Source: an uncultured Planctomycetia bacterium
GTDB taxonomy: Bacteria > Omnitrophota > Gorgyraeia > Duberdicusellales > 4484-171
Direction of reading: 5' to 3'
DNA length: 64,000 nucleotides
Assembly: GCA_964489445.1 (NCBI GenBank)
Contig: CAZAYU010000003.1
Location: forward strand, 65,172-129,171
In this document: piece by piece, positions 1 to 64,000 of the stretch
Position numbering within the stretch: position 1 is the first letter of the stretch
Layout of the letters: each line of letters opens with the position of its first letter
Notes under the pieces: generated by a model
Databases searched by the model: none
Told to the model about the DNA's origin: nothing
The model's input: only the letters and a program-made list of their open reading frames with translations
Made by a program: the position numbers and the translations under genes

Positions 1-83
1 GTTTCGGGAGGTCAAAAGAATTTATCGGCAGCCTAAAGAAGTTCTAAGCAAGGTAAAGTATATTTTAAGTAAATAAAAAATAT

Positions 84-1616
84 ATGAAAGTTACTTTTGT
101 GTATCCTGATTTAATTGGAAGTGCTAACTATGGAGGAATATCTTATTTAGGCATAGCTTCTTTGTCTAGTGTTTTAAAAAAAGAAGGATACAATGTGTCT
201 CTACTCCATGTTACGCAGCCACTTAAAAAAAATAAATTAATAAAAATATTAGAAGACGAAAAGACCGATCTTGTTGCGTTTTCTTCAACTACTCAAATGT
301 TTGGGTTTGTCCAACAATGGTCTGCGTGGATAAAAGAAGAAACAAACAAAATACCTCTAATCGTTGGCGGAATTCATCCCACCCTTTATCCTCATCAAAC
401 CCTAAAAGACAGTTGCGTTGACTTGTGTTGTATTGGTGAAGGAGAAGGAGCAATAGTAGAGGTTTGTCAGGCGCTTCAAGAAAAAACAGATGTTTCTGAA
501 ATTTCTAATCTTTGTGGTGTGTGGGAAGGGAAAACATTCTTCAACCCGCCTCGACCGCTTATTGCGAACTTAGATGATTTGCCATTTCCAGACCGTAAAA
601 TATTTAATTATCAAAAATTAGTGGATGGACGGGAAAACACGGCATTTTTTATGGCATCTCGAGGGTGTCCTTATGATTGTTCTTATTGTTGTAATCGGGC
701 TCTAAAGCTGGCTAGCAAAAATTGTAATAACTGGGTAAGATTTAGAAGTGTCGACAATGTTATTCAAGAAGTGCAACTAGAGACAAAAAATAATCCGCGT
801 ATAAAACGTATTGTTTTTTATGATGACATACTTGCTTTACGAAAAAGCTGGTTTTCTGAATTTACTAAAATGTATGCAAAAAATATTGGAATGCCTTTTA
901 GATGTAATATGCGTGCGGATATTTTAGCCAAAAAAGGAATGGCTTCTTTACTTAAGTCAGCAGGATGTTGGAACGTAGTAATTGGCTTGGAAAGTGGCAG
1001 TGATACAGTTAGGAGTAAAATACTTAAAAAAAATATCTCTGACGAACAAATAATTAAAGCAGGAAAAGAGTGTAAAATAGCAGGCATGGGATTATCAACT
1101 TATAATATGCTAGGCATTCCGGGTGAAGATTTTTCAGACATTCTCAAAACTGTAAAACTAAACGCAAAGATAAACGCTAACTTTATGTATGCTTCTATCT
1201 ACTATCCGTTTTCAAATACTGATTTATACGAAGTTTGTCGGAAAAAGAAAATGTTAACTGGAAGGACAGCAATTGACTATGTGGAAGAAACAGTATTAAA
1301 TTTTAATAAGAAAGAACGGGCAAGAATTATTTTTGTCCGGAACCATTTTCGTTTTCTGGTTAATAGCTATCGATTAATATCGAAGCTATCGGCAAAAAAG
1401 GAAAAGTATGTTCACAATATATTTGAAAAAGTTTTATATTCACACTTAACATCGTGGATGGTGTTTATTCCGGCTAACTGGATTTTTAAAAAAGTACGAC
1501 ATAGTCGTTTGTTATCGGTGATTGTTACAAGTATTAAAGCAGCTGCTCAACGAAGAAGGCAACGTGTTTTAGCCAGGAAAATCATTTCTAATGGTATGAA
1601 TATGAGGAACAGTTAA
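84..1616 (+). CDS. B12-binding radical SAM protein (class B rSAM, methyltransferase-like)
   Basis: N-terminal B12-binding-like domain, then CxxxCxxC (RGCPYDCSYCC) radical SAM core. First gene of the polysaccharide operon. Confidence 0.8.
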   Translation: MKVTFVYPDLIGSANYGGISYLGIASLSSVLKKEGYNVSLLHVTQPLKKNKLIKILEDEKTDLVAFSSTTQMFGFVQQWSAWIKEETNKIPLIVGGIHPTLYPHQTLKDSCVDLCCIGEGEGAIVEVCQALQEKTDVSEISNLCGVWEGKTFFNPPRPLIANLDDLPFPDRKIFNYQKLVDGRENTAFFMASRGCPYDCSYCCNRALKLASKNCNNWVRFRSVDNVIQEVQLETKNNPRIKRIVFYDDILALRKSWFSEFTKMYAKNIGMPFRCNMRADILAKKGMASLLKSAGCWNVVIGLESGSDTVRSKILKKNISDEQIIKAGKECKIAGMGLSTYNMLGIPGEDFSDILKTVKLNAKINANFMYASIYYPFSNTDLYEVCRKKKMLTGRTAIDYVEETVLNFNKKERARIIFVRNHFRFLVNSYRLISKLSAKKEKYVHNIFEKVLYSHLTSWMVFIPANWIFKKVRHSRLLSVIVTSIKAAAQRRRQRVLARKIISNGMNMRNS

Positions 1617-1629
1617 ATAAGACAAAGTA

Positions 1630-2862
1630 ATGATATATTCCATTAAAAAAAGCATTATAAAAGTTTTTTTTGTGATGTCCGGGATAGCTTTGTTCCATCT
1701 TGCAAATACGTTTATTTTAGCGAGAAGCCTTTCTATGGGGCAGATGGGTTTATTCCGAATTGTTTTAACTGTTGGTGAATTCATTTTTGTTGTTAGTCTA
1801 TTAGGCATAGATGCTTCATTTATTCGTTTTTTTTCTCGATATTCTCCTTCTCTTTATAGATGGAAGAGATATGTGTGTATGGCGATTGGTCTATCTGCAC
1901 TTTTGGCTTGTGGGTTAGTACTTATAGCCGGTAAATTTTATGAGTTTACTCCGCTAGTGGTTAGCGCGGTGGTTATAGCTGTGGTGTTAAGTATTACAAA
2001 CAGAGCGTTTAACTCTTTTCTTAGAGCGCAAAAATATTTTGGACAAGCTACATTCTTGGAAAGATCCAGTGTTTTAGTTTTTTTTGGCTTACTAATAATT
2101 CTTTTTGCTGTAAAAAAACTTACATTTAACAGTGCGCTTTTTTCTTATCTTTTTGCTGCTGCGGTTGCTGTTTTTTGGATTATTCGGATAAGCACGAGGA
2201 AAATTAAGTCTGGCAAGAAGGCTCTTCCATCAAGCATTTTTAAAGAAGGGTTAATATTTTTCGGAATTCTAGTCACAATAACAATAATGCTTAACGCTAA
2301 CCAGCTATTTATTGCTAAAATGGTTTCCTATGAAAGCTTGGCGGTTTACACTGTTACGCTTTCAATAATGAGGGTTTTTGAGTTGGCCGTTAATGCCTTG
2401 TATTATGTGTTTGTTCCCTCGCTTAACAATGATAAACCTATCGAAACCGGAAAAATATTTGCTTTTTTAGTAACTATTGGATTATTAATCGGAAGTTTCT
2501 ATTTTGTAGCCGGGAAGTCAATGATCCACTTTTTATTCCAAGGGAAGTATGATCAAGGGGCTGAATTGATTCCGTTTTTTGTAGGTATTGGTATTTGCCG
2601 AATGCTTTATATTTTTCCGGCTAGCATAGCTGGAGGCCGGGCTTCAAAAAAGTCGCTAAGGCGGTTTTTTTATGCTAATTGTTTAGCTGCAATTTTTGGG
2701 ATAATTTTGAATTATTTTTTTATTTTAAGAATGGGCATTAAAGGTGCTGCCCTTGCCACAATGTATACTTGGATGCTAGCCGCAATTTTTAGCTGTCTTG
2801 CGGTTAAAAAAGAGTTATTCTCTGGGGTGGTGGGGCGCTTAAAAACCGAGCACGATAAATAA
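1630..2862 (+). CDS. polysaccharide flippase, Wzx-like (MOP superfamily) polytopic membrane protein
   Basis: 410 aa with about 10–12 predicted TM helices. Located in the glycan locus next to a Wzy polymerase. Confidence 0.6.
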   Translation: MIYSIKKSIIKVFFVMSGIALFHLANTFILARSLSMGQMGLFRIVLTVGEFIFVVSLLGIDASFIRFFSRYSPSLYRWKRYVCMAIGLSALLACGLVLIAGKFYEFTPLVVSAVVIAVVLSITNRAFNSFLRAQKYFGQATFLERSSVLVFFGLLIILFAVKKLTFNSALFSYLFAAAVAVFWIIRISTRKIKSGKKALPSSIFKEGLIFFGILVTITIMLNANQLFIAKMVSYESLAVYTVTLSIMRVFELAVNALYYVFVPSLNNDKPIETGKIFAFLVTIGLLIGSFYFVAGKSMIHFLFQGKYDQGAELIPFFVGIGICRMLYIFPASIAGGRASKKSLRRFFYANCLAAIFGIILNYFFILRMGIKGAALATMYTWMLAAIFSCLAVKKELFSGVVGRLKTEHDK

Positions 2863-2943
2863 AATATTTTGTTTTTAACCTAAAGAACAATATTCTATAG
2901 GCGTAAAGTTGAAAAGGCGAAAGAAAGTGGAGAAGCTAATATT

Positions 2944-3684
2944 ATGTTACCAGGGTCTCATTCAGACATAAGATATCATTTCTTTGTTAAATTTCTAAAA
3001 AAAGAGTATTCGGAAAATCCTTTAGTTTTGGAAGTGGGTTCAGGTCCTGTAGGGATTAGTCATTATTGGAAAGGGAAAGTAGTTGGTCTGGATATTGACG
3101 TTCAGAAAAAGAAGAGTAAAAACCTTTTATTAGTAAAAGGAACAGCAATCCAGCTACCGTTTAGAGATAAGGAATTCGATTGCACGATAGCGATAGATTT
3201 CTTAGAACATATACCTCAAGGGTGCAGGAAAAAAGCTGTTTTAGAAATGATCCGAGTGACAAAGAAAGATATTGTTGTTGGAGTTCCCTGCGGGGATAAA
3301 GCAATAGAATGGGAAAACAAGGCTAGAAAAGTGTATGAAAAAAAAATAAATGAATGGAAGAGGGAAAATTTAATCAGAGCATCTTTAGTAAAACAAAGAG
3401 GGGTGTTTTTGATCGAACATGAAAATATGGGGTTGCCTTCCGAACAGTGGCTCTTAAAAATGGTTGAAGAAGCTGCTCAGGAAAGCACAGGGACTTTTAA
3501 TATTAAAGTCTCGGACAATGAAAGTCTTTGGGTTTGGTATTTTTATCTTTTAGCCGAGTTGAAGTATAATTATTTTCGTTGGCTAGCCACAGCGGCATTA
3601 ACCATGGCTATACATCCTTTTTTAAGAAAGATAAAATGGGCAGGATGTTATCGTAAAATTTTTACAATAAGAAGGGAAAAGTGA
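2944..3684 (+). CDS. class I SAM-dependent methyltransferase
   Basis: Motif I 'LEVGSGPVGIS' and an 'LDID' acidic motif, with a Methyltransf_11/25-like layout. Confidence 0.7.
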   Translation: MLPGSHSDIRYHFFVKFLKKEYSENPLVLEVGSGPVGISHYWKGKVVGLDIDVQKKKSKNLLLVKGTAIQLPFRDKEFDCTIAIDFLEHIPQGCRKKAVLEMIRVTKKDIVVGVPCGDKAIEWENKARKVYEKKINEWKRENLIRASLVKQRGVFLIEHENMGLPSEQWLLKMVEEAAQESTGTFNIKVSDNESLWVWYFYLLAELKYNYFRWLATAALTMAIHPFLRKIKWAGCYRKIFTIRREK

Positions 3685-4697
3685 CAAGAAATATTTTTTT
3701 ATCGATAGTTATCCCAGTAAAGAATGAAGAGGTAAATATAGGCAGATGCCTAACATCAGTAATAAATTGTATAAAGGACATGCAACAGGTAGAGGTTATA
3801 GTTGTAGATGCCTGTTCGCAAGATGGTACAGTAGAGCAGGCCTTAAAATTTCCGGTAAATATTATTCAGCTGGAATCATTTTGGACGCATACAGCTTCAG
3901 CAGGTAGGTATTTAGGATGTTTAAATACCTACGGAAAATATCTTTTTTTCATTGATGCGGATACGACACTTGAGTTGGAATTTTTAGAAAAAGCATTAGA
4001 ATTTTTGGAAAAAAATCCAGATAGTGGAGGAATTGCTGGTTTAGACCGGGAGATATATTTTGAGGGAAAAAAACAAGTAGGGCAAAGCGCAAACATCCAT
4101 AAAAGAGATTTGCAGGTAACCAAAGAGGTAGAGTATTTAGGAGCAGCAGCTTTATTTCGGCGAAAAGCCTTGGAAGAAGTGATGTATTTTAATCCGTATC
4201 TTTATTCACAGGAAGAACTAGACGTAGGACAGCGACTGAAAAAAAATGGGTGGAAACTGTATTCTTTTCCTCGTCCGATGAGTATTCACCGCACACATTC
4301 TCCTGAAGGGATAGAAATTTTTAGAAAACAAATAAAAAATAATCGATTTACAGGAGTTGGGCAGTTGATTCGTTTGTCATTCAGTAATGGTTTATTTTGG
4401 GGCAATATTTGGAGGTTCAAAAAGTTTTTTCTTTTTTTAGTCTTGGCGGTGAGCATGATTTTAGCTTTTGTTGTATTTTTGTTTAGCGGAAACAAACAAA
4501 TTATAGTTAGTGAGTGTAGTGTAGTGGCCATTGTGTATTTTTATTTAGTATTTAAAAAGCAAAGTTTAAAAAAAGCAGCAATTAGTTTTAGTAAGTGGAT
4601 TGTTGTTATTATGAACGTAGGTAAAGGGTTGGTAAGGTGTCCCCAAAATATTCACAGCTATCCACAAAATGTTAAAGTCATTCGAAAAGGAAATTAG
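3681..4697 (+). CDS. glycosyltransferase family 2
   Basis: N-terminal 'SIVIPVKNEE' and a 'FIDADT' DxD motif. C-terminal TM helices. GTGA overlap with the upstream gene. Confidence 0.75.
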   Translation: MTRNIFLSIVIPVKNEEVNIGRCLTSVINCIKDMQQVEVIVVDACSQDGTVEQALKFPVNIIQLESFWTHTASAGRYLGCLNTYGKYLFFIDADTTLELEFLEKALEFLEKNPDSGGIAGLDREIYFEGKKQVGQSANIHKRDLQVTKEVEYLGAAALFRRKALEEVMYFNPYLYSQEELDVGQRLKKNGWKLYSFPRPMSIHRTHSPEGIEIFRKQIKNNRFTGVGQLIRLSFSNGLFWGNIWRFKKFFLFLVLAVSMILAFVVFLFSGNKQIIVSECSVVAIVYFYLVFKKQSLKKAAISFSKWIVVIMNVGKGLVRCPQNIHSYPQNVKVIRKGN

Positions 4698-4698
4698 C

Positions 4699-6045
4699 AT
4701 GAATGTTGCTTTTGTTTGTACCGGAGAATTCGAGCCGTTTTTTTATGAGTGTGTTATTAAAAATAATTACGGCGTAGGCATCAATCCTTTTTATGTAGCG
4801 TTTTTTGCCGATACACGTGCGGCAGTAAAAAAAATTAAAAAAGAAATGTATCCTAAAGTCATAAGTTTCAATCAATACCTAAAAAAAGATTATTCAGATT
4901 GTCTGTTAGAGAAGGAAGAGCTAGAAGATGTAGTTTATTATGATTCTCTACGGCGGAGTTTTGGAAAAAATACAGAGATTAAACGACAGTTAATAAATAA
5001 AGCTGTGTACTATGAATACTTTTTCCGTAAGTTTTACTCCGATAATCATATTGAGGCGGTAGTGGTTTGGAACTATTTTCCGGTGACGGTTAATGTTGCT
5101 TGGCGAGTGGCAAAAAAATTAAAAATAAAAACCATTTTTTTTGAAAACGGGCCGCTTTCCAACACGCTAATGATTGATTCCCAAGGAGTTAATTTCCAAA
5201 GTTCTTTGGCGTTACGCAAGAAAGAGTTTTTTGAAAATCAAAAACTACCACCAAAGGGATGGAAGAAATATCTACAGAATTATCCGCAAAAAAGAACGGA
5301 GGCATACAAAAAGAATAGAGGGATCATGAATCCACTGCTTAAATTTTACTATGCTTTGTTAATGCGTAATAAAAAATACCGTAGAATATTTCCAGAATTA
5401 ACGGATGATAATATCCGGAAGTCGTTATGGAAAAAAATGTTTTCAAGAATTATAATATCAAAAAAAATTAAGCTACCCAAGAAATTTGTGTTTATTCCAT
5501 TTCAATATTCACACGATACACAAGTGCTAGTTAATTCTCCGTTTGTTGCCAATATGGAAGCGTTTTTAGATTCTTGTTATTCGGCTTTAAAAGAAGTAGA
5601 TTCCTGTTGTCGAATAGTAGTTAAAGAGCATCCTGATGATTTTTGTCGAAAAAGCTATAAAAAGCTAAGAAAAAAATATCCTGATGTTGTTTGGTTAGCA
5701 AAGTACGATATCCAAGAGCTAATAAGAAAATCCCAAGCAGTAATTACTATTAATTCTTCTGTAGGTATTGCGGCTTTGGTTGAGGAGAAGCCAGTTATTA
5801 CATTGGGGAAAAGTTTTTATAATATTGATGGTGTAGTGTATTATTCTCCAAATTTGCCTGAGCTAAGAAAAAGTATGAAGAAAGTGTTAAGCGGGGTAAT
5901 TAATAAACCGTTGATTAATAGATTTCTTTATTATTTAAGATTTGAATATTTAGCAGAAGGTAATCCACGTTATTGCACGGTAGAAAGCTTAGCGGGGGCA
6001 TGCAGAAAATTAGAAAAAATACTAATGGAGAAAAATAATGAATAA
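4699..6045 (+). CDS. putative capsule polysaccharide biosynthesis protein (Capsule_synth / KpsS-KpsC-like)
   Basis: Resembles the KpsS/KpsC-like family in its 'HPDD' and 'NSSVGIAAL..KPVITLG' segments, recalled from memory. The ATG at 4699 has an AAGGAAA RBS and lies just after the upstream stop; the track ORF starts at 4669. Confidence 0.4.
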   Translation: MNVAFVCTGEFEPFFYECVIKNNYGVGINPFYVAFFADTRAAVKKIKKEMYPKVISFNQYLKKDYSDCLLEKEELEDVVYYDSLRRSFGKNTEIKRQLINKAVYYEYFFRKFYSDNHIEAVVVWNYFPVTVNVAWRVAKKLKIKTIFFENGPLSNTLMIDSQGVNFQSSLALRKKEFFENQKLPPKGWKKYLQNYPQKRTEAYKKNRGIMNPLLKFYYALLMRNKKYRRIFPELTDDNIRKSLWKKMFSRIIISKKIKLPKKFVFIPFQYSHDTQVLVNSPFVANMEAFLDSCYSALKEVDSCCRIVVKEHPDDFCRKSYKKLRKKYPDVVWLAKYDIQELIRKSQAVITINSSVGIAALVEEKPVITLGKSFYNIDGVVYYSPNLPELRKSMKKVLSGVINKPLINRFLYYLRFEYLAEGNPRYCTVESLAGACRKLEKILMEKNNE

Positions 6046-7447
6046 AAAAATAATTTCTATGTTAGCTATTTGCGGGTTATTGGCAATTTGTGTGTCATTG
6101 TTTTCTTATTATCGGCAGGCGTATTACTTATTATTTTTTGGGATTTTGGGATCTAGCGCGTTTATAGTAAAAAAAGGAAAGATTACTATTTATGATTGGT
6201 TAATTGTACTAGTAGTAACCATACCGCTACACACATTACGAATAGGAGGGCAAACGCATTTTTTGCGGTTAACGGAAGTTGCATTTATTCCATTTTTCTT
6301 TTCTTATCTTATTAAAAAAAGAAATGATGCCGAGTCTTTTAAAATACGGAAAGAGTTTTTCTGGATATTTGCATTTTTAATCGTAAATATTTTAGCGATT
6401 TCTAAATCATTGTATCCTTTGGTTAGTATTAAAAAAGTGGCTATCCTGGGATATCTAATATTATTTTGTTATTTAGTGAGTGATATGTTTAAAACAATAA
6501 AAAAAGAAGAGTTAGTAATTAAAGCGATGATTGGTATATCCGCCTGTTCGGCAGTATTGGCGGTGTTTCAGTCATTTTTGCCTCAGCTGCATATTTTATC
6601 CACTAAGGCTTTGACTGTGATAGGTGGAATTACTATTTACCGTGCTTCTGCTGGGTGGAAAGACCCAAACTACTACGCTCTTTATTTGGGGATGAATGCG
6701 GCGCTTTGTTTATCTTTTCTAGTTTCGTCAAGAATTAAAAAAACAACTTTTTTACGAGTTTGTTTTTTTCTACAAATAGCCGGAATTATCGCCACTTTTT
6801 CTAGGATGGGTATTCTTTGCTTTATTTTTGTGTTGGTTTACATGATGTTTTCGTATAATAAACGAAAATTAGGTTGGATAATGTTAATTATAATGATGCT
6901 AAGTGGAGTGGGCATAGTGAGCTCTATTGAGAAAATTTATGAAAAATATCCACTTGCTCAAGCGTATATTTTTCGGCAACCGAAACTAGAAACATTGCAA
7001 CAATATCCACGGTTAATTTTAGTTCATCGATGGGATGCGTTTAGGGCTAATTGGAAAATGTTTTTAGATAATCCTTTTTTGGGTGTTGGTCCGTTTATGG
7101 CTATGGATAATTATGCTGAATATAGGCCGAAAGATGCGTTATGGTATACACGAGAAATGCTTGATTCGCATAATCAATATCTTCAGTTGCTTGCTGAAAA
7201 AGGAATATTTGGGTTTTTATTTTTTATTGGGTTTATTTTTTTAGTTTGGAAGAGATTAAGTAAATATATTGGGCAGAAAAAAGGGCCACAAGCTGAGGCA
7301 ATTGCTATTGGGTTAAGAGGAAGCTTGTTCGTTTACTTGGTGGCATGTTTGGTGGCTCAGACTACGCATGAAGTACAATTTTGGTTGGTTGTCGGTTTAT
7401 CGCTAGCATTATTTAATATTGGTGACGAGAAAATTAATGAGCAGTAA
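6038..7447 (+). CDS. O-antigen polymerase/ligase family protein (Wzy)
   Basis: Polytopic membrane protein with a Wzy_C signature '...HNQYLQLLAEKGIFGF'. Confidence 0.78.
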   Translation: MNKKIISMLAICGLLAICVSLFSYYRQAYYLLFFGILGSSAFIVKKGKITIYDWLIVLVVTIPLHTLRIGGQTHFLRLTEVAFIPFFFSYLIKKRNDAESFKIRKEFFWIFAFLIVNILAISKSLYPLVSIKKVAILGYLILFCYLVSDMFKTIKKEELVIKAMIGISACSAVLAVFQSFLPQLHILSTKALTVIGGITIYRASAGWKDPNYYALYLGMNAALCLSFLVSSRIKKTTFLRVCFFLQIAGIIATFSRMGILCFIFVLVYMMFSYNKRKLGWIMLIIMMLSGVGIVSSIEKIYEKYPLAQAYIFRQPKLETLQQYPRLILVHRWDAFRANWKMFLDNPFLGVGPFMAMDNYAEYRPKDALWYTREMLDSHNQYLQLLAEKGIFGFLFFIGFIFLVWKRLSKYIGQKKGPQAEAIAIGLRGSLFVYLVACLVAQTTHEVQFWLVVGLSLALFNIGDEKINEQ

Positions 7448-8591
7448 AAAAATAATATTTTTAGAGCAGTATTCTAAAGTAAGTGGTGGACAAAAAGTAT
7501 TGCTATCGGTTATTTCCGGATTGAATAAAGATTGTTATTCTCCCTTGGTTATTCTACCGGATAAGGGAGAGTTATTTGTAACTTTAAAAGAGGCAGACAT
7601 CGATGTTCAGATTCTGCCGATGGGATATTATTCTGTGGGCAAAAAAAAATTAGTGGACGTGGTAAGGTATTCTTTTCGATTGCCTTTTTTAATTTTTTTC
7701 CTTAACCAAATTATTAAGAAGGAGAAAGCGAATTTAGTTTATGCCAATGGAGCAAGAACCTTTATTTGGGGGGTTGTAGCTTGCACTCTAACTAAAACTC
7801 CGATGGTTTGGCATCTGCACAGTATTTTTTATACTAAAGCTGTAAAATGGGCGTGTATTTATTTTGGAAAGATGTGTGTTGTGAAAAAGATTATTGCGGT
7901 TTCTGATTCTGTGCGTAGGCCTTTGGCAGCGCTAGGAGAAAAAATAGAAATAATTTACAATGGAATTGATGTTAAGCATTTTTGTTCTTTATCCAGAGAT
8001 AGAGAACAGAGTTGCAAAAGAAGAAAGCTATTAATTATTGCTGGGGGGTTATTGATAGAATGGAAAAACCAAGAAGATCTAATTAAAGCTGCTGGTGTGT
8101 TTATTAAAAAAAGTAATATTCCCGTTGAATTTTTGATTGTTGGAGGCCCCCTATATAAAACCCAGGAGGGAGAAGGTTATCAGCGGAGGCTTAAGAAGCT
8201 AACCATGAGTTTGGGTTTAGAGAACGATATTATTTTTACTGGCCATATAAAGAAAATGACTGATATTTTGCAGAGGGCAGATATCTTGGTGATTACTTCT
8301 AAAATGCCAGACCCTTGCCCGTTGCTTATGCTAGAGGCCATGGCAAGCGGCTTGGCTGTGATCTCGACTAACTTTGGTGGTCCTGCTGAAATAATAGAAG
8401 ATGGGCAAGACGGGCTCCTATACTTGTCTGGTAATTACCAGCAGTTAGCTGAAAAGCTTATCTATTTAGCAAAAAAAAGCAACCGGATAAAAGAAATAGG
8501 AAAAGCAGCACGACAGAAGATTGAGAAGCAATATAGCCAAATAATATTTATAAACAAAGTAAACAAAGTACTTAATTCTCTTTTTTTATGA
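7437..8591 (+). CDS. glycosyltransferase family 4 (GT-B)
   Basis: C-terminal 'EAMASGLAVISTNFGGPAEIIEDGQDGLL' (EX7E-type motif). The ATG at 7437 is preferred over the TTG at 7419. Confidence 0.8.
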   Translation: MSSKKIIFLEQYSKVSGGQKVLLSVISGLNKDCYSPLVILPDKGELFVTLKEADIDVQILPMGYYSVGKKKLVDVVRYSFRLPFLIFFLNQIIKKEKANLVYANGARTFIWGVVACTLTKTPMVWHLHSIFYTKAVKWACIYFGKMCVVKKIIAVSDSVRRPLAALGEKIEIIYNGIDVKHFCSLSRDREQSCKRRKLLIIAGGLLIEWKNQEDLIKAAGVFIKKSNIPVEFLIVGGPLYKTQEGEGYQRRLKKLTMSLGLENDIIFTGHIKKMTDILQRADILVITSKMPDPCPLLMLEAMASGLAVISTNFGGPAEIIEDGQDGLLYLSGNYQQLAEKLIYLAKKSNRIKEIGKAARQKIEKQYSQIIFINKVNKVLNSLFL

Positions 8592-10036
8592 ATGTTTTAT
8601 TTTTAAACCCACCATTTTTTGATAATTTTTCTCGCTCTCAAAGAAGTCCAGCAGTAACAAAAAGTGGAACATTGTATTACCCGATTTGGCTTAGCCTTGC
8701 GGCAGGGGTATTGATGAAAGAGGGTTTTAACGTTTGTTTGGTTGATGCGGTTGCGCAAAGAATAAATAATAAAAATTTAATAAAAAAAATAAAAGAATTT
8801 AATCCAAAACTATTAGTTGTGGATACGTCTACGCCGAGTATTTATAACGATATTAATATTGCTGCAGAGTGTAAAAAGAATGTTCCCAACTGCTTTGTGG
8901 TCTTAGTTGGTCCACACGTTTCTGTTTTGGCAGAGGAGACCCTAGAGAATAACATGGAAATAGATGCTTTAGCGAGAGGAGAGTATGACTATACAATACG
9001 TGATTTAGCGGTGGTAATAAAGAAACGAAAAATGCTAGAGAGTGTTGAGGGTTTAAGTTTTAGGCGCGGAATGAAAATTATTCATAATCCTCAACGCTCG
9101 AAGATTCAGAATTTGGATGCTCTTCCGTTTGTTAGCCGTGTGTATAAACAATTTCTAGATGTGAAGAAATATTTTTTTGCTGCAGCTAATTATCCGGAAG
9201 TTCAAATATTCACGGCACGAGGGTGCCCGTTTAATTGTTTCTTTTGCGTTTATCCACAAGTAATGCATGGTAATGCTTATAGGGTCAGAAGTCCAGATAA
9301 TGTGGTAGAAGAATTTGATTTTATTGCTCGTAATTTTCCTAGTGTTAAAGAAGTAGTTATTGAGGATGATACCTTTACTGTTGATCAGCGTAGAGTGGAA
9401 TCTATTTGTGATAAACTCATCAAGAAAAAGAATAGGTTGTTTTGGAATGCTAACGTTCGAGCAGATTTGGACATTGGCCTAATGCGAAAGATGAAAGAGG
9501 CAGGGTGCAGATTGGTAATAACTGGGTTTGAGAGTGGGGAACAAAAAATCTTAAATAATATTGGAAAAGGAATAACAATTGAGCAATCAGAAGAATTTTT
9601 TCAAAATGCCCGAAAAGCAAAGCTATTAGTACACGCTGCGTTAATGGCTGGAAATCCTGGAGAAGATAAAAAAACGCTAGAAAAAACTTTTTCTTTGGCT
9701 AAAAAAGGGTTTCCGGATACTGTGCAATTTTTTCCGTTAATTGTTTATCCAGGAACAAAAGCGTTTCAATGGGCACAAAAGAATAATTTTCTCAAAACTG
9801 TTGATTACCAACAATGGGTAACAAAAGAAGGGCTTCACAATTGCTTGGTTGATTTACCGGATATTTCTGCGCAAGATATGGTTAATTGGTGCAATGATAG
9901 CCGGAGGAAGTATTACTTAAATTTAAAGTATATTTTTTACAAAATATTTCAGATGGTACGTTATCCTCGAGAGATTAAACGTACAGTGAAAGCAGGGTTA
10001 AAATTTAGCAAACATCTCTTAACATTTAAAAAATGA
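8588..10036 (+). CDS. B12-binding radical SAM protein (second paralog)
   Basis: B12-binding-like N-terminal domain, then 'ARGCPFNCFFCVYP' CxxxCxxC. ATGA overlap with the GT4 stop. Confidence 0.8.
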   Translation: MNVLFLNPPFFDNFSRSQRSPAVTKSGTLYYPIWLSLAAGVLMKEGFNVCLVDAVAQRINNKNLIKKIKEFNPKLLVVDTSTPSIYNDINIAAECKKNVPNCFVVLVGPHVSVLAEETLENNMEIDALARGEYDYTIRDLAVVIKKRKMLESVEGLSFRRGMKIIHNPQRSKIQNLDALPFVSRVYKQFLDVKKYFFAAANYPEVQIFTARGCPFNCFFCVYPQVMHGNAYRVRSPDNVVEEFDFIARNFPSVKEVVIEDDTFTVDQRRVESICDKLIKKKNRLFWNANVRADLDIGLMRKMKEAGCRLVITGFESGEQKILNNIGKGITIEQSEEFFQNARKAKLLVHAALMAGNPGEDKKTLEKTFSLAKKGFPDTVQFFPLIVYPGTKAFQWAQKNNFLKTVDYQQWVTKEGLHNCLVDLPDISAQDMVNWCNDSRRKYYLNLKYIFYKIFQMVRYPREIKRTVKAGLKFSKHLLTFKK

Positions 10037-11181
10037 ATAGTCTCTTTATTTTTTGGACGTCTTTGCTGTTAATAAGTTATGTCTATGGAGGGTATCTAGG
10101 GCTAAGTATTTTTTTAGGATGGTTATTTTCGAAGCCGGTTAAACAGGAAGATATATTCCCAAAGATTACCTTATTAATAGCGGCATTTAATGAACAAGGA
10201 GTTATTAAGGAAAAGCTAGACAATTCTTTAAAGCTAGATTATCCCGAAGATAAGATAGAAATAGTAGTTTGTTCGGAGTCTAGCGATCAAACGAACAAGA
10301 TAGTTAGCGAGTATGCATCGTGCGGGGTTAAGCTTTTTTCTTATCAAAAAAGACAAGGGAAAAGCGCAATGATCTATAAAACTATATCTAAAATTTCTGG
10401 AGAAATAATAGTATTTTCGGATGCGAATGCCATATATGAAGAGGATGCGCTAAAAAAAATAAGCAGGAATTTTACTGAAAAAAACATTGGGGCGGTGGTA
10501 GGTAGACTAAACATTATTAATCCGGAAGAGTCAGCGGTTAGCCAAGGGGAATCGCTATACAAAAAATATGAAGCGTTGCTACGCAAAAGCAATTCTCAAA
10601 TGAGATCGGTGCTAGGTGTTGACGGGTCAATGTTTGCGATCCGGAGAAGCGTCTATCTTCCGATAAGTGCAGACAGAGGCGATGACTTTGAATTAGCAGT
10701 AAGGATTTTAATTAAAGGTTTTGGCGTTGTGTTTGAGCCGGAAGCGATATCGTATGAGAAAGGTTCTGTTCGCGAATTTTCGGAAGTTAAAAGAAAAGTT
10801 AGGATTGTTTCTTGGTTTTTAAAAAGTTCGTTTATTTTACTTAAAGAAATGGTAGTTTCTTTTAAGGGAAAATTAATCTTTCAGCTGATTTCTCATAAAA
10901 TATTGAGGTGGTTTTCTCCGTTTTTCTTTATTTCTTTACTGGTATCGTCTTTTTTTCTTCAAAGAATTAATTTTTTTTATGGAGCAGCGTTCTATAGCCA
11001 GATTATTTTTTATTTATTCGGTTTGGTTGGTTGGGGGTTGTCTGGAAAAACTAACAGAAAAATCCCTGGCATCTTAAAGATCCCTGTATATTTTTTAGTA
11101 TTTAACTATGCTTTTATCGTCGGAGTATTCCAAGGGTTATTTAGGAAGCAGAAACCATTTTGGGAAACGTCTCAACGGTAG
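10033..11181 (+). CDS. membrane glycosyltransferase family 2
   Basis: N-terminal TM helix, a GT2 catalytic core ('IVFSDANA', D..D) and C-terminal TM helices. ATGA start overlap. Confidence 0.7.
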   Translation: MNSLFIFWTSLLLISYVYGGYLGLSIFLGWLFSKPVKQEDIFPKITLLIAAFNEQGVIKEKLDNSLKLDYPEDKIEIVVCSESSDQTNKIVSEYASCGVKLFSYQKRQGKSAMIYKTISKISGEIIVFSDANAIYEEDALKKISRNFTEKNIGAVVGRLNIINPEESAVSQGESLYKKYEALLRKSNSQMRSVLGVDGSMFAIRRSVYLPISADRGDDFELAVRILIKGFGVVFEPEAISYEKGSVREFSEVKRKVRIVSWFLKSSFILLKEMVVSFKGKLIFQLISHKILRWFSPFFFISLLVSSFFLQRINFFYGAAFYSQIIFYLFGLVGWGLSGKTNRKIPGILKIPVYFLVFNYAFIVGVFQGLFRKQKPFWETSQR

Positions 11182-11896
11182 CAGCGGGAGAAAAAAAAAT
11201 TTTAGGGAGAATAGTTCTAATAATTATTTTAAAATCAAACCAAAGTGACCAACGCTTAATATAAAAAATATCACACAAAACCCTTTTCTTAATGGCCATG
11301 TTACTTCCTCGGTATCCATTTATTTGGGCCCACCCAGTCAATCCAGGCTTAATCCTGTGGCGGAATTCGTATTCAGCGATAGATTTTTTAAATTTATTTA
11401 CAAAGTAAGGTCTTTCTGGGCGAGGCCCCACTAAGCTCATGTCTCTTTTTAGGATGTTGATCAGCTGAGGTAATTCGTCCAAATGAGAAGTACGTAACAA
11501 CTGGCCAATTCTTGTGCATTGCGAATTATCTTCGCTGGGCCACATTGGGCCAGAGCAATTTTCGCTATTTTCTGGCATAGTTCGAAACTTATATATCCAA
11601 AAAGAGCTTCCATTTTCCTTACATCTTTTTTGACGGTAGAATATTTTTCCGGGGTAGTTTATTTTTATCATTAAAGAGATTAAAATAAATAGAGGGGAGA
11701 GAAAAAACAGGCCGACAGCAGAGAGGATAATATCTATTGTTGGTTTTATGAATTTGTAAGAAAAGCCGTCGATGCTTCTGCGCGTTGTCTGGCAATTTTT
11801 CGGTTTTATCTTTGACAGACAGAAAGTAGGAGGGGAAGATTTACGAACAGATGAATATTGATCTTCGGATATTGAGTTGTATTTACAGTTTTTCAT
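11141..11896 (-). CDS. initiating sugar-phosphate transferase (bacterial sugar transferase, PglC/WbaP C-terminal-domain type)
   Basis: PF02397-type motifs 'SLVGPRPERPYFV' and 'KPGLTGWAQING'. One N-terminal membrane helix. Confidence 0.8.
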   Translation of the reverse strand: MKNCKYNSISEDQYSSVRKSSPPTFCLSKIKPKNCQTTRRSIDGFSYKFIKPTIDIILSAVGLFFLSPLFILISLMIKINYPGKIFYRQKRCKENGSSFWIYKFRTMPENSENCSGPMWPSEDNSQCTRIGQLLRTSHLDELPQLINILKRDMSLVGPRPERPYFVNKFKKSIAEYEFRHRIKPGLTGWAQINGYRGSNMAIKKRVLCDIFYIKRWSLWFDFKIIIRTILPKIFFSPAATVETFPKMVSAS

Positions 11897-11928
11897 TTAA
11901 AAATAATACTTAACTGGTGCTAAATAGA

Positions 11929-13620
11929 TTATACTTTTGAAAGGCGAGAGCAGCATTGCATAAGATAATCCTTGTCTCTCGGCTTTATTCTCGTGAATTT
12001 TATTCCAGAGTTAAATGGTCCTCGACCATTTTCCAGCAAAGAAACCTCGTGAGACCAGATTACTTTACCCTTAGCTATTATCGAGGTTCCGTTAATAGCT
12101 TGTATTTCTAAATTAAGAATATCTTTCGTGTTCGGCTTATGCTCGCTACTAAAGCTTAATCCGGAATTACTAAAGTTAAGGCTAAAAGCTTGATATTTAA
12201 TATAAGGTTCTTTTAAGTGACTATATATTATATCAGTGGATAAAGGAAATCGTAAATTGTTTCTTAATTCTTTTCTCTGTTTATTTTTCTTAGCTGATCG
12301 AGGACTATCAGGTAAACTTATTGCAAAGGAACAACCTAAAGCAAAACCGGCAAAGAGCCCTAAAAGCATGTTCAGTGGAAGGTTTGGTCTTAAGGGATGC
12401 AAAGGTATTTGCGGTGGATCAATAATTTTAATTTTTGATGTATTGTTTATTCGGGAAATCAAAATTTGTAAATTAATTTTTTTACTCAAGAGGTCTTCGT
12501 AGATTCTCCTTTGGATGCTAAGATTGCTTAACATGCTAGATAATTTTGGTTGACTGGCGAGAGTCTTTTTGAGAGTTTTTGCGTAATTGTCATTTGATTC
12601 GGAAAGCACTTTTCGTTTGCTCTCTAGTGATTTTTTTTCTAAGCTGTATGATTCAATTTCGGAATCAATTATTTTAGTTTTTTCGTTTTCCAGTGTATTT
12701 TCTATCTCACGGATATTTTTGTAGGCGTTGATTACTTCTGGATGAAAAGAGGTATATTCGGTTGTAAGATTAGACAGAGAAATTTCTGCTGCTTGCAGCT
12801 TAGATTGAAGATTGTTAATTGTTTGGTTATTTGTAATAAATGGAAGTGATAAACTATTGATGCCGCTGGTAGCCAACTCTTTGCTTACCGCAGCCGCCTT
12901 AGTATTAACTTTTTGGATTTCAGAATCAACATCAATTAAGGATGAATCAAAACTAGCAAATCTTTTTAAATTAAGCACTATCTCTGTTTCTGGCAAGATA
13001 AATACCCCTTCTTTCTTTATGTACTCTTCAAGTTCTTTTTCAGCCTCAAGAATGGTGTTCAGCGTTGATTGCATAGTGCTGTCGATTGCCAAAAAAGAAT
13101 TATTAAGGGATATTTCTTGAGCAGTATTTATTGAATTGCTATAAGCAGAAATTAACGCAGTAGACAAAGATTTTGCTAGTGAGGGATCGGTATTCTCTAT
13201 TTTTAATTCTAAGATATTAGTTTTGTTTATTGGCACAGAAGATATGGTTTTTTGGAGGCGCTCTATATCGATAAAGTCTTTATCGCTTTGTTCTAGCAAA
13301 CGGGATGCAAGAATCTTGCTTTCTAGCGCTTTAGAAATGTTTGTTCTGCTTTTAATTATTTCTGCTTGGTCTTGTAAGAATTCTTCATTTTTTTTGTACG
13401 AAGGGGTGGTTTCTGAAGGGTTAAGGCTTTCTTCTTTTAGCATTATTTTACTATTTGTCTGATAAACAGGTTTGATGAGTAGCGTAGAAATAAAAACAAC
13501 GGAAAGGGTAGTAAATGTAAGTATAAATACTATACCCTTTTTTTCCCATAGTATTTGCCCGGCAGTCTTGGGAGAGGTTTTCATTTCAAGTAATGTTAAA
13601 TCGTTATTTGTTGGTTCCAT
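11929..13620 (-). CDS. polysaccharide co-polymerase (Wzz/PCP) with C-terminal PilZ domain, no tyrosine-kinase domain
   Basis: N-terminal Wzz-like TM segment, a long coiled-coil periplasmic region, then a second TM. The cytoplasmic tail has PilZ motifs RNNLRFP (RxxxR) and NFSNSG ((D/N)xSxxG). Confidence 0.7.
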   Translation of the reverse strand: MEPTNNDLTLLEMKTSPKTAGQILWEKKGIVFILTFTTLSVVFISTLLIKPVYQTNSKIMLKEESLNPSETTPSYKKNEEFLQDQAEIIKSRTNISKALESKILASRLLEQSDKDFIDIERLQKTISSVPINKTNILELKIENTDPSLAKSLSTALISAYSNSINTAQEISLNNSFLAIDSTMQSTLNTILEAEKELEEYIKKEGVFILPETEIVLNLKRFASFDSSLIDVDSEIQKVNTKAAAVSKELATSGINSLSLPFITNNQTINNLQSKLQAAEISLSNLTTEYTSFHPEVINAYKNIREIENTLENEKTKIIDSEIESYSLEKKSLESKRKVLSESNDNYAKTLKKTLASQPKLSSMLSNLSIQRRIYEDLLSKKINLQILISRINNTSKIKIIDPPQIPLHPLRPNLPLNMLLGLFAGFALGCSFAISLPDSPRSAKKNKQRKELRNNLRFPLSTDIIYSHLKEPYIKYQAFSLNFSNSGLSFSSEHKPNTKDILNLEIQAINGTSIIAKGKVIWSHEVSLLENGRGPFNSGIKFTRIKPRDKDYLMQCCSRLSKV

Positions 13621-13628
13621 ATTAGTAT

Positions 13629-14417
13629 TTATTCTGAATCCGCTAAATTTTCAATCGCTTCTACGTGACGATAGTTTATATAGGTATCAGCAAGTGGTTT
13701 TATGTTATCGTTAAAAAAAGATAAAAAATCTTTTATTTTCCCGACAAATTTTTTAGGAACAAAAACTATATCCCCTGCTTTTAGCGGGATATCTTCCTTG
13801 AGGTCTCCCTTTGATATAACATTTAAAAGGTTAGCAGACAGTATTTTTGGGCTATCCGAGTAAGCTTTACGGATAACCAGCACACTTCTTAAATGCGCAA
13901 ATTCTTTATACCCTTCAGCTGTAGCTAAGGCTTCCAGGACAGTTAATGGTCGGGACATTCTGTATATTCCTGGACGTTTTACTTCTCCTAGTATTAGAAT
14001 TCGTTGACTGCCAAAACCACTGACAATAATGGACACTTGAGGATCTTTTATATATTTGGCTAATCTTAAAGAAACCTCGTTTTTTAATTGTTCCGGCAGC
14101 ATATCTACTGCTTTGATTTCTCCGGCAAGAGGAAGAGACAGCCAGCCATCAGGGCGAATAGTGACTTCCTTGTTCAAATCTTCATTGCGCCAAACAGATA
14201 CTTCAATTTTATCTCCAACTCCTAAAATATATTGGGCGTTATCAAATTCTGCTCCAAAAGAAGGATTCACTAGTAAAGAAAGAAAACAAGTAAGTAGAAG
14301 CAGAGTAAATTTCAAATAAAATCTTGCTAAGTAATGATTAGTGTAAAGAGTAGACGTATTGCTTAAGTTACTACTATCCAAGTGTTTACAAATATATTTT
14401 TTGTTTGTATGAGTCAT
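13629..14417 (-). CDS. polysaccharide export outer-membrane protein (Wza/OPX: Poly_export + SLBB)
   Basis: Signal peptide, then 'YILGVGDKIEVSVWRNEDL...IRPDGWLSLPLAGEIKA' Poly_export motifs. The track ORF runs to 14684 and overlaps the tRNA, so it was trimmed to the in-frame ATG at 14417. The true start is uncertain. Confidence 0.7.
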   Translation of the reverse strand: MTHTNKKYICKHLDSSNLSNTSTLYTNHYLARFYLKFTLLLLTCFLSLLVNPSFGAEFDNAQYILGVGDKIEVSVWRNEDLNKEVTIRPDGWLSLPLAGEIKAVDMLPEQLKNEVSLRLAKYIKDPQVSIIVSGFGSQRILILGEVKRPGIYRMSRPLTVLEALATAEGYKEFAHLRSVLVIRKAYSDSPKILSANLLNVISKGDLKEDIPLKAGDIVFVPKKFVGKIKDFLSFFNDNIKPLADTYINYRHVEAIENLADSE

Positions 14418-14647
14418 AATAGTGTTATTTTCCTCGAAAAAGCTTATCATTGAATATACCATATTGCTGGAGGAATAGTCAATGTAGATAGCAATAAGTT
14501 TTGTAAACGTTTCCATCAAAAAGGCCTTATTGATGGCAGATTTCTTATCAGCGTGTATTTTTTCTTGGGTATTTTTAGAGAAAATGGTATAATTAGTCCC
14601 AATATTAGCGCTATTGATTAAAGCAGAAAGCGAATATTCTCTGAAAT

Positions 14648-14721
14648 GGCGGTGTAGCTCAGCCTGGCAGAGCAAACGGCTCATACCCGTTATGTCGGTG
14701 GTTCAAGTCCACTCGCCGCCA
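14648..14721 (+). tRNA. tRNA-Met (anticodon CAT; elongator Met or Ile2-lysidine type, not initiator)
   Basis: 74-nt cloverleaf folded by hand. Acceptor stem GGCGGTG/CGCCGCC, D-arm GCTC/GAGC, anticodon stem AACGG/CCGTT with loop CTCATAC, T-arm GGTGG-TTCAAGT-CCACT. CCA is not encoded. Confidence 0.85.
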
Positions 14722-14832
14722 TTTATATTGTTAATCTAAGGCAGCGAGAAATAGACAAAAGCATTTCTTTAAGACTTAGCTTCTTGGATACAATAGCCTT
14801 CGGCAATCTCGACTGTGCCGAGATATTGTATA

Positions 14833-14851
14833 CAAGTCCACTCGCCGCCAT
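14833..14851 (+). repeat. 19-bp direct repeat of the tRNA-Met 3' end (att-like scar)
   Basis: 'caagtccactcgccgccat' is identical to 14704–14722 and lies 111 bp downstream of the tRNA. Confidence 0.6.
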
Positions 14852-14936
14852 AAAATAAAAAAATAAATAGCCACTAAGCTAAAATCATTTTCTATTATTG
14901 TAAATAAGTGATTATATTTTTTTATTCTATTCATTT

Positions 14937-15788
14937 ATGAGTAATAAAAATAAAATGAATGATGATCCTACTGCTTCTTTGGTAATGAAATGGGCGGAGC
15001 AGCTATATCTAAAAGGAGCTGCTCAACGTTTTATGAAAAGTATTGATTTATCAGCAGGAAATGATATCTACGAAAAATGCGCCAAAGTGTGCAAGTGGTA
15101 TCAGCAGGTTATTATAAATCGAAAATATTTAATAAAACAGTTAATAGAGAAAGAATTTAAGTATAGCGATCCGGTGCAACTAATTATTTGTGGATCGGGA
15201 AAGACGCCTTTGGCTTTAGAATTGCTTGAGGAGTATGAGGATAATATCTATCGTGTATTTGAACTGGATAAGCATTGTCTGCGGGAGAAAAAAGAAATCT
15301 ATAAAGCTGTAGCCCCGGAGTTAGTTAAAAAAATAAGGTTCATAAAACTGGATATAATCACAGAGAATGTATTGAACATTTTAAGGAAACCTAAGAATGA
15401 ATTTCAAGAGAAGGCAAAAACAATTATTCTCTTGGAAGGGGTAAGTTATTATCTTGCAAAAAAAGAGTTAAGAAAAATCATTCAATGTTTTTCTGGTGCA
15501 AGCCAAAAGAGCGTTTTTATTATTGAGTATCTTTTGCCTCAACATTGCATTAATATTCAAAGACGTAAGATTGTTTCGGAAATATTCAACACGGTTAAAC
15601 AAAGCTTAATGATCAAAGACCTAACATGCTATACACATTGTGAATTGAGGGATACTTTCAAACAGTTTAAAGGTACTTTAAAAGGGCACTATTCAATGAG
15701 ATATATGGAGCAGCAAAGGTTAGGAAAGAATATATATTTTAATACCAACCAAAGCTGGTGGATTGAAATTGTTTGCGGTGATTGTTAG
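14937..15788 (+). CDS. hypothetical protein, possible LCM-family (leucine carboxyl / TcmP-like) SAM-dependent O-methyltransferase
   Basis: Weak resemblance to the LCM family in 'LIICGSGKTPLALEL' and 'LLEGVSYYL'. Confidence 0.4.
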   Translation: MSNKNKMNDDPTASLVMKWAEQLYLKGAAQRFMKSIDLSAGNDIYEKCAKVCKWYQQVIINRKYLIKQLIEKEFKYSDPVQLIICGSGKTPLALELLEEYEDNIYRVFELDKHCLREKKEIYKAVAPELVKKIRFIKLDIITENVLNILRKPKNEFQEKAKTIILLEGVSYYLAKKELRKIIQCFSGASQKSVFIIEYLLPQHCINIQRRKIVSEIFNTVKQSLMIKDLTCYTHCELRDTFKQFKGTLKGHYSMRYMEQQRLGKNIYFNTNQSWWIEIVCGDC

Positions 15789-15892
15789 AATTAAAAGATT
15801 TGATGCAAATGTTTGGTGCAGGAAGTGGCACAGGCGTTTATTTTTTTAATCTTTGTGATATACTATTTTCAAGAAAGAGAAGGAGAAATATT

Positions 15893-16159
15893 ATGAAGTG
15901 TCCCAAATGTGATAGTGAAAAATTAATAAAAGGTAAAGTATTTAACCAAGTAGATTATATTTCTCCGGAAGCTTTTTTTCGTCCCAAAGAATTAAAACCG
16001 TTTTCATTGTTCGGGATACATGCCCGGATTAACAAAAATGATTTCTTAGCGTGTACGCAATGCGGGCATCTTTGGGCAGACGTAGATCCTCAGAAGCTGG
16101 TCAGAGTGATAAAGGAAAATTGTCAAAGTAACACAAAAAAGCGTTTAGGCATAGATTAA
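15893..16159 (+). CDS. zinc-ribbon domain protein
   Basis: CPKC...CTQC four-Cys ribbon. An AGGAG RBS sits 7 nt before the ATG at 15893, preceded by a TATACT −10-like box. The track ORF from 15782 is probably over-extended. Confidence 0.55.
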   Translation: MKCPKCDSEKLIKGKVFNQVDYISPEAFFRPKELKPFSLFGIHARINKNDFLACTQCGHLWADVDPQKLVRVIKENCQSNTKKRLGID

Positions 16160-16243
16160 AGTTTTAAAATAGCATAAAGAATCGCAAGCAATAGGCGATT
16201 GGCGAAAATCGTGAAAGTATTGTTTAGAAGGCAGATTTAAAAA

Positions 16244-16447
16244 GTGGTTATGGAGTGTCAAAAAGAAGAAAATAAAAAAAGGTGTAATTGCAGCTATGAG
16301 CCTTGTTCTCGTAAAGGTGTTTGCTGCGAATGCGTTAGCTATCATTTGAAAATGAAACAAATTCCTGCTTGCTTTTTCCCGGATAATGTTGAAAAAGAAT
16401 ACGATCGGTCAATAGAAAATTTTATTAGAACTTATCAGAAAAAATAA
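16244..16447 (+). CDS. small Cys-rich protein (8 Cys in 33 residues), unknown function
   Basis: [22 protein letters not shown]. No recognisable family. Confidence 0.35.
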
Positions 16448-16589
16448 AGCTTTCAAGTATTGGTTTACCCGCCTTACCTTATTTCAAGATGGTTTTTAAA
16501 AAAACAGGAAGTGATAAGATTTTTGTTGGTAAGTGTATGGTGGATTAGTAAATCTTTAATAAGCGCGTTTAGGAAAAAAGAGGTGGCAT

Positions 16590-16862
16590 ATGGAAATAGT
16601 GATTAAGAAACTTAGTAAAAGTGAACTAGATAACCTAGGTGTGGGAAAATGGCCAATCTGGGAAAAAGAAAAAGGTAGTTTTAATTGGCACTATGCAAAA
16701 CAGGAAACTTGTTATTTTTTAGAAGGAAAGGCAGAGATAGAAATTTCCGGCAGCGCTAAAGTAAAGATTCAAAAAGGTGATTTAGTGGTCTTCCCCGCAA
16801 ACTTAAGTTGCCTGTGGCATATACAAGATAAAGTAAAGAAGCACTACAAGTTTGAGAAATGA
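16590..16862 (+). CDS. cupin domain protein (DUF861/cupin_3-like)
   Basis: 'WHYAKQETCYFLEGKAEI...GDLVVFPANLSCLWHI' two-motif cupin fold. GAGGTGG RBS. Confidence 0.65.
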   Translation: MEIVIKKLSKSELDNLGVGKWPIWEKEKGSFNWHYAKQETCYFLEGKAEIEISGSAKVKIQKGDLVVFPANLSCLWHIQDKVKKHYKFEK

Positions 16863-16872
16863 ACTTAAAAAA

Positions 16873-17034
16873 CTATTCTTTATGAGTTTTATTTTGCTTT
16901 TTTAAGAAATGTTTTGCTAACTGGGTTAATGGCTCACAGGGCGAATCTTTATCTAAGTGATTTTTCACCTTTTTTTTCGCTTTTTTAATTTTTCGTCTGT
17001 GAATTTTTTTTAGTTCGCTTTTTGGTCTTCCCAT
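16873..17034 (-). CDS. small highly basic protein (53 aa; MGRPKSELKKIHRRKIKKAKKKVKNHLDK...), not in the ORF track
   Basis: AGGAGA RBS 6 nt upstream of the ATG at 17034, with a clean stop at 16873–16875. Lys/Arg-rich like ribosome- or nucleic-acid-binding small proteins. Confidence 0.35.
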   Translation of the reverse strand: MGRPKSELKKIHRRKIKKAKKKVKNHLDKDSPCEPLTQLAKHFLKKQNKTHKE

Positions 17035-17295
17035 ATATTCTCCTAGTATCGGGTTTAATAAAATATCATCTGTAAAGATTATTAGTGTAATTAGGTTTTT
17101 GTCAAGCCATTTCTTGTTAGTTCTTTTGCAATCTCTCTAAAAACAAGGGCAGGGTATAAAATAATAACCCACAAAAATATTGCGAACTAGCCCATGAATG
17201 ATATAATTAATGCGACATTTTGTTTGTGGCATCTAAGAAAAAGGGCTTAATGGAAAAGGCAATTAGCAAGCACTTAAAATGAGGATTAGGTAAGT

Positions 17296-17745
17296 ATGGG
17301 TAACTTTTGGGGGGAGCTTTCACGAAATAAGACATTTTGGGTTGTTATTTTAAGCGGAGTTTTTGCTCAGGTAATAAAAATAGTCTTAGGGGCAATAAAA
17401 GAAAGAAGGTTTAATTTTTATTGGCTGCTGGGAACCGGAGGAATGCCATCATCGCATAGCGCAGCAGTGACTTCTTTTGCTATTTGTATGGGAAAAGAGT
17501 ATGGATTTTATTCACCGTTGTTTGCGCTGGGAACATTATTTGCTTTAATTACCATGTTTGATGCACAAACCTGGAGGCGTTCAATTGGCTTTCAGGCGAA
17601 AGTGTTGAATAGGATAGTGGAAGATTTACAGGAAAGGAAAAAAATAAAAGAAGACCGGCTGAAAGAATTAGTTGGGCATACTCCAGTAGAAGTTCTTTTA
17701 GGAGCATTACTGGGGGCAGCAATTACGTTTTTGTTTTATCCTTGA
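17296..17745 (+). CDS. divergent PAP2 / acid-phosphatase-vanadium-haloperoxidase-related membrane protein (YuiD/DUF212 family)
   Basis: 'MPSSHSAAVTSFA...FDAQTWRRSIG' hallmark of the DUF212 family. Confidence 0.75.
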   Translation: MGNFWGELSRNKTFWVVILSGVFAQVIKIVLGAIKERRFNFYWLLGTGGMPSSHSAAVTSFAICMGKEYGFYSPLFALGTLFALITMFDAQTWRRSIGFQAKVLNRIVEDLQERKKIKEDRLKELVGHTPVEVLLGALLGAAITFLFYP

Positions 17746-17773
17746 AGGTAATTATTTAAAACCAGGGAGAGTT

Positions 17774-18601
17774 ATGAAAAGGAATCAAATCTTTATTCTT
17801 TTAGGGGCAATACTTTTTGTGGTTTTAATCGCAGTGGGATTGTTGCCGAAAAATGAAAAAAAAGAAAAAGAAATTTTTATAAAATTGTCTACTAAAGAAG
17901 CAGAAATTGCTTTTGACAATGGCGAGCTTATTAAATCAAAACAATTGTATCAAAAAGCGATTGAGGAGGAACAGGATTTAGAAAACTTAAAAAAGATGCA
18001 AAAGGCTATCCAAGATATAAATATGGAAATTATTTTTTCTTCCTGTATTGACGAATGTAGCAAAATGTACGTTGTAAAACCCAATGATTTTTTAGGGAGA
18101 ATTGCTAAACGATTTGGCACAACTGTAGGATTAATTAAAAAATCTAATGGTTTAAAGTCAGATATTATTCGTCCAGGGCAAAAACTAAAAATTAGTATTT
18201 GTAAGTTTTCGATTTTAGTAGATAAATCGCAAAATTTATTGTTCTTAAAAAGCAACGAAGAAATACTTAAAACTTACCTTGTATCTACCGGAAAAGACAA
18301 CACCACTCCAATAGGGACATTTAAAATAAATCGAAATAAACTTAAAAACCCTACATGGCATAAAACAGGTGCAATTATTCCTCCGGATAGCCCGGATAAT
18401 ATTCTAGGGTCAAGGTGGATGGGAATTTCTGGAATAGATAGCAATGGAGCAGAAATTGTTGGCTACGGAATACATGGGACTACTAAACCTAAAGAATTGG
18501 GACAGCAAGTTACTTTAGGTTGTGTTCGAATGGAAAATAAAGATGTTGAGGAGTTGTTTGATATTATTCCGATAGGAGCAGAGGTTGTTATTATTGATTA
18601 A
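17774..18601 (+). CDS. L,D-transpeptidase with LysM domain
   Basis: LysM 'YVVKPNDFLGRIAKRFGTTVGLIKKSNGL', then a YkuD catalytic domain 'GIHGT...TLGCVRM' (His/Cys). Confidence 0.8.
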   Translation: MKRNQIFILLGAILFVVLIAVGLLPKNEKKEKEIFIKLSTKEAEIAFDNGELIKSKQLYQKAIEEEQDLENLKKMQKAIQDINMEIIFSSCIDECSKMYVVKPNDFLGRIAKRFGTTVGLIKKSNGLKSDIIRPGQKLKISICKFSILVDKSQNLLFLKSNEEILKTYLVSTGKDNTTPIGTFKINRNKLKNPTWHKTGAIIPPDSPDNILGSRWMGISGIDSNGAEIVGYGIHGTTKPKELGQQVTLGCVRMENKDVEELFDIIPIGAEVVIID

Positions 18602-18638
18602 AATGTAAAAAATAATTACCAAAAAATTAGAGGACATA

Positions 18639-19619
18639 ATGAAACAAGTTTGGGATTTTGAGAAACCGATAATTGAGCTTACAAATAAGATAGAAGGATT
18701 GAAGAAATTTTCTTTAGACAAGAAAATAAATCTTTCTCTGGAAGTAAGTAATTTAGAAGAGAAATTAAAAATACTTAAAAAAGAAATTTATTCTAGCTTA
18801 ACTCCTTGGCAAAAAGTGCAAATTTCCCGTCATTCTAATCGGCCAACTACATTAGATTATATCAAATTAATAATGACTGATTTTGTTCCTTTGGCTGGAG
18901 ATAGGCTTTACGGGGAAGATAAAGCCCTGGTTTGTGGTTTTGCTATGTTAGAAGGGCAAAAAATTGTTGTTGTAGGACATCAAAAAGGAAAAGACACTAA
19001 AGAAAATATTAAGCGTAATTTTGGTTGTGCTCATCCTGAAGGTTATCGAAAAGCAATGCGTATTATGAGGCTGGGGCAACGATTTAAATTACCAGTAATT
19101 TGCTTAATTGATACTCCAGGAGCTTATCCGGGGGTAGGCGCTGAAGAAAGAGGACAGGCTCAAGCAATTGCTGAGAATATTCGAGATATGTTTTCTTTAC
19201 GAACACCAATAGTAGTTACTGTGATTGGTGAAGGAGGAAGCGGAGGCGCACTGGGTGTTGGTGTAGGTGACAAGGTGCTCATCTTGGAGTATGCTTATTA
19301 CTCAGTAATTTCTCCCGAAGGGTGTGCGGCAATATTATGGAAAGATGCTGGAAAAAGAGAAGAAGCTGCTCGAGTGTTAAAATTAACAGCGCCGGACCTC
19401 TTGCAACTAGGGATTGTAGATGAAATTATTACGGAAGCAGAAGGAGGAGCCCATTGGGGACATCAGCAGACAGCGAATAATTTGAAAAAAGCTTTAGTAA
19501 CAAGATTAAACGAACTTTCCCAATTTTCTTTAGATGAGTTATTGAATAGACGCTATCAACGGTATAGAAAAATGGGGTCATTTAGTGAAATCCTTCCCGG
19601 TTCTGCTCTAAAAGAATAA
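18639..19619 (+). CDS. accA: acetyl-CoA carboxylase carboxyltransferase subunit alpha
   Basis: Full-length AccA: 'LDFEKPI' start, 'GFAMLEGQKIVVVGHQKG', 'IDTPGAYPGVGAEERGQA'. Confidence 0.9.
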   Translation: MKQVWDFEKPIIELTNKIEGLKKFSLDKKINLSLEVSNLEEKLKILKKEIYSSLTPWQKVQISRHSNRPTTLDYIKLIMTDFVPLAGDRLYGEDKALVCGFAMLEGQKIVVVGHQKGKDTKENIKRNFGCAHPEGYRKAMRIMRLGQRFKLPVICLIDTPGAYPGVGAEERGQAQAIAENIRDMFSLRTPIVVTVIGEGGSGGALGVGVGDKVLILEYAYYSVISPEGCAAILWKDAGKREEAARVLKLTAPDLLQLGIVDEIITEAEGGAHWGHQQTANNLKKALVTRLNELSQFSLDELLNRRYQRYRKMGSFSEILPGSALKE

Positions 19620-19625
19620 AAAAGG

Positions 19626-20168
19626 ATGCGTATCCAAAAACTGATAATTTTAGGAATCCTTAAGGAAGGGCCAAGGCACGGATACGAGATCAAAAAAATA
19701 ATCAATACCAAATTAGGAGTGTTTACTTCTCTTGACAACAAGTCAATATACTACCCGCTAAAGATCATGGAAAAGGGAGGGTTTATCAAGCGAAAAACCA
19801 TTCAAAATCCAGGAAGTTTATTGAGGTATGAGTATTCGATTACACCCCAAGGGGAAAAGGAATTTCTATCTCTCGCGATGAAGGCTTTACTTTCTCAGAA
19901 AAGGCCGTTTATTGACATTGATATTCCTTTATATTTTTTACCTTGCTTAGGCAAAAAAGAAGTTTTAGCTAGATTACGCTTACGGAAAAGATTTCTAGAG
20001 AAGGTTAAGCTGTGGCTAGAAGAAAATATAAATACAGCCAGTAAGTTTCCTGAACATCAACAGCTTCTTTTAAAACATCATTTAAATTTGGCAAGTGTAG
20101 AAGAACGCTTTGTTGACGAAATCATTACAATTGTCAAAAATCAACAACAATCAAAGATAAGTAGTTAA
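19626..20168 (+). CDS. PadR family transcriptional regulator
   Basis: 'ILGILKEGPRHGYEIKKII...SIYYPLKIMEKGGFI' PadR winged-helix signature. Confidence 0.75.
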   Translation: MRIQKLIILGILKEGPRHGYEIKKIINTKLGVFTSLDNKSIYYPLKIMEKGGFIKRKTIQNPGSLLRYEYSITPQGEKEFLSLAMKALLSQKRPFIDIDIPLYFLPCLGKKEVLARLRLRKRFLEKVKLWLEENINTASKFPEHQQLLLKHHLNLASVEERFVDEIITIVKNQQQSKISS

Positions 20169-20270
20169 CACAGCCCGTTAAGATGTTGGGGCCTAGGCAC
20201 TTAAGAATTACTATCCATGTTGAAAAAGATCGTTATAAATGGTAATCTTTTATTGGGGGGCAAATGTAAA

Positions 20271-20669
20271 ATGGCTCAAAATAAATGCCGATTAGGAAAA
20301 AAACTTCCTAAATATTTTCGAGGGTTTACGTTAATTGAAGTAATGATTTCTGTTGCTATTTTAACAGTAGTTGTTACTAGCTTGCTAATGTCTATAGTGT
20401 CTTGTGTGATGTTAAACCAGGCTAGCAGCAATTTAATAGTTGCCGCTAGCGATGCGCAAGATATCTTAGAGGATATAAAGAGCCTGCCAAACATTTATAA
20501 CGATATAGATAGTTATTTGCCACCAGGACTAAATAGTTTAACTAATGAAACGGTTAGTGTTAATGTCCTTCAAGTAAGCGAAGGATTAAAAGAGGTAACA
20601 GTTAATGTTGAGTGGGTGGATAAACAAAGGCAAAATAGTTTTCTGTTAACAACAAGGATTAACCGATAG
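20271..20669 (+). CDS. type IV minor pilin / pseudopilin (prepilin-type N-terminal methylation domain)
   Basis: 'RG|FTLIEVMISVAIL' class III signal with Glu+5. ATG at 20271 with a GGGGGG RBS; the track ORF starts at 20217. Confidence 0.65.
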   Translation: MAQNKCRLGKKLPKYFRGFTLIEVMISVAILTVVVTSLLMSIVSCVMLNQASSNLIVAASDAQDILEDIKSLPNIYNDIDSYLPPGLNSLTNETVSVNVLQVSEGLKEVTVNVEWVDKQRQNSFLLTTRINR

Positions 20670-20670
20670 C

Positions 20671-21273
20671 ATGAAAAGCGTTAATAAGAATAAAAAAAAA
20701 TATCGGATAAGGCGCACCAAAAGCTTAACTCTTGTTGAAACTTTGTTGGCGGTTTCAATTTTTATGGTCGTTCTTATGGGGTTTATGGCTAGCTTGAGTT
20801 TAGGCGAGGTATTCTTTCCTTTAAACTCAGCTAATGTAGATATGAGATCAAATGTTAGAGTAGCTATAAATTGGATTGTAAAAGATGCCAGACAGGCAGT
20901 AAATTGGGATATTGCCAATAATAATCCAGGAAGTTCTCATCTTAAGTTTCGTCGAGTCAACGGGTTAAACATTGACACAGGAGAATATTTACTGGATGAA
21001 GATTATATTGAGTACAATTATGATGCCAGTTCTTTTAAAATTGTTCGGAATTTAGTCAATTCTGAGGGAAATATTATCCGCTCTTGGGAATTTAATAATA
21101 TTAACCAAGCGCCTTTTTATACTCAACATAATGAAGAAGTTCAAGAATTTAATGAGAATTCATTTAGGGACAACGGAAAATTAATTGTGATAATCTCGGG
21201 GCAAAAAGAAATTAGAGGAGAAATGAACGCAGATTTTTCTCTAAGATCGGATGTAAAGGTGAGAAATGAATAA
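20671..21273 (+). CDS. minor pilin-like protein (non-canonical prepilin N-terminus)
   Basis: 'KSLTLVETLLAVSIFMVVL' hydrophobic pilin-like helix with Glu+5-like spacing but no Gly at −1. Confidence 0.45.
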   Translation: MKSVNKNKKKYRIRRTKSLTLVETLLAVSIFMVVLMGFMASLSLGEVFFPLNSANVDMRSNVRVAINWIVKDARQAVNWDIANNNPGSSHLKFRRVNGLNIDTGEYLLDEDYIEYNYDASSFKIVRNLVNSEGNIIRSWEFNNINQAPFYTQHNEEVQEFNENSFRDNGKLIVIISGQKEIRGEMNADFSLRSDVKVRNE

Positions 21274-22126
21274 AAAAGGATTTGCTTTAGTTGTAAGCTT
21301 GCTTACAGTATTGGCACTAAGTATTTTACTGGCCGGATTTTTTTTAAAAAGTATAAATGAAAAACATCTTGCTGAGAGATATGCTAATAGCATAAAAGCT
21401 TTTTGGTTGGCCGAAGCTGGAATTGCTGAAGGGATAAACAATTTACCTGGTAATGTTTCTAACTGTTTACAAGATGGATATTGCTATAGTGTTTTAGTTG
21501 TAAAGTTATCCGATGAGTACTACCAAATAAATTCGATAGGCACGGTTTCTTTGGCTTCTGGTGAGAAAGCAGAAAAAGAATTACAAGTAATTGTAAAAGT
21601 AAACCGTCCAGATTCTTCTAATTTTTCGCACGCAATAGAAACAACCGGCGAGCTACAAACGAGAGGAAGAGCGTACACGATTAACGGCACAATCAACGAG
21701 GAAGCTGCTTTAAATTTTGCTGATTTATTTGAATGTAGCAAAGAGGAGATGGAGTCAGCAGCTACTTACCTCTACGATGATGTTTTGCCAGAGCCAATTA
21801 ATGGAATAACGTGGGTGAATACAACTGATGGCAATGAATTAACAGTTGCTGGAAATATACAGGGTAGCGGAATTTTAGTTATTGCTGGCGACGTACACTT
21901 TTCCGGAACAATTGATATTGATGGTATAGTATATGTTATTGGAAAGCTAAGAATGTCTGGAACACCAACAATCAATGGAGCAATATTAGCTGAAAGCCAA
22001 GCGGAGGTTGATACTAGAATAGTCGGGCACGTTACTATTAATTATAATCCCGATACAATCAGTAGCGCTTTAATTTCTTTACAGGGGATGTCGTCAGAAG
22101 TTGTTTCTTGGCAAGAGGCCGAATAA
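21266..22126 (+). CDS. PilX-like type IV minor pilin
   Basis: 'KKGFALVVSLLTVLALSILL' PilX_N-type N-terminus. Confidence 0.5.
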   Translation: MNKKGFALVVSLLTVLALSILLAGFFLKSINEKHLAERYANSIKAFWLAEAGIAEGINNLPGNVSNCLQDGYCYSVLVVKLSDEYYQINSIGTVSLASGEKAEKELQVIVKVNRPDSSNFSHAIETTGELQTRGRAYTINGTINEEAALNFADLFECSKEEMESAATYLYDDVLPEPINGITWVNTTDGNELTVAGNIQGSGILVIAGDVHFSGTIDIDGIVYVIGKLRMSGTPTINGAILAESQAEVDTRIVGHVTINYNPDTISSALISLQGMSSEVVSWQEAE

Positions 22127-22311
22127 GTGAATGCAGGATGATTGTTTAATAAATTTTGTCCAACCCAGAAAGAGTTAATTTAAAAAAGACCGGCAATTGA
22201 CACTGATTATAAAAGATGATACCATTTATTAATGCAATATCTTAAAATTGCTTGATAGCCATAGGCTTACAATAACAATATTTCTTTATAATTTAAAAGG
22301 GAAGGGGAAAA

Positions 22312-23625
22312 ATGAATAAAAATAATTCTTTATCCAATCTAAGCTTAAAGCGAAGAATGTGGATTGCTATCTCATTAATCACTGTGCTTCCTTTGATTAT
22401 TTTTTTCTATTATGTCTATGGTTATGACATTTCCTTTTGGGCTACAGCAATTTTGGGGACAATTGTTTTTTTGGGTTGGTGGATAGTGTTTGAAGTATTT
22501 TCTTCCATTGTGGGCATGTGTACTCGTTCTCGCATTGCCTTGGGAAGAATTGGCGAAGAGGTTCCTTCAGCTTCTGATGAAGTGCAAAATTTAGAGAGTA
22601 TTATCAACTTGCTTTCCGATAAAGTTAAAGATAGTTTTAGCCAGCTAAAAGATTTTACCCGAATGACTGGAGAATTAAATAAAGAAGTGTCAAAAAAGGT
22701 GCTTATACTTTCCACGGTTCTCCAAGCTAATGACCTATTTTCAAAAGAGACTCCTGCTGAAGAAGTTATAAAATTTCTTGCTAATCACCTAAAAGAGTTA
22801 ATGGAAAACAAAGTTTGTTTTTGTAGTTTAAAAGAAAGTCTTCTTGAAGGGTTGAGAGTGGTTGCTTGCGAAGGGATTTCTTCTGCCAAAGTTAAAGAGT
22901 TTGGAGAAGGAAAGGATAGTGAAATACCGCGAATAGGCAAGATAATAGTAGTGGATAACTACAGTAAACCAGCTAAATATTTATCTTGGGCGAAAGAATT
23001 AGGTCTTAATAATTTAGCTATTTCTCCCATAATTTCTAGAGGGCAAATTGTAGGCATTGTAGGTATTGGGAATAAAAAAGATAACTTTTCTTTCGGAAAA
23101 GATGATCTAGATGTTTTAAATCTGTTTAGTCAAAATGTCACTTTAATTTGGGAGCACCAACGCCTTTCTTCTAAAATTGAAGAGCTGGAGGTATTAGATC
23201 ATTTAACTGGATTGTACAATGAAAAAATGATTAGTAAGAGATTGGATGAAGAAATCAAAAGGGCTACCGCCTACCAGCGTCCTTGTGGTTTTATTTCGGT
23301 TAAAGTTGTAAATTATAAAGATTTCCAAAAAAAATCAGGACAAATTGAAGCTGAAAGAAATCTAAAAATAATAGCCAAGAATCTGAAGAAATGCTTAAGA
23401 CCGATTGATATGGGCGGAAGAATATCTCCGGATGCGCTAGGAGCTATCTTGATAGAAAAAAATAAACGGCAGTCTCAAGAAATAGCTAGTAGCCTAGACA
23501 GTCTGTTAAAGAAGGGGTGTTCTGAAGAAATTGAATTATTGTTTTCTGTTGCAGAAAGCCCCATTGATGGAATTTCTGCAACAGAGCTGTTATCGTTCGT
23601 TCGGAAGCAGAAAAAAAATAAATAA
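22312..23625 (+). CDS. membrane signalling protein: 2 TM + GAF + degenerate GGDEF (GGRIS) with an RxxD I-site-like motif
   Basis: Two N-terminal TM helices and a GAF-like middle. The C-terminal 'DHLTGLYNE...LRPIDMGGRISPDALGAILIE' is a GGDEF fold with a dead active site and a retained RPID motif. Confidence 0.6.
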   Translation: MNKNNSLSNLSLKRRMWIAISLITVLPLIIFFYYVYGYDISFWATAILGTIVFLGWWIVFEVFSSIVGMCTRSRIALGRIGEEVPSASDEVQNLESIINLLSDKVKDSFSQLKDFTRMTGELNKEVSKKVLILSTVLQANDLFSKETPAEEVIKFLANHLKELMENKVCFCSLKESLLEGLRVVACEGISSAKVKEFGEGKDSEIPRIGKIIVVDNYSKPAKYLSWAKELGLNNLAISPIISRGQIVGIVGIGNKKDNFSFGKDDLDVLNLFSQNVTLIWEHQRLSSKIEELEVLDHLTGLYNEKMISKRLDEEIKRATAYQRPCGFISVKVVNYKDFQKKSGQIEAERNLKIIAKNLKKCLRPIDMGGRISPDALGAILIEKNKRQSQEIASSLDSLLKKGCSEEIELLFSVAESPIDGISATELLSFVRKQKKNK

Positions 23626-23628
23626 AAA

Positions 23629-24066
23629 ATGGAACCTAAAAGAAAAATTACTAAATTTCTAGGAGAGATTTTAGTAGAGAGGGGAGTCATTAACAATGCT
23701 CAGTTAAAAAAAGCTTTAGAAACCCAGAAACATGGAGAGGGGCTCATTGGAGAAGTAATTGTTGAGCTGGGATTTGCTAAAGAGGATGATATTGCTCATT
23801 GTTTGTCTTTGCAGTTTGGCTACCCTTATCTTCCTCTAGAAAACTATGAAATATCAGCAGAAATTGTAAAAATTATACCGCGCAAGGTTTGTGAATACTA
23901 TTGTTTGATTCCTATAGACAAAATAGGAGGAACGCTAACAATTGCTATGTCAAATCCTTTAAATGTGCAAGCGGTCGAAGATTTAGAAGATGTTGCTGAG
24001 TGTGATATCCAAATATTTGTGAGTACTCCTTCCGGAATCCGTAGCAGTATTAAAAAATTCTATTAA
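23629..24066 (+). CDS. stand-alone T2SSE_N / MshEN domain protein (putative c-di-GMP receptor)
   Basis: 'FLGEILVERGVINNAQLKKALETQ' matches the 24-residue MshEN motif RLGxxLxxxGxIxxxQLxxALxxQ. The rest is a GspE_N fold. 145 aa. Confidence 0.65.
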   Translation: MEPKRKITKFLGEILVERGVINNAQLKKALETQKHGEGLIGEVIVELGFAKEDDIAHCLSLQFGYPYLPLENYEISAEIVKIIPRKVCEYYCLIPIDKIGGTLTIAMSNPLNVQAVEDLEDVAECDIQIFVSTPSGIRSSIKKFY

Positions 24067-24068
24067 AA

Positions 24069-25808
24069 ATGAACAAGAACGAACATAGTTCACTTAATAA
24101 TAGTGAAACATCATTAAGAGGGTTTTCTGGATATCTATTAAAAAAAGGAGCTTTGTCTAAAGAGGAACTAGAAAGAGCCCTGACTACGCAAAAAAGAGAA
24201 AGAGAGTCTTTAGTAGGAATCATAGTTAAAATGGGATTTATCAAGGAAGAAATATTGCTAAATCTTCTTTCTGGCTATCTTTCTGTCCCGCCGGTTAGAG
24301 TTTTGAATTTAGATATCCCTAAGCAGATTTTAGGGTTGGTTCCTGAGAAAATTGCTCGCGCCTATCAAGTATTACCGGTAGGAATAATTGGCAATACATT
24401 AACCCTAGCCATGGGAGATCCATTAAATGTTTTAGCGATTGATGATATTAAAAAAATTACTAAGTGCGAAGTTAATCCGATAATTGCTCCTTTTTCTCAA
24501 ATTGCAAAAGCTATTTCTAATAACTATGCGCATGCGCCTACGGAAACAATAGAAGAAATAATTAAGGATCAGTCAGTCGATGCGTTAACTATAATTAAAG
24601 AAGGAAAGAGAGGTGTTTCTCAGGAAGAGATCTTTCGTTCAACCAAAGAAGCTCCGGTAATTAAGTTTACTAATGCTTTTCTTAGAAGAGCGGTTCATGA
24701 TAAAACATCGGACATTTTAATTGAGCCGCTAGAGAATACAAGTAGAGTGAGGTTAAGAATAGACGGTATACTAAGAGAGTTGGAGACTTTTTCTAAAAAA
24801 ATGCATCCGTTTATAGTGTCACGAATAAAAGTGCTATGTAATCTAAATATTGCTGAGCATCGCCTTCCTCAGGAAGGACGATTTCGCAGCAGAATTCTTG
24901 ATAGGGATGTAGACTTCAGAGTGTCCATATTACCTTCTAGCTTAGGAGAAAAAGTAGCGATAAGAATTCTAGACAAAACAGCTGCTATCTTAAACCTTGA
25001 TTTTTTAGGGTACGAAGATGATGTATTAAAAAAAATTAAACAGGATAGCTTAAAGGCTCATGGTTTGCTTCTTGCTTGTGGCCCTACTGGAGCAGGAAAA
25101 ACAACGGCTTTGTATTCGGTAATAAATCATATTTATAGTTCAGAAAAAAATATTGTTACAGTAGAGGATCCGATAGAATATCAGCTAAGAGGAATCAACC
25201 AAGTAAGCATTAATCCGGCTATTGGATTAACATTTGCTTCCGGGTTAAGATCAATATTAAGGCAGGATCCGGACATTGTAATGATTGGGGAAATTAGAGA
25301 TAAAGAAACTTCTGGGATGGCTATTAAGGCGGCTTTAACTGGTCATTTAGTTTTATCTACCTTACATACAACCACTAGCGCTGGTTCTGTTACTCGGTTG
25401 GTAAATATGGATATTGAACCTTTTTTACTTTCTTCGACGCTGTTAGGAGTTCTTGCCCAGAGATTGGTTAGAGTATTATGTCCAAAATGCAAAGAAAAAA
25501 GTAATTTAGCTGATGAGACAAGAAAAAAGTATTCACTAGAAAATAAAATTGTTATTTATAAACCAAAAGGGTGTAGTTTTTGTCAGAACATCGGATATAA
25601 AGGGAGGGTGGCTTTAAGCGAATATTTACAGATTTCTCCCTCAATCAAAAAATTAATTAACTCTTGCGTTTCAGAGGGGATTATAAAGAAAGAAGCACGC
25701 ATCGAAGGCATGCGTACTTTGCGAGAAGACGGCATTATAAAGGTAGAGAAAGGTCTAACAACGTTAGAAGAAGTAGTGAGAGTAACTGCAGCAGATGAAG
25801 ATCTATAG
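24069..25808 (+). CDS. type IV pilus assembly ATPase (PilB/GspE/MshE family) with N-terminal MshEN motif
   Basis: N-terminal 'FSGYLLKKGALSKEELERALTTQ' MshEN-type motif. Walker A GPTGAGKTT, Asp/His boxes, and a tetracysteine CPKC...CSFC. Confidence 0.9.
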   Translation: MNKNEHSSLNNSETSLRGFSGYLLKKGALSKEELERALTTQKRERESLVGIIVKMGFIKEEILLNLLSGYLSVPPVRVLNLDIPKQILGLVPEKIARAYQVLPVGIIGNTLTLAMGDPLNVLAIDDIKKITKCEVNPIIAPFSQIAKAISNNYAHAPTETIEEIIKDQSVDALTIIKEGKRGVSQEEIFRSTKEAPVIKFTNAFLRRAVHDKTSDILIEPLENTSRVRLRIDGILRELETFSKKMHPFIVSRIKVLCNLNIAEHRLPQEGRFRSRILDRDVDFRVSILPSSLGEKVAIRILDKTAAILNLDFLGYEDDVLKKIKQDSLKAHGLLLACGPTGAGKTTALYSVINHIYSSEKNIVTVEDPIEYQLRGINQVSINPAIGLTFASGLRSILRQDPDIVMIGEIRDKETSGMAIKAALTGHLVLSTLHTTTSAGSVTRLVNMDIEPFLLSSTLLGVLAQRLVRVLCPKCKEKSNLADETRKKYSLENKIVIYKPKGCSFCQNIGYKGRVALSEYLQISPSIKKLINSCVSEGIIKKEARIEGMRTLREDGIIKVEKGLTTLEEVVRVTAADEDL

Positions 25809-25869
25809 ATCTTAAAAACAAATAATGTAGTCCTGAGAAGATTAAATTTTTTAAATAAAAAGAAGCAAT

Positions 25870-27573
25870 ATGTCAATTAAAGAAAAAATAATAAACTATA
25901 TTCAGCAGAATAAGGAAATAGACAAAAAAGTTCTTCTAGAGATTACTAAAAGCGCCAATGATTATAACGCTCTTAAAAGTGCGTTGGTTAGTAATAAGTT
26001 TATCGACGAGGAAGAATTGCTGTTATTTTTTTCTCGAGAATTAAAGATCCCTTTTTTGGATTTAAAGAAGTATAGAATTCCTGCTGAGAATAAAAATTTA
26101 TTTTCTCAAGAGATTGCTTTTAAATATGCAGTGGTTCCTATTTGCAAAATAGGAACAGTGCTTACACTGGCTATTTCTGATCCCTTAGATGTTATTGCTT
26201 GTGATGATATTAAAATTATTACTGGTGTGGATAAAGTAGATTTAGTGCTTTCTCGTAAGGAGGATATTCTTAAATCATTGAAGGTATTGCATGGAATTAC
26301 CGAAGAAATATCCAATGTTTTGGAAGAAGATTCCTTCGAAGAAGAACTAAGCGAAACCAGCGATGGCAATGATAATTTAGAGGATCTAATAAGTGAGAGT
26401 AAACATCCTCCAATTGTTCGAGCGATTGACATGATTATCTATAGCGCTTTAAAAAAGAGGGCTTCGGATATTCATATTGAGCCTTACGAAGATAAATTGT
26501 TAGTGCGTTACAGGGTTGATGGAGTACTTAGTGATGAATTTAGTTTTCCGAAAAAAAATCAACGAGCGGTAATTGCGCGAATAAAAATAATTTCTTCTTT
26601 AGATATCACGGACTCTCGTCTTCCTCAGGATGGAAGATTTAAGGTGAGGTTTGAGAATAGAGAGATTGATTTCAGAGTTTCTACACTTCCTACTCATTTT
26701 GGAGAAAAATTTGTTTTAAGAGTTTTAGACAAAGATAGCTTGTCTGCAGGATTAAAAAATTTAGGATTTTCTTCCCAACCTTTAAAATTATTTTCCGAAG
26801 CAGTAAAAGCACCTTTTGGGATTATTTTAGTTACTGGTCCGACGGGAAGCGGAAAATCGACTACTCTTTATTCAATTATCAAGAAAATTAATTCTCCGGA
26901 TAAAAATATTATTACCATTGAAGATCCGGTTGAGTATCGTTTAGAAGGGATAACCCAAATTCAGGTTAATGCAGACATCGGATTAACTTTTTCTGCAGGT
27001 TTGCACTCAGTGTTGCGTCAATCTCCAGATATTATTATGGTTGGAGAAATTAGAGATTCAGAAACAGCAGATATTGCGATTAAAGCATCCCTAACAGGAG
27101 AAGTTATTTTGTCTACCTTGCATACAAATAGTGCTGTAGGTGCAATTACTCGGTTGAGAGAAATGGGCACAGAAGCATTTCTTCTAGGGTCTTCATTGGT
27201 AGCGCTTACTGCACAAAGACTAGCTAGAAAATTGTGCCCTAAGTGTAAAGAAAAGTATAAAATGGACCGCGGTCTACTCAAGAGAATGAAATTAGAGTCT
27301 TTATTAAAAGACAAAGAAGAAAATTATTTTTATCGCTCCAAAGGATGTTCTTTTTGTGGACATAGTGGATATTATGGAAGAATTGCTATCTTAGAAGTTA
27401 TTTTACTCGATGATAAAATAAGAGAAATGGTAGCGGGAAGAAAATCAGAAGAAGAAATTATTAAATATGCTAAAAAATTTAGGTCTTTTAATTCTTTGCA
27501 AAATGACGGGTTGCTAAAGTGTGTCGACGGAATAACTTCGATAGAAGAAATTATCAGGGTAACTACTGAATAA
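25870..27573 (+). CDS. second PilB/GspE-family secretion ATPase paralog
   Basis: GspE_N-like N-terminus, Walker A GPTGSGKST, tetracysteine CPKC...CSFC. Full-length PilB-type, not PilT-type. Confidence 0.9.
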   Translation: MSIKEKIINYIQQNKEIDKKVLLEITKSANDYNALKSALVSNKFIDEEELLLFFSRELKIPFLDLKKYRIPAENKNLFSQEIAFKYAVVPICKIGTVLTLAISDPLDVIACDDIKIITGVDKVDLVLSRKEDILKSLKVLHGITEEISNVLEEDSFEEELSETSDGNDNLEDLISESKHPPIVRAIDMIIYSALKKRASDIHIEPYEDKLLVRYRVDGVLSDEFSFPKKNQRAVIARIKIISSLDITDSRLPQDGRFKVRFENREIDFRVSTLPTHFGEKFVLRVLDKDSLSAGLKNLGFSSQPLKLFSEAVKAPFGIILVTGPTGSGKSTTLYSIIKKINSPDKNIITIEDPVEYRLEGITQIQVNADIGLTFSAGLHSVLRQSPDIIMVGEIRDSETADIAIKASLTGEVILSTLHTNSAVGAITRLREMGTEAFLLGSSLVALTAQRLARKLCPKCKEKYKMDRGLLKRMKLESLLKDKEENYFYRSKGCSFCGHSGYYGRIAILEVILLDDKIREMVAGRKSEEEIIKYAKKFRSFNSLQNDGLLKCVDGITSIEEIIRVTTE

Positions 27574-27603
27574 AGATTGATGGTAAGACGAGATGCGTAG
27601 AAT

Positions 27604-28818
27604 ATGAAATTATTTTATTATACAGTTAAGGACAAAGCAGGAAAAGTATTAAAGGGGTCAATAGAGGCAGAAACAGATAGCGCCCTAGTTTCCCATTTTC
27701 ATGATGAAGGATGTATAGTTTTTTCAATTAAGGAAATAAAAAATCAGAAGAGGAAAATAGTAAAAGGAAAAGTTAAAACCGAAGACTTGGTAATATTTTC
27801 TAGGCAATTTACCACATTGATTGAAAGCAGCATTCCCGTGGTAGAAGCCTTAGGCATTCTCAAAGAACAAGTTGAAAATGTCTATTTTAAAAGTGTTATC
27901 GAGTTAGTTCTAAAAGATGTCAAAGAAGGGGCAAGCCTTTCATCTGCCTTAGGAAAACACAAAAAAGTATTTCCCGATATTTATTTAAGTATGGTTAAGG
28001 CCGCTGAGGTATCAGGCAGCCTAGCAGAAATCTTAGATAGAGTGTCTGTTTATCTAGAAAAAAGTAATGCGTTAGCAAAGAAAGTAATGTCTGCTTTTTA
28101 TTATCCAATTGTTATTGTTATTATGGCAATTACGATAACTTCTTTTTTGATGTTTAAAGTTATTCCTACATTTAAAGGTATCTATGATTCTTTAGGAGGA
28201 GCGTTACCTTTGCCTACACAAATACTCATTAATATTACTGATAGTCTAACTCGTAAAGAATCTATTGTAATAATTTTGGTTCTATTAATTGGAGGGTTTT
28301 TTGGTTTTAAAAAATATATTAGTACCTCTAGTGGGCGAAGAAGATATGACCGGATTATTTTAAAAATTCCAGTTTTCGGTGATTTGTTAAAAAAGATAGC
28401 TATTGCTAAATTTTCTCGAACATTTGCTACTTTAGTAAAAAGTGGAGTGTCAATAGTTAAATGTTTAGAAATTGTAGCAAATACTTCAGGAAATAAAGTA
28501 ATTGAAGATGCGGTTTTGGAATCTAAAAAGTCTATTCAAAATGGAGAGACAATATCTGCTCCTTTAGAAAAAACAGGGGTGTTTCCTCCCATGGTGACCC
28601 GGATGATCTCTGTAGGAGAAAAAAGTGGGCGTCTCGAGCACATGCTATCTAAGGTCGCTCAATTTTATGAAGAACAAACAGATGCTATGGTTGCAGGTTT
28701 AAGTAGTTTAATAGAGCCGATAATAATAGCTTTTCTGGGAATAGTAGTGGGAGGAATAGTTGTTTCTTTATTTCTACCGATATTAAAAATAACTCAACAA
28801 ATAGGGGGTATGGGGTAA
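27604..28818 (+). CDS. type IV pilus inner-membrane platform protein PilC/GspF
   Basis: Two T2SSF repeats and 3 TM helices, ~400 aa. Confidence 0.9.
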   Translation: MKLFYYTVKDKAGKVLKGSIEAETDSALVSHFHDEGCIVFSIKEIKNQKRKIVKGKVKTEDLVIFSRQFTTLIESSIPVVEALGILKEQVENVYFKSVIELVLKDVKEGASLSSALGKHKKVFPDIYLSMVKAAEVSGSLAEILDRVSVYLEKSNALAKKVMSAFYYPIVIVIMAITITSFLMFKVIPTFKGIYDSLGGALPLPTQILINITDSLTRKESIVIILVLLIGGFFGFKKYISTSSGRRRYDRIILKIPVFGDLLKKIAIAKFSRTFATLVKSGVSIVKCLEIVANTSGNKVIEDAVLESKKSIQNGETISAPLEKTGVFPPMVTRMISVGEKSGRLEHMLSKVAQFYEEQTDAMVAGLSSLIEPIIIAFLGIVVGGIVVSLFLPILKITQQIGGMG

Positions 28819-28853
28819 AACGATTATTTTGCTAGTGTAGAGACGAGAGAGCG

Positions 28854-28882
28854 TTGACAGAGGTATCTAGATATGTTATATC
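28854..28882 (+). promoter_or_regulatory. sigma70-like promoter (TTGACA–N16/17–TTATAT) upstream of the major pilin gene
   Basis: Consensus −35 and a near-consensus −10, about 110 nt upstream of the ATG at 28991. Confidence 0.45.
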
Positions 28883-28990
28883 TTAATGTAGATAGATTAT
28901 TCTTTATATATATTATTATACCAACAGAACAGGTTTTTAAAAAAGGAGGTAAATAAACAAAAAACCTGGCTCTAAAAAAGGAGGAAAAAA

Positions 28991-29416
28991 ATGAGAAAAG
29001 GTTTTACTTTAGTCGAAATCATGATCGTTGTTGCAATAATTGCATTATTGGCAGTAATTGCTATTCCTGGACTTTTAAGAATGAGAGTTAACGCTAACGA
29101 AGCTAATGCGCAGGCAACTTTGAGGACTATTTCTACCGCATGTGAAAGCTACGCAGCTGCTAATAGCGGAAATTACCCAGCTAATGTTACCACTGTTCTA
29201 TACGGAGCCAATCCTAAGTATTTAAATGAAGATTATACCTTAGCCGCAAACAATCCACGCCAAGGATACACATTTGCGTGTGGGACCATGTCTACAGCAG
29301 GGTATACTTGCACAGCAAAGCCCACTAGTTGCACAACAACAGGGACAAAGAGTTTTACAGTGACAACTGGAGGAAGTTTAGCTACCGATTCTAGCTGTAC
29401 AGCTTCTGGTTCTTAG
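28991..29416 (+). CDS. type IV pilin (major pilin candidate)
   Basis: 'MRKG|FTLVEIMIVVAIIALLAVIAIP' class III signal. GGAGG RBS. Strong promoter and terminator flank it. Confidence 0.85.
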   Translation: MRKGFTLVEIMIVVAIIALLAVIAIPGLLRMRVNANEANAQATLRTISTACESYAAANSGNYPANVTTVLYGANPKYLNEDYTLAANNPRQGYTFACGTMSTAGYTCTAKPTSCTTTGTKSFTVTTGGSLATDSSCTASGS

Positions 29417-29443
29417 AAGAGGAACCTTCCGATGTGATAATAG

Positions 29444-29477
29444 GCCGCCTTTTGGTAAACAAAAGGCGGTTTTTTTA
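29444..29477 (+). terminator. rho-independent terminator after the pilin gene
   Basis: GGCCGCCTTTTG-gtaaa-CAAAAGGCGG stem (about 11 bp) followed by a T7 run. Confidence 0.65.
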
Positions 29478-29487
29478 TTTTTGGTTC

Positions 29488-29516
29488 ATTGACAAAGATA
29501 TGTAAGTATATTAATA
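29488..29516 (+). promoter_or_regulatory. sigma70-like promoter (TTGACA–N17–TAATAT) for the second pilin gene
   Basis: Consensus −35 immediately after the terminator. Confidence 0.4.
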
Positions 29517-29663
29517 TACCTATATTACATATTTTTATGAAATATGACTACTCACATTTTACCAGAAGAGAAATGGAAGGACTGGTTTACGAAGCTTAAC
29601 TTTTTAATGCTTAGTTATTATTATTTAATATAAGTAGTAATAACTCAACCAAAAGGAGGAGCC

Positions 29664-30122
29664 ATGTTTTTTATGGTTAGCAAAACTAAACAGAAACAAG
29701 GATTTACTATTGTTGAGCTTATGGTTACCATAGGCATTGTTATGATTCTTGCTCTTTTAGCCATTCCTCATGTTTGGCGAGTGAGAGTCAACTCTAATGA
29801 ATCTGTAGCTGTGTCGAATATAACTTCCTTGAATAGTGTATTACAATTATATTATATTAATAATAATATCTTTCCGGAAAGCCTGTCAATGCTTACTCCT
29901 CCGCAAGCCAACCCTGGATATATAGACCAGGAATTAGCCAGTGGGTCTAAGTCAGGGTATAATCTTGAGTATTCTTATACAGACGGATCTCATTTTTACA
30001 TTAATGCTAATCCCCAATCTTTAGGGCGGACAGGCAATAATTATTTTTATATAGATGAAACTGGTGTAGTAAGAAGTAATTCAGAAGAAGAGGCAGGTGT
30101 CAATGATTCCCCACTTAGATAG
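29664..30122 (+). CDS. type IV pilin paralog
   Basis: 'KQG|FTIVELMVTIGIVMILALLAIP'. GGAGGAG RBS. Confidence 0.8.
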   Translation: MFFMVSKTKQKQGFTIVELMVTIGIVMILALLAIPHVWRVRVNSNESVAVSNITSLNSVLQLYYINNNIFPESLSMLTPPQANPGYIDQELASGSKSGYNLEYSYTDGSHFYINANPQSLGRTGNNYFYIDETGVVRSNSEEEAGVNDSPLR

Positions 30123-31113
30123 AATATCTCAATTAAGCCATATGTTTAGTTTTAAAGAAAACGATTTTGTGGGCATCAACATTGGAAGTTATTACCTCAA
30201 AGGATTAGCTGTTCAAAAAGGAGAAATAGTCAATTGGTTTTTAGAACGAAATAATGGGCTTGCTCAGACCATCAAAAAGATATGGGATGAAAAAAAAATT
30301 CCCATTAAAAGGGCCAAGCTGTCTGTAAAGGGATCTTCTTGTTTAGTTCGTTGCTTTCCGTTTCCAAAAATGGAAAAGAAAAAACAAAGACAGGCTTTAT
30401 TTTATGAGATGAGTAAATTTATTCCTTTTTCTTCGGCTGATGTTTATTTTGATTTTTTTAATTTGCAAGATATTAGCTCTAAAGAAGAGTTAATTCTTTT
30501 AGCTGTGGCAAAAAAAGAATTTATCAATAGTATCTTAGAGGCTTTTGATAAAAACAATATTTCCGTTTCACAGATAAGCCTAGATAGTATTTGTTTACTA
30601 AATCTTTTTTTAAGCGTTTATAAAACTGATAAAGAAGAAAATGCGGCGATCTTAGATTTAGGATATGATTATTCAACGTTGTCAATCGTACATAAGGGAA
30701 CTCCTTTTTTAATTAGAGATGTAAAATTCAGTACCAAAGAAATTCTACAAATTGTTTCTCGAGTTAAAGATTTTTCTATAGAAGATGCAAATAAATGGAT
30801 TAACTCTTTAAAGGATAAAAGCGAATTTTTTAAATTAGTCGGTGATACTATTTCTCGTTTTTGTCAAGAGATGAAGAGCTCTTTTGATTATTTTGAAGTG
30901 AACAAAGGTGAGCATATTGATAAATTATACTTGAGTGGTGGTTTAGTTTCGGTAGAGGGAATTGAAAACATATTTTTCGAATCTTTAGACATCAAAACAG
31001 ATATTTTAAATATAGTTCCTTCGGACAAAAAGAGTTTACTTAGTAATTTTTTAAACAAGCAACAATTTTTTTTAAAAAATGATTTTACGACTGTTTTTGG
31101 ATTAGTCTCTTAA
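30097..31113 (+). CDS. type IV pilus assembly protein PilM (actin-like ATPase)
   Basis: Size, the 'INIGSYYLKG' N-terminal phosphate loop-like motif, and position before PilN/O/P/Q. Confidence 0.75.
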   Translation: MSMIPHLDRISQLSHMFSFKENDFVGINIGSYYLKGLAVQKGEIVNWFLERNNGLAQTIKKIWDEKKIPIKRAKLSVKGSSCLVRCFPFPKMEKKKQRQALFYEMSKFIPFSSADVYFDFFNLQDISSKEELILLAVAKKEFINSILEAFDKNNISVSQISLDSICLLNLFLSVYKTDKEENAAILDLGYDYSTLSIVHKGTPFLIRDVKFSTKEILQIVSRVKDFSIEDANKWINSLKDKSEFFKLVGDTISRFCQEMKSSFDYFEVNKGEHIDKLYLSGGLVSVEGIENIFFESLDIKTDILNIVPSDKKSLLSNFLNKQQFFLKNDFTTVFGLVS

Positions 31114-31135
31114 GCAATTTTAAAAAATATAAATA

Positions 31136-31699
31136 GTGAAGAGAATAGAAATAGATTTAAATCCCAAGAAAAAGCACACATTAAGTGAAGATTTTCAAAA
31201 AATTGTTGTGTTTGCTCCGTTAGCCATTCTGCTGGCAGCTGTTATTTTTATTTTACTGATAATTTTGCAGGTAGTTGTAGTTCAAAAACAAGCTAAATTA
31301 GGTGGGGTTAGAAAACAAGAAGAAATCTGGAGTGAAAAGGCTAGCATTGTTCAAGCTATTAGAACAGATATATTTGAATTAGAAAAAGAAAAGAATATCC
31401 TTCAAGGAGTAATTGTTTCTGAGGATGAAGTTGCAAAAATTTTAAATGATGTTTTCTTGTCAATACCTAAAAATATCTGGCTTGAGCAGTTTAATCTTGA
31501 TGAACAATCTATTAGTCTATCTGGCTGCGTTGTAAGATGGAAAGAAGATCCTTTGGGCTCTTTGGAGAAATTTATTAATTCTTTGAGAAAAAAGAAATAT
31601 TTCTCTCTAAAGTTTAAAAAGGTACATATTAAGGATTCGAAGAAGGTGAATTTTAGTGGGACTGAAGTACTAAAGTTTGATATCGAATGCAAAAAATAA
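31136..31699 (+). CDS. PilN-like bitopic membrane protein
   Basis: Single N-terminal TM and a coiled-coil. Gene order. Confidence 0.55.
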   Translation: MKRIEIDLNPKKKHTLSEDFQKIVVFAPLAILLAAVIFILLIILQVVVVQKQAKLGGVRKQEEIWSEKASIVQAIRTDIFELEKEKNILQGVIVSEDEVAKILNDVFLSIPKNIWLEQFNLDEQSISLSGCVVRWKEDPLGSLEKFINSLRKKKYFSLKFKKVHIKDSKKVNFSGTEVLKFDIECKK

Positions 31700-32229
31700 A
31701 TTTTCACAAACAAACAATTATTTTTTTAATTATCGTTTTGTTTTTGGTGGTTGGGTTTTTGGTATTTCTGCCTTGGAGAATTGGGGCAATATTGGATCTG
31801 AATAAGAAAATAGCACAATCCACCGGCAACCTAAACACGGTTAAATCCAGCTGGGCTTTAAAAGATAGTTATTTGAACACAAAGAATAATATTAAAATAG
31901 AGATTGAAAAAGTGCGAATGAAAATTATTTCTTTAGAAGAAGATACTAAAGTGTATTCTTTTATCTCTGCTGGTAGTAAAAGTTTTAATATAAATATTCA
32001 TTCTTTATCTCCGGAAAAGCTCCAGGATTATGCCTTAACTAATTCAGGCGACTTTAAGTATTTACCGATTCAGATTAAAGCTGAAGGAGGGTTTCATAGT
32101 TTGATTGGATTTTTGAATTATCTCCAAAACAGCAAGTATCTTTTCGGGGTAAAGCAGCTAAGTATAAGTAGCAAGTATCCCCTTAATGAAATAAATATGA
32201 CAATATGTTGCTTAATAGAAAAAAAATAA
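31687..32229 (+). CDS. PilO-like bitopic membrane protein
   Basis: Single TM then coiled-coil. Gene order. Confidence 0.5.
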   Translation: MQKINFHKQTIIFLIIVLFLVVGFLVFLPWRIGAILDLNKKIAQSTGNLNTVKSSWALKDSYLNTKNNIKIEIEKVRMKIISLEEDTKVYSFISAGSKSFNINIHSLSPEKLQDYALTNSGDFKYLPIQIKAEGGFHSLIGFLNYLQNSKYLFGVKQLSISSKYPLNEINMTICCLIEKK

Positions 32230-32540
32230 TTTTTATTTTTGTTGGAATTATTATTTTATTTTTTTCTGCTGTTGTCAATTATGCAGAAGAAGAGCGTGAT
32301 CCATTTCTACCACTGGTTAATAAAAATGGGTTAGTGTTAATACCTACGGAAGTTGATGTTGGAGGGTTACAATTGGGAGGAATAATTTATTCGGAAGAAT
32401 CTCCAGTTGCGATTATTAACCAAGAAGTATTAAAACGAGAAGAAGTGATAGAGGGATATGAAATTATGGCAATAAATGAAAAAGAAGTTATTTTAAAGAA
32501 AGGAAATGATGAGTTTATCTTAAAACTGGAGGATGAATGA
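32205..32540 (+). CDS. PilP-like protein
   Basis: N-terminal TM, an 'EERDPF' motif and a C-terminal beta-domain. Confidence 0.5.
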   Translation: MLLNRKKIIFIFVGIIILFFSAVVNYAEEERDPFLPLVNKNGLVLIPTEVDVGGLQLGGIIYSEESPVAIINQEVLKREEVIEGYEIMAINEKEVILKKGNDEFILKLEDE

Positions 32541-34132
32541 AGAGAAGGAATAATAAAAAAGAAAAACAAAGAAAGGAAGAATATTTCCCGGTGTTTTTCA
32601 AAGGAAAGAATATAGCAGTCTTCGGTAAAAGAATATTGTTTATTTTATGCTTGTTATTTGCTTTTTGCTGTTGCGCGGCACCTCTAATTTATGCTCAGCA
32701 AGAGGTAATTTCAGTTATAAAATTTAAAGATGTGGGTATTAAAGTAGTTCTTCAATCAATTGCCGCTAAGGCGGAAAAAGATGGTGAGAAAGTCAATATT
32801 ATTGTTAGTCCCAATGTTGAGGGGCTAGTTACTGTCAAGTTAGAAAACATAAGTTGGCAGGAAGCCTTAGATGGCATAGTCGGAGCCTATAACTATGATT
32901 ATAAATGGATCGGAAATAATGTCATTCTGGTGGGAACGTTAGAAGAAATAAAAGATAAAGAGTTACGGGAACGTGAAATGCATGAAATAGAAGTTCCCCG
33001 AACAAAAGTATTTAAGTTAAGCTATCTTGATGCTAATGACGCAAAAAAGACGATAGAACCTTTATTGTCTGCAGTAGGGAGAATTTCGGTTTTAGAAGCA
33101 ACTGGGCAGGCTGGATGGGAATTTGGGACAGATGTTACTAAGCGGACACGCTCCAAAGAAGGTAAGATTTCTCGAACAAAAACTTTAGTTGTCTCTGACG
33201 TTTCCTCTACTTTAAAAGATATTGCCTTGCTTTTAGAAGAAATAGATATTAGACCTCAACAGATTTTAATAAAAGCTAGGATTATGGAGGTGAGTAATGA
33301 TTTTTTGAAGGATTTTGGATTTAGTTGGGGAACGGGCAGTGATGGTGCATCTCAGTCTACTTTACGGTTTCAGGAGATAGATAATAATGGGCGGAAAACA
33401 GTTGCTGGGCATATGTTAAACAGTGTTACTCCGAATATTTGGAATCCTTTAGAGGGAACGGCGTTTACACCATCTACTGCAGGGTTGCAACTTGCTTTTC
33501 AAAAGTTAACTGGGCAGCAGTTCGAAGTAATTTTAAGTGCTGTAGAGGAAGATGCTAACACGAATACTCTGTCTGCGCCGACAATTGTTACCTTAAATAA
33601 TCAGGAAGCTTCCATTCTTGTCGGGGAAAAATATCCGATTATAAAAACAGATACTAGTACGGAAACTAGTCGGATTGTCGGCGGATCATTAGAAGAGTAT
33701 AAAGATATTGGAATACAGTTGAATGTTGTTCCTCAGATTTGTGGTAAAAACAGTGAATTCATAAACATGATTGTTCATCCTGCAGTTACGTCGGAATCTG
33801 GAACGGTAAGCGTTAAAGCAGATAGCGATACAGTTCTTGTATCATATCCGATCATTGCTTCTCGCGAGGCAGAAACTCAAGTATTAGTTAAAGATGGAGA
33901 AACAATTGTTATCGGAGGGTTAATGAAGGATGTCAAGTCAAAAGAGGAAATTGGGATTCCATTTTTAAGCAGAATTCCTGTTCTCGGATGGTTATTTAAG
34001 CGTTCTACAGAGGATACACTTAAAATGGATTTATTAATTTTTATTACCGCTAAAATAATTGAGCCCGGAGAAATAATTTCCCAGGAAATTGTAAAAACAA
34101 AACAAGTTACTAATCAATTTAAAGGTAAGTAA
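32537..34132 (+). CDS. type IV pilus secretin PilQ
   Basis: C-terminal secretin domain 'TLNNQEASILVGEKYP...GIPFLSRIPVLGWLF' with N0/N1-like domains upstream. Confidence 0.85.
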   Translation: MKRRNNKKEKQRKEEYFPVFFKGKNIAVFGKRILFILCLLFAFCCCAAPLIYAQQEVISVIKFKDVGIKVVLQSIAAKAEKDGEKVNIIVSPNVEGLVTVKLENISWQEALDGIVGAYNYDYKWIGNNVILVGTLEEIKDKELREREMHEIEVPRTKVFKLSYLDANDAKKTIEPLLSAVGRISVLEATGQAGWEFGTDVTKRTRSKEGKISRTKTLVVSDVSSTLKDIALLLEEIDIRPQQILIKARIMEVSNDFLKDFGFSWGTGSDGASQSTLRFQEIDNNGRKTVAGHMLNSVTPNIWNPLEGTAFTPSTAGLQLAFQKLTGQQFEVILSAVEEDANTNTLSAPTIVTLNNQEASILVGEKYPIIKTDTSTETSRIVGGSLEEYKDIGIQLNVVPQICGKNSEFINMIVHPAVTSESGTVSVKADSDTVLVSYPIIASREAETQVLVKDGETIVIGGLMKDVKSKEEIGIPFLSRIPVLGWLFKRSTEDTLKMDLLIFITAKIIEPGEIISQEIVKTKQVTNQFKGK

Positions 34133-34136
34133 AGGT

Positions 34137-34934
34137 ATGTATTTTGAGCTTTATGGTCTAAAAAAAGCGCCATTTAATATTACTTCTGACCCGGAAGTTT
34201 TTTATGAAAGTTCTTCTCACCGGGAAGCATTAGCTGCTCTTATTTATGGAATAGAAGAAAAAAAAGGGATAATTCTGGTTACCGGTGAAGTGGGAACAGG
34301 AAAAACAACTCTTTGCAAAACTCTTCTTCACAGACTTAATCCCCGAATAAAAACCTCATTAATACTTAATCCTTACTTTAGTGAAGTGCAATTATTACAG
34401 GCGATTGTAGAAGATTTTGGTTTAAAAGCTGAGAAGAAAAATCGTTTAGAGATGGTTAAAAAACTAAATGCTTTTTTAGTTGAAGTAAGCCTTGAAGGAG
34501 GAGGGGCAGTGTTAATTATTGATGAAGCTCAGAATTTGACTAATCGCCAATTAGAGCAAGTTCGTCTCCTATCTAATTTAGAGACTTCTCATGATAAATT
34601 GCTGCAAATTATCATTGCTGGACAGCCGGAATTAATAAAAAAACTCAGTAGCTTTGATTTACGACAAATCCGCCAAAGAATATCAATAAAACATCGGCTT
34701 TCTCCGCTAAGTGAAGAAGAAGTAAAAGGATATGTTCGGTTTAGGCTAGAGAGTGCAGGTGGCGACGGAATTAATATTGTACCGGAAGGGTATAAAGTTA
34801 TCTATGAGTTTTCTAAAGGTATCCCTCGCTTAATTAACATATTGTGTGATCGTGCGTTGTTATGTGGATTTGTTAAAGAGAAAAAAACTTTTGATCGAGA
34901 AATATTTAAAGCTTGCGTTGAAGACCTTAAATAA
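34137..34934 (+). CDS. ExeA/GspA/MshM-like AAA ATPase
   Basis: 'LVTGEVGTGKTTLCKTLL' Walker A (AAA_22) and 'LIIDEAQNL' Walker B. Short form without a peptidoglycan-binding domain. Confidence 0.8.
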   Translation: MYFELYGLKKAPFNITSDPEVFYESSSHREALAALIYGIEEKKGIILVTGEVGTGKTTLCKTLLHRLNPRIKTSLILNPYFSEVQLLQAIVEDFGLKAEKKNRLEMVKKLNAFLVEVSLEGGGAVLIIDEAQNLTNRQLEQVRLLSNLETSHDKLLQIIIAGQPELIKKLSSFDLRQIRQRISIKHRLSPLSEEEVKGYVRFRLESAGGDGINIVPEGYKVIYEFSKGIPRLINILCDRALLCGFVKEKKTFDREIFKACVEDLK

Positions 34935-34953
34935 AAGAACAACAATAAAATAA

Positions 34954-35421
34954 ATGAGTATTATATATGAAGCCCTAAAAAAAGTAGAGAAGAACCAAGG
35001 TCTTAGGGAGAATAAAAAAAATACTGACGAAAAAGAAATTTTTAAAAGTAAAACTAGCAAAAATAGGTTTTTTTCAGGAAAGATAATTATTTTTATTTTT
35101 GTGGGGATATTGGTGTGTTTAGGATTAATCTTGAATTTAACAGGCAGAAAAGATAATCTCGAGATGATGGCAAATAAAACAACGGAAAAAATAGAAATTG
35201 TTTCCCAACAAGTGGAACAATATCCGGAAATCGTACCTGGTGTGTATGCTCTTGAAGGAGTTGTCCAGGACGGAGAAAATTCATTTGTGGTGGTTAACGG
35301 AAAAATACTAAAGATGTTTGACAAGATAGACGACTTTACAGTAAATAGAATTAGCGGAAATGAAGTAGAGTTGCTAAACCTTAAAGATAATAGTAAGCTA
35401 ATCCTTTCTCTTTCTTTTTAA
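34954..35421 (+). CDS. GspB/ExeB-like bitopic protein
   Basis: N-terminal 'SIIYEALKKVEK' resembles the GspB 'SYIL.AL.KAE' start. One TM helix. Confidence 0.4.
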   Translation: MSIIYEALKKVEKNQGLRENKKNTDEKEIFKSKTSKNRFFSGKIIIFIFVGILVCLGLILNLTGRKDNLEMMANKTTEKIEIVSQQVEQYPEIVPGVYALEGVVQDGENSFVVVNGKILKMFDKIDDFTVNRISGNEVELLNLKDNSKLILSLSF

Positions 35422-35440
35422 TAGAATCCTCTAAGTAATT

Positions 35441-38065
35441 TTAACCCAAGAACGCTTTAATGTGTAGCTCGTCAGAGGTGAGGATGACTGCTTTATTGAT
35501 GAGGCATTTTCCTTGCTTGGTTGGCAACAGCTTATTATTAAGAGTTATTTTTTTCATTTTGTAAATCTTTTTCTGATTGACAGATTTAATAAAAGAAACT
35601 TTTATTCTACGATTGTGCAAATGTCCAGAGAACTCAATACTGTCTTTGAAAAAAAACGAGTGATCAAGCTTTGGTTCAATAAGCAAATTTCCCATAAAAA
35701 ATTTAAAACCCAAAGTCTCTTCAATTAATGTGTAAACGAACCAGCTAGCAGATCCAGTTAGGTAGGAGTACAATCCTTTACCTTCATTGTTGAAGTATTC
35801 AGGGATTACTGGATAAATATTAGCTTTATCAGATATACACATTTTATATATTGAGAGTAAAACATAACAAGCTTCTTTAATTAGATAGTTTTTATATAAT
35901 GAATTAGAAAGCATAACTGACATATGGTTAAATATTGCACCGTTTTCTTTATCACCATAAGAGAAAGCGAAAGCTCTTCCTAGGTCGAGATAAATATTTT
36001 GAAAATTTGTATTAAGCCGAAAGCCTCCTAATGTTTTATCTTTTAAATATTTGCTTACTGAAGAGTATATTTTTTTGGCTTGTTTTTTTGATACTCCTTT
36101 GCTCATTAAAGCAAATACTTGGGAAGGAAGCATAATCTTTGGTTTATTTTTTAGAATGCCTTCAACACGTTTTCCATGGTTATCATAATAACCATTAAAG
36201 AATCCGTGTTTAATCCATTCTTGTTTTTTCAACAAAGAAAAAAGATGGCTGCTCATTTGTCTGAGTTTAGAAATTAAATCTTGAGAGCTAATCTCTATTT
36301 TAGTGCCGCTTAAAGGATAAATTGTAGATAAATATTGTTTCAAACGTTTTTGATTTTTCCGGTAATTTGTGTATTCCAAGCAAAGATCCATCTTTCCTAA
36401 AAGGAAAGTTAATTCCTTAGCCAATTCTATTGTTTTTTTGTTTTTCGTTAGCTGATCTATAAAAAAACAAATGTCATTTAAATTGTGAGCGTACATAAAG
36501 CTAAATGTTACACTTTCGCCATTAGTGCTAGCCATATCTAAACCATCATTCCAGTCAGCATTTTCCAGACGGATAATATTATGTTTACCTACGTTAAAGA
36601 AAGCAGTTAAGTGCTGGATTAAAAGGTGTTCTAAGACAGTACCTTTGTATATTTTTTTAGTTTTAGTGCGCAGAAGATAGTCTTGGCTACAGAATTTAGT
36701 GGTTTTTTCTTGAGCGCGCATTACCAAGTGATCTTGGAAATAAGGAAGCTGGTCGGTGAGGATGTTTATGTCTCCGGTTTTATGGATGTATGAGCGTAAA
36801 GTAAGATAAGGCCAAATACCGTGGTCTATCCATACCCGGGGAATGCTATTGCGGTCGGAAATAAATTTTCCTTCTTTTGTGATTATTGTAGCGTTTGTGC
36901 CATCTATTCTTATTCCGGAGAAACTTTTTAAAATCAATTTTTTTGCTTTTAATGGTTCAGTTAACAATAGGGATAAAACATCTTGCCATAAATCTCTCCA
37001 TCCACGCCCTCCCTTTCCGTAATCAAAATGTGGTAAGAAAGAGCAACCAAACAATTTTCTTAAAACTGGTTGTAATTTTACCCAGCGTAGCCAATTGTTT
37101 AATGTTTTTTGCTTAAAATCAAAATTAATATTTTCCATTCGGCGAGTCCAGTATTTTTTTGTTTCTTCTAATTTGTTGTTTATTTTTAGGGGAGAGTCTA
37201 ACTGGCTGAAGATGGATTGTATTTTTTTCCCATTATCTGAATCAATTCCTGTGATGATCGAGTATTGTATTTCTTGGTTTTTCTTTAATGTTTTTTGAGA
37301 AAAACGAAAGGACGCGATAGTTTCCTTTCCGTTAAATTGGCTATTATTTTTATTGATAGGATGGATATTTCCAGTTATCGCTTCTGGTTGGATTAAATCT
37401 CCAGAACCACAGAAGTAATCAAGCGTGGGAAATTGGCCCAAAGGAGGTAGTTTATTTCCTTCAAACCCGATGGTGTAGTATACGGTCTTATTTAGTGTAT
37501 GTCCTTTTTCGTTAAAAATGATTGTGGGCTTGAGATTTATTCCGTATTTCGTGATTCGGATTCTATTTAATAAGCTGCTAACATGTCGGTGATCTCTTAT
37601 GTTTTTTTCGCTTCTTCCGTAAAGAGGCATAAATGAAGTAGGAATAATACTTATCGGTTTTCTTTTTTTATTTCTTATTGTTACTTTTGTAATTTCTACT
37701 GGTAAATCAAAAGGAACAAAATTTAAAATTTCTACCTGTAAGGCTGAAAAGTTCTTCGTAATCTTATGATACAGAAAACCTGCTTCTAATTTATCATCGG
37801 CCGGATATGATAAACGGATTATTTTTTTTGGTGATTTTATCCCTATGAAAAAGTCACGGCGACAGAGCAAGTTTGTGTTTAAATCAACCATACTTACGGG
37901 AGGTGTAAGGAAATGGTCATTATCTGCTTTAATATCTCCGGCAAGATTTGGACTTATTGAGCAGAGCAATTTTCCGTGTTGATCGGTAAGCGGAAAATAA
38001 AGGCCACGGTTTTGTGGGTTCTTTACAGTGAATGTCCCTTGGTTATCAATAAATTTATAGAGCAT
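35441..38065 (-). CDS. large six-hairpin glycosidase-fold protein, GH94/GT36-like glycoside phosphorylase candidate
   Basis: 874 aa. The 'GGRGWRDLWQD' and 'ENADWNDGLD' segments resemble the GH94 catalytic region, recalled from memory and not searched. Confidence 0.35.
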   Translation of the reverse strand: MLYKFIDNQGTFTVKNPQNRGLYFPLTDQHGKLLCSISPNLAGDIKADNDHFLTPPVSMVDLNTNLLCRRDFFIGIKSPKKIIRLSYPADDKLEAGFLYHKITKNFSALQVEILNFVPFDLPVEITKVTIRNKKRKPISIIPTSFMPLYGRSEKNIRDHRHVSSLLNRIRITKYGINLKPTIIFNEKGHTLNKTVYYTIGFEGNKLPPLGQFPTLDYFCGSGDLIQPEAITGNIHPINKNNSQFNGKETIASFRFSQKTLKKNQEIQYSIITGIDSDNGKKIQSIFSQLDSPLKINNKLEETKKYWTRRMENINFDFKQKTLNNWLRWVKLQPVLRKLFGCSFLPHFDYGKGGRGWRDLWQDVLSLLLTEPLKAKKLILKSFSGIRIDGTNATIITKEGKFISDRNSIPRVWIDHGIWPYLTLRSYIHKTGDINILTDQLPYFQDHLVMRAQEKTTKFCSQDYLLRTKTKKIYKGTVLEHLLIQHLTAFFNVGKHNIIRLENADWNDGLDMASTNGESVTFSFMYAHNLNDICFFIDQLTKNKKTIELAKELTFLLGKMDLCLEYTNYRKNQKRLKQYLSTIYPLSGTKIEISSQDLISKLRQMSSHLFSLLKKQEWIKHGFFNGYYDNHGKRVEGILKNKPKIMLPSQVFALMSKGVSKKQAKKIYSSVSKYLKDKTLGGFRLNTNFQNIYLDLGRAFAFSYGDKENGAIFNHMSVMLSNSLYKNYLIKEACYVLLSIYKMCISDKANIYPVIPEYFNNEGKGLYSYLTGSASWFVYTLIEETLGFKFFMGNLLIEPKLDHSFFFKDSIEFSGHLHNRRIKVSFIKSVNQKKIYKMKKITLNNKLLPTKQGKCLINKAVILTSDELHIKAFLG

Positions 38066-38508
38066 TAAGAGATATCCTTATTTTGCTTAGTATTGGTGTT
38101 GAATGTTTTGTATTTATCAAGATTAGCTATTGCGCCTTTGATTTCTGTTAATTGTTTAGATAATGTGTTTATCCTGTACTCAATAGAGTTAAGAATCCAA
38201 AATTGAAAATGCTCAACCTTCATTTGTTTATTAATCATCCAGATAATTTTTATTGAAACTAGCAATAATCCAATTTCGATGGAGAATAAAGGGGGCAAAG
38301 GGATATTTATTTTCAATATATGTCGCAGTGTATCGATAATGAATAAAATGGAAACTGTCAGCAAAAAACAAATGTTGAGCAGTTTATCGCTTTTTTTTAA
38401 AGCTTTGCCTCCGATGGACCCAATAACATTTTTAATTTTTTCTTTTTCTTGGCGGAACTGTTTTAGTTCTTCCTGGAGTATTTTGATTTCTGCGTCATGG
38501 ACAGGCAT
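38065..38508 (-). CDS. hypothetical membrane protein (N-terminal coiled-coil, 2 TM)
   Basis: Translationally coupled to the downstream 874-aa gene. No known domain. Confidence 0.45.
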   Translation of the reverse strand: MPVHDAEIKILQEELKQFRQEKEKIKNVIGSIGGKALKKSDKLLNICFLLTVSILFIIDTLRHILKINIPLPPLFSIEIGLLLVSIKIIWMINKQMKVEHFQFWILNSIEYRINTLSKQLTEIKGAIANLDKYKTFNTNTKQNKDIS

Positions 38509-38727
38509 AAGTAAATTCTATCTATTTGGTTAAGGTTGTATTTATAGCAAGAGAAGAATGTTCTTACAATACTCTTTTAAAATAGCATACTTTTTAATCT
38601 ACAGCAATGTTAATTTATGTGCTGGTGAATAATTAAATGATAGATTTTTAATGATAAGTTGATATAATTCTAATCAGGATGTAAAACAAGGAATTAATAA
38701 AGTAAATTGTTAAGCGATTTATCCATT

Positions 38728-39858
38728 ATGAAAAAGATTGTTTGTATCTTAACATTATGTGTTATTTGTTTTTTCGGATATTGTCGGGAAAAGCCACAGG
38801 TAACCTTTTTTTATTCACCCCATTGTAAATCTTGTCTGGAAGTAAAAGCAGAAATTTTAAATTTAGTTAAAGAACAGTATAAAGGCATTTTTCAGTGGAA
38901 AGAGCTAAATACTTTCGGCAATCCGGATAATTTAAGTTTACTCACTTCGGTGAGTGCTCAATTTAATAAGAAAAAAGCATTGGTTCCTGCCATTTTAGCC
39001 GGTGATATGTTGCTAGTTGGCAAGCAGGAGATCAAAGATGATATTGGAGAAACTCTGGAAGATCTTTTAATAAGCAGTAATAAACCATTTAATTTTTCAC
39101 GGATAAAATTGCTAGATGTGTTTAACAGGATGTCTGTATTTGCAATTATTGGTAGCGGCTTAGCCGACGGCATTAATCCTTGTGCTTTTGCGGTGATTAT
39201 TTTTTTTATATCGTTTCTTTCTGCGTATGGGTATCGGAAAAAAGAGATTATCTGTATAGGCACAGCTTATTGTTTAGCAGTATTTATAACGTATTTTTTA
39301 ATTGGTTTAGGATTTTTCAAATTTCTTTATTTATTAGGAGGGGCCTATTCAGTTATTAAAGTTTTTTATTACTTTGTTGCTGGATTCTGTTTTTTAATGG
39401 CCTTGGGGTCTTTGTATGATTATTATAGGTTCAAGAAAACAAAAAGTTCCCAAGGTTTTATATTGCAATTACCAAAATTTATTAAGAAGAAGATTAATCT
39501 AATCATTGGTTCAAATTTACGCCAGAGAAGAGAAAAAAGCGCTATTAGGCTTATAGCTATATCTTTTATTGTCGGAGTGACAGTTTCTTTATTAGAAGCA
39601 GTATGTACGGGCCAAGTATATGTACCGGTAATTGTGTTTATTCTTAAAAATACAAGTTTAAAACTAAAAGCATTTATTTATCTGGCGGTTTATAATCTGA
39701 TGTTTATTTTTCCTTTAGTTATTATTTTTTTATTTTCTTTATTCGGAGTAAAATCAAAAAAATTTAATGATTTTCTAAAACATAATGTGGGGAAAATAAA
39801 AATTATTATGGCACTAGTTTTCCTTATTTTAGGTGTTTTTATCCTGTATTTAGGATAA
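38728..39858 (+). CDS. thioredoxin-like domain fused to DsbD/CcdA-family transmembrane disulfide reductase
   Basis: Signal/lipobox-like 'FFGYC', periplasmic CxxC 'SPHCKSC', then a membrane core with 'DGINPCAF' and 'AVCTGQVYVP' conserved Cys. ATG at 38728 preferred over TTG at 38707. Confidence 0.65.
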   Translation: MKKIVCILTLCVICFFGYCREKPQVTFFYSPHCKSCLEVKAEILNLVKEQYKGIFQWKELNTFGNPDNLSLLTSVSAQFNKKKALVPAILAGDMLLVGKQEIKDDIGETLEDLLISSNKPFNFSRIKLLDVFNRMSVFAIIGSGLADGINPCAFAVIIFFISFLSAYGYRKKEIICIGTAYCLAVFITYFLIGLGFFKFLYLLGGAYSVIKVFYYFVAGFCFLMALGSLYDYYRFKKTKSSQGFILQLPKFIKKKINLIIGSNLRQRREKSAIRLIAISFIVGVTVSLLEAVCTGQVYVPVIVFILKNTSLKLKAFIYLAVYNLMFIFPLVIIFLFSLFGVKSKKFNDFLKHNVGKIKIIMALVFLILGVFILYLG

Positions 39859-39909
39859 GGTGATATGATTTATTATTGTGTTTACTTGCTAAACGAAAAA
39901 ATCTAATTT

Positions 39910-41196
39910 ATGAGCTTACCTTATCTTGTTTTTTCAGACAAACAAGGAAAAATTTATCAGCATCCGTATTTACGAATGGCTATCTCTAGCCTGAACTTAC
40001 CAGGATTGCCCAATAAACAAGAATTAATCAAAGTTCCCAAGGGGAGCAGTTTTCTTTATCTTCCCGGGAGAATTCCTTTAGGGTATAATCTTCAGACTGA
40101 AAATTTTGAGTTTGTTAGAGAGTTTAAGAAAAAAAAAGTATTTGCATTAGCTGCCTTTCCGATTCCTGCTTACTTGAGATTGTGTCATCCTGCGGCTGTT
40201 GTTTTGAGTAAGAAGGTGTTGCCTCTTTGGGCATATACAGCATGCGGTTTATTGGGCAACGATTTATATATTACTGCTACGCGTGTTGATCCTCGCGTAA
40301 GACAAAGTCCGCGTTTTTATAATTTTAAACAAATAAACCGTAAGGTTATTCATTTTCTAAAGAAATATCCGGATAATAGGCTCTACAAGCATCTTGCTAA
40401 TTGTGCCCTTAATTATAATTGTTTGGCTGCAAAAAATTTGTTTTTAGAAAGATGGGAAGCGCCATTGCCAGTAGCTCAAATGTGTAATGCTGATTGCCTA
40501 GGGTGCATTAGCTATCAAAAAGCAGGGTGTATCGCCTCTCATAAGCGAATAGCATTTCAACCTAAAAGCAAGGAAGTTGTAGAGGTTATGAATCATCATC
40601 TTACAGTTGCCAGAGAGGCAATTGTAAGCTTTGGTCAGGGGTGTGAAGGTGAGCCGTTATTGGAAGAAAAATTAATTTCTCAATCAGTAATTAACGTGAG
40701 AAAAAAGAATAGCCGGGGGACGATTAACATTAATACTAATGCCAGCATTCCGAAAAAGATTAAGCTTCTTTGTTCTGCCGGGGTAGATTCTTTTCGGGTG
40801 AGCTTAAATAGTCCCAGCGAAAAATTTTATAATCTTTATTTCAATCCTAAAAATTATAAATTTAAAGATGTTGTGAAGTCAATAGCAATAGCCAAACGAC
40901 ACAATAAATTTGTTGCAATTAATTTATTTATGTTTCCCGGATTTTCCGACTCTGATCAACAGATTAACAGTTTAAAAAAATTCATAAAAAATAATGGCAT
41001 TGATATGATTCAATGGCGTAATCTCAATATTGATCCTGTTTATTATTTGGAAAAAATGAACTTAAAAAATGTCAGGCCTTTGGGGATGTTGTTTCTTCTG
41101 GAGGAAATAAAAAAATATTTTCCTTTGCTTAAAACAGGATATTTTAATATTCCCCGCGAAGAGTTTAAGAGTTTAAAGAAATATCAAAGTTATTAA
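39910..41196 (+). CDS. radical SAM protein with ~190-aa N-terminal domain of unknown function
   Basis: 'CNADCLGC' CxxxCxxC and a 'FGQGCEGEPLL' glycine-rich SAM motif. Extra Cys clusters (CALNYNC) suggest a possible auxiliary cluster. Confidence 0.65.
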   Translation: MSLPYLVFSDKQGKIYQHPYLRMAISSLNLPGLPNKQELIKVPKGSSFLYLPGRIPLGYNLQTENFEFVREFKKKKVFALAAFPIPAYLRLCHPAAVVLSKKVLPLWAYTACGLLGNDLYITATRVDPRVRQSPRFYNFKQINRKVIHFLKKYPDNRLYKHLANCALNYNCLAAKNLFLERWEAPLPVAQMCNADCLGCISYQKAGCIASHKRIAFQPKSKEVVEVMNHHLTVAREAIVSFGQGCEGEPLLEEKLISQSVINVRKKNSRGTININTNASIPKKIKLLCSAGVDSFRVSLNSPSEKFYNLYFNPKNYKFKDVVKSIAIAKRHNKFVAINLFMFPGFSDSDQQINSLKKFIKNNGIDMIQWRNLNIDPVYYLEKMNLKNVRPLGMLFLLEEIKKYFPLLKTGYFNIPREEFKSLKKYQSY

Positions 41197-41210
41197 TTAA
41201 ATTGTAAATA

Positions 41211-42200
41211 ATGAAGGCAATAGCATTAATATCTGGAGGGTTGGATAGTTTTTTAGCCCTTTATTCTATGCTTCAACAAGGAGTGGAGGCTGTAGGGGTG
41301 TATTTTTTAACTCCGGTTTCTAAACCCGAAAGGCTAGATATTCAAAAATCTGCGATTAAGAATATAATGAAAAAAATGGGTGTTAAATTAAAGATAAAAA
41401 ACATGGGAGTAGAATATTTACAAATGATAAAAGTTCCGAAATACGGATACGGGAGAAATATGAATCCTTGCATCGATTGCAAAATTTTAATGCTAAAATC
41501 AGCGAAAAGAATAATGGATGAAGAGAATGCGCAATTTGTAGTTACCGGTGAAGTTCTAGGCCAGCGACCGATGTCTCAACATCGGCAGGCATTAAAAATC
41601 ATTGAAAGAGAAAGCGGGCTATCAAGAATTTTACTGCGTCCTTTATCAGCAAAACTTTTAGAGGTAACATCGCCTGAAGAAAAAGGATGGGTAGAAAGGG
41701 ATAAGCTATTGTCTATAGACGGGAGATCGCGGAAAATACAGATAAAGTTGGCACAAGAAGCAGGAATTGAAGGGTATTCTCAGCCGGCAGGAGGCTGCTT
41801 GCTTACGGATACTAATTTTTCAAAAAAGGTTAATGATCTTTGGAAGTATAACCAATATAGCATTAAGGACGTTCACAGCTTAAAAGTCGGGAGACATTTT
41901 CGGATAAGTCATGATTTTAAAGTAATTGTTGGCAGGAATGAAAAAGAAAATGATTTTTTGCTTAAATTAGCGGGAAGAGATGATTTTATATTTGAAATTA
42001 AGGATTATCCTTCTCCTTTAGGCCTGGGAAGAGGAAAACTGGATAAACAGAAAGCAAAGATAGCCTCTGAGATAATCGTAAGCTATAGTAGCTTAAAAAT
42101 AAAAGCACGAGTAACTTTTGGGAAAGTAAAAGATGAGCAAGAAGAGACTATTTACGTAAATAATATTAATAAAGGACGCCTAAGTAAATTAATGGTATAA
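41211..42200 (+). CDS. ThiI-like PP-loop ATPase (tRNA sulfurtransferase / thiamine family) lacking THUMP and rhodanese domains
   Basis: 'LISGGLDSFLA' PP-loop and 'NPCIDCKILMLK...VVTGEVLGQRPMSQ' ThiI signature. C-terminal ~130-aa extension with 'PAGGCLLTD'. Confidence 0.6.
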   Translation: MKAIALISGGLDSFLALYSMLQQGVEAVGVYFLTPVSKPERLDIQKSAIKNIMKKMGVKLKIKNMGVEYLQMIKVPKYGYGRNMNPCIDCKILMLKSAKRIMDEENAQFVVTGEVLGQRPMSQHRQALKIIERESGLSRILLRPLSAKLLEVTSPEEKGWVERDKLLSIDGRSRKIQIKLAQEAGIEGYSQPAGGCLLTDTNFSKKVNDLWKYNQYSIKDVHSLKVGRHFRISHDFKVIVGRNEKENDFLLKLAGRDDFIFEIKDYPSPLGLGRGKLDKQKAKIASEIIVSYSSLKIKARVTFGKVKDEQEETIYVNNINKGRLSKLMV

Positions 42201-42319
42201 TGCATGGAAAATTGTTAGCTTGTGACTAGCAGTAAAACATGGCGCGCAGAGAGAAAGGCCAAGATAAGATTAAGAAAAAGGGTAAAAGAAACAATATTTA
42301 CAATTAAGCAATTAATTAA

Positions 42320-43231
42320 ATGAAAATATTTGATAATATCACTCAATTAACGGGAAGTACTCCTTTAGTCCGGCTTAATAAAATTAATAAAGGAGCTAAT
42401 GCTAATTTATTAGTCAAATTAGAATTTTTTAATCCTTATTCAAGCGTTAAAGATAGAATTGGCGTAGCGATGATTATTGATGCTGAGGAGAGAGGATTAA
42501 TTAATAAAAATGTTACTTTTGTTGAGCCGACCAGTGGTAATACTGGCATAGCGCTTGCTTTTGTGTGTGCCCAGAGAAATTATAAATTAATTTTAACAAT
42601 GCCTGAGAATATGTCTATTGAAAGAAGACGCTTATTGTCAGCCCTTGGTGCGAAAATAATTCTAACTCCCAAAGAGCAAGGGATGGAAGGAGCGATAAAC
42701 AAAGCAGAAGATATTGTTCGGCAAACAGCTGATGCCTGTATGCTTAAACAGTTTACTAATCGGGTTAACCCTAAAACACACAAGGAAACTACAGCATTAG
42801 AAATTTGGAATGACACGGAAGGAAGTGTAGATATTGTTGTTGCTGGAGTAGGAACCGGGGGCACAATCACTGGAATAGCCGAAACAATAAAAAAGAGAAA
42901 ACCACAGTTTAAAGTAATAGCAGTAGAACCTAAAGAATCTGCTGTTCTTTCTGGAAAAAAAAAAGGGTTACATAAAATCCAGGGTATTGGAGCAGGGTTT
43001 ATTCCAGATGTTCTAAATAAAAATTTGATTGATGAGATAGTTTGTGTAGAATACATCGATGCAGTAAGAGTTGTTGATGAGTTGGCCAAAAAAGAAGGAA
43101 TTCTAGTTGGACCTTCTGGAGGAGCAGCAGTCTGGGCAGCATTAAATATTGCCAGAAGAGTAGAAAATGAAAATAAATTGATAGTAGTGATTATTCCGGA
43201 TAGCGGTGAACGCTATCTTTCATTGAATTAG
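42320..43231 (+). CDS. cysK: cysteine synthase (O-acetylserine sulfhydrylase, PLP-dependent)
   Basis: 'PLVRLN...SVKDRIG' Lys-PLP motif and '[12 protein letters not shown]'; full length. Confidence 0.9.
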
Positions 43232-43255
43232 GAATACATAAGAAAGGAGAAGGAA

Positions 43256-44026
43256 ATGTTAGAAGAGACTATAATCTCACAAGCGATTATTGATTCTTAC
43301 CAAAAGAAATTAGTAAGTATATTGGATGTTGATGTAGCAATTGTTGGTGCAGGACCTTCAGGGCTAGTAGCTGCTTTTTATTTAGCAAAAAATAAAAAGA
43401 AAGTTGTTGTTTTTGAGAAAAAGCTTTCCATAGGCGGAGGAATGTGGGGCGGAGGAATGATGTTTAATGAAATTGTTGTGCAAAAAGAAGCACATAAGAT
43501 ATTGAATGAGTTTTCTATAAATATGAGAAAGTATAAAGATGAGTATTATCTAGCTTCTTCTGTAGAAGCAGTTTGTTCTTTAGGTTTTCATGCTGCTCAA
43601 GCAGGGGCAACAATTATTAACGGAGTTTTAGCAGAAGATGTTATGGTCAAGAATAAGAAAGTCTGCGGGCTGGTAATCAATTGGTCAGCAGTAAACGCTG
43701 CGGGCCTTCATGTTGACCCTTTGACAATTAAAGCGAAAATAGTAGTAGATTCTAGCGGGCATCCTTGCGAAGTGATGAAAGTTGTGGAACGAAAGTCAGG
43801 ACTTAGACTGAACACGAAAACAGGGAAGATATTAGGTGAAAAATCGATGTGGGCGGATAAAGCAGAAAAAACAGTAGTCGGAAATACTAAAGAAGTTTGT
43901 CCTGGCCTTTATGCCTGTGGAATGGCTGCCAATGCGGTATTTGGAGCTCCGCGGATGGGTCCAATTTTTGGCGGAATGATTATTTCTGGTAAAAAAGTAG
44001 CTGAGCTAATTAGCCAGAGAATATAA
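43256..44026 (+). CDS. thi4: Thi4-family thiazole synthase (archaeal-type, sulfide-dependent class likely)
   Basis: '[17 protein letters not shown]' FAD/NAD fold and '[16 protein letters not shown]' Thi4 signature. Confidence 0.85.
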
Positions 44027-44102
44027 AAAAGATAGAATAGCTGATACCCTAATAAAAAATAATAGAAAAGGTATTTAATAGAGTTGCGGGGAGGATAAAC
44101 AA

Positions 44103-45275
44103 ATGGCAAAAACAATTGAGCAAATAAATGCGAAGATAAGGAGTGGAAAAGTAGTAGTACTTACAGCCGAAGAAGTAAAGTCTATGGCTAAGAAGAAAAG
44201 TATTAAACAGATCGCTAAACAAGTCGATGTGGTTACAACTGCCACATTTGGCCCGATGTGTTCTTCCGGTGCTTATTTTAACATTAGTCAGGTTAGGCCT
44301 AAAATCAAATTAGGAGGAGATAAAGTTTTGCTCAACGAGGTAGAATCTTATGCCGGATTTGCTGCGGCGGATATTTTTGTTGGTGCTACAGCGCTACCAG
44401 CTCATGATCCGCGCAATAAAGTGTATCCCGGAGCTTTTAAGTATGGAGGAGGACATGTTATTGAGGATTTAGTAAGTGGAAAGAATATTAAATTAAAAGC
44501 AAAAGCTTATGGAACTGATTGTTATCCGAATACAGGAATTGAAACACTTATTAATATCAATGATTTGCGTCAAGCTACCCTTTTCAATATTCGGAATATG
44601 TATCAAAATTATAATGTTGCTACTAATCTTTCAAATAAAATGATTTATACGTACATGGGAGCCTTGCGGCCTCAGATGGGGAATGCAAATTATTGTAGTG
44701 CTGGGCAGCTTTCTCCGTTATTGAATGACCCTTTGTATCGAACTATTGGTATTGGAAGTAGAATCTTTTTAGGTGGGACTATTGGTTATGTTTCTTGGTG
44801 GGGCACTCAGCACAATCCTAATGTAAAAAAAACAAAAGAAAAGGTTCCCTTGTCTCCCGCAGGAACAGCGGCAGTTATCGGAGACCTAAAGCAGATGAAA
44901 TCCGATTGGCTAAGAGGAACAAGCTTTCGTGGGTACGGAGCGACATTAAGCGTGGGTATTGGAGTGCCAATACCGTTGCTTAATGAACAGATAACGAAAA
45001 GTGCACTAATTACCGATAATAAAATTTTTACTCAAGTGGTAGATTATAGCAAAGCGTATCCTCAGGGCACAGGAGAAACTATTGGCAAGGTTAGCTATGA
45101 GGAATTAAAAACGGGTAAGGTGAAAATATTAGGCAAAAAAGTTCCAACTGCGAGTATTTCTAGCTATTTTAAGGCCCGAGAAATTTGTACTATTCTTAAA
45201 AATTGGATCAATAAAGATAAGTTTTATTTAAGCAAGCCGGTGGCTCCTTTTCCGGGGTCTGAGCCAGTATTCTAA
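44103..45275 (+). CDS. COG1900/DUF39 homocysteine biosynthesis protein (MA1821-like)
   Basis: 'VVTTATFGPMCSSGAYFN' and 'GGGHVIEDLVSG' conserved DUF39 blocks. Followed by a NIL-ferredoxin gene. Confidence 0.7.
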   Translation: MAKTIEQINAKIRSGKVVVLTAEEVKSMAKKKSIKQIAKQVDVVTTATFGPMCSSGAYFNISQVRPKIKLGGDKVLLNEVESYAGFAAADIFVGATALPAHDPRNKVYPGAFKYGGGHVIEDLVSGKNIKLKAKAYGTDCYPNTGIETLININDLRQATLFNIRNMYQNYNVATNLSNKMIYTYMGALRPQMGNANYCSAGQLSPLLNDPLYRTIGIGSRIFLGGTIGYVSWWGTQHNPNVKKTKEKVPLSPAGTAAVIGDLKQMKSDWLRGTSFRGYGATLSVGIGVPIPLLNEQITKSALITDNKIFTQVVDYSKAYPQGTGETIGKVSYEELKTGKVKILGKKVPTASISSYFKAREICTILKNWINKDKFYLSKPVAPFPGSEPVF

Positions 45276-45296
45276 TTTGCTACACTGAATAAAAAG

Positions 45297-45713
45297 GTGG
45301 TTTTTATGTATTCAAACAAAGTGGTATTATGTTTTCCTTCTAGCTTGGTGGATAAGTCAATAATTTATAAGTTATCCAAAGATTATGATTTAGAGTTTAA
45401 TATTCTAAAAGCCCTAGTTAATCCCAGAGAAGAAGGGGTAATGGTTTTAGAGCTAAAAGGAGATAAAAAGGAGTACGATAGAGCGATTACTTATCTTAAA
45501 GAAACAAAAGTAAAAGTACAGATTCTGTCAAATGATGTTGTCTGCGATAAAAATAAATGTGTGCATTGTGGCCTTTGCGTATCAGTGTGTCCGGTGGATG
45601 CGTTTAAAGTAGATTCTAGTACAAGAGAAGTTATTTTTCAGAAACAAAAGTGTATTGCCTGCGGGATATGTGTGAATATTTGCCCGTACAATGCAATGTC
45701 TATAAAATTTTAG
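45297..45713 (+). CDS. NIL domain + 2x[4Fe-4S] ferredoxin (MA1822-like)
   Basis: NIL-like N-terminal domain, then CVHCGLCVSVCP and CIACGICVNICP. Confidence 0.8.
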   Translation: MVFMYSNKVVLCFPSSLVDKSIIYKLSKDYDLEFNILKALVNPREEGVMVLELKGDKKEYDRAITYLKETKVKVQILSNDVVCDKNKCVHCGLCVSVCPVDAFKVDSSTREVIFQKQKCIACGICVNICPYNAMSIKF

Positions 45714-45763
45714 TAAAACATGTAGATAGATTTAAAAACTGCGCTATTAATCCAACCTTATAA

Positions 45764-47515
45764 TTGTTTGCAGAACACAAAAACTCATCTAACATCCGAC
45801 AGCTAATTGTATATTTAATTTCAGTAGGATTATTGTTTTACGTGTTTACTTCGTACGCAGAAAGTATTAATTTAGAGCCAATTACTATTCAAAAAGGACA
45901 CTTTGATCTTAATAGAGAGATTGTTGCTGAAGATGTGCCCTGCTTTTCTCCGGAAGAAATAATTGATTATTCATCAAGTATCAACTTGTGCCAACGTGCT
46001 CCATTTGGCGTGCAACAGGATGTATCTTTGAGGGGGTCGGGCTTTGAGGATGTCTTGGTTGACCTGGAAGGGATAAAGATGAATAATCCGCAAACTGGAC
46101 ATTATAGTTTAGAATTACCGCTAACTAGTGCGGATTTAGATAGTGTTGAACTATTCAATAATGCTCAAAGAGTTAATTTTCAAATCAAAGAGCCAGAAGG
46201 AAAAGGTGGTCTTTTTAAAACTACTTTTGGAGAGCACTCTTTGTGGGGTGAGCTTTTATCTTTTAATTTTTTGTTAAATGATGTAAAGAATCGCTTATCA
46301 ATAGAGCATAATTCGTCTTCTGGTGCAAGACAGGATACGGATTTTAATAACTATAAATTTTCTTTTCATTCGCTATGGATGAGAGATATTAATAAAATAG
46401 AATTTTTCTTTGGCTCAGCTGAGAAGAAATTTGGAGCTGATAGTTTTTATTCGGAGAGCTATTCACAAGAAGAAGAACGTACATCACAAAGATTTTTTTT
46501 ATTTAAAACAGCTACGGAAACTGATGATGTAAAATGGGAGAATACGTTTTATTTTAAAAGGCATAGTGATAAGTTTATTTTAAACCGGCACGATCCTTCA
46601 TTTTATACTAATTTTCATACTACTTATGTCTACGGGGTAAAAAGTAAATTAAATTTTTATAGCGATTGGTTTTGCTCTTTAGGCTTAGAAGAAGAAAAGA
46701 TAACAAGCACTAATCTTAATAGTCATCAGCGTTTTAAAAAAGGATTATGTTTAGGGATAGATGAGAAAAGGATAGGTGATTTTTTTATTAAATTTCAAGC
46801 AGGAGCTGATAATTACGGACAATGGGATAATCTTTATCAAGGAGAATCAAAAATAGGTTATTTTATTAAAGATAATTTGAAAGTGCATTTTTCAGTTGAT
46901 CGAATTTGGCGTGTTCCCTCATTTACTGAATTATACTATACCTCTCCGGTTAATAATGGAAACGAGAGCCTTAAGGCTCAGAAAACAAATAATTTTGAAA
47001 CGGGAGTTAATTTTTCTCAAGATAGTTATCAACTGCTTTTAAATTTATTTTTTCGCGATCAAGAGAGTACTATTGATTGGGTCAAAGAAATGTTATTTGA
47101 TCCTTGGCAGGCAGAAAATATTGGTAGCTTACAAGTTTATGGATTTGATTTTTATGCAGAAAATCGATTTCCGGATTTTTGGTTAGAAAGAATAAGTATT
47201 GGATATACATATTTAGATTTTGGCAGAAAGAACAAGTATGATTTCTCCAAGAGTGTGTTTGAATATAACCGACATAAGCTGGTCAATAGCATTTATTTTA
47301 ATGTAAAAGAATTTAAAATAAATGTTATTACTAAATTTTGTAATCCGGTAGATAGAGCTAGCTATGTTGTTTCTGACTTAAAAGTGGAAAAGAAGTTTCA
47401 TAATTTTACAATTAGTTTGGAAGGAATGAATATTTTTAATCAAGATTATCAAGAGATGAAGGGAGTAGAAAGCGCAGGAAGATGGTATAAAATCAGCGTT
47501 GCCTACACCTTTTAA
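45764..47515 (+). CDS. outer-membrane beta-barrel protein with TonB-dependent-receptor plug-like domain
   Basis: Signal peptide and 'LRGSG...VLVDLEGIKMNNPQTG' plug motif. Alternating amphipathic beta strands. C-terminal ...AYTF. Short for a TBDT. Confidence 0.55.
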   Translation: MFAEHKNSSNIRQLIVYLISVGLLFYVFTSYAESINLEPITIQKGHFDLNREIVAEDVPCFSPEEIIDYSSSINLCQRAPFGVQQDVSLRGSGFEDVLVDLEGIKMNNPQTGHYSLELPLTSADLDSVELFNNAQRVNFQIKEPEGKGGLFKTTFGEHSLWGELLSFNFLLNDVKNRLSIEHNSSSGARQDTDFNNYKFSFHSLWMRDINKIEFFFGSAEKKFGADSFYSESYSQEEERTSQRFFLFKTATETDDVKWENTFYFKRHSDKFILNRHDPSFYTNFHTTYVYGVKSKLNFYSDWFCSLGLEEEKITSTNLNSHQRFKKGLCLGIDEKRIGDFFIKFQAGADNYGQWDNLYQGESKIGYFIKDNLKVHFSVDRIWRVPSFTELYYTSPVNNGNESLKAQKTNNFETGVNFSQDSYQLLLNLFFRDQESTIDWVKEMLFDPWQAENIGSLQVYGFDFYAENRFPDFWLERISIGYTYLDFGRKNKYDFSKSVFEYNRHKLVNSIYFNVKEFKINVITKFCNPVDRASYVVSDLKVEKKFHNFTISLEGMNIFNQDYQEMKGVESAGRWYKISVAYTF

Positions 47516-47547
47516 ATCGCTGTAATCTTTCCTAAAATCACCGAAAA

Positions 47548-48549
47548 TCATTCTCTAAATAAAGAACTGCCATCACAAGCAGCAGTATTTAAATAATTGA
47601 ATCCTTCTCGACAGGAAGAAAATAGTAATCCCATATTTTCCGCAGATTGTTTAACCTCGATAATTAATCTTTTTCTAATATCTTCCGGAAGGTAGTTGTG
47701 AGGCCATTCGTTTTTGTTGGTTTTTAAATAAAGTCTTTGCCATAAGGTCCGGTGCTCTGGGAATGCAGATATCATGTTTCGGAAATTATCCGGTTTAATT
47801 TTATAGGTAGAAGTAATTATTTGTTTTGCTCCGGATTGTTTTAATTTATTTACTATATTTTGAATAGAAGTTGTGTTCAGAGGATAAATTAACGGATCAA
47901 GCCTTACGGCTACAGGAAGATGAGATGAAAGCTTTTCAATAGTTTTCAATCTTTCTTCGGGGGTAGGGGCAAAAGGTTCAAGCTTCTTGGATAAATTTTT
48001 ATCTAGTGTAGTTAAAGAGATGCAAACTACAACTTTTTTTAAATTTTTTAAAATTGGTAAGTCTTTCAAAATAAGATTTGATTTTGTTACAATGTTTATG
48101 CGGAAGGAATAAGTGGTAAACAGCTCTAAAGCACTTCTGGTAAGATGCATTGTTTTTTCTAATGGAAGATAAGGGTCGGAAGAGTTAGCGATAGCAATAG
48201 TTGAGTCTTGTGGAATTTTCTTAATTTCTTTATTTAGCCTTACCAAAAAGTCTTTTTTACTTCGGGGTTGAGAAAAATTGCGAATATAAGAGGACGCGTA
48301 ACAGTAAAAACATCCATGTCCACAACCAGTATAGGGAGAAAGGCTGTATTTTTCTGGACAAGTGCATAAATTATTTTTCCACGGGTCGAAATGGGTAATT
48401 AAGCTCATATGGGTTATATTGTAGGTAATTGGCCTGAGAGAGTCAATCAGAAATATGTTAATTTTATTCGATGTAACAGTAAACTCCAAATATCGAAAAT
48501 TGGTTGATTTATCTATCTCATTTGCGCCTAAGAGTGTGTAAGCAGACAA
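47548..48549 (-). CDS. radical SAM DNA-repair-photolyase-like protein (SplB/COG1533 family)
   Basis: 'SPYTGCGHGCFYCYAS' COG1533 signature. Confidence 0.7.
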   Translation of the reverse strand: MSAYTLLGANEIDKSTNFRYLEFTVTSNKINIFLIDSLRPITYNITHMSLITHFDPWKNNLCTCPEKYSLSPYTGCGHGCFYCYASSYIRNFSQPRSKKDFLVRLNKEIKKIPQDSTIAIANSSDPYLPLEKTMHLTRSALELFTTYSFRINIVTKSNLILKDLPILKNLKKVVVCISLTTLDKNLSKKLEPFAPTPEERLKTIEKLSSHLPVAVRLDPLIYPLNTTSIQNIVNKLKQSGAKQIITSTYKIKPDNFRNMISAFPEHRTLWQRLYLKTNKNEWPHNYLPEDIRKRLIIEVKQSAENMGLLFSSCREGFNYLNTAACDGSSLFRE

Positions 48550-48608
48550 CTAGTTAGCTCTTTCTTAATTACCAGAGGCATGCTATAATATTATAAATAT
48601 ACTAGAGT

Positions 48609-50231
48609 ATGAGTTATAGCAAAAATTATTCATTTAAAGCAGTTATTTTTGATTTAGACGGAGTAGTTACCAAAACCGCTCTTGTGCATGCAGCAGCATG
48701 GAAAGAGGCTTTTGATGAATATTTACATTTAAGACAGACAAGAGATAAAGAGCCTTTTTGTGAATTTACTCATCAGAATGATTATCTTCCTTATGTTGAT
48801 GGTAAACCACGCTATAAAGGAGTAAAAAGCTTTTTGGAGTCAAGAGGTATTAATATTCCTTACGGAGAACCCACTGATTCACAGGATACCGAGAGTATTT
48901 GCGGTATAGGAAACAAAAAGAATGCAAAGTTTTGTCAAGTCTTAAGAGCTAAAGGGGTTGAAGTTTATCCTTCAACTATCCAGCTAATAAAATCTTTAGA
49001 AAGCGCAGGGGTAAAAATAGGAGTAGCTTCTTCTTCAAAAAACTGTAAAGAAATTTTAGAGGTTGCCAATATCGAAGATTTTTTTAAAACGAGAGTGGAT
49101 GGTGTAGTTTCTGTTGAGTTAGGCCTTAAAGGAAAGCCCGAAGGAGATATTTTTACAACAGCAGCTTTTAACCTTGGAGTTGTGCCGTCTGAGTCAGTAG
49201 TTGTTGAGGATGCATCTTCAGGTGTGGCTGCTGGCAGAAATGGTGGTTTCGGATTAGTTATTGGCTTAGCTAGAGAGAATAATCAGAAGGAATTACTTGA
49301 GAATGGAGCTGATTTAGTAGCTACAGATTTAGCAGAAATAAATTTAGCGTTAATTGAACAATGGTTTCATAAAAAACCGAAAGATTTATTCCAGAATTGG
49401 GATAAAGAAAGCAAAGAAATAGAATCGTTAGAAGGCAAAGAAAAAGAAACAGAAGTAATTATTAATCCTTTTTATTTAAACAGCGGGAAGTCTCATCTTT
49501 TTAGTGGCAGAAAGATAGTTTTTTTTCTAGATTATGATGGAACTTTAACACCGATAGTCTCACGTCCGGAGCTAGCAGTGATTTCTAAAGATATGCAAGA
49601 CATCATAAAAGAATTATCTAAAAAATATACTACTGCAATTGTAAGTGGGAGAATGAGGGAAGACGTTGAGAAGCTTGTTGGTATTCCGGGATTAGTTTAT
49701 GCTGGAAGTCATGGGTTTGATATTAAAGGTCCGCAAGTTTCAATGGTTGAACCTCAGGCGGAGAAGACTATACCACTAGTTTCTAAGATAACCGAAAGGC
49801 TCAAAAAAGAATTGTCTACTATCGAGGGAGTGATAATAGAGGAGAAAAAGTTTAGCATGGCGGTGCATTATCGCTTAGCTAGCGAAAAAGAAGTTTCCGG
49901 AATAAAATTATTAGTCCAAGAATTAATTCAAGAAAATAAAAGTTTACGATTAATGGAAGGAAAAAAAGTTTTTGAAATTCTTCCAGCTATAGATTGGAAC
50001 AAAGGCAAAGCAGTAAGGTGGATTATGCAGTCAATAAATATAAAGTGGGATTGTTCATCAGTAGTTTATATTGGTGATGACACGACAGATGAAGATGCAT
50101 TTAGAATAGTTAAGAGCAGAGGAACTGGAATTTTAGTTTCTTCTGTTAGTAAAGCATCAGCAGCTGATTTTTTATTAACATCACCGAAAGAGGTTAAAAA
50201 ATTATTTGAAAGAATCATCAACCATGACTAA
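48609..50231 (+). CDS. bifunctional beta-phosphoglucomutase-like HAD hydrolase / trehalose-6-phosphate phosphatase
   Basis: N-terminal 'FDLDGVVTKTALVHAAAWK...GVASSSKN...VEDASSGVAAG' beta-PGM motifs. C-terminal 'FFLDYDGTLTPIV...GDDTTDEDAF' OtsB-type motifs. Confidence 0.75.
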   Translation: MSYSKNYSFKAVIFDLDGVVTKTALVHAAAWKEAFDEYLHLRQTRDKEPFCEFTHQNDYLPYVDGKPRYKGVKSFLESRGINIPYGEPTDSQDTESICGIGNKKNAKFCQVLRAKGVEVYPSTIQLIKSLESAGVKIGVASSSKNCKEILEVANIEDFFKTRVDGVVSVELGLKGKPEGDIFTTAAFNLGVVPSESVVVEDASSGVAAGRNGGFGLVIGLARENNQKELLENGADLVATDLAEINLALIEQWFHKKPKDLFQNWDKESKEIESLEGKEKETEVIINPFYLNSGKSHLFSGRKIVFFLDYDGTLTPIVSRPELAVISKDMQDIIKELSKKYTTAIVSGRMREDVEKLVGIPGLVYAGSHGFDIKGPQVSMVEPQAEKTIPLVSKITERLKKELSTIEGVIIEEKKFSMAVHYRLASEKEVSGIKLLVQELIQENKSLRLMEGKKVFEILPAIDWNKGKAVRWIMQSINIKWDCSSVVYIGDDTTDEDAFRIVKSRGTGILVSSVSKASAADFLLTSPKEVKKLFERIINHD

Positions 50232-52656
50232 AACTAATATTAGTAGGAAAGCTTCTCCATGGGCGATAGTTTACGAACAATTTAATCCTGCCGAAGAAAA
50301 TTTAAGAGAATCTTTATGTACTTTGGGGAATGGGTACTTTGGCACGCGGGGAGCAATATCGGAATCTGTTGCTTCTAAAATTCATTATCCAGGGACATAT
50401 CTTGCCGGTTTGTATAATCGTTTAATAACCAATGTAGCGGGAAAAAGAGTTACTAATGAAGATTTAGTAAATTGCCCTAATTGGGTTTTTTTAACGTTTA
50501 AGATTGGAGACGGTGAGTGGTTTCTTCCAACAGCTAGTAAAATTTTATCTTTTCATCAAAAGCTAGACATGAGAAGAGGAGTTTTGACTAGGAAGATTCG
50601 TTTTCAAAACAAAAAAAAGCAAAGAACCTTTGTAGAAACTAACAGAATTGTCCACATGGCAAATCATCATTGTGCTGCTTTAGAGTACACAATAATTCCG
50701 GAGAATTATAACGAATGGATTACTGTTCGAACGATGTTAGACGGAACAGTGCTGAACACTGGTGTAGAGCGGTATAAACAACTTAATTCTAAGCATTGGA
50801 AATCTGTCTCTTTAGGAAGCTTTGAACGAAATGGTATTTTTCTATCAATGAAGACTAGCCAATCACGGGTAGAACTTTGCGAGGCGGCAAAAATACGTAT
50901 TTTCACTAACGATAAAGAAATTAAACCAGTGATTCGGCATTTAATGAAAGGTAAGGAAAGAATCGGACAGGAGTTTAAATTTTTTGCTCGTGAACGGCGT
51001 TCGTATACTATTGAAAAAATTGTTTCACTCTACACATCTAAAGATGAAGTAGGAGGTAATCTTCTTTCTTTAGCTAAAAAGGCGCTAAAGAAACCGCAAA
51101 GGTATCATACTCTTTTAAAATCGCATCAGAAAGCCTGGGAAGATTTATGGGATAAATTTGATATTAAAGTTGAAGGGCACTCTTTTTCACAAAGGGCCTT
51201 AAGGTTCCATATTTTTCATCTTTTGCAAACAGCATCTTTACATCGGATTTATGTTGATGCTGGCCTTCCGGCACGTGGTTTGCATGGAGAAGCTTACCGC
51301 GGGCATATATTTTGGGATGAGCTTTTTGCGATACCTTCTTATAATATTCATTATCCAGAAATATCTAAAGCGCTATTGATATATCGATATAAACGGCTAG
51401 CAAAAGCCTGGGAATATGCAAAAAAAGAAGGTTATCAAGGAGCGATGTTTCCTTGGCAAAGCGGGTCTTCCGGCAAAGAGGAAACTCAAGTTGTTCATTT
51501 AAATCCATTATCTGGACAATGGGGGCCGGATAATAGTCGAAAACAAAGACATATTTCTTTTGCGATTGTTTACAATGTCTGGGAATACTGGAGAGTTACT
51601 GGAGATTTTGCGTTTTTGATTCGTTATGGTGGAGAAATGATTTTGTCTATTGCTCGTTTTTGGACTAGTTTGGTTAAATATGATCCTTCAGACGGCCGGT
51701 ATCATACTCGTGGTGTAATGGGCCCCGATGAATTCCATGAGAAAATTCCTGGGTCACTTCGCTCAGGATTAAAAGACAATGCCTACACTAATTTAATGAT
51801 AGTTTGGACTCTTTTAAAAGCCCAAGAAATAATAAAGATTCTTCCGGAAGGACGAAAGAAGCGAATTATGAAGAAGATAAAACTGGAGCAGAAGGAATTT
51901 TATCGGTGGAGTGATATTATTCATAAAATGGCGTTAGTAGTAAATGCAGACAGTGTAATCAGCCAGTTTGCCGGGTATTTTAAATTAAAAGAGTTAGATT
52001 GGAAAGGATATAGAGAAGAATATGGCGATATTCAGCGCTTAGACAGGATACTAAAAGCGGAAGGAAAATCTCCAGATAACTATAAAGTTTCTAAGCAGGC
52101 AGATGTGCTAATGATGTTTTATCTTTTACCTATTTCAGAGATAAAAGATATTTTTCAAAGATTAGGTTATAAATTTTGTGAAGATACTTTAAGGAAAAAT
52201 TATAATTATTATGTCAAAAGAACTTCTCATGGGTCATCCTTAAGCAGGGTAGTTACTTGTTTTTTAGCACAATCTTTAAATAAACCGAAAGAAGCATGGC
52301 AAAACTTCTTAGATGTTTTAAACTCTGATATTAATGATGTTCAGGGAGGAACAACAGGAGAGGGAATTCATATTGGAGTTATGGGTGGGTCTATAGATAT
52401 TGTAACAAGAGGATTTGCTGGTCTAAAGATGATTAGGGATAAAATAAAGCTCGACCCTAAGTTGCCGAAAAGCTGGCGAAACCTAAAATTTAAATTTATT
52501 TATAAAGGAACTTGGATTTCAGTATCTTTAAGCCGTTATCAAGCAGGAGTGATAGAACAAGGGCAAGTTGCTGTTCCAGTAGAAATTAACGGGAAAATAT
52601 ATTATCCACTTTTAGGAAAAAAATTAAAAGTTTCTCTAAAAAAAAGGAAAGGATAG
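50224..52656 (+). CDS. glycoside hydrolase family 65 disaccharide phosphorylase (trehalose / trehalose-6-P / kojibiose / maltose phosphorylase family)
   Basis: N-terminal beta-sandwich. Catalytic (alpha/alpha)6 domain with 'YRGHIFWDELFAIP' and 'MFPWQSGSSGKEET' GH65 blocks. The ATG at 50224 overlaps the upstream stop by 8 nt. Confidence 0.85.
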   Translation: MTKTNISRKASPWAIVYEQFNPAEENLRESLCTLGNGYFGTRGAISESVASKIHYPGTYLAGLYNRLITNVAGKRVTNEDLVNCPNWVFLTFKIGDGEWFLPTASKILSFHQKLDMRRGVLTRKIRFQNKKKQRTFVETNRIVHMANHHCAALEYTIIPENYNEWITVRTMLDGTVLNTGVERYKQLNSKHWKSVSLGSFERNGIFLSMKTSQSRVELCEAAKIRIFTNDKEIKPVIRHLMKGKERIGQEFKFFARERRSYTIEKIVSLYTSKDEVGGNLLSLAKKALKKPQRYHTLLKSHQKAWEDLWDKFDIKVEGHSFSQRALRFHIFHLLQTASLHRIYVDAGLPARGLHGEAYRGHIFWDELFAIPSYNIHYPEISKALLIYRYKRLAKAWEYAKKEGYQGAMFPWQSGSSGKEETQVVHLNPLSGQWGPDNSRKQRHISFAIVYNVWEYWRVTGDFAFLIRYGGEMILSIARFWTSLVKYDPSDGRYHTRGVMGPDEFHEKIPGSLRSGLKDNAYTNLMIVWTLLKAQEIIKILPEGRKKRIMKKIKLEQKEFYRWSDIIHKMALVVNADSVISQFAGYFKLKELDWKGYREEYGDIQRLDRILKAEGKSPDNYKVSKQADVLMMFYLLPISEIKDIFQRLGYKFCEDTLRKNYNYYVKRTSHGSSLSRVVTCFLAQSLNKPKEAWQNFLDVLNSDINDVQGGTTGEGIHIGVMGGSIDIVTRGFAGLKMIRDKIKLDPKLPKSWRNLKFKFIYKGTWISVSLSRYQAGVIEQGQVAVPVEINGKIYYPLLGKKLKVSLKKRKG

Positions 52657-52886
52657 CAATATTGGGCTGTGCTATTACAAAGCAGTAGAAGCTATTTTGA
52701 GTAACCTCCCCTGTTGATTAAAATATACTAAAATCCTTGCCAATCAACTAATATTATGGTAAATTCCTTCTATATTCAACCAGCTTTCTAAAAAGCTGAG
52801 CAGATTTTATTAAAAACTAAATAATAAGGAAAAAGTCTTTTTAGAAAGTACAGGTTAAGAATAATATTAATTAAGGAGTATGCATA

Positions 52887-54761
52887 ATGAATAATAATTA
52901 TCTTGATTTACTACGAAATAAGATTGATCCAGAAAATTTAGAGAAGATTACTTGTTTAAATAATGCAGAAGTAGTCGAATTTATTGGAGAATATTTAGAG
53001 CTTTGTAATCCAAAGTCAGTGTTTGTAAGGACAGACTCGCCAGAAGATAGTCGCTATATTAGAGAACAATCTTGCGTCTTGGAAGAGGAAAGGAAGTTAA
53101 ATTTTAAAGGGCAAACTATTCATTTTGATGGTTATCTTGATCAAGCCAGGGATAAAAAAAATACTCGCTATCTTATTCCTCAAGAATCAAAGTTTGGTAA
53201 ATATTTAAACAGTGTTAACAAGCAAAAAGGTATTGCCGAGATTAAAGATATACTAAAGAATTGTATGGTGGATAAACAAATGCTAATTTGTTTTTTTTGT
53301 TTAGGGCCATTAGATTCTCCTTTTTCGATTTTAGCAGTGCAGATCACAGATTCTTTTTACGTTGCTCATTCCGAGGATATTTTGTATCGCTCGGGGTATG
53401 AGCAGTTTAAAAAGAGGGGGGGAGATTTTTTTAAGTTTGTGCATAGCGCCGGTGAATTAGAAAACTGTGTAAGTAAAAATGTGGATAAGCGTAGAGTGTA
53501 TATTGATTTAGAAAATAATTTAGTGTATAGCACGAATACTCAGTACGCGGGTAATACAGTGGGTCTTAAAAAACTTGCTTTGCGTTTAGCAATTAAAAAA
53601 GCTTATCGTGAAGGTTGGCTTGCTGAACATATGTTTTTAATGGGAGTAAAAGACTTAGATAACAATAAAGCTTATTTTTGTGGGGCTTATCCAAGCATGT
53701 GTGGAAAAACATCCACAGCGATGCTTTCAGGTGAATCAATAGTCGGAGACGACATTGCTTACTTAAGAGTGATAAATGGGAAAATGATGGCGGTTAATGT
53801 AGAAAGAGGTATTTTTGGGATAATTAAAGGTATTAACCGGAAAGACGATGAAGTTATCTTTAAATCATTAGAAGAAGAAGAAGAAGTTATTTTTTCCAAT
53901 ATTTTAGTGGACGATGGTGACCCTTCTTGGATTGGAAAAGGGGGTTCTGTTTCCCATAAAGGAGTTAATTATTCTGGTGAGTGGTTTCCCGGAAAAACCG
54001 ATCAGGAAGGCAATGAAATACCGCTTTCTCATAAAAATGCCCGATATACAATCCGTTTAAGTGAGTTAGATAATGTTGATAGTAACTTAGAGAATCCTCA
54101 AGGAGTAAATATAAAAGGAATTATTTATGGTGGGAGAGATTCAGACACCTCTGTTCCTGTAGAACAGGCATTATCATGGAGTCAGGGGATTATTACCAAA
54201 GCCGCCAGTTTAGAATCAGAGACAACAGCTGCTACTTTAGGACAAGAGGGGGTAAGGGTTTTTAATCCTATGTCGAATATTGATTTTTTATCCATTTTAT
54301 TGGGAGAATATATCGAAGCCAATTTAAAGCTTGAAAAATTATTAAAAGATGTTCCGCTAATATTCTCAGCCAACTATTTTTTAAAAGGTAAAAAAGGTGA
54401 GTTCTTAAATGGTATGCAGGACAAGAAAATATGGATTAAGTGGATTAGGCTGAGAGCAGATAACCGGCTAGAAGCTTTGCTTACTCCTACAGGTCTAATT
54501 CCTTGCTATGATGATTTAAAGTATTTGTTTCAGAAAGTTCTGGATAAAGATTATTCAAAAGATGAATACATTGAACAGTTTACGTTAAGGATACCGGAGA
54601 ATTTGGACAAAATAGAAAGAATAATTAATATTTATAAAAAATTAGAAAAAATACCAGAAATTCTATTTACTGAATTAGAAAATCAACGTAATCGATTAAC
54701 TAAATGCCAAGATCAATTTGGAAAATACGTTTTTCCAGATAAATTTGGAAAACAGGAATAA
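52887..54761 (+). CDS. pckG: phosphoenolpyruvate carboxykinase (GTP)
   Basis: 'FCGAYPSMCGKTSTAML' kinase-1a P-loop of GTP-PEPCK; full length. Confidence 0.9.
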   Translation: MNNNYLDLLRNKIDPENLEKITCLNNAEVVEFIGEYLELCNPKSVFVRTDSPEDSRYIREQSCVLEEERKLNFKGQTIHFDGYLDQARDKKNTRYLIPQESKFGKYLNSVNKQKGIAEIKDILKNCMVDKQMLICFFCLGPLDSPFSILAVQITDSFYVAHSEDILYRSGYEQFKKRGGDFFKFVHSAGELENCVSKNVDKRRVYIDLENNLVYSTNTQYAGNTVGLKKLALRLAIKKAYREGWLAEHMFLMGVKDLDNNKAYFCGAYPSMCGKTSTAMLSGESIVGDDIAYLRVINGKMMAVNVERGIFGIIKGINRKDDEVIFKSLEEEEEVIFSNILVDDGDPSWIGKGGSVSHKGVNYSGEWFPGKTDQEGNEIPLSHKNARYTIRLSELDNVDSNLENPQGVNIKGIIYGGRDSDTSVPVEQALSWSQGIITKAASLESETTAATLGQEGVRVFNPMSNIDFLSILLGEYIEANLKLEKLLKDVPLIFSANYFLKGKKGEFLNGMQDKKIWIKWIRLRADNRLEALLTPTGLIPCYDDLKYLFQKVLDKDYSKDEYIEQFTLRIPENLDKIERIINIYKKLEKIPEILFTELENQRNRLTKCQDQFGKYVFPDKFGKQE

Positions 54762-54763
54762 CT

Positions 54764-55636
54764 ATGGCTCTTGAAGGATTAAAAATATTTAAAAAGGGAA
54801 AGGTTCGTGACGTGTATGATTTAGACGAGCAGTTGCTAATGGTAGCTACTGACCGTATTTCTTGTTTTGATGTTATCTTGCCTACTTTGATTCCGGACAA
54901 AGGTAGAATATTAACTCAAACATCGTTGTTTTGGTTTTCTTATTTAGATGAGTTAGTGGAAAATCATCTTATCTGTGCGGACACAAAGAAATTACCCGTT
55001 TCCTTACAAAAGTTTAGTGAAGATTTACAAGGAAGATTTATGATCACTAAAAAATGTGATGTTGTTCCGTTTGAGTGTGTGGTTAGAGGCTATTTGGCTG
55101 GTTCGGGGCAGAAAGAGTATCAGAAATCACAAAGTGTTTGTGGTATTGATTTGCCTTCAGGGTTAGGAGAATCAGCGAAACTGCCCCAGGTAATATTTAC
55201 GCCTGCTACTAAAGCAGAATCTGGCCATGATGAAAATGTAAGTTTTAAATATATGAAAAGTGTAATTGGTGAAGATTTAGCAGAAAAGCTAAGAAAATTA
55301 AGTATTGATATTTACAGCAAAGCTTCTGCATATGCAGAACAAAAAGGGGTAATTATTGCTGATACAAAATTTGAATTTGGCACATTAAATGGTAAAATTA
55401 TACTAATTGATGAGGTGCTAACACCAGATTCTTCTCGTTTTTGGCCTCAAGATGCTTTTGTTGAAGGAAAATCTCAAGCAAGCTTTGATAAACAATTTGT
55501 TCGTGATTATTTAGAAACCCTTGATTGGGGCAAAACTGCACCAGCTCCGGAATTACCAGAGGAGATAGTTAGTAAAACAAAAGATAAATATAAGCAAATT
55601 TACAAAATGCTTGTTGGCAAGCAATTCAATAGTTAA
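54764..55636 (+). CDS. purC: phosphoribosylaminoimidazole-succinocarboxamide synthase
   Basis: 'GKVRDVYDL...LLMVATDRISCFDVIL' SAICAR synthetase signature. Confidence 0.9.
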   Translation: MALEGLKIFKKGKVRDVYDLDEQLLMVATDRISCFDVILPTLIPDKGRILTQTSLFWFSYLDELVENHLICADTKKLPVSLQKFSEDLQGRFMITKKCDVVPFECVVRGYLAGSGQKEYQKSQSVCGIDLPSGLGESAKLPQVIFTPATKAESGHDENVSFKYMKSVIGEDLAEKLRKLSIDIYSKASAYAEQKGVIIADTKFEFGTLNGKIILIDEVLTPDSSRFWPQDAFVEGKSQASFDKQFVRDYLETLDWGKTAPAPELPEEIVSKTKDKYKQIYKMLVGKQFNS

Positions 55637-55671
55637 AAGATAGAATATTATATAACCAAGAGCTAATTATC

Positions 55672-56463
55672 ATGAAAATAATAGTATGTATTAAACAAGT
55701 TCCGGATACAACAGATGTAAAAATAAATCCAGAGACAAATACCTTAATCAGAGAAGGCGTCGAGTCAATAATCAATCCTTTTGATATGTATGCTTTGGAG
55801 GAAGCGCTAAAACTTAAAGAACGTTTTGGTGGAGAAGCTATAGCAATTACTATGGGGCCTCCGCAAGCTGGACAAGTGTTAAAAGAAGCAATCTCTTTAG
55901 GAATTGATTCAGTGATTCATCTTTCTGATCGAGTGTTTGCTGGTTCTGATACCTGGGCTACTGGTTTAATTCTAGCTAAGGCTATTGAAAAAATAAATGA
56001 CTATGATTTAGTTATTTGCGGAAAACAGGCCTCTGATGGGGATACTGCTCAAGTTGGGCCAGGAATTGCTACACATCTTAATTTACCACAAGCTACTTAT
56101 GTGCGTAGGATAGATACAATCCATATGGATACTTCTCCCAAGATAATTGTTGTAGAAAGGCTTCTAGAAGAAGGCTATGAATTAGTCGAGCTGCAATTTC
56201 CGGCGCTTATTACTGTAGTTAAGGAAATTAATGAGCCACGCTTACCTTCTTTACGGGGTAAGATGAAAGCCCGAAAAGCAGAAATAATTACTTGGAGTAA
56301 TAATGATTTAAATATATCAGAAAAAGAAATCGGTCTTAATGGCTCGCCAACGCAGGTAGTTAAAATTTTTACTCCACCTCAGAAAGAAGGGGGCAAAATC
56401 TTTGAAGGTGAAGCATGCGAAGCTGTTAGCCAACTAGTTGAAGAGATTAAAGAAATTTTGTAG
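55672..56463 (+). CDS. etfB: electron transfer flavoprotein beta subunit
   Basis: 'MKIIVCIKQVPD' typical EtfB/FixA start; full-length match. Confidence 0.9.
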   Translation: MKIIVCIKQVPDTTDVKINPETNTLIREGVESIINPFDMYALEEALKLKERFGGEAIAITMGPPQAGQVLKEAISLGIDSVIHLSDRVFAGSDTWATGLILAKAIEKINDYDLVICGKQASDGDTAQVGPGIATHLNLPQATYVRRIDTIHMDTSPKIIVVERLLEEGYELVELQFPALITVVKEINEPRLPSLRGKMKARKAEIITWSNNDLNISEKEIGLNGSPTQVVKIFTPPQKEGGKIFEGEACEAVSQLVEEIKEIL

Positions 56464-56503
56464 TTGTTTATTGTTATGTTGATAAATATAAATTAAGGAA
56501 AGA

Positions 56504-57694
56504 ATGGCTGGGATTAAGATAATAAAAGATAAATGTGTAGGGTGCAGCTTGTGTGTTTCTGCTTGCCCGCAAGGTGCTATTCGCCTAGAAGATAAAAAAG
56601 TAATTATTGACTTAGATAAGTGTAATTTTTGTGCAGCTTGTATAAGCAGCTGTAACTTTAAAGCTATCGAAATTACGCGTGATGAATTTTCTAAGCAAGA
56701 CATTTCACAATATAAAGGAGTTTGGGTTTTTGCCGAACAAAGAGAAGGAGTTATCGCAAGTGTAGTGTATGAATTATTAAATAAAGCAAAAGAGCTGGCC
56801 AAAGATTTAGACACTTATGTTGGTGTGGTTTTATTAGGAGAAAATATTGAAGATAGAACAAAAGAGCTAATCCAACGAGGGGCTGATAAAGTATTTGTAG
56901 GTAGCTCAACTGTTTTTAAACATTATATCGCTGAAAATTACACAAAGGCGATAGTGAGCTTGATTAATAAATATAAACCAGAAATATTTTTAGCCGGAGC
57001 GACTACAACCGGAAGAAGCTTGGTGTCCAGGATTGCTGTTAACTTATATACTGGTTTAACTGCTGATTGTACAGGATTAGATATCGACAAGCAAAAAAAA
57101 ATATTAGTGCAAACTCGTCCTGCTTTTGGCGGGAATATAATGGCCCAGATAATTTGCCCTAATTATCGTCCGCAGATGGCTACAGTTAGGCATAAAGTGA
57201 TGCCGGAAGCAGAGATTGATATTAGTCGAAAAGGTGAAATTATAAAAGAAATATTCAGTGATGATCTTGAAGATAAAAGAATTAAATTCTTAGATTTTAT
57301 TAAAGAGGCAGCAGCTAATGTAAATCTATCAGAAGCAGATATTATTGTTTCCGGTGGAAGAGGGTTACAAGATCCGAAAAACTTTAAATTAATTGAAGAG
57401 TTAGCTTCTAGTTTAGGTGCGGCTGTTGGTTCATCACGTGCTTGCGTTGATGCTGGGTGGATTCCTTATTCGCACCAGGTAGGACAAACCGGAAGAACAG
57501 TTTGCCCGAAAATGTATATTGCCTGTGGTATTTCCGGGCAAATTCAGCATTTAGTGGGTATGCAATCTTCCAAAACAATCATTGCGATTAATAAAGATCC
57601 GGAAGCTCCAATATTCAAAGTAGCTAATTATGGAATTGTCGGTGATTTATTTGAAATTATTCCTTTGTTAATTAAAAAGATAAAACAGCGATGA
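56504..57694 (+). CDS. etfA: electron transfer flavoprotein alpha subunit with N-terminal 2x[4Fe-4S] ferredoxin domain (FixB-type)
   Basis: CVGCSLCVSACP and CNFCAACISSC, then the EtfA FAD domain 'SGQIQHLVGM'. Confidence 0.9.
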   Translation: MAGIKIIKDKCVGCSLCVSACPQGAIRLEDKKVIIDLDKCNFCAACISSCNFKAIEITRDEFSKQDISQYKGVWVFAEQREGVIASVVYELLNKAKELAKDLDTYVGVVLLGENIEDRTKELIQRGADKVFVGSSTVFKHYIAENYTKAIVSLINKYKPEIFLAGATTTGRSLVSRIAVNLYTGLTADCTGLDIDKQKKILVQTRPAFGGNIMAQIICPNYRPQMATVRHKVMPEAEIDISRKGEIIKEIFSDDLEDKRIKFLDFIKEAAANVNLSEADIIVSGGRGLQDPKNFKLIEELASSLGAAVGSSRACVDAGWIPYSHQVGQTGRTVCPKMYIACGISGQIQHLVGMQSSKTIIAINKDPEAPIFKVANYGIVGDLFEIIPLLIKKIKQR

Positions 57695-57776
57695 TTACTG
57701 GTAAGAAAGATATAAATAGTTTAAATCAAATATCTGTTTTTATTTTGCGATTATCTGCATTTAACAAATTAAAATT

Positions 57777-60700
57777 GTGTATTTAAAAGAGTTAGAAATA
57801 TTCGGATTTAAGTCCTTCCCAGAAAAAACTTCTTTAAAATTTGAGTCAGGTGTTACTGCGGTAGTTGGGCCCAACGGCTGTGGAAAATCAAATGTTTTCG
57901 ATGCTGTTAAATGGGCTCTAGGAGAACAAAGCCCCAAGTCTTTAAGAGGCACTAAAATGGAAGATATTATTTTTAACGGAACACAAAATCAGGCTCCTTT
58001 AAACTATGCCGAAGTAGCATTAATCTTTGATAACGAGGATAAGTATTTACCGATAGATTATAAGGAGGTAGCTGTTTCCCGGCGCCTTTATCGGTCCGGT
58101 GAAAGCCAGTATTTTATTAACAAAAGTCCGGTAAGGTTAAAAGATGTTCAGGAATTATTTATGGGCACTGGAATTGGTGAATCAACATATTCTTTTGTTG
58201 AGCAAGGGAAAATTGAGATTTTTTTAAGCTATAAACCAGAAGATAAACGATTAATATTTGATGAGGCTAGCGGCATAGTAAAATATAAAGAAAGAAAAAA
58301 AGAGGCCCTAAGAAGGCTTAATGATGCGGAAGAAAATTTATTACGCCTGGAAGATATTCTGTCGGAAGTAAGAAGGCAGATTCGATATTTAGAGCGGCAA
58401 GTGGATAAAGCACAAAAATATAAACAAGTTAAAGAAAAATTGTTGGAAGTAGAGAAAAAAGTTGCAGCTATTCAATTTAAAAAATTAGAGGGAAAAATTA
58501 ATAGCTTGCTAGATGAGCTGAACGCTTTTAAAAGCCAAGAAGAAAATAAAACCGGACAGCTTAGACAGGTGAGTGGTAGCCAAGAGGAAATGGTCGAAAG
58601 TGAAAAACAATTAAGAGAAAAGCTAGAAAGAACTAATACGATTATTGTCTCTCTGCAAGCGCAGATGGAAAGCTTTAATACCCATATTGGAGTAAATCGT
58701 CAGAGAGTTAGCGAATTAGAAGAAAGAAATGTCAACTTAGAGGCTTCTAAATTACAGAATAGCCAGCGGCTGGAATTTCAAGATAAAAGGAATCAAGAAG
58801 AAGGAATGCGCATTGAAGCAATAGGCGAAGAGATTAAAAGTTTAAGCGAAGACATTGAAAAGATAAGTCTGGAAAAAAATCAGCTGCAACAAAGAATAGA
58901 GGAGGCTAAACAGGGAGGCGGAAGAGAAAAGGAAAAGATACTAGACTTAGAAAATAAAAAATCTCAGACGCACAATACACTTATTGAAATTCAAGCTCGT
59001 AGCTCTTCTTTAATCAACAGAAAAAAACGTCTTCTTCTTGATCGGGGGAGATTGGAGTCTTTAGTGGTAGAAAATAAGGAGAAATTTGATGTTACCTCTG
59101 GGAGGTTTTCTAAAGCCAAAGAGGAATTATCTGATTCAGAAAGTAAACGCCAAGGATTAGCTAATCGAGAAAAAGAGATTACGTTGGATTCAGAAAATTT
59201 CCGATCGAAAACAGTAGAAAAAGAAAAAGAATTACTCGAGCTAAACACTACATATGAATTTTTAAAAGATTTGCGTATTAAGTATGAAACTTTTTCAGTT
59301 CAAAGGAAAGTTACGATTATTTTTGATGAAGAACCAAAAGATATAAATAAAATGGTTGCTTCCCTGCAAGGCGCCGAATTTGTCAAAGAAGGAGGCAGAT
59401 ATAAGGCGCAAATAGAGGCAAAAGTAGTTTCGTTTAAAGAAAAAGAATTAGAAGAAAGAATGGATGTTGTTAAGAAAGAGATAGATGATGCAAAAAATAG
59501 GTTTCAGCAATTACATAACGAAAAAGAAGAATTAGTTAAGCTGCTTTCTGCAGAGAACGTTCTGCTAGAAGAAAAAAAACGGACCCTACAAGAAGAAATG
59601 CAAGAGAGAGACAGCTTAGCTAAAGAGAATTTACGCTTAGAAGAAGAAGTTGGATTATTGAAAGAGGAAGAAAAAAATGTTGCCGAAGAAATAGCCGAAG
59701 CAACTAGTCAGCATGACAGGGTAAATAATGAGCTAAGTTTTCATGAACAGGATTTAGATAGTGCCAAACAAAGTTTATCTGGAAGCCAAAGTGTTACTTC
59801 TAAATCCTCAGAAAGAATTAATGAAATTGAAATTACCACGACCCGTGGGTTGACGCAAATAGAAGCTCTTGCCAAAGAAAAACAAACTCTAACTTTAAAT
59901 ATAACTGTTTTTGAAGAAGAAGTAAAAAATATTCAAGATTCTTTACAACAAATTGCTCAAGAAAATGAAGAAAATCTTAGACGTTCGTTATCTTTTACTC
60001 AGCAGATAGAAGAGCTGGAGCTTAAGTTTAAGCAGGGGGAATCTAAAATTAATGAGCAGACAGAGGTAAGGAAATCAACAGAAGAAGAGTCAGCTAAGTT
60101 AGTGCAAATAATAGAGGATACAAAAAAGTCGATACAAGTTTTAGAGAATGAGAATCAAAAGATAAAGACAGATGCGTACAATAAGAAACTAGAGATTCAA
60201 AGCTTAGAATACGAAAAAGAAAAGATAATTGATTATTTAAAGCAGGTTTATGAGATTGAGTTTAACCCAACGCAGCAAGAAGAAGCTTTAGAAAGTATCG
60301 AAATGCTTACTGAAGAGAAGGAAAAATTACAGAAAAAAGTAAAGTCTTTAGGAGAGGTCAATTTGGTGGCGATTGAAGAATTTGAAGAATTAAAAGGGCG
60401 CGACGATTTTATGGAGAGCCAGAAACAGGATTTAGTCACTTCCAAGGAAAATCTAAAGAAAGCAATTCAAAAGATTAATCGTACTTCTCGAGAAATTTTT
60501 TTAGAAGTGTTTAGGAAGATTGAAGTAGAATTTAAGAAAAATTTTAAGTTTTTATTTAACGGAGGAAGGGCAAATCTAATCTTAGTAGATGAAAACAATA
60601 TTTTAGAATCAGGGGTAGAAATTGAAGTTCAGCCTCCCGGCAAAAAGCTTCAGAACGTTTCTTTGCTTTCCGGAGGAGAAAAAGCTTTAACCGCCATTGC

Positions 60701-60971
60701 TTTAATCTTTGCTATTTTTCAAGTTCGACCTTCCCCGTTGTGTGTTTTAGACGAAATTGATGCTCCTCTAGATGAAGCTAATGTTGATAGGTTTAATCAT
60801 CTGTTAAAGGAATTTGCTGCTTCTTCCCAGTTTATTGTGATTACACACAATAAAAAAACGATGAGCAGTGCTGATGTTTTGTATGGTGTGACCATGCAGG
60901 AAAGAGGAATATCAAAATTAGTTTCTGTCAAATTCGCTGATGAAACTACCCCCGCCAAAGTTAATTCATAA
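57777..60971 (+). CDS. smc: chromosome segregation protein SMC
   Basis: 'LEIFGFKSF' and Walker A GPNGCGKSN. Long coiled coils, a hinge, and a C-terminal 'LSGGEKALTAIALIFA' signature plus a D-loop. GTG start. Confidence 0.9.
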   Translation: MYLKELEIFGFKSFPEKTSLKFESGVTAVVGPNGCGKSNVFDAVKWALGEQSPKSLRGTKMEDIIFNGTQNQAPLNYAEVALIFDNEDKYLPIDYKEVAVSRRLYRSGESQYFINKSPVRLKDVQELFMGTGIGESTYSFVEQGKIEIFLSYKPEDKRLIFDEASGIVKYKERKKEALRRLNDAEENLLRLEDILSEVRRQIRYLERQVDKAQKYKQVKEKLLEVEKKVAAIQFKKLEGKINSLLDELNAFKSQEENKTGQLRQVSGSQEEMVESEKQLREKLERTNTIIVSLQAQMESFNTHIGVNRQRVSELEERNVNLEASKLQNSQRLEFQDKRNQEEGMRIEAIGEEIKSLSEDIEKISLEKNQLQQRIEEAKQGGGREKEKILDLENKKSQTHNTLIEIQARSSSLINRKKRLLLDRGRLESLVVENKEKFDVTSGRFSKAKEELSDSESKRQGLANREKEITLDSENFRSKTVEKEKELLELNTTYEFLKDLRIKYETFSVQRKVTIIFDEEPKDINKMVASLQGAEFVKEGGRYKAQIEAKVVSFKEKELEERMDVVKKEIDDAKNRFQQLHNEKEELVKLLSAENVLLEEKKRTLQEEMQERDSLAKENLRLEEEVGLLKEEEKNVAEEIAEATSQHDRVNNELSFHEQDLDSAKQSLSGSQSVTSKSSERINEIEITTTRGLTQIEALAKEKQTLTLNITVFEEEVKNIQDSLQQIAQENEENLRRSLSFTQQIEELELKFKQGESKINEQTEVRKSTEEESAKLVQIIEDTKKSIQVLENENQKIKTDAYNKKLEIQSLEYEKEKIIDYLKQVYEIEFNPTQQEEALESIEMLTEEKEKLQKKVKSLGEVNLVAIEEFEELKGRDDFMESQKQDLVTSKENLKKAIQKINRTSREIFLEVFRKIEVEFKKNFKFLFNGGRANLILVDENNILESGVEIEVQPPGKKLQNVSLLSGGEKALTAIALIFAIFQVRPSPLCVLDEIDAPLDEANVDRFNHLLKEFAASSQFIVITHNKKTMSSADVLYGVTMQERGISKLVSVKFADETTPAKVNS

Positions 60972-61021
60972 GGAAAAAGGTTTAGATTAAGACTTAGCTG
61001 CTAAAGGTGAAACTTCAAAAA

Positions 61022-62173
61022 TTAGGCGAGGATTATTCTATTTTTTCCTTCTTTTTTTGCTCTATACAGAGCTTTATCTGCTTTTTTAATAAGTGGATAT
61101 TTTTCCAATGAATCTTTTGGGAAGGAAGCAACGCCGATACTTATTGTAAATTTACTTCCAGAAATATTTTTTTGTTCTATAGAGCGGCGAATTCTTTCTC
61201 CTAAAAGAAATGCTTCTTGCTTGTTATTTCCGGGTAAGATAATTGAAAATTCTTCTCCTCCATAACGGCATAAAATATCAATTTTGCGGCAATTACGTTT
61301 GAGGCGCTTACTTAACCCTTTTAAAGCGTTATCGCCTTGGATATGTCCGTGAGAGTCGTTAAATTTTTTGAAATCATCAATATCAATCATCATTATTGAA
61401 AGCGGTAATTTTGCTGATTCAGCTTTTAATAATTCTTCATCTAATCTATATTGGAAATAGCCATAATTCCAAAGGCTGGTTAGTGAATCAGTGTGAGATC
61501 TAACTAAAGTGTGTTCAAAACTTTGAGAGTTTTCAATAGCTCCGCGTGCTTGCTCAATAAACATATCGAATATTTTTATATCATCCTTAGCTAGTGGTTT
61601 TTTAGTGAAATAATTATCAACAACAATTACTCCGGCCGGCTCATTTTTAATTGTTAAAGGGTGAATTAAAAATTCTCCTAAGTTAAGCTTTTTAACAAGT
61701 AAATCGTTTCTCATTTTTTTAGCTCGACTTTTTTTAATCCAGCATGTTTGGTTTTCTTCTAAAGTGTCAAATATTAGACCACTTGTTTTATCCAGAGGAA
61801 AAGATAATGAGCGGATAAAGTCTAAAAATTTTGGACGGATTTCACTACACTTAATGTGATGATAATTTTTAATTAAACTGTGTAAATCCTTTTTTTCTTG
61901 TTCAATATGCTTCCAGATAGTTAGTGCTTCTTTATTATCCATTGCTCCGATTCCCATAAATCCGGTAATTTTTTTTCCTTTTTTATCTACTAAAAATATA
62001 CTGGCCCGATTAAATCCTAATCCTCCGTGAGCAGTTAATCCAGTTAAGATTATGTATGTTATTTCGTCAAGACGTAAAGTAGTACGCATTAATTTAGTAA
62101 GTTCATAGAAGACAGAAAGCTGGGACCGAACTTTTTTTAGTTCTTCTTGAAGGGTCTTTGAATGTTGTTTCAT
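61022..62173 (-). CDS. GAF-domain diguanylate cyclase (active GGDEF: RYGGEEF)
   Basis: GAF-like N-terminal half. An 'RYGGEEFSIILPG' active site and an RxxD I-site are present. Confidence 0.85.
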   Translation of the reverse strand: MKQHSKTLQEELKKVRSQLSVFYELTKLMRTTLRLDEITYIILTGLTAHGGLGFNRASIFLVDKKGKKITGFMGIGAMDNKEALTIWKHIEQEKKDLHSLIKNYHHIKCSEIRPKFLDFIRSLSFPLDKTSGLIFDTLEENQTCWIKKSRAKKMRNDLLVKKLNLGEFLIHPLTIKNEPAGVIVVDNYFTKKPLAKDDIKIFDMFIEQARGAIENSQSFEHTLVRSHTDSLTSLWNYGYFQYRLDEELLKAESAKLPLSIMMIDIDDFKKFNDSHGHIQGDNALKGLSKRLKRNCRKIDILCRYGGEEFSIILPGNNKQEAFLLGERIRRSIEQKNISGSKFTISIGVASFPKDSLEKYPLIKKADKALYRAKKEGKNRIILA

Positions 62174-62399
62174 CTAAATTCTTAAATAACATATTTATCT
62201 TCAAAAGTCAATTGTTTTCGCTTTGTAGCATCATCATAATAAGTAAACGCTTTCAAAGCCAGCTCTAAATACCCTTATAATCTAATATTTAATATGCTAC
62301 ATTTATATGGTATCCATCCTAACGGGTAGGTTGGAAAATCTTAATAAAATCAATGGTTTTGAGAGGGGATTGCCTAGTTTAAGGCAATTTGTCTGACTA

Positions 62400-64000
62400 A
62401 TGCTTCTTTATTTAACAAAAAAAAGAGCCAGTGCGTCTTCTAGGGCAATCATTATTTTTGTATTAATTGCCTTTATTGTTGCTACTTTTGCGGTTCATTT
62501 TCCCAAGAAAACCTATGCTTCAGCGCTTCCTTATATGCCTGCTCCTACTAAACTTATCGATATTAGTGCACACATTAATTTTCCGCTGTTAAGGGGTTTG
62601 CAGGTTAATCCCAAAGAGCCGTTTAAGTTCGATTTTATTATTGAAGAAGGTGACAAACCAATTAAAGAAGAAGAGTTTAAAAAAGAGTCTTCAAAGATAA
62701 TTAAATATTTTTTATCCTCACTAACAATTCCCGAAGAAGATTTATGGGTTAATTTATCGCCTTACGAACAAGATGAAGTTGCTCCTCTTGAATTAGGAAA
62801 GACAGAGATGGGGAAAGATTTATTAGGTGAAGATTATGTTTTGAAGCAACTTCTTGCTTCGTTAACCTACCCGGAGAGCCCTCTGGGGAAGCGCTTTTGG
62901 AAGCGCGTCTATCAGAGGGCTCATATTATTTTTGGCACAGCGAATATTCCGATAAATACGTTTAATAAGATCTGGATTGTGCCGGAGAAAGCAGTAGTTT
63001 ATGAAGAATCTGGCAAAGCTTTTATTGGTGAGGCGCGTCTTAAAGTAATGATGGAGGAAGATTATTTAGCGCTAAAAAACAATCTGAATAATTCCGAAAT
63101 TAAAACAGATAAGTTAAATGAAAATGAAGTAAAGGATATTAATAATTTTTCTTCACAAATTATGAAGGAAATGGTCCTTCCGGTGATTGAGGAAGAAATT
63201 AATCAGGGAGAAAATTTTGCTTATTTGCGCCAAATTTATTATTCATTGATTTTGGCATTGTGGTTTAAGAAGAAGTTGAAAGAGTCGATAGGCGATAGTC
63301 AACAGACTGCGAGTGGGCATGTTTTAGAGAGAATATATGTGGATAAGAAAAAAATAAAAGGAGTAGACGTAGATGACAAACAAATCAAGGAAAAAATATA
63401 CAATCAGTATTTAGAGGCCTATAAAAAAGGTGTCTATAATTATATAAAGCGCGATTACGATGCTCCTTCGCAAAAGTATATCCAAAGAAGGTATTATTCC
63501 GGAGGAATGGATTTAAGAGAATTATCAAGCTCAGTACTGGTGAGGAAACCTTTCCCTTTAAACTTTTCTGAATTAATCAGTGGTTTATCATTATCCAAAG
63601 CAGAAACTGAACTATCTCCTAAATTAGAGAATCAAGATGACTTAGGTCGAGAGAAACAGAAGAAAGTATCTTCTTCGGCGGTGACACAAAATGAAGAAAG
63701 GAATCGTAAATTAAGTATTTTGGCAGAAACAAAAAAACATACCCTTCATGAAGAAACTATAGCATTGTTAGACTCTATTCGGGAAATATTGAAGGGGTTT
63801 AATAGCAAAGGTTCTACGGCAGAAACTAAGGCGGTAAAGGAAGCCAGTCAAAGAACTAAGCTTCCGCAAGGAATGTTTAAGGGTGCACGATACGATGAGA
63901 ATTTAGATGTTGTTTATATCATCCACGAACTCTGGGAAAAATATATTGGTAAAAAAATAGGAGGAGAAAATATTTCTGGCATAAATATTGTTCCAGATAA
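62400..64000 (+). CDS. hypothetical secreted or membrane-anchored protein, 3' partial (runs off window; not in ORF track)
   Basis: ATG at 62400 preceded by an in-frame TGA. Open frame of 533 codons to the window end. N-terminal hydrophobic segment 'AIIIFVLIAFIVATFAV'. No recognised domain. Confidence 0.5.
   Translation, partial: MLLYLTKKRASASSRAIIIFVLIAFIVATFAVHFPKKTYASALPYMPAPTKLIDISAHINFPLLRGLQVNPKEPFKFDFIIEEGDKPIKEEEFKKESSKIIKYFLSSLTIPEEDLWVNLSPYEQDEVAPLELGKTEMGKDLLGEDYVLKQLLASLTYPESPLGKRFWKRVYQRAHIIFGTANIPINTFNKIWIVPEKAVVYEESGKAFIGEARLKVMMEEDYLALKNNLNNSEIKTDKLNENEVKDINNFSSQIMKEMVLPVIEEEINQGENFAYLRQIYYSLILALWFKKKLKESIGDSQQTASGHVLERIYVDKKKIKGVDVDDKQIKEKIYNQYLEAYKKGVYNYIKRDYDAPSQKYIQRRYYSGGMDLRELSSSVLVRKPFPLNFSELISGLSLSKAETELSPKLENQDDLGREKQKKVSSSAVTQNEERNRKLSILAETKKHTLHEETIALLDSIREILKGFNSKGSTAETKAVKEASQRTKLPQGMFKGARYDENLDVVYIIHELWEKYIGKKIGGENISGINIVPD

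Follow-up and report, generated by a model that had tools for sequence, protein, structure and literature searches.

What does a protein with a membrane anchor, a GAF domain and a cyclase-like GGDEF domain do at the head of a set of pilus motor genes? The protein in question has 437 residues arranged as transmembrane segment, stalk, GAF and degenerate GGDEF, and is named GGDEF* below. It is encoded on the + strand at 22312..23625 of a 64,000-nt stretch of contig CAZAYU010000003.1 (assembly GCA_964489445.1), the whole of which we call the window. Its family is found in Omnitrophota. Members of this phylum are proposed predators or epibionts relying on type IVa pili (T4aP) (PMC10066038), and such pili are regarded as central to a life attached to hosts or as predators. 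Neither c-di-GMP nor GGDEF is mentioned in the main genomic survey of the group (PMC10066038). An original prediction described the protein as a PelD-like membrane receptor for c-di-GMP dedicated to pilus control. Here, we ask how much of that reading the gene, its relatives and its neighbours support.

Results

GGDEF* is anchored by a two-helix hairpin

GGDEF* is an inner-membrane protein whose anchor is a hairpin of two helices with hardly any loop on the outer side. Hydropathy, AF2 helices at residues 12-35 and 42-80, and conservation together define an N-in/C-in transmembrane hairpin at residues ~12-66 (22345..22509, + strand). Its outer loop of ~6 residues leaves no space for a periplasmic sensor domain. 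In the close family P27 of the hairpin is near-invariant and G55-W56 is invariant. The more than 120 homologue clusters have a uniform length of about 436 residues.

The hairpin leads into a HAMP-like stalk of helix, loop and long helix at residues 67-146 (22510..22749, + strand; AF2 helix 42-80, loop 81-89, helix 90-144). The stalk has a mean column identity of 0.72 and includes the block of highest conservation in the protein (...LSTILQANDLFSK...). Pfam HAMP (PF00672) matches distant full-length homologues, and GGDEF* itself has no match at E<=0.01. The GAF core follows at residues ~147-262 (22750..23097, + strand); it is the least conserved part, matches Pfam GAF/GAF_2 above threshold and has a GAF fold. 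A signalling helix at residues 263-294 (23098..23193, + strand; AF2 helix 263-292, mean column identity 0.76) joins it to the degenerate GGDEF domain at residues 295-437 (23194..23622, + strand), which ends after helix alpha4. This last domain matches PF00990 above the curated threshold and has a palm-like GGDEF fold. It starts with DHLTGLYN (DxLTGLxN; 23197..23220, + strand), in which D296, L298 and N303 are each present in 116/116 of the close family and T299 in 115/116. The GAF domain, the GGDEF fold and the conserved DxLTGLxN start named in the original prediction are all confirmed.

The gene leads a conserved cassette with a standalone MshEN protein

The gene had also been said to head the pilus ATPase genes, and it does: MshEN and then two PilB genes lie directly downstream. 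The MshEN gene (23629..24066, + strand) starts 3 nt past the GGDEF* stop codon and encodes a standalone protein of 145 aa. It is followed by PilB-type extension ATPase 1 (24069..25808, + strand; 579 aa, T2SSE 6e-125), PilB-type extension ATPase 2 (25870..27573, + strand; 567 aa, T2SSE 3.1e-133), the platform protein PilC (27604..28818, + strand; T2SSF 6e-61, NCBIfam PilC/GspF) and a candidate for the major pilin, PilA (28991..29416, + strand; N_methyl motif). A strong intrinsic-terminator-like hairpin, with a 13 bp stem and then a T-run (29442..29472, + strand), closes the putative operon. At the other end, a consensus match identifies a promoter-like site (TTGACA-17-TACCAT with a TG-extended -10; 22197..22225, + strand) in the 185-nt gap before the gene. 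This site is plausible because the gap is the only sizeable intergenic one upstream. Total counts in the promoter and terminator scan were not above shuffle expectation, and the value of the two sites lies in their position only.

This context of minor pilins, MshEN, two PilBs, PilC and PilA is kept in 40 genomes. Across these species-level genomes, every locus that reaches past the GGDEF* gene reads GGDEF*, then MshEN, then PilB. The GGDEF*-MshEN junctions are small gaps or overlaps, and stop and start codons often overlap. Among relatives with only 25-30% identity, the order GGDEF*-MshEN-PilB-PilB recurs in 4/6 sampled contexts, with different flanks where these are visible; the sole labelled distant member is from Omnitrophota. 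Exceptions occur. The distant member P0187 has a PilT-like gene next to it in place of MshEN, and in one genome (L002/L035) PilB1 is truncated and no PilB2 or PilC comes after the GGDEF*-MshEN pair. In one distant relative an RR-HD-GYP gene lies within the cassette.

Judged by its motifs, the MshEN partner is most securely the predicted c-di-GMP sensor of the locus. The published MshEN motif, [RKPN]hGxxhhxx[GAS]hhxxxxhxxxhxxQ, occurs in two copies with a 5-residue spacer (PMC5013675). The protein in the window matches Pfam MshEN (2e-17) and has both 24-residue motifs with a 5-residue spacer (FLGEILVERGVINNAQLKKALETQ-KHGEG-LIGEVIVELGFAKEDDIAHCLSLQ), the first residue of each (F, L) being outside the relaxed set [RKPN]. 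Its NF053729 score of 59.2 bits exceeds the model's cutoff of 38, and seven relatives score 57-65, which places 8/8 above the cutoff. The motif consensus is at least 90% conserved across 40 species. The original prediction did not mention this partner.

The two ATPases were scored with the same model. PilB1 carries a borderline N-terminal MshEN c-di-GMP motif, with 36.5 against the cutoff of 38; its clade relatives score 30-44 and distant lineages 48-55. No NF053729 match was found in PilB2, here or in clade relatives, and its c-di-GMP motif is lost. Consensus strings had suggested that both PilBs lost the motif. HMM scoring overturned this, with PilB1 borderline in the clade and intact in distant lineages, and leaves PilB2 as the only clear loss.

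The RxxD motif is in register and the third I-site arginine is a serine

In the original prediction GGDEF* is itself the receptor, a PelD-like protein in which c-di-GMP bound at R363/D366 switches pilus assembly on or off. We regard this as possible, though doubtful. The RxxD I-site motif R363-P-I-D366 (RPID; 23398..23409, + strand) does lie in the expected place upstream, in exact register, with five residues between it and the A-site position, SPDAL. Its Arg is present in 104/116 of the close family and its Asp in 116/116. R317 corresponds to R313 of PleD, the secondary I-site Arg (numbering offset from the alignment). A degenerate A-site with an intact RxxD defines an established class of receptors that includes PopA, SgmT and PelD (PMC3509222, PMC7112168). 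The organism also very probably makes c-di-GMP.

The receptor reading is weakened by the rest of the site. A third Arg is expected on alpha3, ~28-32 residues past the Asp (PleD R390, SgmT R794, PelD R402/R395). At this position (D366+28) GGDEF* carries S394 and the family N, K, E or S, while Arg is found in the same-genome cyclase (ERIRR). In PelD Bc, replacing the corresponding Arg (R395) alone by Ala abolishes binding (PMC7112168). Nearby, at position 398, 42/116 of the close family have K and 9/116 have R, and the invariant R386 lies two helical turns before the third Arg position. In the extended family the RxxD Arg is found in only 24/88, yet the pilus cassette is retained. The invariant D366 and R370 are generic residues of the GGDEF fold. 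Finally, a far better-supported c-di-GMP site is present in the next gene, MshEN.

In the alignments, conservation of the RxxD Arg is confined to the clade of the window protein, in which 90% of members retain it at only 42-61% identity. Direct c-di-GMP binding at this motif might, as a tentative suggestion, be a clade-specific second input. One of the positions 363 and 367 is basic in 77/88 of the extended family, and both are basic in 5. We rejected mutual exclusivity of the two positions as a sign of compensation: the pattern follows clade structure and so may be a single evolutionary event.

Other conserved residues of the domain would cluster on the side of the RxxD motif in the predicted fold. 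A family signature, Y321-Q322-R323-P324-C325 (23272..23286, + strand), lies just before beta1; its Cys is present in 87/88 of the extended family, and the same-genome cyclase reads AKLPL there. After beta3 comes E382-K-N384-K-R386 (23455..23469, + strand), with E382 and R386 invariant and N384 in 115/116 of the close family. This ExNKR motif (382-386) was considered as a substitute for the missing I-site Arg. The idea is weakened by the same-genome active cyclase, which reads GNNKQ at this place and so makes the motif partly lineage-typical, and by the persistence of the motif in relatives without the RxxD Arg. Together, the conserved R317, Y321-C325, R363/D366, E382-R386 and E415-G420 flank the N-termini of beta1/beta2 and the C-termini of beta3/beta4. 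From the AF2 secondary-structure order and the known ferredoxin-like/palm topology, we infer that these residues would sit on one pole, opposite the active site and on the I-site side, so that this pole would carry all the conserved residues specific to the family.

A second alternative does without a nucleotide altogether. GGDEF* would be a scaffold or intramembrane sensor, its hairpin sensing pilin or platform proteins as PilS senses PilA, and its dead GGDEF domain a protein-protein module with RxxD as a relic. We think this unlikely. It fits the lack of a periplasmic domain and the conserved P27 and G55-W56 within the membrane helices, and also the stalk and S-helix as the most conserved parts, the missing third Arg and an RxxD Arg that most of the extended family does without. 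It sits poorly with the retention of that Arg across the divergent clade of the window protein, and with a cassette full of c-di-GMP components, namely MshEN throughout and, in one lineage, HD-GYP. This alternative overlaps our preferred explanation and differs from it only in denying nucleotide contact of GGDEF*.

The GGDEF domain is catalytically dead

NCBI/JGI annotation makes GGDEF* an active diguanylate cyclase, which would supply local c-di-GMP for the adjacent MshEN and PilB proteins. Relatives carry the label 'diguanylate cyclase' in the source databases, and both Pfam and TIGR GGDEF models match above threshold. A canonical cyclase is encoded in the same window (61022-62173) and served as the control. 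In register with it, the GG[DE]EF position (A-site) of GGDEF* reads SPDAL (23425..23439, + strand). The original prediction, which gave the active site as GGRIS, was right that no c-di-GMP can be made and wrong about these letters. Among 116 relatives there are 67 different pentapeptides at the A-site and GG[DE]EF in none, a hypervariability that indicates no selection for catalysis.

The metal site has changed as well. K331-V-V333 (23302..23310, + strand) occupies the metal-binding DxD position of cyclases and aligns with D-I-D of the control; position 331 (the Mg-Asp, PleD D327) is E, K or Q in the family. K331, Q339 and E348 stand where the control has D, N and D (PleD D327/N335/D344), and the family has Q or R in place of the guanine-binding Asn. 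The Pfam GGDEF match spans only profile positions 3-109 of 161, and in AF2 the protein ends after alpha4. Missing is the C-terminal AK..GRN tail, for which the control has ADKALYRAKKEGKN; the corresponding K442/R446 of PleD bind phosphate (PMC3509222). With a hypervariable A-site, Lys for the Mg-binding Asp and no phosphate-binding tail, GGDEF* cannot be a cyclase. Near-canonical A-sites do occur in some distant members (GGDEF in P0187, GGNQF or GDDEF elsewhere), but P0187 itself carries Asn at the Mg-Asp position. Failing against the control at the A-site, the metal site and the C-terminus, an active cyclase is rejected as very improbable. A sensor of GTP or another nucleotide through the A-site remnant, in the style of the degenerate GGDEF of FimX, is hardly credible with Q or R for the guanine-binding Asn, no metal site, no phosphate-binding segment and a hypervariable A-site loop. 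The dead domain is under purifying selection, with a mean column identity of 0.68 vs 0.49 for the GAF domain.

Discussion

The reading we prefer, and to which we give about an even chance, is that GGDEF* is a non-catalytic membrane adaptor or sensor that belongs, as a dedicated accessory, to the extension module of Omnitrophota type IVa pili and acts with MshEN in gating PilB. As a membrane-tethered adaptor or sensor, it would use its TM/stalk/GAF module to report a membrane or cytoplasmic state, such as that of the pilus platform or of the pilin pool. The dead GGDEF domain would offer its conserved I-site pole as a docking surface for the MshEN adaptor, the PilB N-domains and/or c-di-GMP. c-di-GMP, for example from the canonical cyclase described above, could then gate the recruitment or activity of PilB1/PilB2. 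Further c-di-GMP circuitry speaks for this reading: that cyclase and a gene for a Wzz-PilZ fusion in the window, and the RR-HD-GYP gene in the cassette of a distant relative.

A bolder version, which we consider a long shot, is that GGDEF* and the free-standing MshEN form an undescribed two-protein, membrane-tethered c-di-GMP switch, a 'split MshE'. MshEN, detached from the motor, would be presented to the two PilBs by the dead-cyclase sensor, with c-di-GMP perhaps sandwiched between the MshEN motifs and the I-site pole. If true, the timing of pilus extension in Omnitrophota, and the choice of motor for it, would be set by this switch; the pili are thought to serve host attachment or predation.

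How does this arrangement compare with known systems? The likeness to PelD of P. aeruginosa and B. cereus is one of architecture: a membrane anchor, a GAF domain and a catalytically dead GGDEF domain with RxxD, encoded inside the operon of the machine presumably controlled. GGDEF* has two TM helices and a HAMP-like stalk, and Ser in place of the third I-site Arg (PelD Pa R402, PelD Bc R395). PelD (e.g. PDB 4DN0) was not among its top fold matches, and no pel genes (PelE/F/G) were found at the locus. We conclude from these three points that GGDEF* is not a relative of PelD, so the predicted resemblance survives as architecture and not as kinship.

The closest functional analogy is FimX-PilZ-PilB of Xanthomonas and Pseudomonas, a degenerate c-di-GMP-domain protein with a small adaptor and PilB. 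These three act together (PMC11656802; PMC8389850), which gives a precedent for GGDEF*-MshEN-PilB. FimX is cytoplasmic and polar, uses a degenerate EAL domain to bind c-di-GMP and works with a PilZ-fold adaptor, whereas GGDEF* is membrane-anchored and its candidate adaptor is MshEN. Profile matches found neither an EAL domain in GGDEF* nor a PilZ gene in the operon. MshE, PilB2 of C. perfringens and PilF of Thermus share the use of a 53-residue c-di-GMP-binding unit in controlling pilus extension (PMC5013675, PMC11656802). Their MshEN is fused to the ATPase, whereas here the best-conserved MshEN is a separate polypeptide.

SgmT of M. xanthus and PopA of C. crescentus share with GGDEF* a dead A-site and a canonically spaced RxxD, and SgmT, which also contains a GAF domain, influences T4P-dependent motility (PMC3509222). 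Unlike GGDEF*, both are soluble, and neither lies in a pilus operon or is paired with an MshEN protein; SgmT is moreover a histidine kinase in which the secondary Arg (R794) is retained. CdgA of Bdellovibrio bacteriovorus, compared at the level of the GGDEF fold only, differs in acting through RomR and a TPR-protein hub, with no membrane anchor or pilB linkage described.

The conserved GGDEF*-MshEN-PilB-PilB cassette, present in all parts of the phylum from which the family was sampled, is a concrete and testable pilus regulatory module. Even for model organisms it is not yet clear how MshEN controls PilB-type motors (PMC11656802), and a natural case of MshEN on a separate polypeptide could help to dissect this control. 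The family also exposes a systematic misannotation. More than 100 database entries named 'diguanylate cyclase' are unable to make c-di-GMP, a point of importance when genes for c-di-GMP turnover are counted in uncultured phyla.

A membrane-anchored GGDEF protein without catalysis

The gene studied here (22312-23625, plus strand) is a real open reading frame encoding a 437-residue protein, GGDEF*. A Lys/Arg-rich N-terminus precedes hydrophobic segments at about residues 14-38 and 40-70. Pfam places GAF_2 and GAF at residues 150-279, both over curated cut-offs, and GGDEF at residues 295-401 (E 1e-15, 58.3 bits, profile positions 3-109 of 161). Among NCBIfam models, the only matches are to generic GGDEF domains, with all equivalog thresholds missed by far. 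An AlphaFold2 model built from 33 relatives (mean pLDDT 78, about 85 across GAF and GGDEF) begins with two helices (12-35 and 42-80) separated by a six-residue loop. A stalk region follows (loop 81-89, long helix 90-144), then the GAF domain, a helix (263-292) and a GGDEF domain terminating straight after alpha4. The Pfam matches for both domains and the modeled C-terminal GGDEF fold bear out the original prediction of a GAF and a GGDEF domain.

That prediction also took GGRIS for a dead active-site motif. We set the register by phmmer against three solved cyclases (6d9m, 3i5a, 5euh) and by BLASTP against a canonical cyclase of the same window, the latter alignment being gapless. In all four alignments, RPID (residues 363-366, 23398-23409) falls in the column of RxxD, the inhibitory c-di-GMP site (I-site) of cyclases. 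MGGRI falls in the linker column (xxxRY), and SPDAL (residues 372-376, 23425-23439) in that of GG[DE]EF, the catalytic A-site. The site is dead, as claimed, but it reads SPDAL, not GGRIS. The placement of RPID at the I-site stands, its spacing being canonical only once the register is corrected.

The canonical cyclase is a 383-residue GAF-like/GGDEF protein (61022-62173, minus strand) that matches GGDEF over the full length (2.9e-43, profile 1-161 of 161) and serves as an internal control for its degenerate paralog. Its catalytic and regulatory signatures are all present (DIDDFKKFND, GHIQGD, RKID, RYGGEEF, ERIRR and ADKALYRAKKEGKN). Judged by sequence, nothing expected of an active diguanylate cyclase with product inhibition is missing, and the protein is a likely c-di-GMP source in this organism. 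Compared with it, GGDEF* has K-V-V in place of D-I-D, Q at the guanine-binding Asn, E at the Asp, SPDAL at GGEEF and Ser at the Arg of ERIRR, and the AK..GKN segment is absent. Across 116 full-length relatives, 67 distinct pentapeptides occupy the A-site, and GG[DE]EF is not among them; the position of the metal Asp is taken by E, K or Q. This decay means that the database name "diguanylate cyclase" on many relatives is wrong. With A-site, metal Asp and C-terminal segment all lost relative to the control, GGDEF* should make no c-di-GMP, as originally proposed; it is a non-catalytic, membrane-anchored member of the GGDEF family. An active diguanylate cyclase is very unlikely in view of SPDAL, K-V-V, Q, E, the missing AK..GKN and the 67 A-site variants.

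Gene neighborhood of GGDEF*: a separate MshEN gene and tandem PilB genes

A word-indexed search returned more than 120 clusters of relatives, uniformly about 436 residues long and 45-82% identical; those with names are Candidatus Omnitrophota/Omnitrophica without exception. Scanning a single genome for each species gave 40 loci, titled Omnitrophota or Candidatus Susulua (29), "uncultured Planctomycetia" (8), "Methanosarcinales archaeon" (1) and "bacterium" (1). An Omnitrophota-type cassette lies under the archaeal or Planctomycetia titles in L013 (JAIWAR010000006.1), L006, L009, L011, L016, L040, L043 and L044, and these titles may reflect mis-binning or mislabelling. Some Omnitrophota reportedly prey on methanogens, which makes the archaeon-titled L013 intriguing.

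In every locus with downstream DNA (44 of 45), GGDEF* is followed directly by an MshEN protein of about 148 residues and then by PilB, in line with the originally noted position ahead of the pilus ATPase genes. The second PilB, PilC and pilin come next wherever the contig is long enough. These loci show an obligate association of the GGDEF* gene with genes for a separate MshEN protein and two PilB motors. In all loci except one, a few bases or an overlap separate the GGDEF* stop from the MshEN start, and this tight spacing suggests translational coupling. In the window the two genes share one reading frame, with only TAA AAA before the ATG (23623-23631). Overlaps elsewhere run from 1 to about 100 nt, the upper values being inflated because the first possible start codon was taken; they gave no sign of a GGDEF*-MshEN fusion in the window or other genomes.

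The upstream order DUF212, LysM/YkuD, AccA, PadR is likewise kept in the close clade. The slot between PadR and GGDEF* is a variable position in this otherwise rigid order. It holds either a single-domain response regulator (L001 7591-7965, L002 7557-7925, L003 3446-3814) or minor-pilin genes, as in the window, where a prepilin N-methylation motif is confined to the first (20217-20669) of three ORFs (20217-22126); in L005 the slot is filled by four ORFs that match nothing in Pfam. The window also has a promoter-like site in the 185-nt gap 5' of GGDEF*, a strong terminator-like hairpin 3' of pilA, and PilM, PilN and secretin genes farther downstream. Directly 3' of the secretin gene (32537-34132), an AAA_22 ATPase (265 residues) and a small CdsD_C-like protein (34137-35421) are possible ExeA-like secretin-assembly factors. 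One complete Omnitrophota genome (CP070797.1; L002/L035) has a broken cassette, with GGDEF* and MshEN whole, PilB1 truncated (297 residues) and unrelated opposite-strand genes in place of PilB2, PilC and pilin.

Searching exhaustively with residues 1-292, which stop short of the GGDEF domain, yielded 129 representatives at E<=1e-10, about 100 of them 430-490 residues long and aligning end to end at 22-45% identity. We examined the gene context of six distant members. P0168, which has a cluster-mate labeled Omnitrophota, lies in the order MreC, PBP2, RodA, radical SAM, HAMP-GAF-GGDEF*, MshEN, PilB, PilB, REC-HD-GYP, PilC. P0174 has the same GGDEF*-MshEN-PilB-PilB core and a second MshEN ahead of PilC; P0140 has this core between unrelated flanks. 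P0161 is followed by MshEN and PilB, P0187 directly by a PilT-like ATPase, and the P0149 contig ends too near for downstream order. That the four-gene core is kept while flanks differ favors a functional link over inherited synteny. Between PilB2 and PilC, a distant cassette carries an HD_5 gene of response-regulator/HD-GYP type (L049 11453-12523, L050 11496-12566). HD-GYP domains are c-di-GMP phosphodiesterases, and c-di-GMP degradation would therefore sit within the pilus operon.

The window's MshEN protein (145 residues, 23629-24066) has two 24-residue motifs with a five-residue spacer, as defined previously (PMC5013675). It scores 59.2 bits with NF053729, the NCBIfam c-di-GMP-motif model (cut-off 38), and seven more standalone proteins, distant cassettes included, score 56.6-65.1. 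The motif consensus is kept at >=90% in 40 species, and MshEN is better conserved among loci than GGDEF* (57-76% versus 42-61% identity). A second standalone MshEN lies between PilB2 and PilC in one distant cassette (L051 13034-13495, 63.4 bits). Tandem PilB-type extension ATPases (24069-27573 in the window; L001-L052) are kept throughout the family cassettes, and by NF053729 score their fused MshEN domains are less well kept than the standalone protein. PilB1 (24069-25808) scores 36.5 in the window, 30-44 in the close clade, 48-55 in three distant lineages and 23.8 in one (L052). PilB2 (25870-27573) has no match in the window or close clade; distant lineages give 49.6, 30.0 and no match. Motif erosion in this clade differs between the motors, PilB1 being borderline and PilB2 lost.

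The putative I-site pole of GGDEF*

Does GGDEF* bind c-di-GMP directly at its RxxD? RPID is in exact I-site register, the close family keeps the Arg in 104 of 116 members and the Asp in all 116, and R317 corresponds to PleD R313 by the numbering offset from the alignments to solved cyclases. However, the third Arg of the triad is missing: D366+28 is Ser394, a position held by N, K, E or S in the family and by Arg in the same-window cyclase. In PelD each triad residue is required for binding (Pa R367/D370/R402, Bc R363/D366/R395; PMC7112168), and in SgmT (R763/D766/R794) R763A abolishes it (PMC3509222). Moreover, only 24 of 88 extended-family members have the RxxD Arg, while the pilus cassette is retained. 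A basic residue at 363 or 367 occurs in 77 of 88, but this pattern is clade-bound and weak as evidence. On these alignments, direct binding at RxxD is rather unlikely.

Mean column identity in the close family is 0.76 for the signaling helix, 0.72 for the stalk, 0.68 for the GGDEF* domain, 0.64 for the TM hairpin and 0.49 for the GAF core, which indicates that purifying selection acts on the dead domain. Common to the 88-member alignment are D296, T299, E313/E314, R317, Q322-R323-P324-C325, R370, E382, K385, E415, P417, D419 and G420. D296, T299 and R370 are general features of the GGDEF fold. In the AlphaFold2 secondary structure the others border the beta1 start, beta3 end and beta4 end, and RxxD lies at the beta2 start. 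By the topology of the ferredoxin-like palm fold, RxxD and these residues would share the pole opposite the beta2-beta3 A-site hairpin, the I-site pole. C325 (Cys in 87 of 88) lies in YQRPC (residues 321-325, 23272-23286) at the beta1 start, and the GAF domain has a CFC motif (residues 169-171) that is kept in the close family only (C171 at 96%). A redox or metal sensing role is conceivable for both.

Proposed mechanism and related systems

We propose for GGDEF* the role of an adaptor or sensor tethered to the membrane, whose conserved I-site pole would contact the MshEN adaptor, the PilB N-domains and/or c-di-GMP. A second input would come from the TM/stalk/GAF module; the lack of a periplasmic domain and the conserved residues within the membrane helices make an intramembrane input possible. 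The family and its gene pairing are solidly real and conserved; they are mechanistically suggestive and consistent with known principles.

The closest functional precedent is FimX-PilZ-PilB (PMC11656802; PMC8389850); in biology the nearest counterpart is CdgA, found at the Bdellovibrio pilus pole (PMC3983030). PelD is the closest architectural look-alike. The predicted likeness to PelD holds for the membrane, GAF and dead GGDEF arrangement with RxxD; membership does not, the third I-site Arg being missing. GGDEF* belongs to none of these three families. There is established precedent for degenerate GGDEF receptors as well as for PilB control by c-di-GMP. What appears to be new is a dead-GGDEF family dedicated to T4aP across the Omnitrophota sampled, the obligate pairing of this family with a detached MshEN domain, and the tandem PilB arrangement in its cassette. 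An Omnitrophota genomic survey (PMC10066038) has no occurrence of c-di-GMP, GGDEF or diguanylate, and a recent PilB-cofactor review (PMC11656802) mentions neither GAF nor standalone MshEN.

Predicted c-di-GMP signaling beyond MshEN is evident in the canonical cyclase, the HD-GYP of one distant cassette and a Wzz-GNVR-PilZ fusion, a polysaccharide co-polymerase with a C-terminal PilZ (11929-13620, minus strand). Roughly 8 kb separate the fusion gene from the pilus cluster; the gene lies inside a large EPS cluster (84-14684) of radical SAM/B12 enzymes, glycosyltransferases, Wzy, a sugar transferase and Poly_export. The PilZ fusion suggests that c-di-GMP likewise governs exopolysaccharide export or the control of chain length.

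Follow-up and report, generated by a model that had tools for sequence, protein, structure and literature searches.

Gene content of the pilus cluster

The window, i.e., the complete stretch of 64,000 nucleotides that was analyzed, harbors a pilus gene cluster whose features are compiled in Table 1. Within this cluster, a gene with ATG start and TAA stop encodes a 145-aa protein that consists of a single MshEN (GSPII) domain. The gene of a membrane protein with a GAF and a degenerate GGDEF domain (hereafter GGDEF*) ends 3 nt before it, while PilB1, the first of two assembly-type ATPases, starts 2 nt downstream. That this downstream gene encodes a PilB-type ATPase had already been proposed in a sequence-only reading of the locus, and both of its profile matches agree.

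The order GGDEF*, stand-alone MshEN, PilB1, PilB2, PilC was found in 64 of the 65 loci with sufficient room on both sides, and PilC is syntenic in all loci examined. Further downstream, the order of PilM, PilN, PilO-like protein and PilQ is identical in two related loci (L002 and L004), where equivalents of the minor-pilin-like genes occur as well. The stop codon of GGDEF* lies within -23 to +27 nt of the MshEN start (71 of 77 loci). Deeper lineages without GGDEF* (L086 and L087) retain the stand-alone MshEN gene together with PilB1, PilB2 and PilC, and L086 as well as about 19 related loci have a REC-HD-GYP gene that separates PilB2 from PilC. An apparent fusion of PilB1 and PilB2 in one locus (L060) turned out to be an artifact of a masked run of Ns.

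If aligned in register with solved cyclases, GGDEF* carries SPDAL at the position of the GGDEF motif (A-site) and RPID at the position of RxxD (I-site). It thus lacks the GG(D/E)EF motif of active diguanylate cyclases and retains RxxD, and the combination of a dead A-site with an intact I-site applies to this clade. Since the A-site reads SPDAL, we rejected the idea that GGDEF* locally synthesizes c-di-GMP for the sensor in this clade. A likely source of c-di-GMP within the same genome is the canonical diguanylate cyclase encoded on the reverse strand of the window.

The pilin region contains a strong terminator-like hairpin (29442-29472; 13-bp stem plus T-run), and a promoter-like site precedes the GGDEF* gene. 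Promoter and terminator scans of the region gave site counts not above those of shuffled sequences; the promoter-like site, judged by its position, and the pilin terminator are only suggestive. Neither a PilT-type retraction ATPase within the 64-kb window nor a c-di-GMP riboswitch within the cluster was detected, the sole Rfam match in the window being a tRNA.

Table 1. Features of the pilus cluster and of the stand-alone MshEN protein; coordinates refer to the window.
Feature	Coordinates	Strand	Evidence or remark
Three minor-pilin-like genes, upstream	20217..22126	+	N_methyl motif in 20217-20669
Promoter-like site in 185-nt gap before GGDEF* gene	22197..22225	+	TTGACA-17-TACCAT with TG; weak
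Membrane GAF plus degenerate GGDEF protein (GGDEF*)	22312..23625	+	PF00990 1e-15 plus GAF
Stand-alone MshEN/GSPII-domain protein, 145 aa	23629..24066	+	ORF, PF05157, full-length alignment, AF2/Foldseek
c-di-GMP motif I (by homology), residues 10-33, FLGEILVERGVINNAQLKKALETQ	23656..23727	+	Gapless alignment to MshE R9-Q32
5-residue spacer KHGEG, residues 34-38	23728..23742	+	Length equal to MshE spacer
c-di-GMP motif II (by homology), residues 39-62, LIGEVIVELGFAKEDDIAHCLSLQ	23743..23814	+	Aligns to MshE R38-Q61
C-terminal subdomain, T2SSE_N1 fold, residues 63-145	23815..24063	+	Pfam PF05157 spans residues 63-145
PilB1, assembly-type ATPase, degenerate MshEN N-terminal domain	24069..25808	+	PF00437 6e-125, PF05157 7e-18
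PilB2, second assembly-type ATPase	25870..27573	+	PF00437 3e-133, PF05157 3e-14
PilC platform protein	27604..28818	+	PF00482 6e-61
Two pilin genes (28991-29416 and 29664-30122)	28991..30122	+	N_methyl matches
PilM	30097-31113	+	PF11104 7.5e-23
PilN	31136-31699	+	PF05137, below threshold
PilO-like	31687-32229	+	Order shared with L002 and L004
Secretin PilQ	32537-34132	+	PF00263 5e-45
Canonical diguanylate cyclase, RKID I-site, GGEEF active site	61022..62173	-	PF00990 2.9e-43; reads RKIDILCRYGGEEFSIILPG

A complete stand-alone MshEN domain

The assignment of the 145-aa ORF as an MshEN protein, first made from the sequence only, was borne out far above chance level: a profile search with PF05157 gave 63.4 bits (cutoff 23.1, E 2e-17), and a phmmer search against the PDB returned PilF as best sequence match (4e-38), besides the Geobacter PilB N1D (7e-26) and MshE (5HTL, 3e-16). 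The protein aligns over its full length to the N1 domains of PilB, PilF and MshE, and the alignment stops precisely at the domain border. All 81 orthologues possess their own stop codon at this same border, while the distance to PilB1 has a median of 39 nt and extremes of -83 and +315 nt. The ORF is real and represents a complete, genuine stand-alone MshEN domain.

An AF2 model (pLDDT 89) predicts four helices (residues 11-63) followed by a helix/strand subdomain, which corresponds to the two-subdomain MshEN fold with a four-helix bundle and an alpha/beta T2SSE_N1 part. Its top PDB match in Foldseek is MshE with bound c-di-GMP (5HTL; TM 0.82-0.85, rmsd 2.2 Å), whereas the non-binding GSPII-A domain of PilF reaches a TM of 0.70. 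The C-terminal subdomain resembles EpsE-N1 in the EpsE:EpsL complex (2BH1; TM 0.73, target-normalized), and in the alignment of the stand-alone family many of its columns are invariant, among them NPLN, AxEDLE, C125, F130 and T133.

Two c-di-GMP-type motifs in tandem

The sequence-only reading had placed a single motif in this protein, and both its position and its sequence (motif I) were confirmed. A second motif, separated from the first by five residues, had been overlooked. Together they form a tandem of 24-residue motifs that aligns without gaps to MshE residues 9-61, and the residues of MshE that contact c-di-GMP have aligned counterparts in the 145-aa protein, as had been suggested for examination. 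Apart from their first residues (F10 and L39), both motifs are intact: glycine at positions 3 and 10, hydrophobic residues at positions 2, 17 and 21 and glutamine at position 24 are found in motif I (L11, G12, G19, L26, L30, Q33) as well as in motif II (I40, G41, G48, I55, L59, Q62).

The listed residues of motif I are near-invariant across the stand-alone family, and in motif II L39, G41 and I55 are each found in 81 of 81 orthologues, L59 and Q62 each in 80. Expressed in MshE numbering, the equivalents of G11 and G40 are kept in 81/81 orthologues, that of Q32 in 77/81 and that of Q61 in 80/81. The spacer comprises five residues in all but one of the 81, and 68 match the tandem pattern if the first position is left free.

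This first position requires separate consideration. Published rules demand R, in relaxed form R/K/P/N and in extended form R/K/L (Wang 2016; Neissner 2024). L39 of motif II falls within the extended consensus, whereas F10 of motif I lies outside the relaxed and the extended list; at the latter position, 36 orthologues carry P, 35 carry Q and others H or R. Large hydrophobic first residues gave the highest affinities in PilF GSPII-B, which has a Leu at a first motif position and binds c-di-GMP at 6 nM; its K167L variant reaches 2 nM (PMC11731258). Of P, F and Q, only P finds an indirect precedent, in PilF GSPII-C. However, a motif alone is no guarantee, since PilF GSPII-A does not bind even with fully restored consensus (PMC12002112). 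The stand-alone family shares with GSPII-A a residue pair, F63/L111, which corresponds to the inter-subdomain packing of F63/L113, a contact for which AlphaFold is reported to be unreliable. The Ncap motif of the GSPII-A type is absent: instead of S/T/D, position 5 holds K/R (K5 in the 145-aa protein), P or F occupies position 10, and helix 1 of the model starts at residue 11. From the observed domain identity and motif conservation we would predict that the 145-aa protein binds c-di-GMP, and its affinity is likewise a prediction.

Motif loss in both ATPases

PilB1 had been thought to carry an MshEN motif of its own. This did not hold: its N-terminal domain keeps the MshEN fold, yet the position-3 glycines of both motifs and the terminal glutamine of motif II are gone, and the domain fails even the relaxed published pattern. 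The peptide FSGYLLKKGALSKEELERALTTQ, which had been taken for the 24-residue motif, comprises 23 residues, and positions 24117-24191, to which it had been assigned, encode 25 (R17-Q41). Once the register is corrected, FS stands in place of the motif-defining LG in motif I, so that S occupies the glycine position, and motif II shows S-L-V and a terminal Y. Among PilB1 orthologues, G11 is replaced by T/S, G40 by S/V/A and Q61 by G/Y; the motif glycines and Q61 are gone in 74 of 74. PilB2 is more degenerate still, with L/I and R/K at the glycine positions and E at the position of Q61. Consequently, the tandem motif is matched by no orthologue of either ATPase (0/74 for PilB1, 0/64 for PilB2). In MshE, the exchange G11L abolished c-di-GMP binding and G40I weakened it 72-fold (Wang 2016 supplement, PMC5013675).

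The stand-alone protein shares 34% identity over 132 aa with the PilB1 domain and 30% with that of PilB2. Both values stay below its match to Geobacter PilB, and a recent duplication of a PilB N-terminus was thus rejected as its origin. Judged from these motifs, the stand-alone MshEN protein would be the only competent sensor beside two "blind" motors, and not an extra sensor beside a motor that senses by itself.

Prevalence and conservation in Omnitrophota

Free-standing MshEN proteins had been called uncommon, which is wrong for this lineage. We found 3187 homologues of the 145-aa protein, the best 120 of which are nearly all 142-168 aa long, and at least 321 species-level genomes of the Omnitrophota, a phylum of small-genome bacteria, carry a stand-alone gene. 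Among the best 150 matches within 50%-identity cluster representatives, about 60 have a length of 140-200 aa. Within the Omnitrophota, sequence identity of the protein ranges from 57 to 90%. With a median of 64% it ranks first in conservation among the proteins of the pilus cluster, followed by PilC (60%), PilB2 (58%), PilB1 (55%) and GGDEF* (42%), which is the least conserved.

The literature searched, a limited collection, contained nothing relevant on a characterized stand-alone MshEN protein or on c-di-GMP signaling in Omnitrophota. The protein is a probable candidate for the main pilus c-di-GMP receptor of this uncultivated phylum, and the papers on c-di-GMP that we found name no such receptor. 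Stand-alone MshEN proteins thus belong in genome-wide counts of c-di-GMP receptors, while PilB paralogues should not be scored as such by a Pfam match alone.

A natural fusion to PilB

In one locus of another lineage (L088), two PilBs lie in tandem and are followed by PilC, and the first of them carries, joined by a linker of about 50 aa, a domain that resembles the stand-alone MshEN protein (reciprocal best match at 41% identity). The ATPase part of this fusion resembles PilB1 as much as PilB2. Fusions of MshEN to GAF-GGDEF were absent among the matches with C-terminally placed MshEN, which are MshEN-PilZ proteins. Because of its position in the operon and this natural fusion to PilB elsewhere, the function of the stand-alone MshEN protein appears to be tied to the adjoining ATPase.

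Proposed mechanism and alternatives

The best reading of the locus, in which we place slightly better than even confidence, is that the stand-alone MshEN protein senses c-di-GMP for the pilus motor as a subunit acting in trans, i.e., as part of a "split" multi-GSPII PilB. It builds on the observed degeneracy of the PilB motifs, the synteny, the separate gene, a homologue fused to PilB and a cyclase encoded in the window, and on analogy with characterized pilus ATPases. The 145-aa protein would bind one c-di-GMP in the mode of MshE and PilF GSPII-B. Leu/Ile triads and the backbone NH groups of G12/E13 and G41/E42 would hold the guanines and Q33 and Q62 the ribose-phosphate, while F10 and L39 would provide base stacking. 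The protein might then use its highly conserved C-terminal subdomain and surface to dock non-covalently on PilB1 (and/or PilB2), or on the docking partner PilM. GSPII domains are known to couple PilF to PilMN (PMC6325625), and the N1 domain of EpsE binds EpsL (2BH1). In this way a second-messenger input would be supplied in trans to both ATPases, to which it would otherwise be closed because their own N-terminal domains lost the motif. Together with PilB1, the stand-alone protein would form a functional two-GSPII PilB on two polypeptides, comparable to Thermus PilF and (MshEN)2-T2SSE. Encoded upstream and translationally coupled, the GAF-GGDEF* membrane protein probably belongs to the module as a second component that binds c-di-GMP or serves as scaffold. 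By analogy, high c-di-GMP would be expected to promote pilus assembly. PilB as protein partner is suggested by the sequence context; since GGDEF*, and not PilB1, shows the tightest gene coupling, the primary partner could also be GGDEF*.

A rather improbable alternative, yet the one that survives best, is that the protein senses no nucleotide at all and provides an extra N1/GSPII domain, either as structural subunit (an adaptor or assembly factor on PilM or PilC) or as decoy that competes with the N1 domains of PilB1 and PilB2 and thereby, for example, selects the motor. N1 domains are known docking modules, as cited above, and the T2SSE_N1 subdomain of the stand-alone protein is conserved at least as strongly as its motif region. 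In addition, the family keeps the F63/L111 pair, and PilF GSPII-A exemplifies a near-consensus domain that does not bind. However, Q33, Q62 and the position-3 glycines, for which no role besides ligand contact is known, are near-invariant in the stand-alone protein, while the same residues are freely replaced in the paralogous PilB1 and PilB2 domains of the same genomes despite a preserved fold. Furthermore, the cluster has repeatedly taken up c-di-GMP genes (GGDEF*, REC-HD-GYP).

The second alternative keeps c-di-GMP sensing and exchanges the partner. The stand-alone MshEN protein might serve the GAF-GGDEF* membrane protein instead of PilB, as a membrane-anchored, loosely PelD-like c-di-GMP receptor or relay with an output other than direct ATPase control, e.g., pilin export, localization or another envelope process. 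We consider this unlikely. The close spacing of GGDEF* and MshEN is indeed tighter than that of MshEN and PilB1, and in this clade GGDEF* combines a dead A-site with a retained RxxD I-site. Nevertheless, L086 and L087 maintain the remaining genes without any GGDEF*, the pair would join the least conserved protein in the cluster to the one conserved most, and the only natural fusion found joins MshEN to PilB and none joins it to GGDEF*.

Among the options named in the sequence-only reading was a c-di-GMP sink or buffer, i.e., a high-affinity binder that titrates free c-di-GMP near the pilus machine without specific protein contacts. Intact motifs with hydrophobic first residues do predict a high affinity, and the protein is small, soluble and of a single domain. 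Yet the 62-residue N-terminal bundle would suffice for this task, as it binds alone in MshE and proteins of (MshEN_N) only exist, while here a C-terminal subdomain of 83 residues is kept and extremely conserved. Since the stand-alone MshEN protein appears to be the only competent sensor by two blind motors, the adjoining PilBs offer no competent site to compete with, and L088 shows a fusion of the domain to PilB; a pure sink or ligand competitor is thus very improbable. Finally, the separate ORF might be an artifact, in which a sequencing error, a recent frameshift in the A-run 24052-24057 or programmed frameshifting detached the N-terminal portion from a two-GSPII PilB. This would fit the 2 nt between the genes, a PilB1 frame that is open from 24054, just past the A6 run, and the existence of fused (MshEN)2-T2SSE proteins, but is practically ruled out by the stop codons and variable spacers of the 81 orthologues and by the own conserved N-terminus of PilB1.

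If the trans-acting sensor subunit is real, the action of N1/MshEN on PilB becomes dissectable in trans. The way in which c-di-GMP binding at MshEN/N1 alters the activity of PilB is a recognized open problem, and a separate sensor with motif-less ATPases would form a natural trans system whose components can each be purified, mixed, titrated and mutated independently. One might speculate further, with the balance tilted against it, that the c-di-GMP switch of the pilus motor was detached phylum-wide as a free, diffusible 16-kDa subunit. Its loaded form would dock on either blind PilB or on PilM and select the motor that engages the platform, and together with the GAF-GGDEF* receptor, and with HD-GYP in some lineages, it would constitute a self-contained local circuit within the pilus operon.

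Comparison with known systems

The GGDEF* protein resembles PelD in its combination of transmembrane segments, GAF and degenerate GGDEF domain with dead A-site and retained RxxD (PelD is mentioned in PMC12448109). A PelD-specific sequence match was not detectable in the PDB, and the output differs, being Pel polysaccharide in one case and a pilus in the other.

MshEN-type receptors without ATPase domain have been listed before, namely PA3740 of P. aeruginosa (MshEN-xT2SSE_N1) and the cyanobacterial cce_1044 ((MshEN_N)2) (Wang 2016 Suppl. Table 4). In contrast to the 145-aa protein, they are not part of a pilus-motor operon beside motif-less PilBs; the C-terminal subdomain of PA3740 is highly diverged and cce_1044 lacks it. 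Alike in principle is the FimX-PilZ-PilB system of Xanthomonas and Pseudomonas (7LKM; PMC8389850), where a PilB with non-binding N-terminal domain obtains the c-di-GMP signal in trans from receptors docking there. The receptor itself is unrelated, consisting of a degenerate EAL domain and a PilZ adaptor, and the pilus cluster of the window showed neither a PilZ nor a FimX homologue.

Vibrio cholerae MshE (5HTL; Wang et al. 2016, PMC5013675) and the 145-aa protein share the two-subdomain fold, predicted in the latter case, the gapless 53-residue site with its 5-aa spacer, the conserved Leu/Gly/Gln ligand residues and a basic N-terminal patch. They differ in that MshEN is covalently joined to the T2SSE ATPase in MshE and a separate polypeptide here, that the guanine-stacking R9 and R38 are replaced by F and L, and that D108 corresponds to N109. 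The (MshEN)2-T2SSE architecture (Wang 2016 Suppl. Table 4; metagenomic P0130/L088) is related as well: L088 shows the order of the window with the first two genes fused, i.e., an MshEN-like domain and a PilB with degenerate inner domain, then a second PilB and PilC. Besides the fusion itself, L088 differs by its GC content of 62% and by a less canonical distal domain with R-T-G and an insertion in motif II.

Thermus thermophilus PilF (GSPII-A/B/C; 8PDK, 9G1W, 6F8L; PMC11731258, PMC12002112) likewise is a pilus ATPase with more than one GSPII domain, only some of which bind c-di-GMP. [quoted passage not shown] In PilF all domains reside on one chain, whereas in the cluster studied here such a single polypeptide is precluded by the stop after residue 145, and the domain predicted to be competent for binding is detached. 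The stand-alone MshEN protein and PilB may function like a split multi-GSPII ATPase.

Results

A gap of 3 nt separates the ORF of the 145-aa protein from the stop codon of the gene before it, and 2 nt after its own stop comes the ATG of PilB1, a PilB-type ATPase of 579 aa. The 145-aa protein matches PF05157 (MshEN; Pfam) with 63 bits (E 2e-17), which is not a chance result, and its first motif, FLGEILVERGVINNAQLKKALETQ, was located exactly where a sequence-only reading had placed it. A second motif, LIGEVIVELGFAKEDDIAHCLSLQ, overlooked in that reading, follows after a spacer of five residues, the same as in MshE. In phmmer searches against PDB sequences, residues 9-145 align to the complete N-terminal domains of four ATPases, namely T. 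thermophilus PilF (E 4e-38), Geobacter PilB (7e-26), M. xanthus PilB (2e-22) and V. cholerae MshE (3e-16), and the C-terminal end of the ORF coincides exactly with the end of the N-terminal domains of PilB, PilF and MshE. The proposed correspondence to MshE holds without a single gap (residues 3-67 against MshE 2-66, residue n being MshE residue n-1). In MshE numbering, the ligand residues L10, G11, G18, L25, L29 and Q32 of motif I are kept, as are L39 (as I), G40, G47, L54 (as I), L58 and Q61 of motif II. The guanine-stacking arginines of MshE, in contrast, are replaced (R9 by F10, R38 by L39). [quoted passage not shown] Among 118 close homologues, nearly all motif positions and much of the C-terminal subdomain are invariant; the sole unusual feature of the window copy is F at position 10, where most homologues have P. 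C58, C92 and C125 are invariant in 118/118, and only C125 is common to PilB1.

Features of the pilus cluster and of related loci (window positions unless a locus is given)
Feature	Position	Strand	Remarks
DUF212, LysM/YkuD L,D-transpeptidase, AccA, PadR	17296-20168		
GGDEF-like protein	22312-23625	+	membrane protein
Stand-alone MshEN	23629-24066	+	145 codons, ATG to TAA; ORF call
Motif I	23656-23727	+	
Motif II	23743-23814	+	
PilB1	24069-25808	+	
PilB2	25870-27573	+	
PilC	27604-28818	+	
Terminator-like hairpin	29442-29472	+	13-bp stem and T-run
ExeA/MshM-like AAA_22 ATPase	34137-34934	+	directly 3' of secretin
Small protein	34954-35421	+	weak CdsD_C match
Diguanylate cyclase	61022-62173	-	383 aa; RKID I-site, GGEEF active site; PF00990 3e-43
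Second MshEN paralogue	L069:14181-14642; L076:14027-14482		151-153 aa; motifs L-M-G... and F/L-V/L-G...
REC-HD-GYP	L086:10821-11861; L044, L050, L051, L053 and about 15 more loci		~356 aa; HHExxDGxGYP
MshEN-PilB fusion	L088:8001-10298		765 aa; metagenomic contig, 62% GC
Apparent PilB1-PilB2 fusion	L060:7321-10842		1173 aa; artefact

AlphaFold2, provided with 58 family members, gave a confident model (pLDDT 89, pTM 0.77) comprising a four-helix bundle and an alpha/beta subdomain. Its best PDB match is c-di-GMP-bound MshE (5HTL; TM 0.82-0.85, rmsd 2.2 A), ahead of PilF GSPII-B holo structures (TM 0.73-0.79) and of the non-binding PilF GSPII-A (0.70). In its C-terminal half the model resembles the EpsL-binding N1 domain of EpsE (2BH1).

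Free-standing MshEN proteins had been considered uncommon, yet 3187 homologues emerged from a search of 5.8 billion proteins. Among the top 120 there are 117 with 142-168 aa and 65-90% identity, and the named sources among them are Candidatus Omnitrophota MAGs, which places the window in this phylum; the GC content of the window is 34%. Scanning one genome per species revealed relatives in at least 321 genomes; the top 80 are without exception Omnitrophota or equivalents with a wrong bin or label. When 50%-identity representatives were searched exhaustively, single-domain proteins of 140-200 aa made up about 60 of the top 150 matches; the others are PilBs with several MshEN domains, MshEN-PilZ proteins and a single fusion of MshEN to DnaA. 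These fusions are unusual architectures of distant matches: the DnaA fusion (P0160) carries a Bac_DnaA ATPase domain (1e-65), while the PilZ fusions (P0177, P0221, P0229, P0233, P0258) join two different types of c-di-GMP receptor domain. In three proteins of 200-218 aa (P0002, P0003, P0005), the four-helix c-di-GMP bundle is duplicated at the N-terminus; this (MshEN_N)2-T2SSE_N1 architecture recalls PilF GSPII-C, which has three motifs. In two loci, a second stand-alone paralogue was found between PilB2 and PilC.

PilB1 had been thought to carry an MshEN motif of its own, but a competent one is absent. The peptide quoted for it was one residue too short, and the coordinates quoted with it cover 25 residues; in the correct register motif I reads R-G-F-S-G-Y-L-L-K-K-G, with S at the essential Gly position, and motif II is degenerate (S-L-V-G-I-I-V...L-S-G-Y). 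The same losses recur across related loci, and the published relaxed motif, written as a regular expression with the first residue alone left free, was found in tandem in 68/81 of the stand-alone proteins but in none of the PilB1 (0/74) or PilB2 (0/64) sequences. Nevertheless, both motors retain the fold, as judged by their PF05157 matches.

Residues at three ligand positions (MshE numbering)
Position	Stand-alone	PilB1 (n=74)	PilB2 (n=64)
G11	G 81/81	T52, S5, never G	L/I
G40	G 81/81	S36, V24, A5	R/K
Q61	Q 80/81	G32, Y29	E42

Since these residues are lost and MshE G11L abolishes binding while G40I weakens it 72-fold (PMC5013675 supplement), both motors are predicted to be blind to c-di-GMP. The sole competent site of the operon is predicted to reside on the separate protein.

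To survey the gene context, ORFs were called in 83 related loci and assigned by phmmer. Among the 65 loci with sufficient flanking sequence on either side, 64 keep the order GAF-GGDEF-like, stand-alone MshEN, PilB1, PilB2, PilC. Since no stop interrupts the PilB1 frame from 24054 onwards, a split gene or frameshift at the A-run before PilB1 was considered; it is ruled out by the MshEN gene's own stop codon at every surveyed locus and the variable spacing to PilB1 (-83 to +315 nt, median 39). In the 46 loci with all five genes, conservation is highest for the stand-alone protein (median 64% identity to the window copy), followed by PilC (60%), PilB2 (58%), PilB1 (55%) and the GGDEF-like protein (42%). 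The tandem PilB paralogues are both assembly-type, with N1 domain and Zn-binding Cys motifs; an apparent fusion of the two in L060 is due to a stretch of masked Ns in the contig. No PilT-type retraction ATPase was found anywhere in the 64-kb window. The PilBs are followed by PilC, two pilins, PilM, PilN, a PilO-like protein, a secretin and an ExeA/MshM-like AAA ATPase placed as in MSHA-type clusters, with a small protein thereafter. A strong intrinsic-terminator-like hairpin lies directly 3' of the first pilin gene, as is usual for major pilins expressed at a high level. Minor pilins and PadR precede the core, and the genes from DUF212 to PadR keep their synteny with the cluster even in distant Omnitrophota (L001, L002, L004, L087), where a REC gene at times separates PadR from the GGDEF-like gene.

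Discussion

Which neighbour does the stand-alone protein serve? Its gene is tightly coupled to that of the GGDEF-like protein (71 of 77 loci place the latter's stop -23 to +27 nt from the start of MshEN), so that the GGDEF-like protein may be the primary partner instead of PilB. However, the distant lineages L086 and L087 (46-52% identity) lack the GGDEF-like gene while retaining MshEN, PilB1, PilB2 and PilC. Furthermore, in L088 an MshEN-like domain is fused to PilB: residues 9-149 share 41% identity with the stand-alone protein (reciprocal best match), and residues 202-758 share 42% with full-length PilB1, degenerate inner MshEN domain included, across a low-complexity, Gly/Lys/Asn-rich linker of ~50 residues. 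As a second PilB and then PilC follow, L088 is the same operon with its first two genes fused, and by classic Rosetta-stone logic the fusion is evidence that the stand-alone protein partners PilB physically or functionally. Thus gene order and fusion tie the stand-alone protein to PilB and not to its GGDEF-like neighbour.

The GGDEF-like protein itself comprises GAF and GGDEF domains. In alignment with solved cyclases, RPID occupies the place of the RxxD I-site and SPDAL that of GGDEF; because of the latter it is, judged by these motifs, not a cyclase, and it may be an I-site receptor like PelD. Among loci L006-L085, the window's clade combines an RP[IV]D I-site with a dead A-site (SPDAL, GPNKL...), whereas a divergent clade has SEID, without the I-site Arg, and a near-canonical G[GD][DN]EF; a true GGDEF is present at a single locus, L043. 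Across the phylum, the retention of I-site and A-site is reciprocal. A REC-HD-GYP phosphodiesterase gene occurs between PilB2 and PilC in the divergent clade and L086; it is absent from the window, where that gap measures 30 nt. Since a canonical cyclase domain is encoded elsewhere in the window, the host can probably make c-di-GMP. No c-di-GMP riboswitch was found.

For the stand-alone protein, we infer binding, partner and sign of regulation as follows. It would take up one c-di-GMP in the MshE/GSPII-B mode, and its invariant T2SSE_N1-type subdomain would associate with PilB1/PilB2 or with PilM. The input that reaches MshE, M. xanthus PilB and PilF in cis would then be delivered in trans, and c-di-GMP would, by analogy, favour pilus assembly and adhesion. 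There are precedents: PilMN stimulation of the ATPase needs PilF GSPII-C (PMC6325625), and GspL/PilM homologues are bound by N1 domains (2BH1). However, a motif sequence does not guarantee binding, as PilF GSPII-A with restored consensus was still non-binding, because an Ncap stabilises an extra turn of helix in it and its subdomains are tightly packed (PMC12002112). The Ncap signature is absent from the stand-alone family (K/R at position 5, P/F at position 10), and helix 1 of the model starts at residue 11; the family does have the F63/L111 pair, equivalent to the F63/L113 packing of PilF. Experiments only partly cover F, P or Q as first residue of motif I.

The MshEN domain, its ligand and multi-GSPII ATPases are already known. 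In the literature searched, we found neither a description of a stand-alone MshEN partner of PilB nor a paper on c-di-GMP signalling in Omnitrophota. What appears to be new is a phylum-wide 'split' layout, with a predicted competent sensor detached from motors whose own domains are degenerate. To a specialist this would come as unexpected, though hardly astonishing; it provides a naturally occurring trans system in which to address a mechanistic question that is still open. While the architectures listed by Wang et al. are many, a plain MshEN protein in a pilus operon is not among them, PA3740 and cce_1044 being the closest ATPase-less examples. A further precedent is Xanthomonas PilB, whose own domain is degenerate too and which is regulated in trans; there PilZ-FimX docks on that domain (7LKM), whereas here a stand-alone MshEN protein is proposed to deliver the input.
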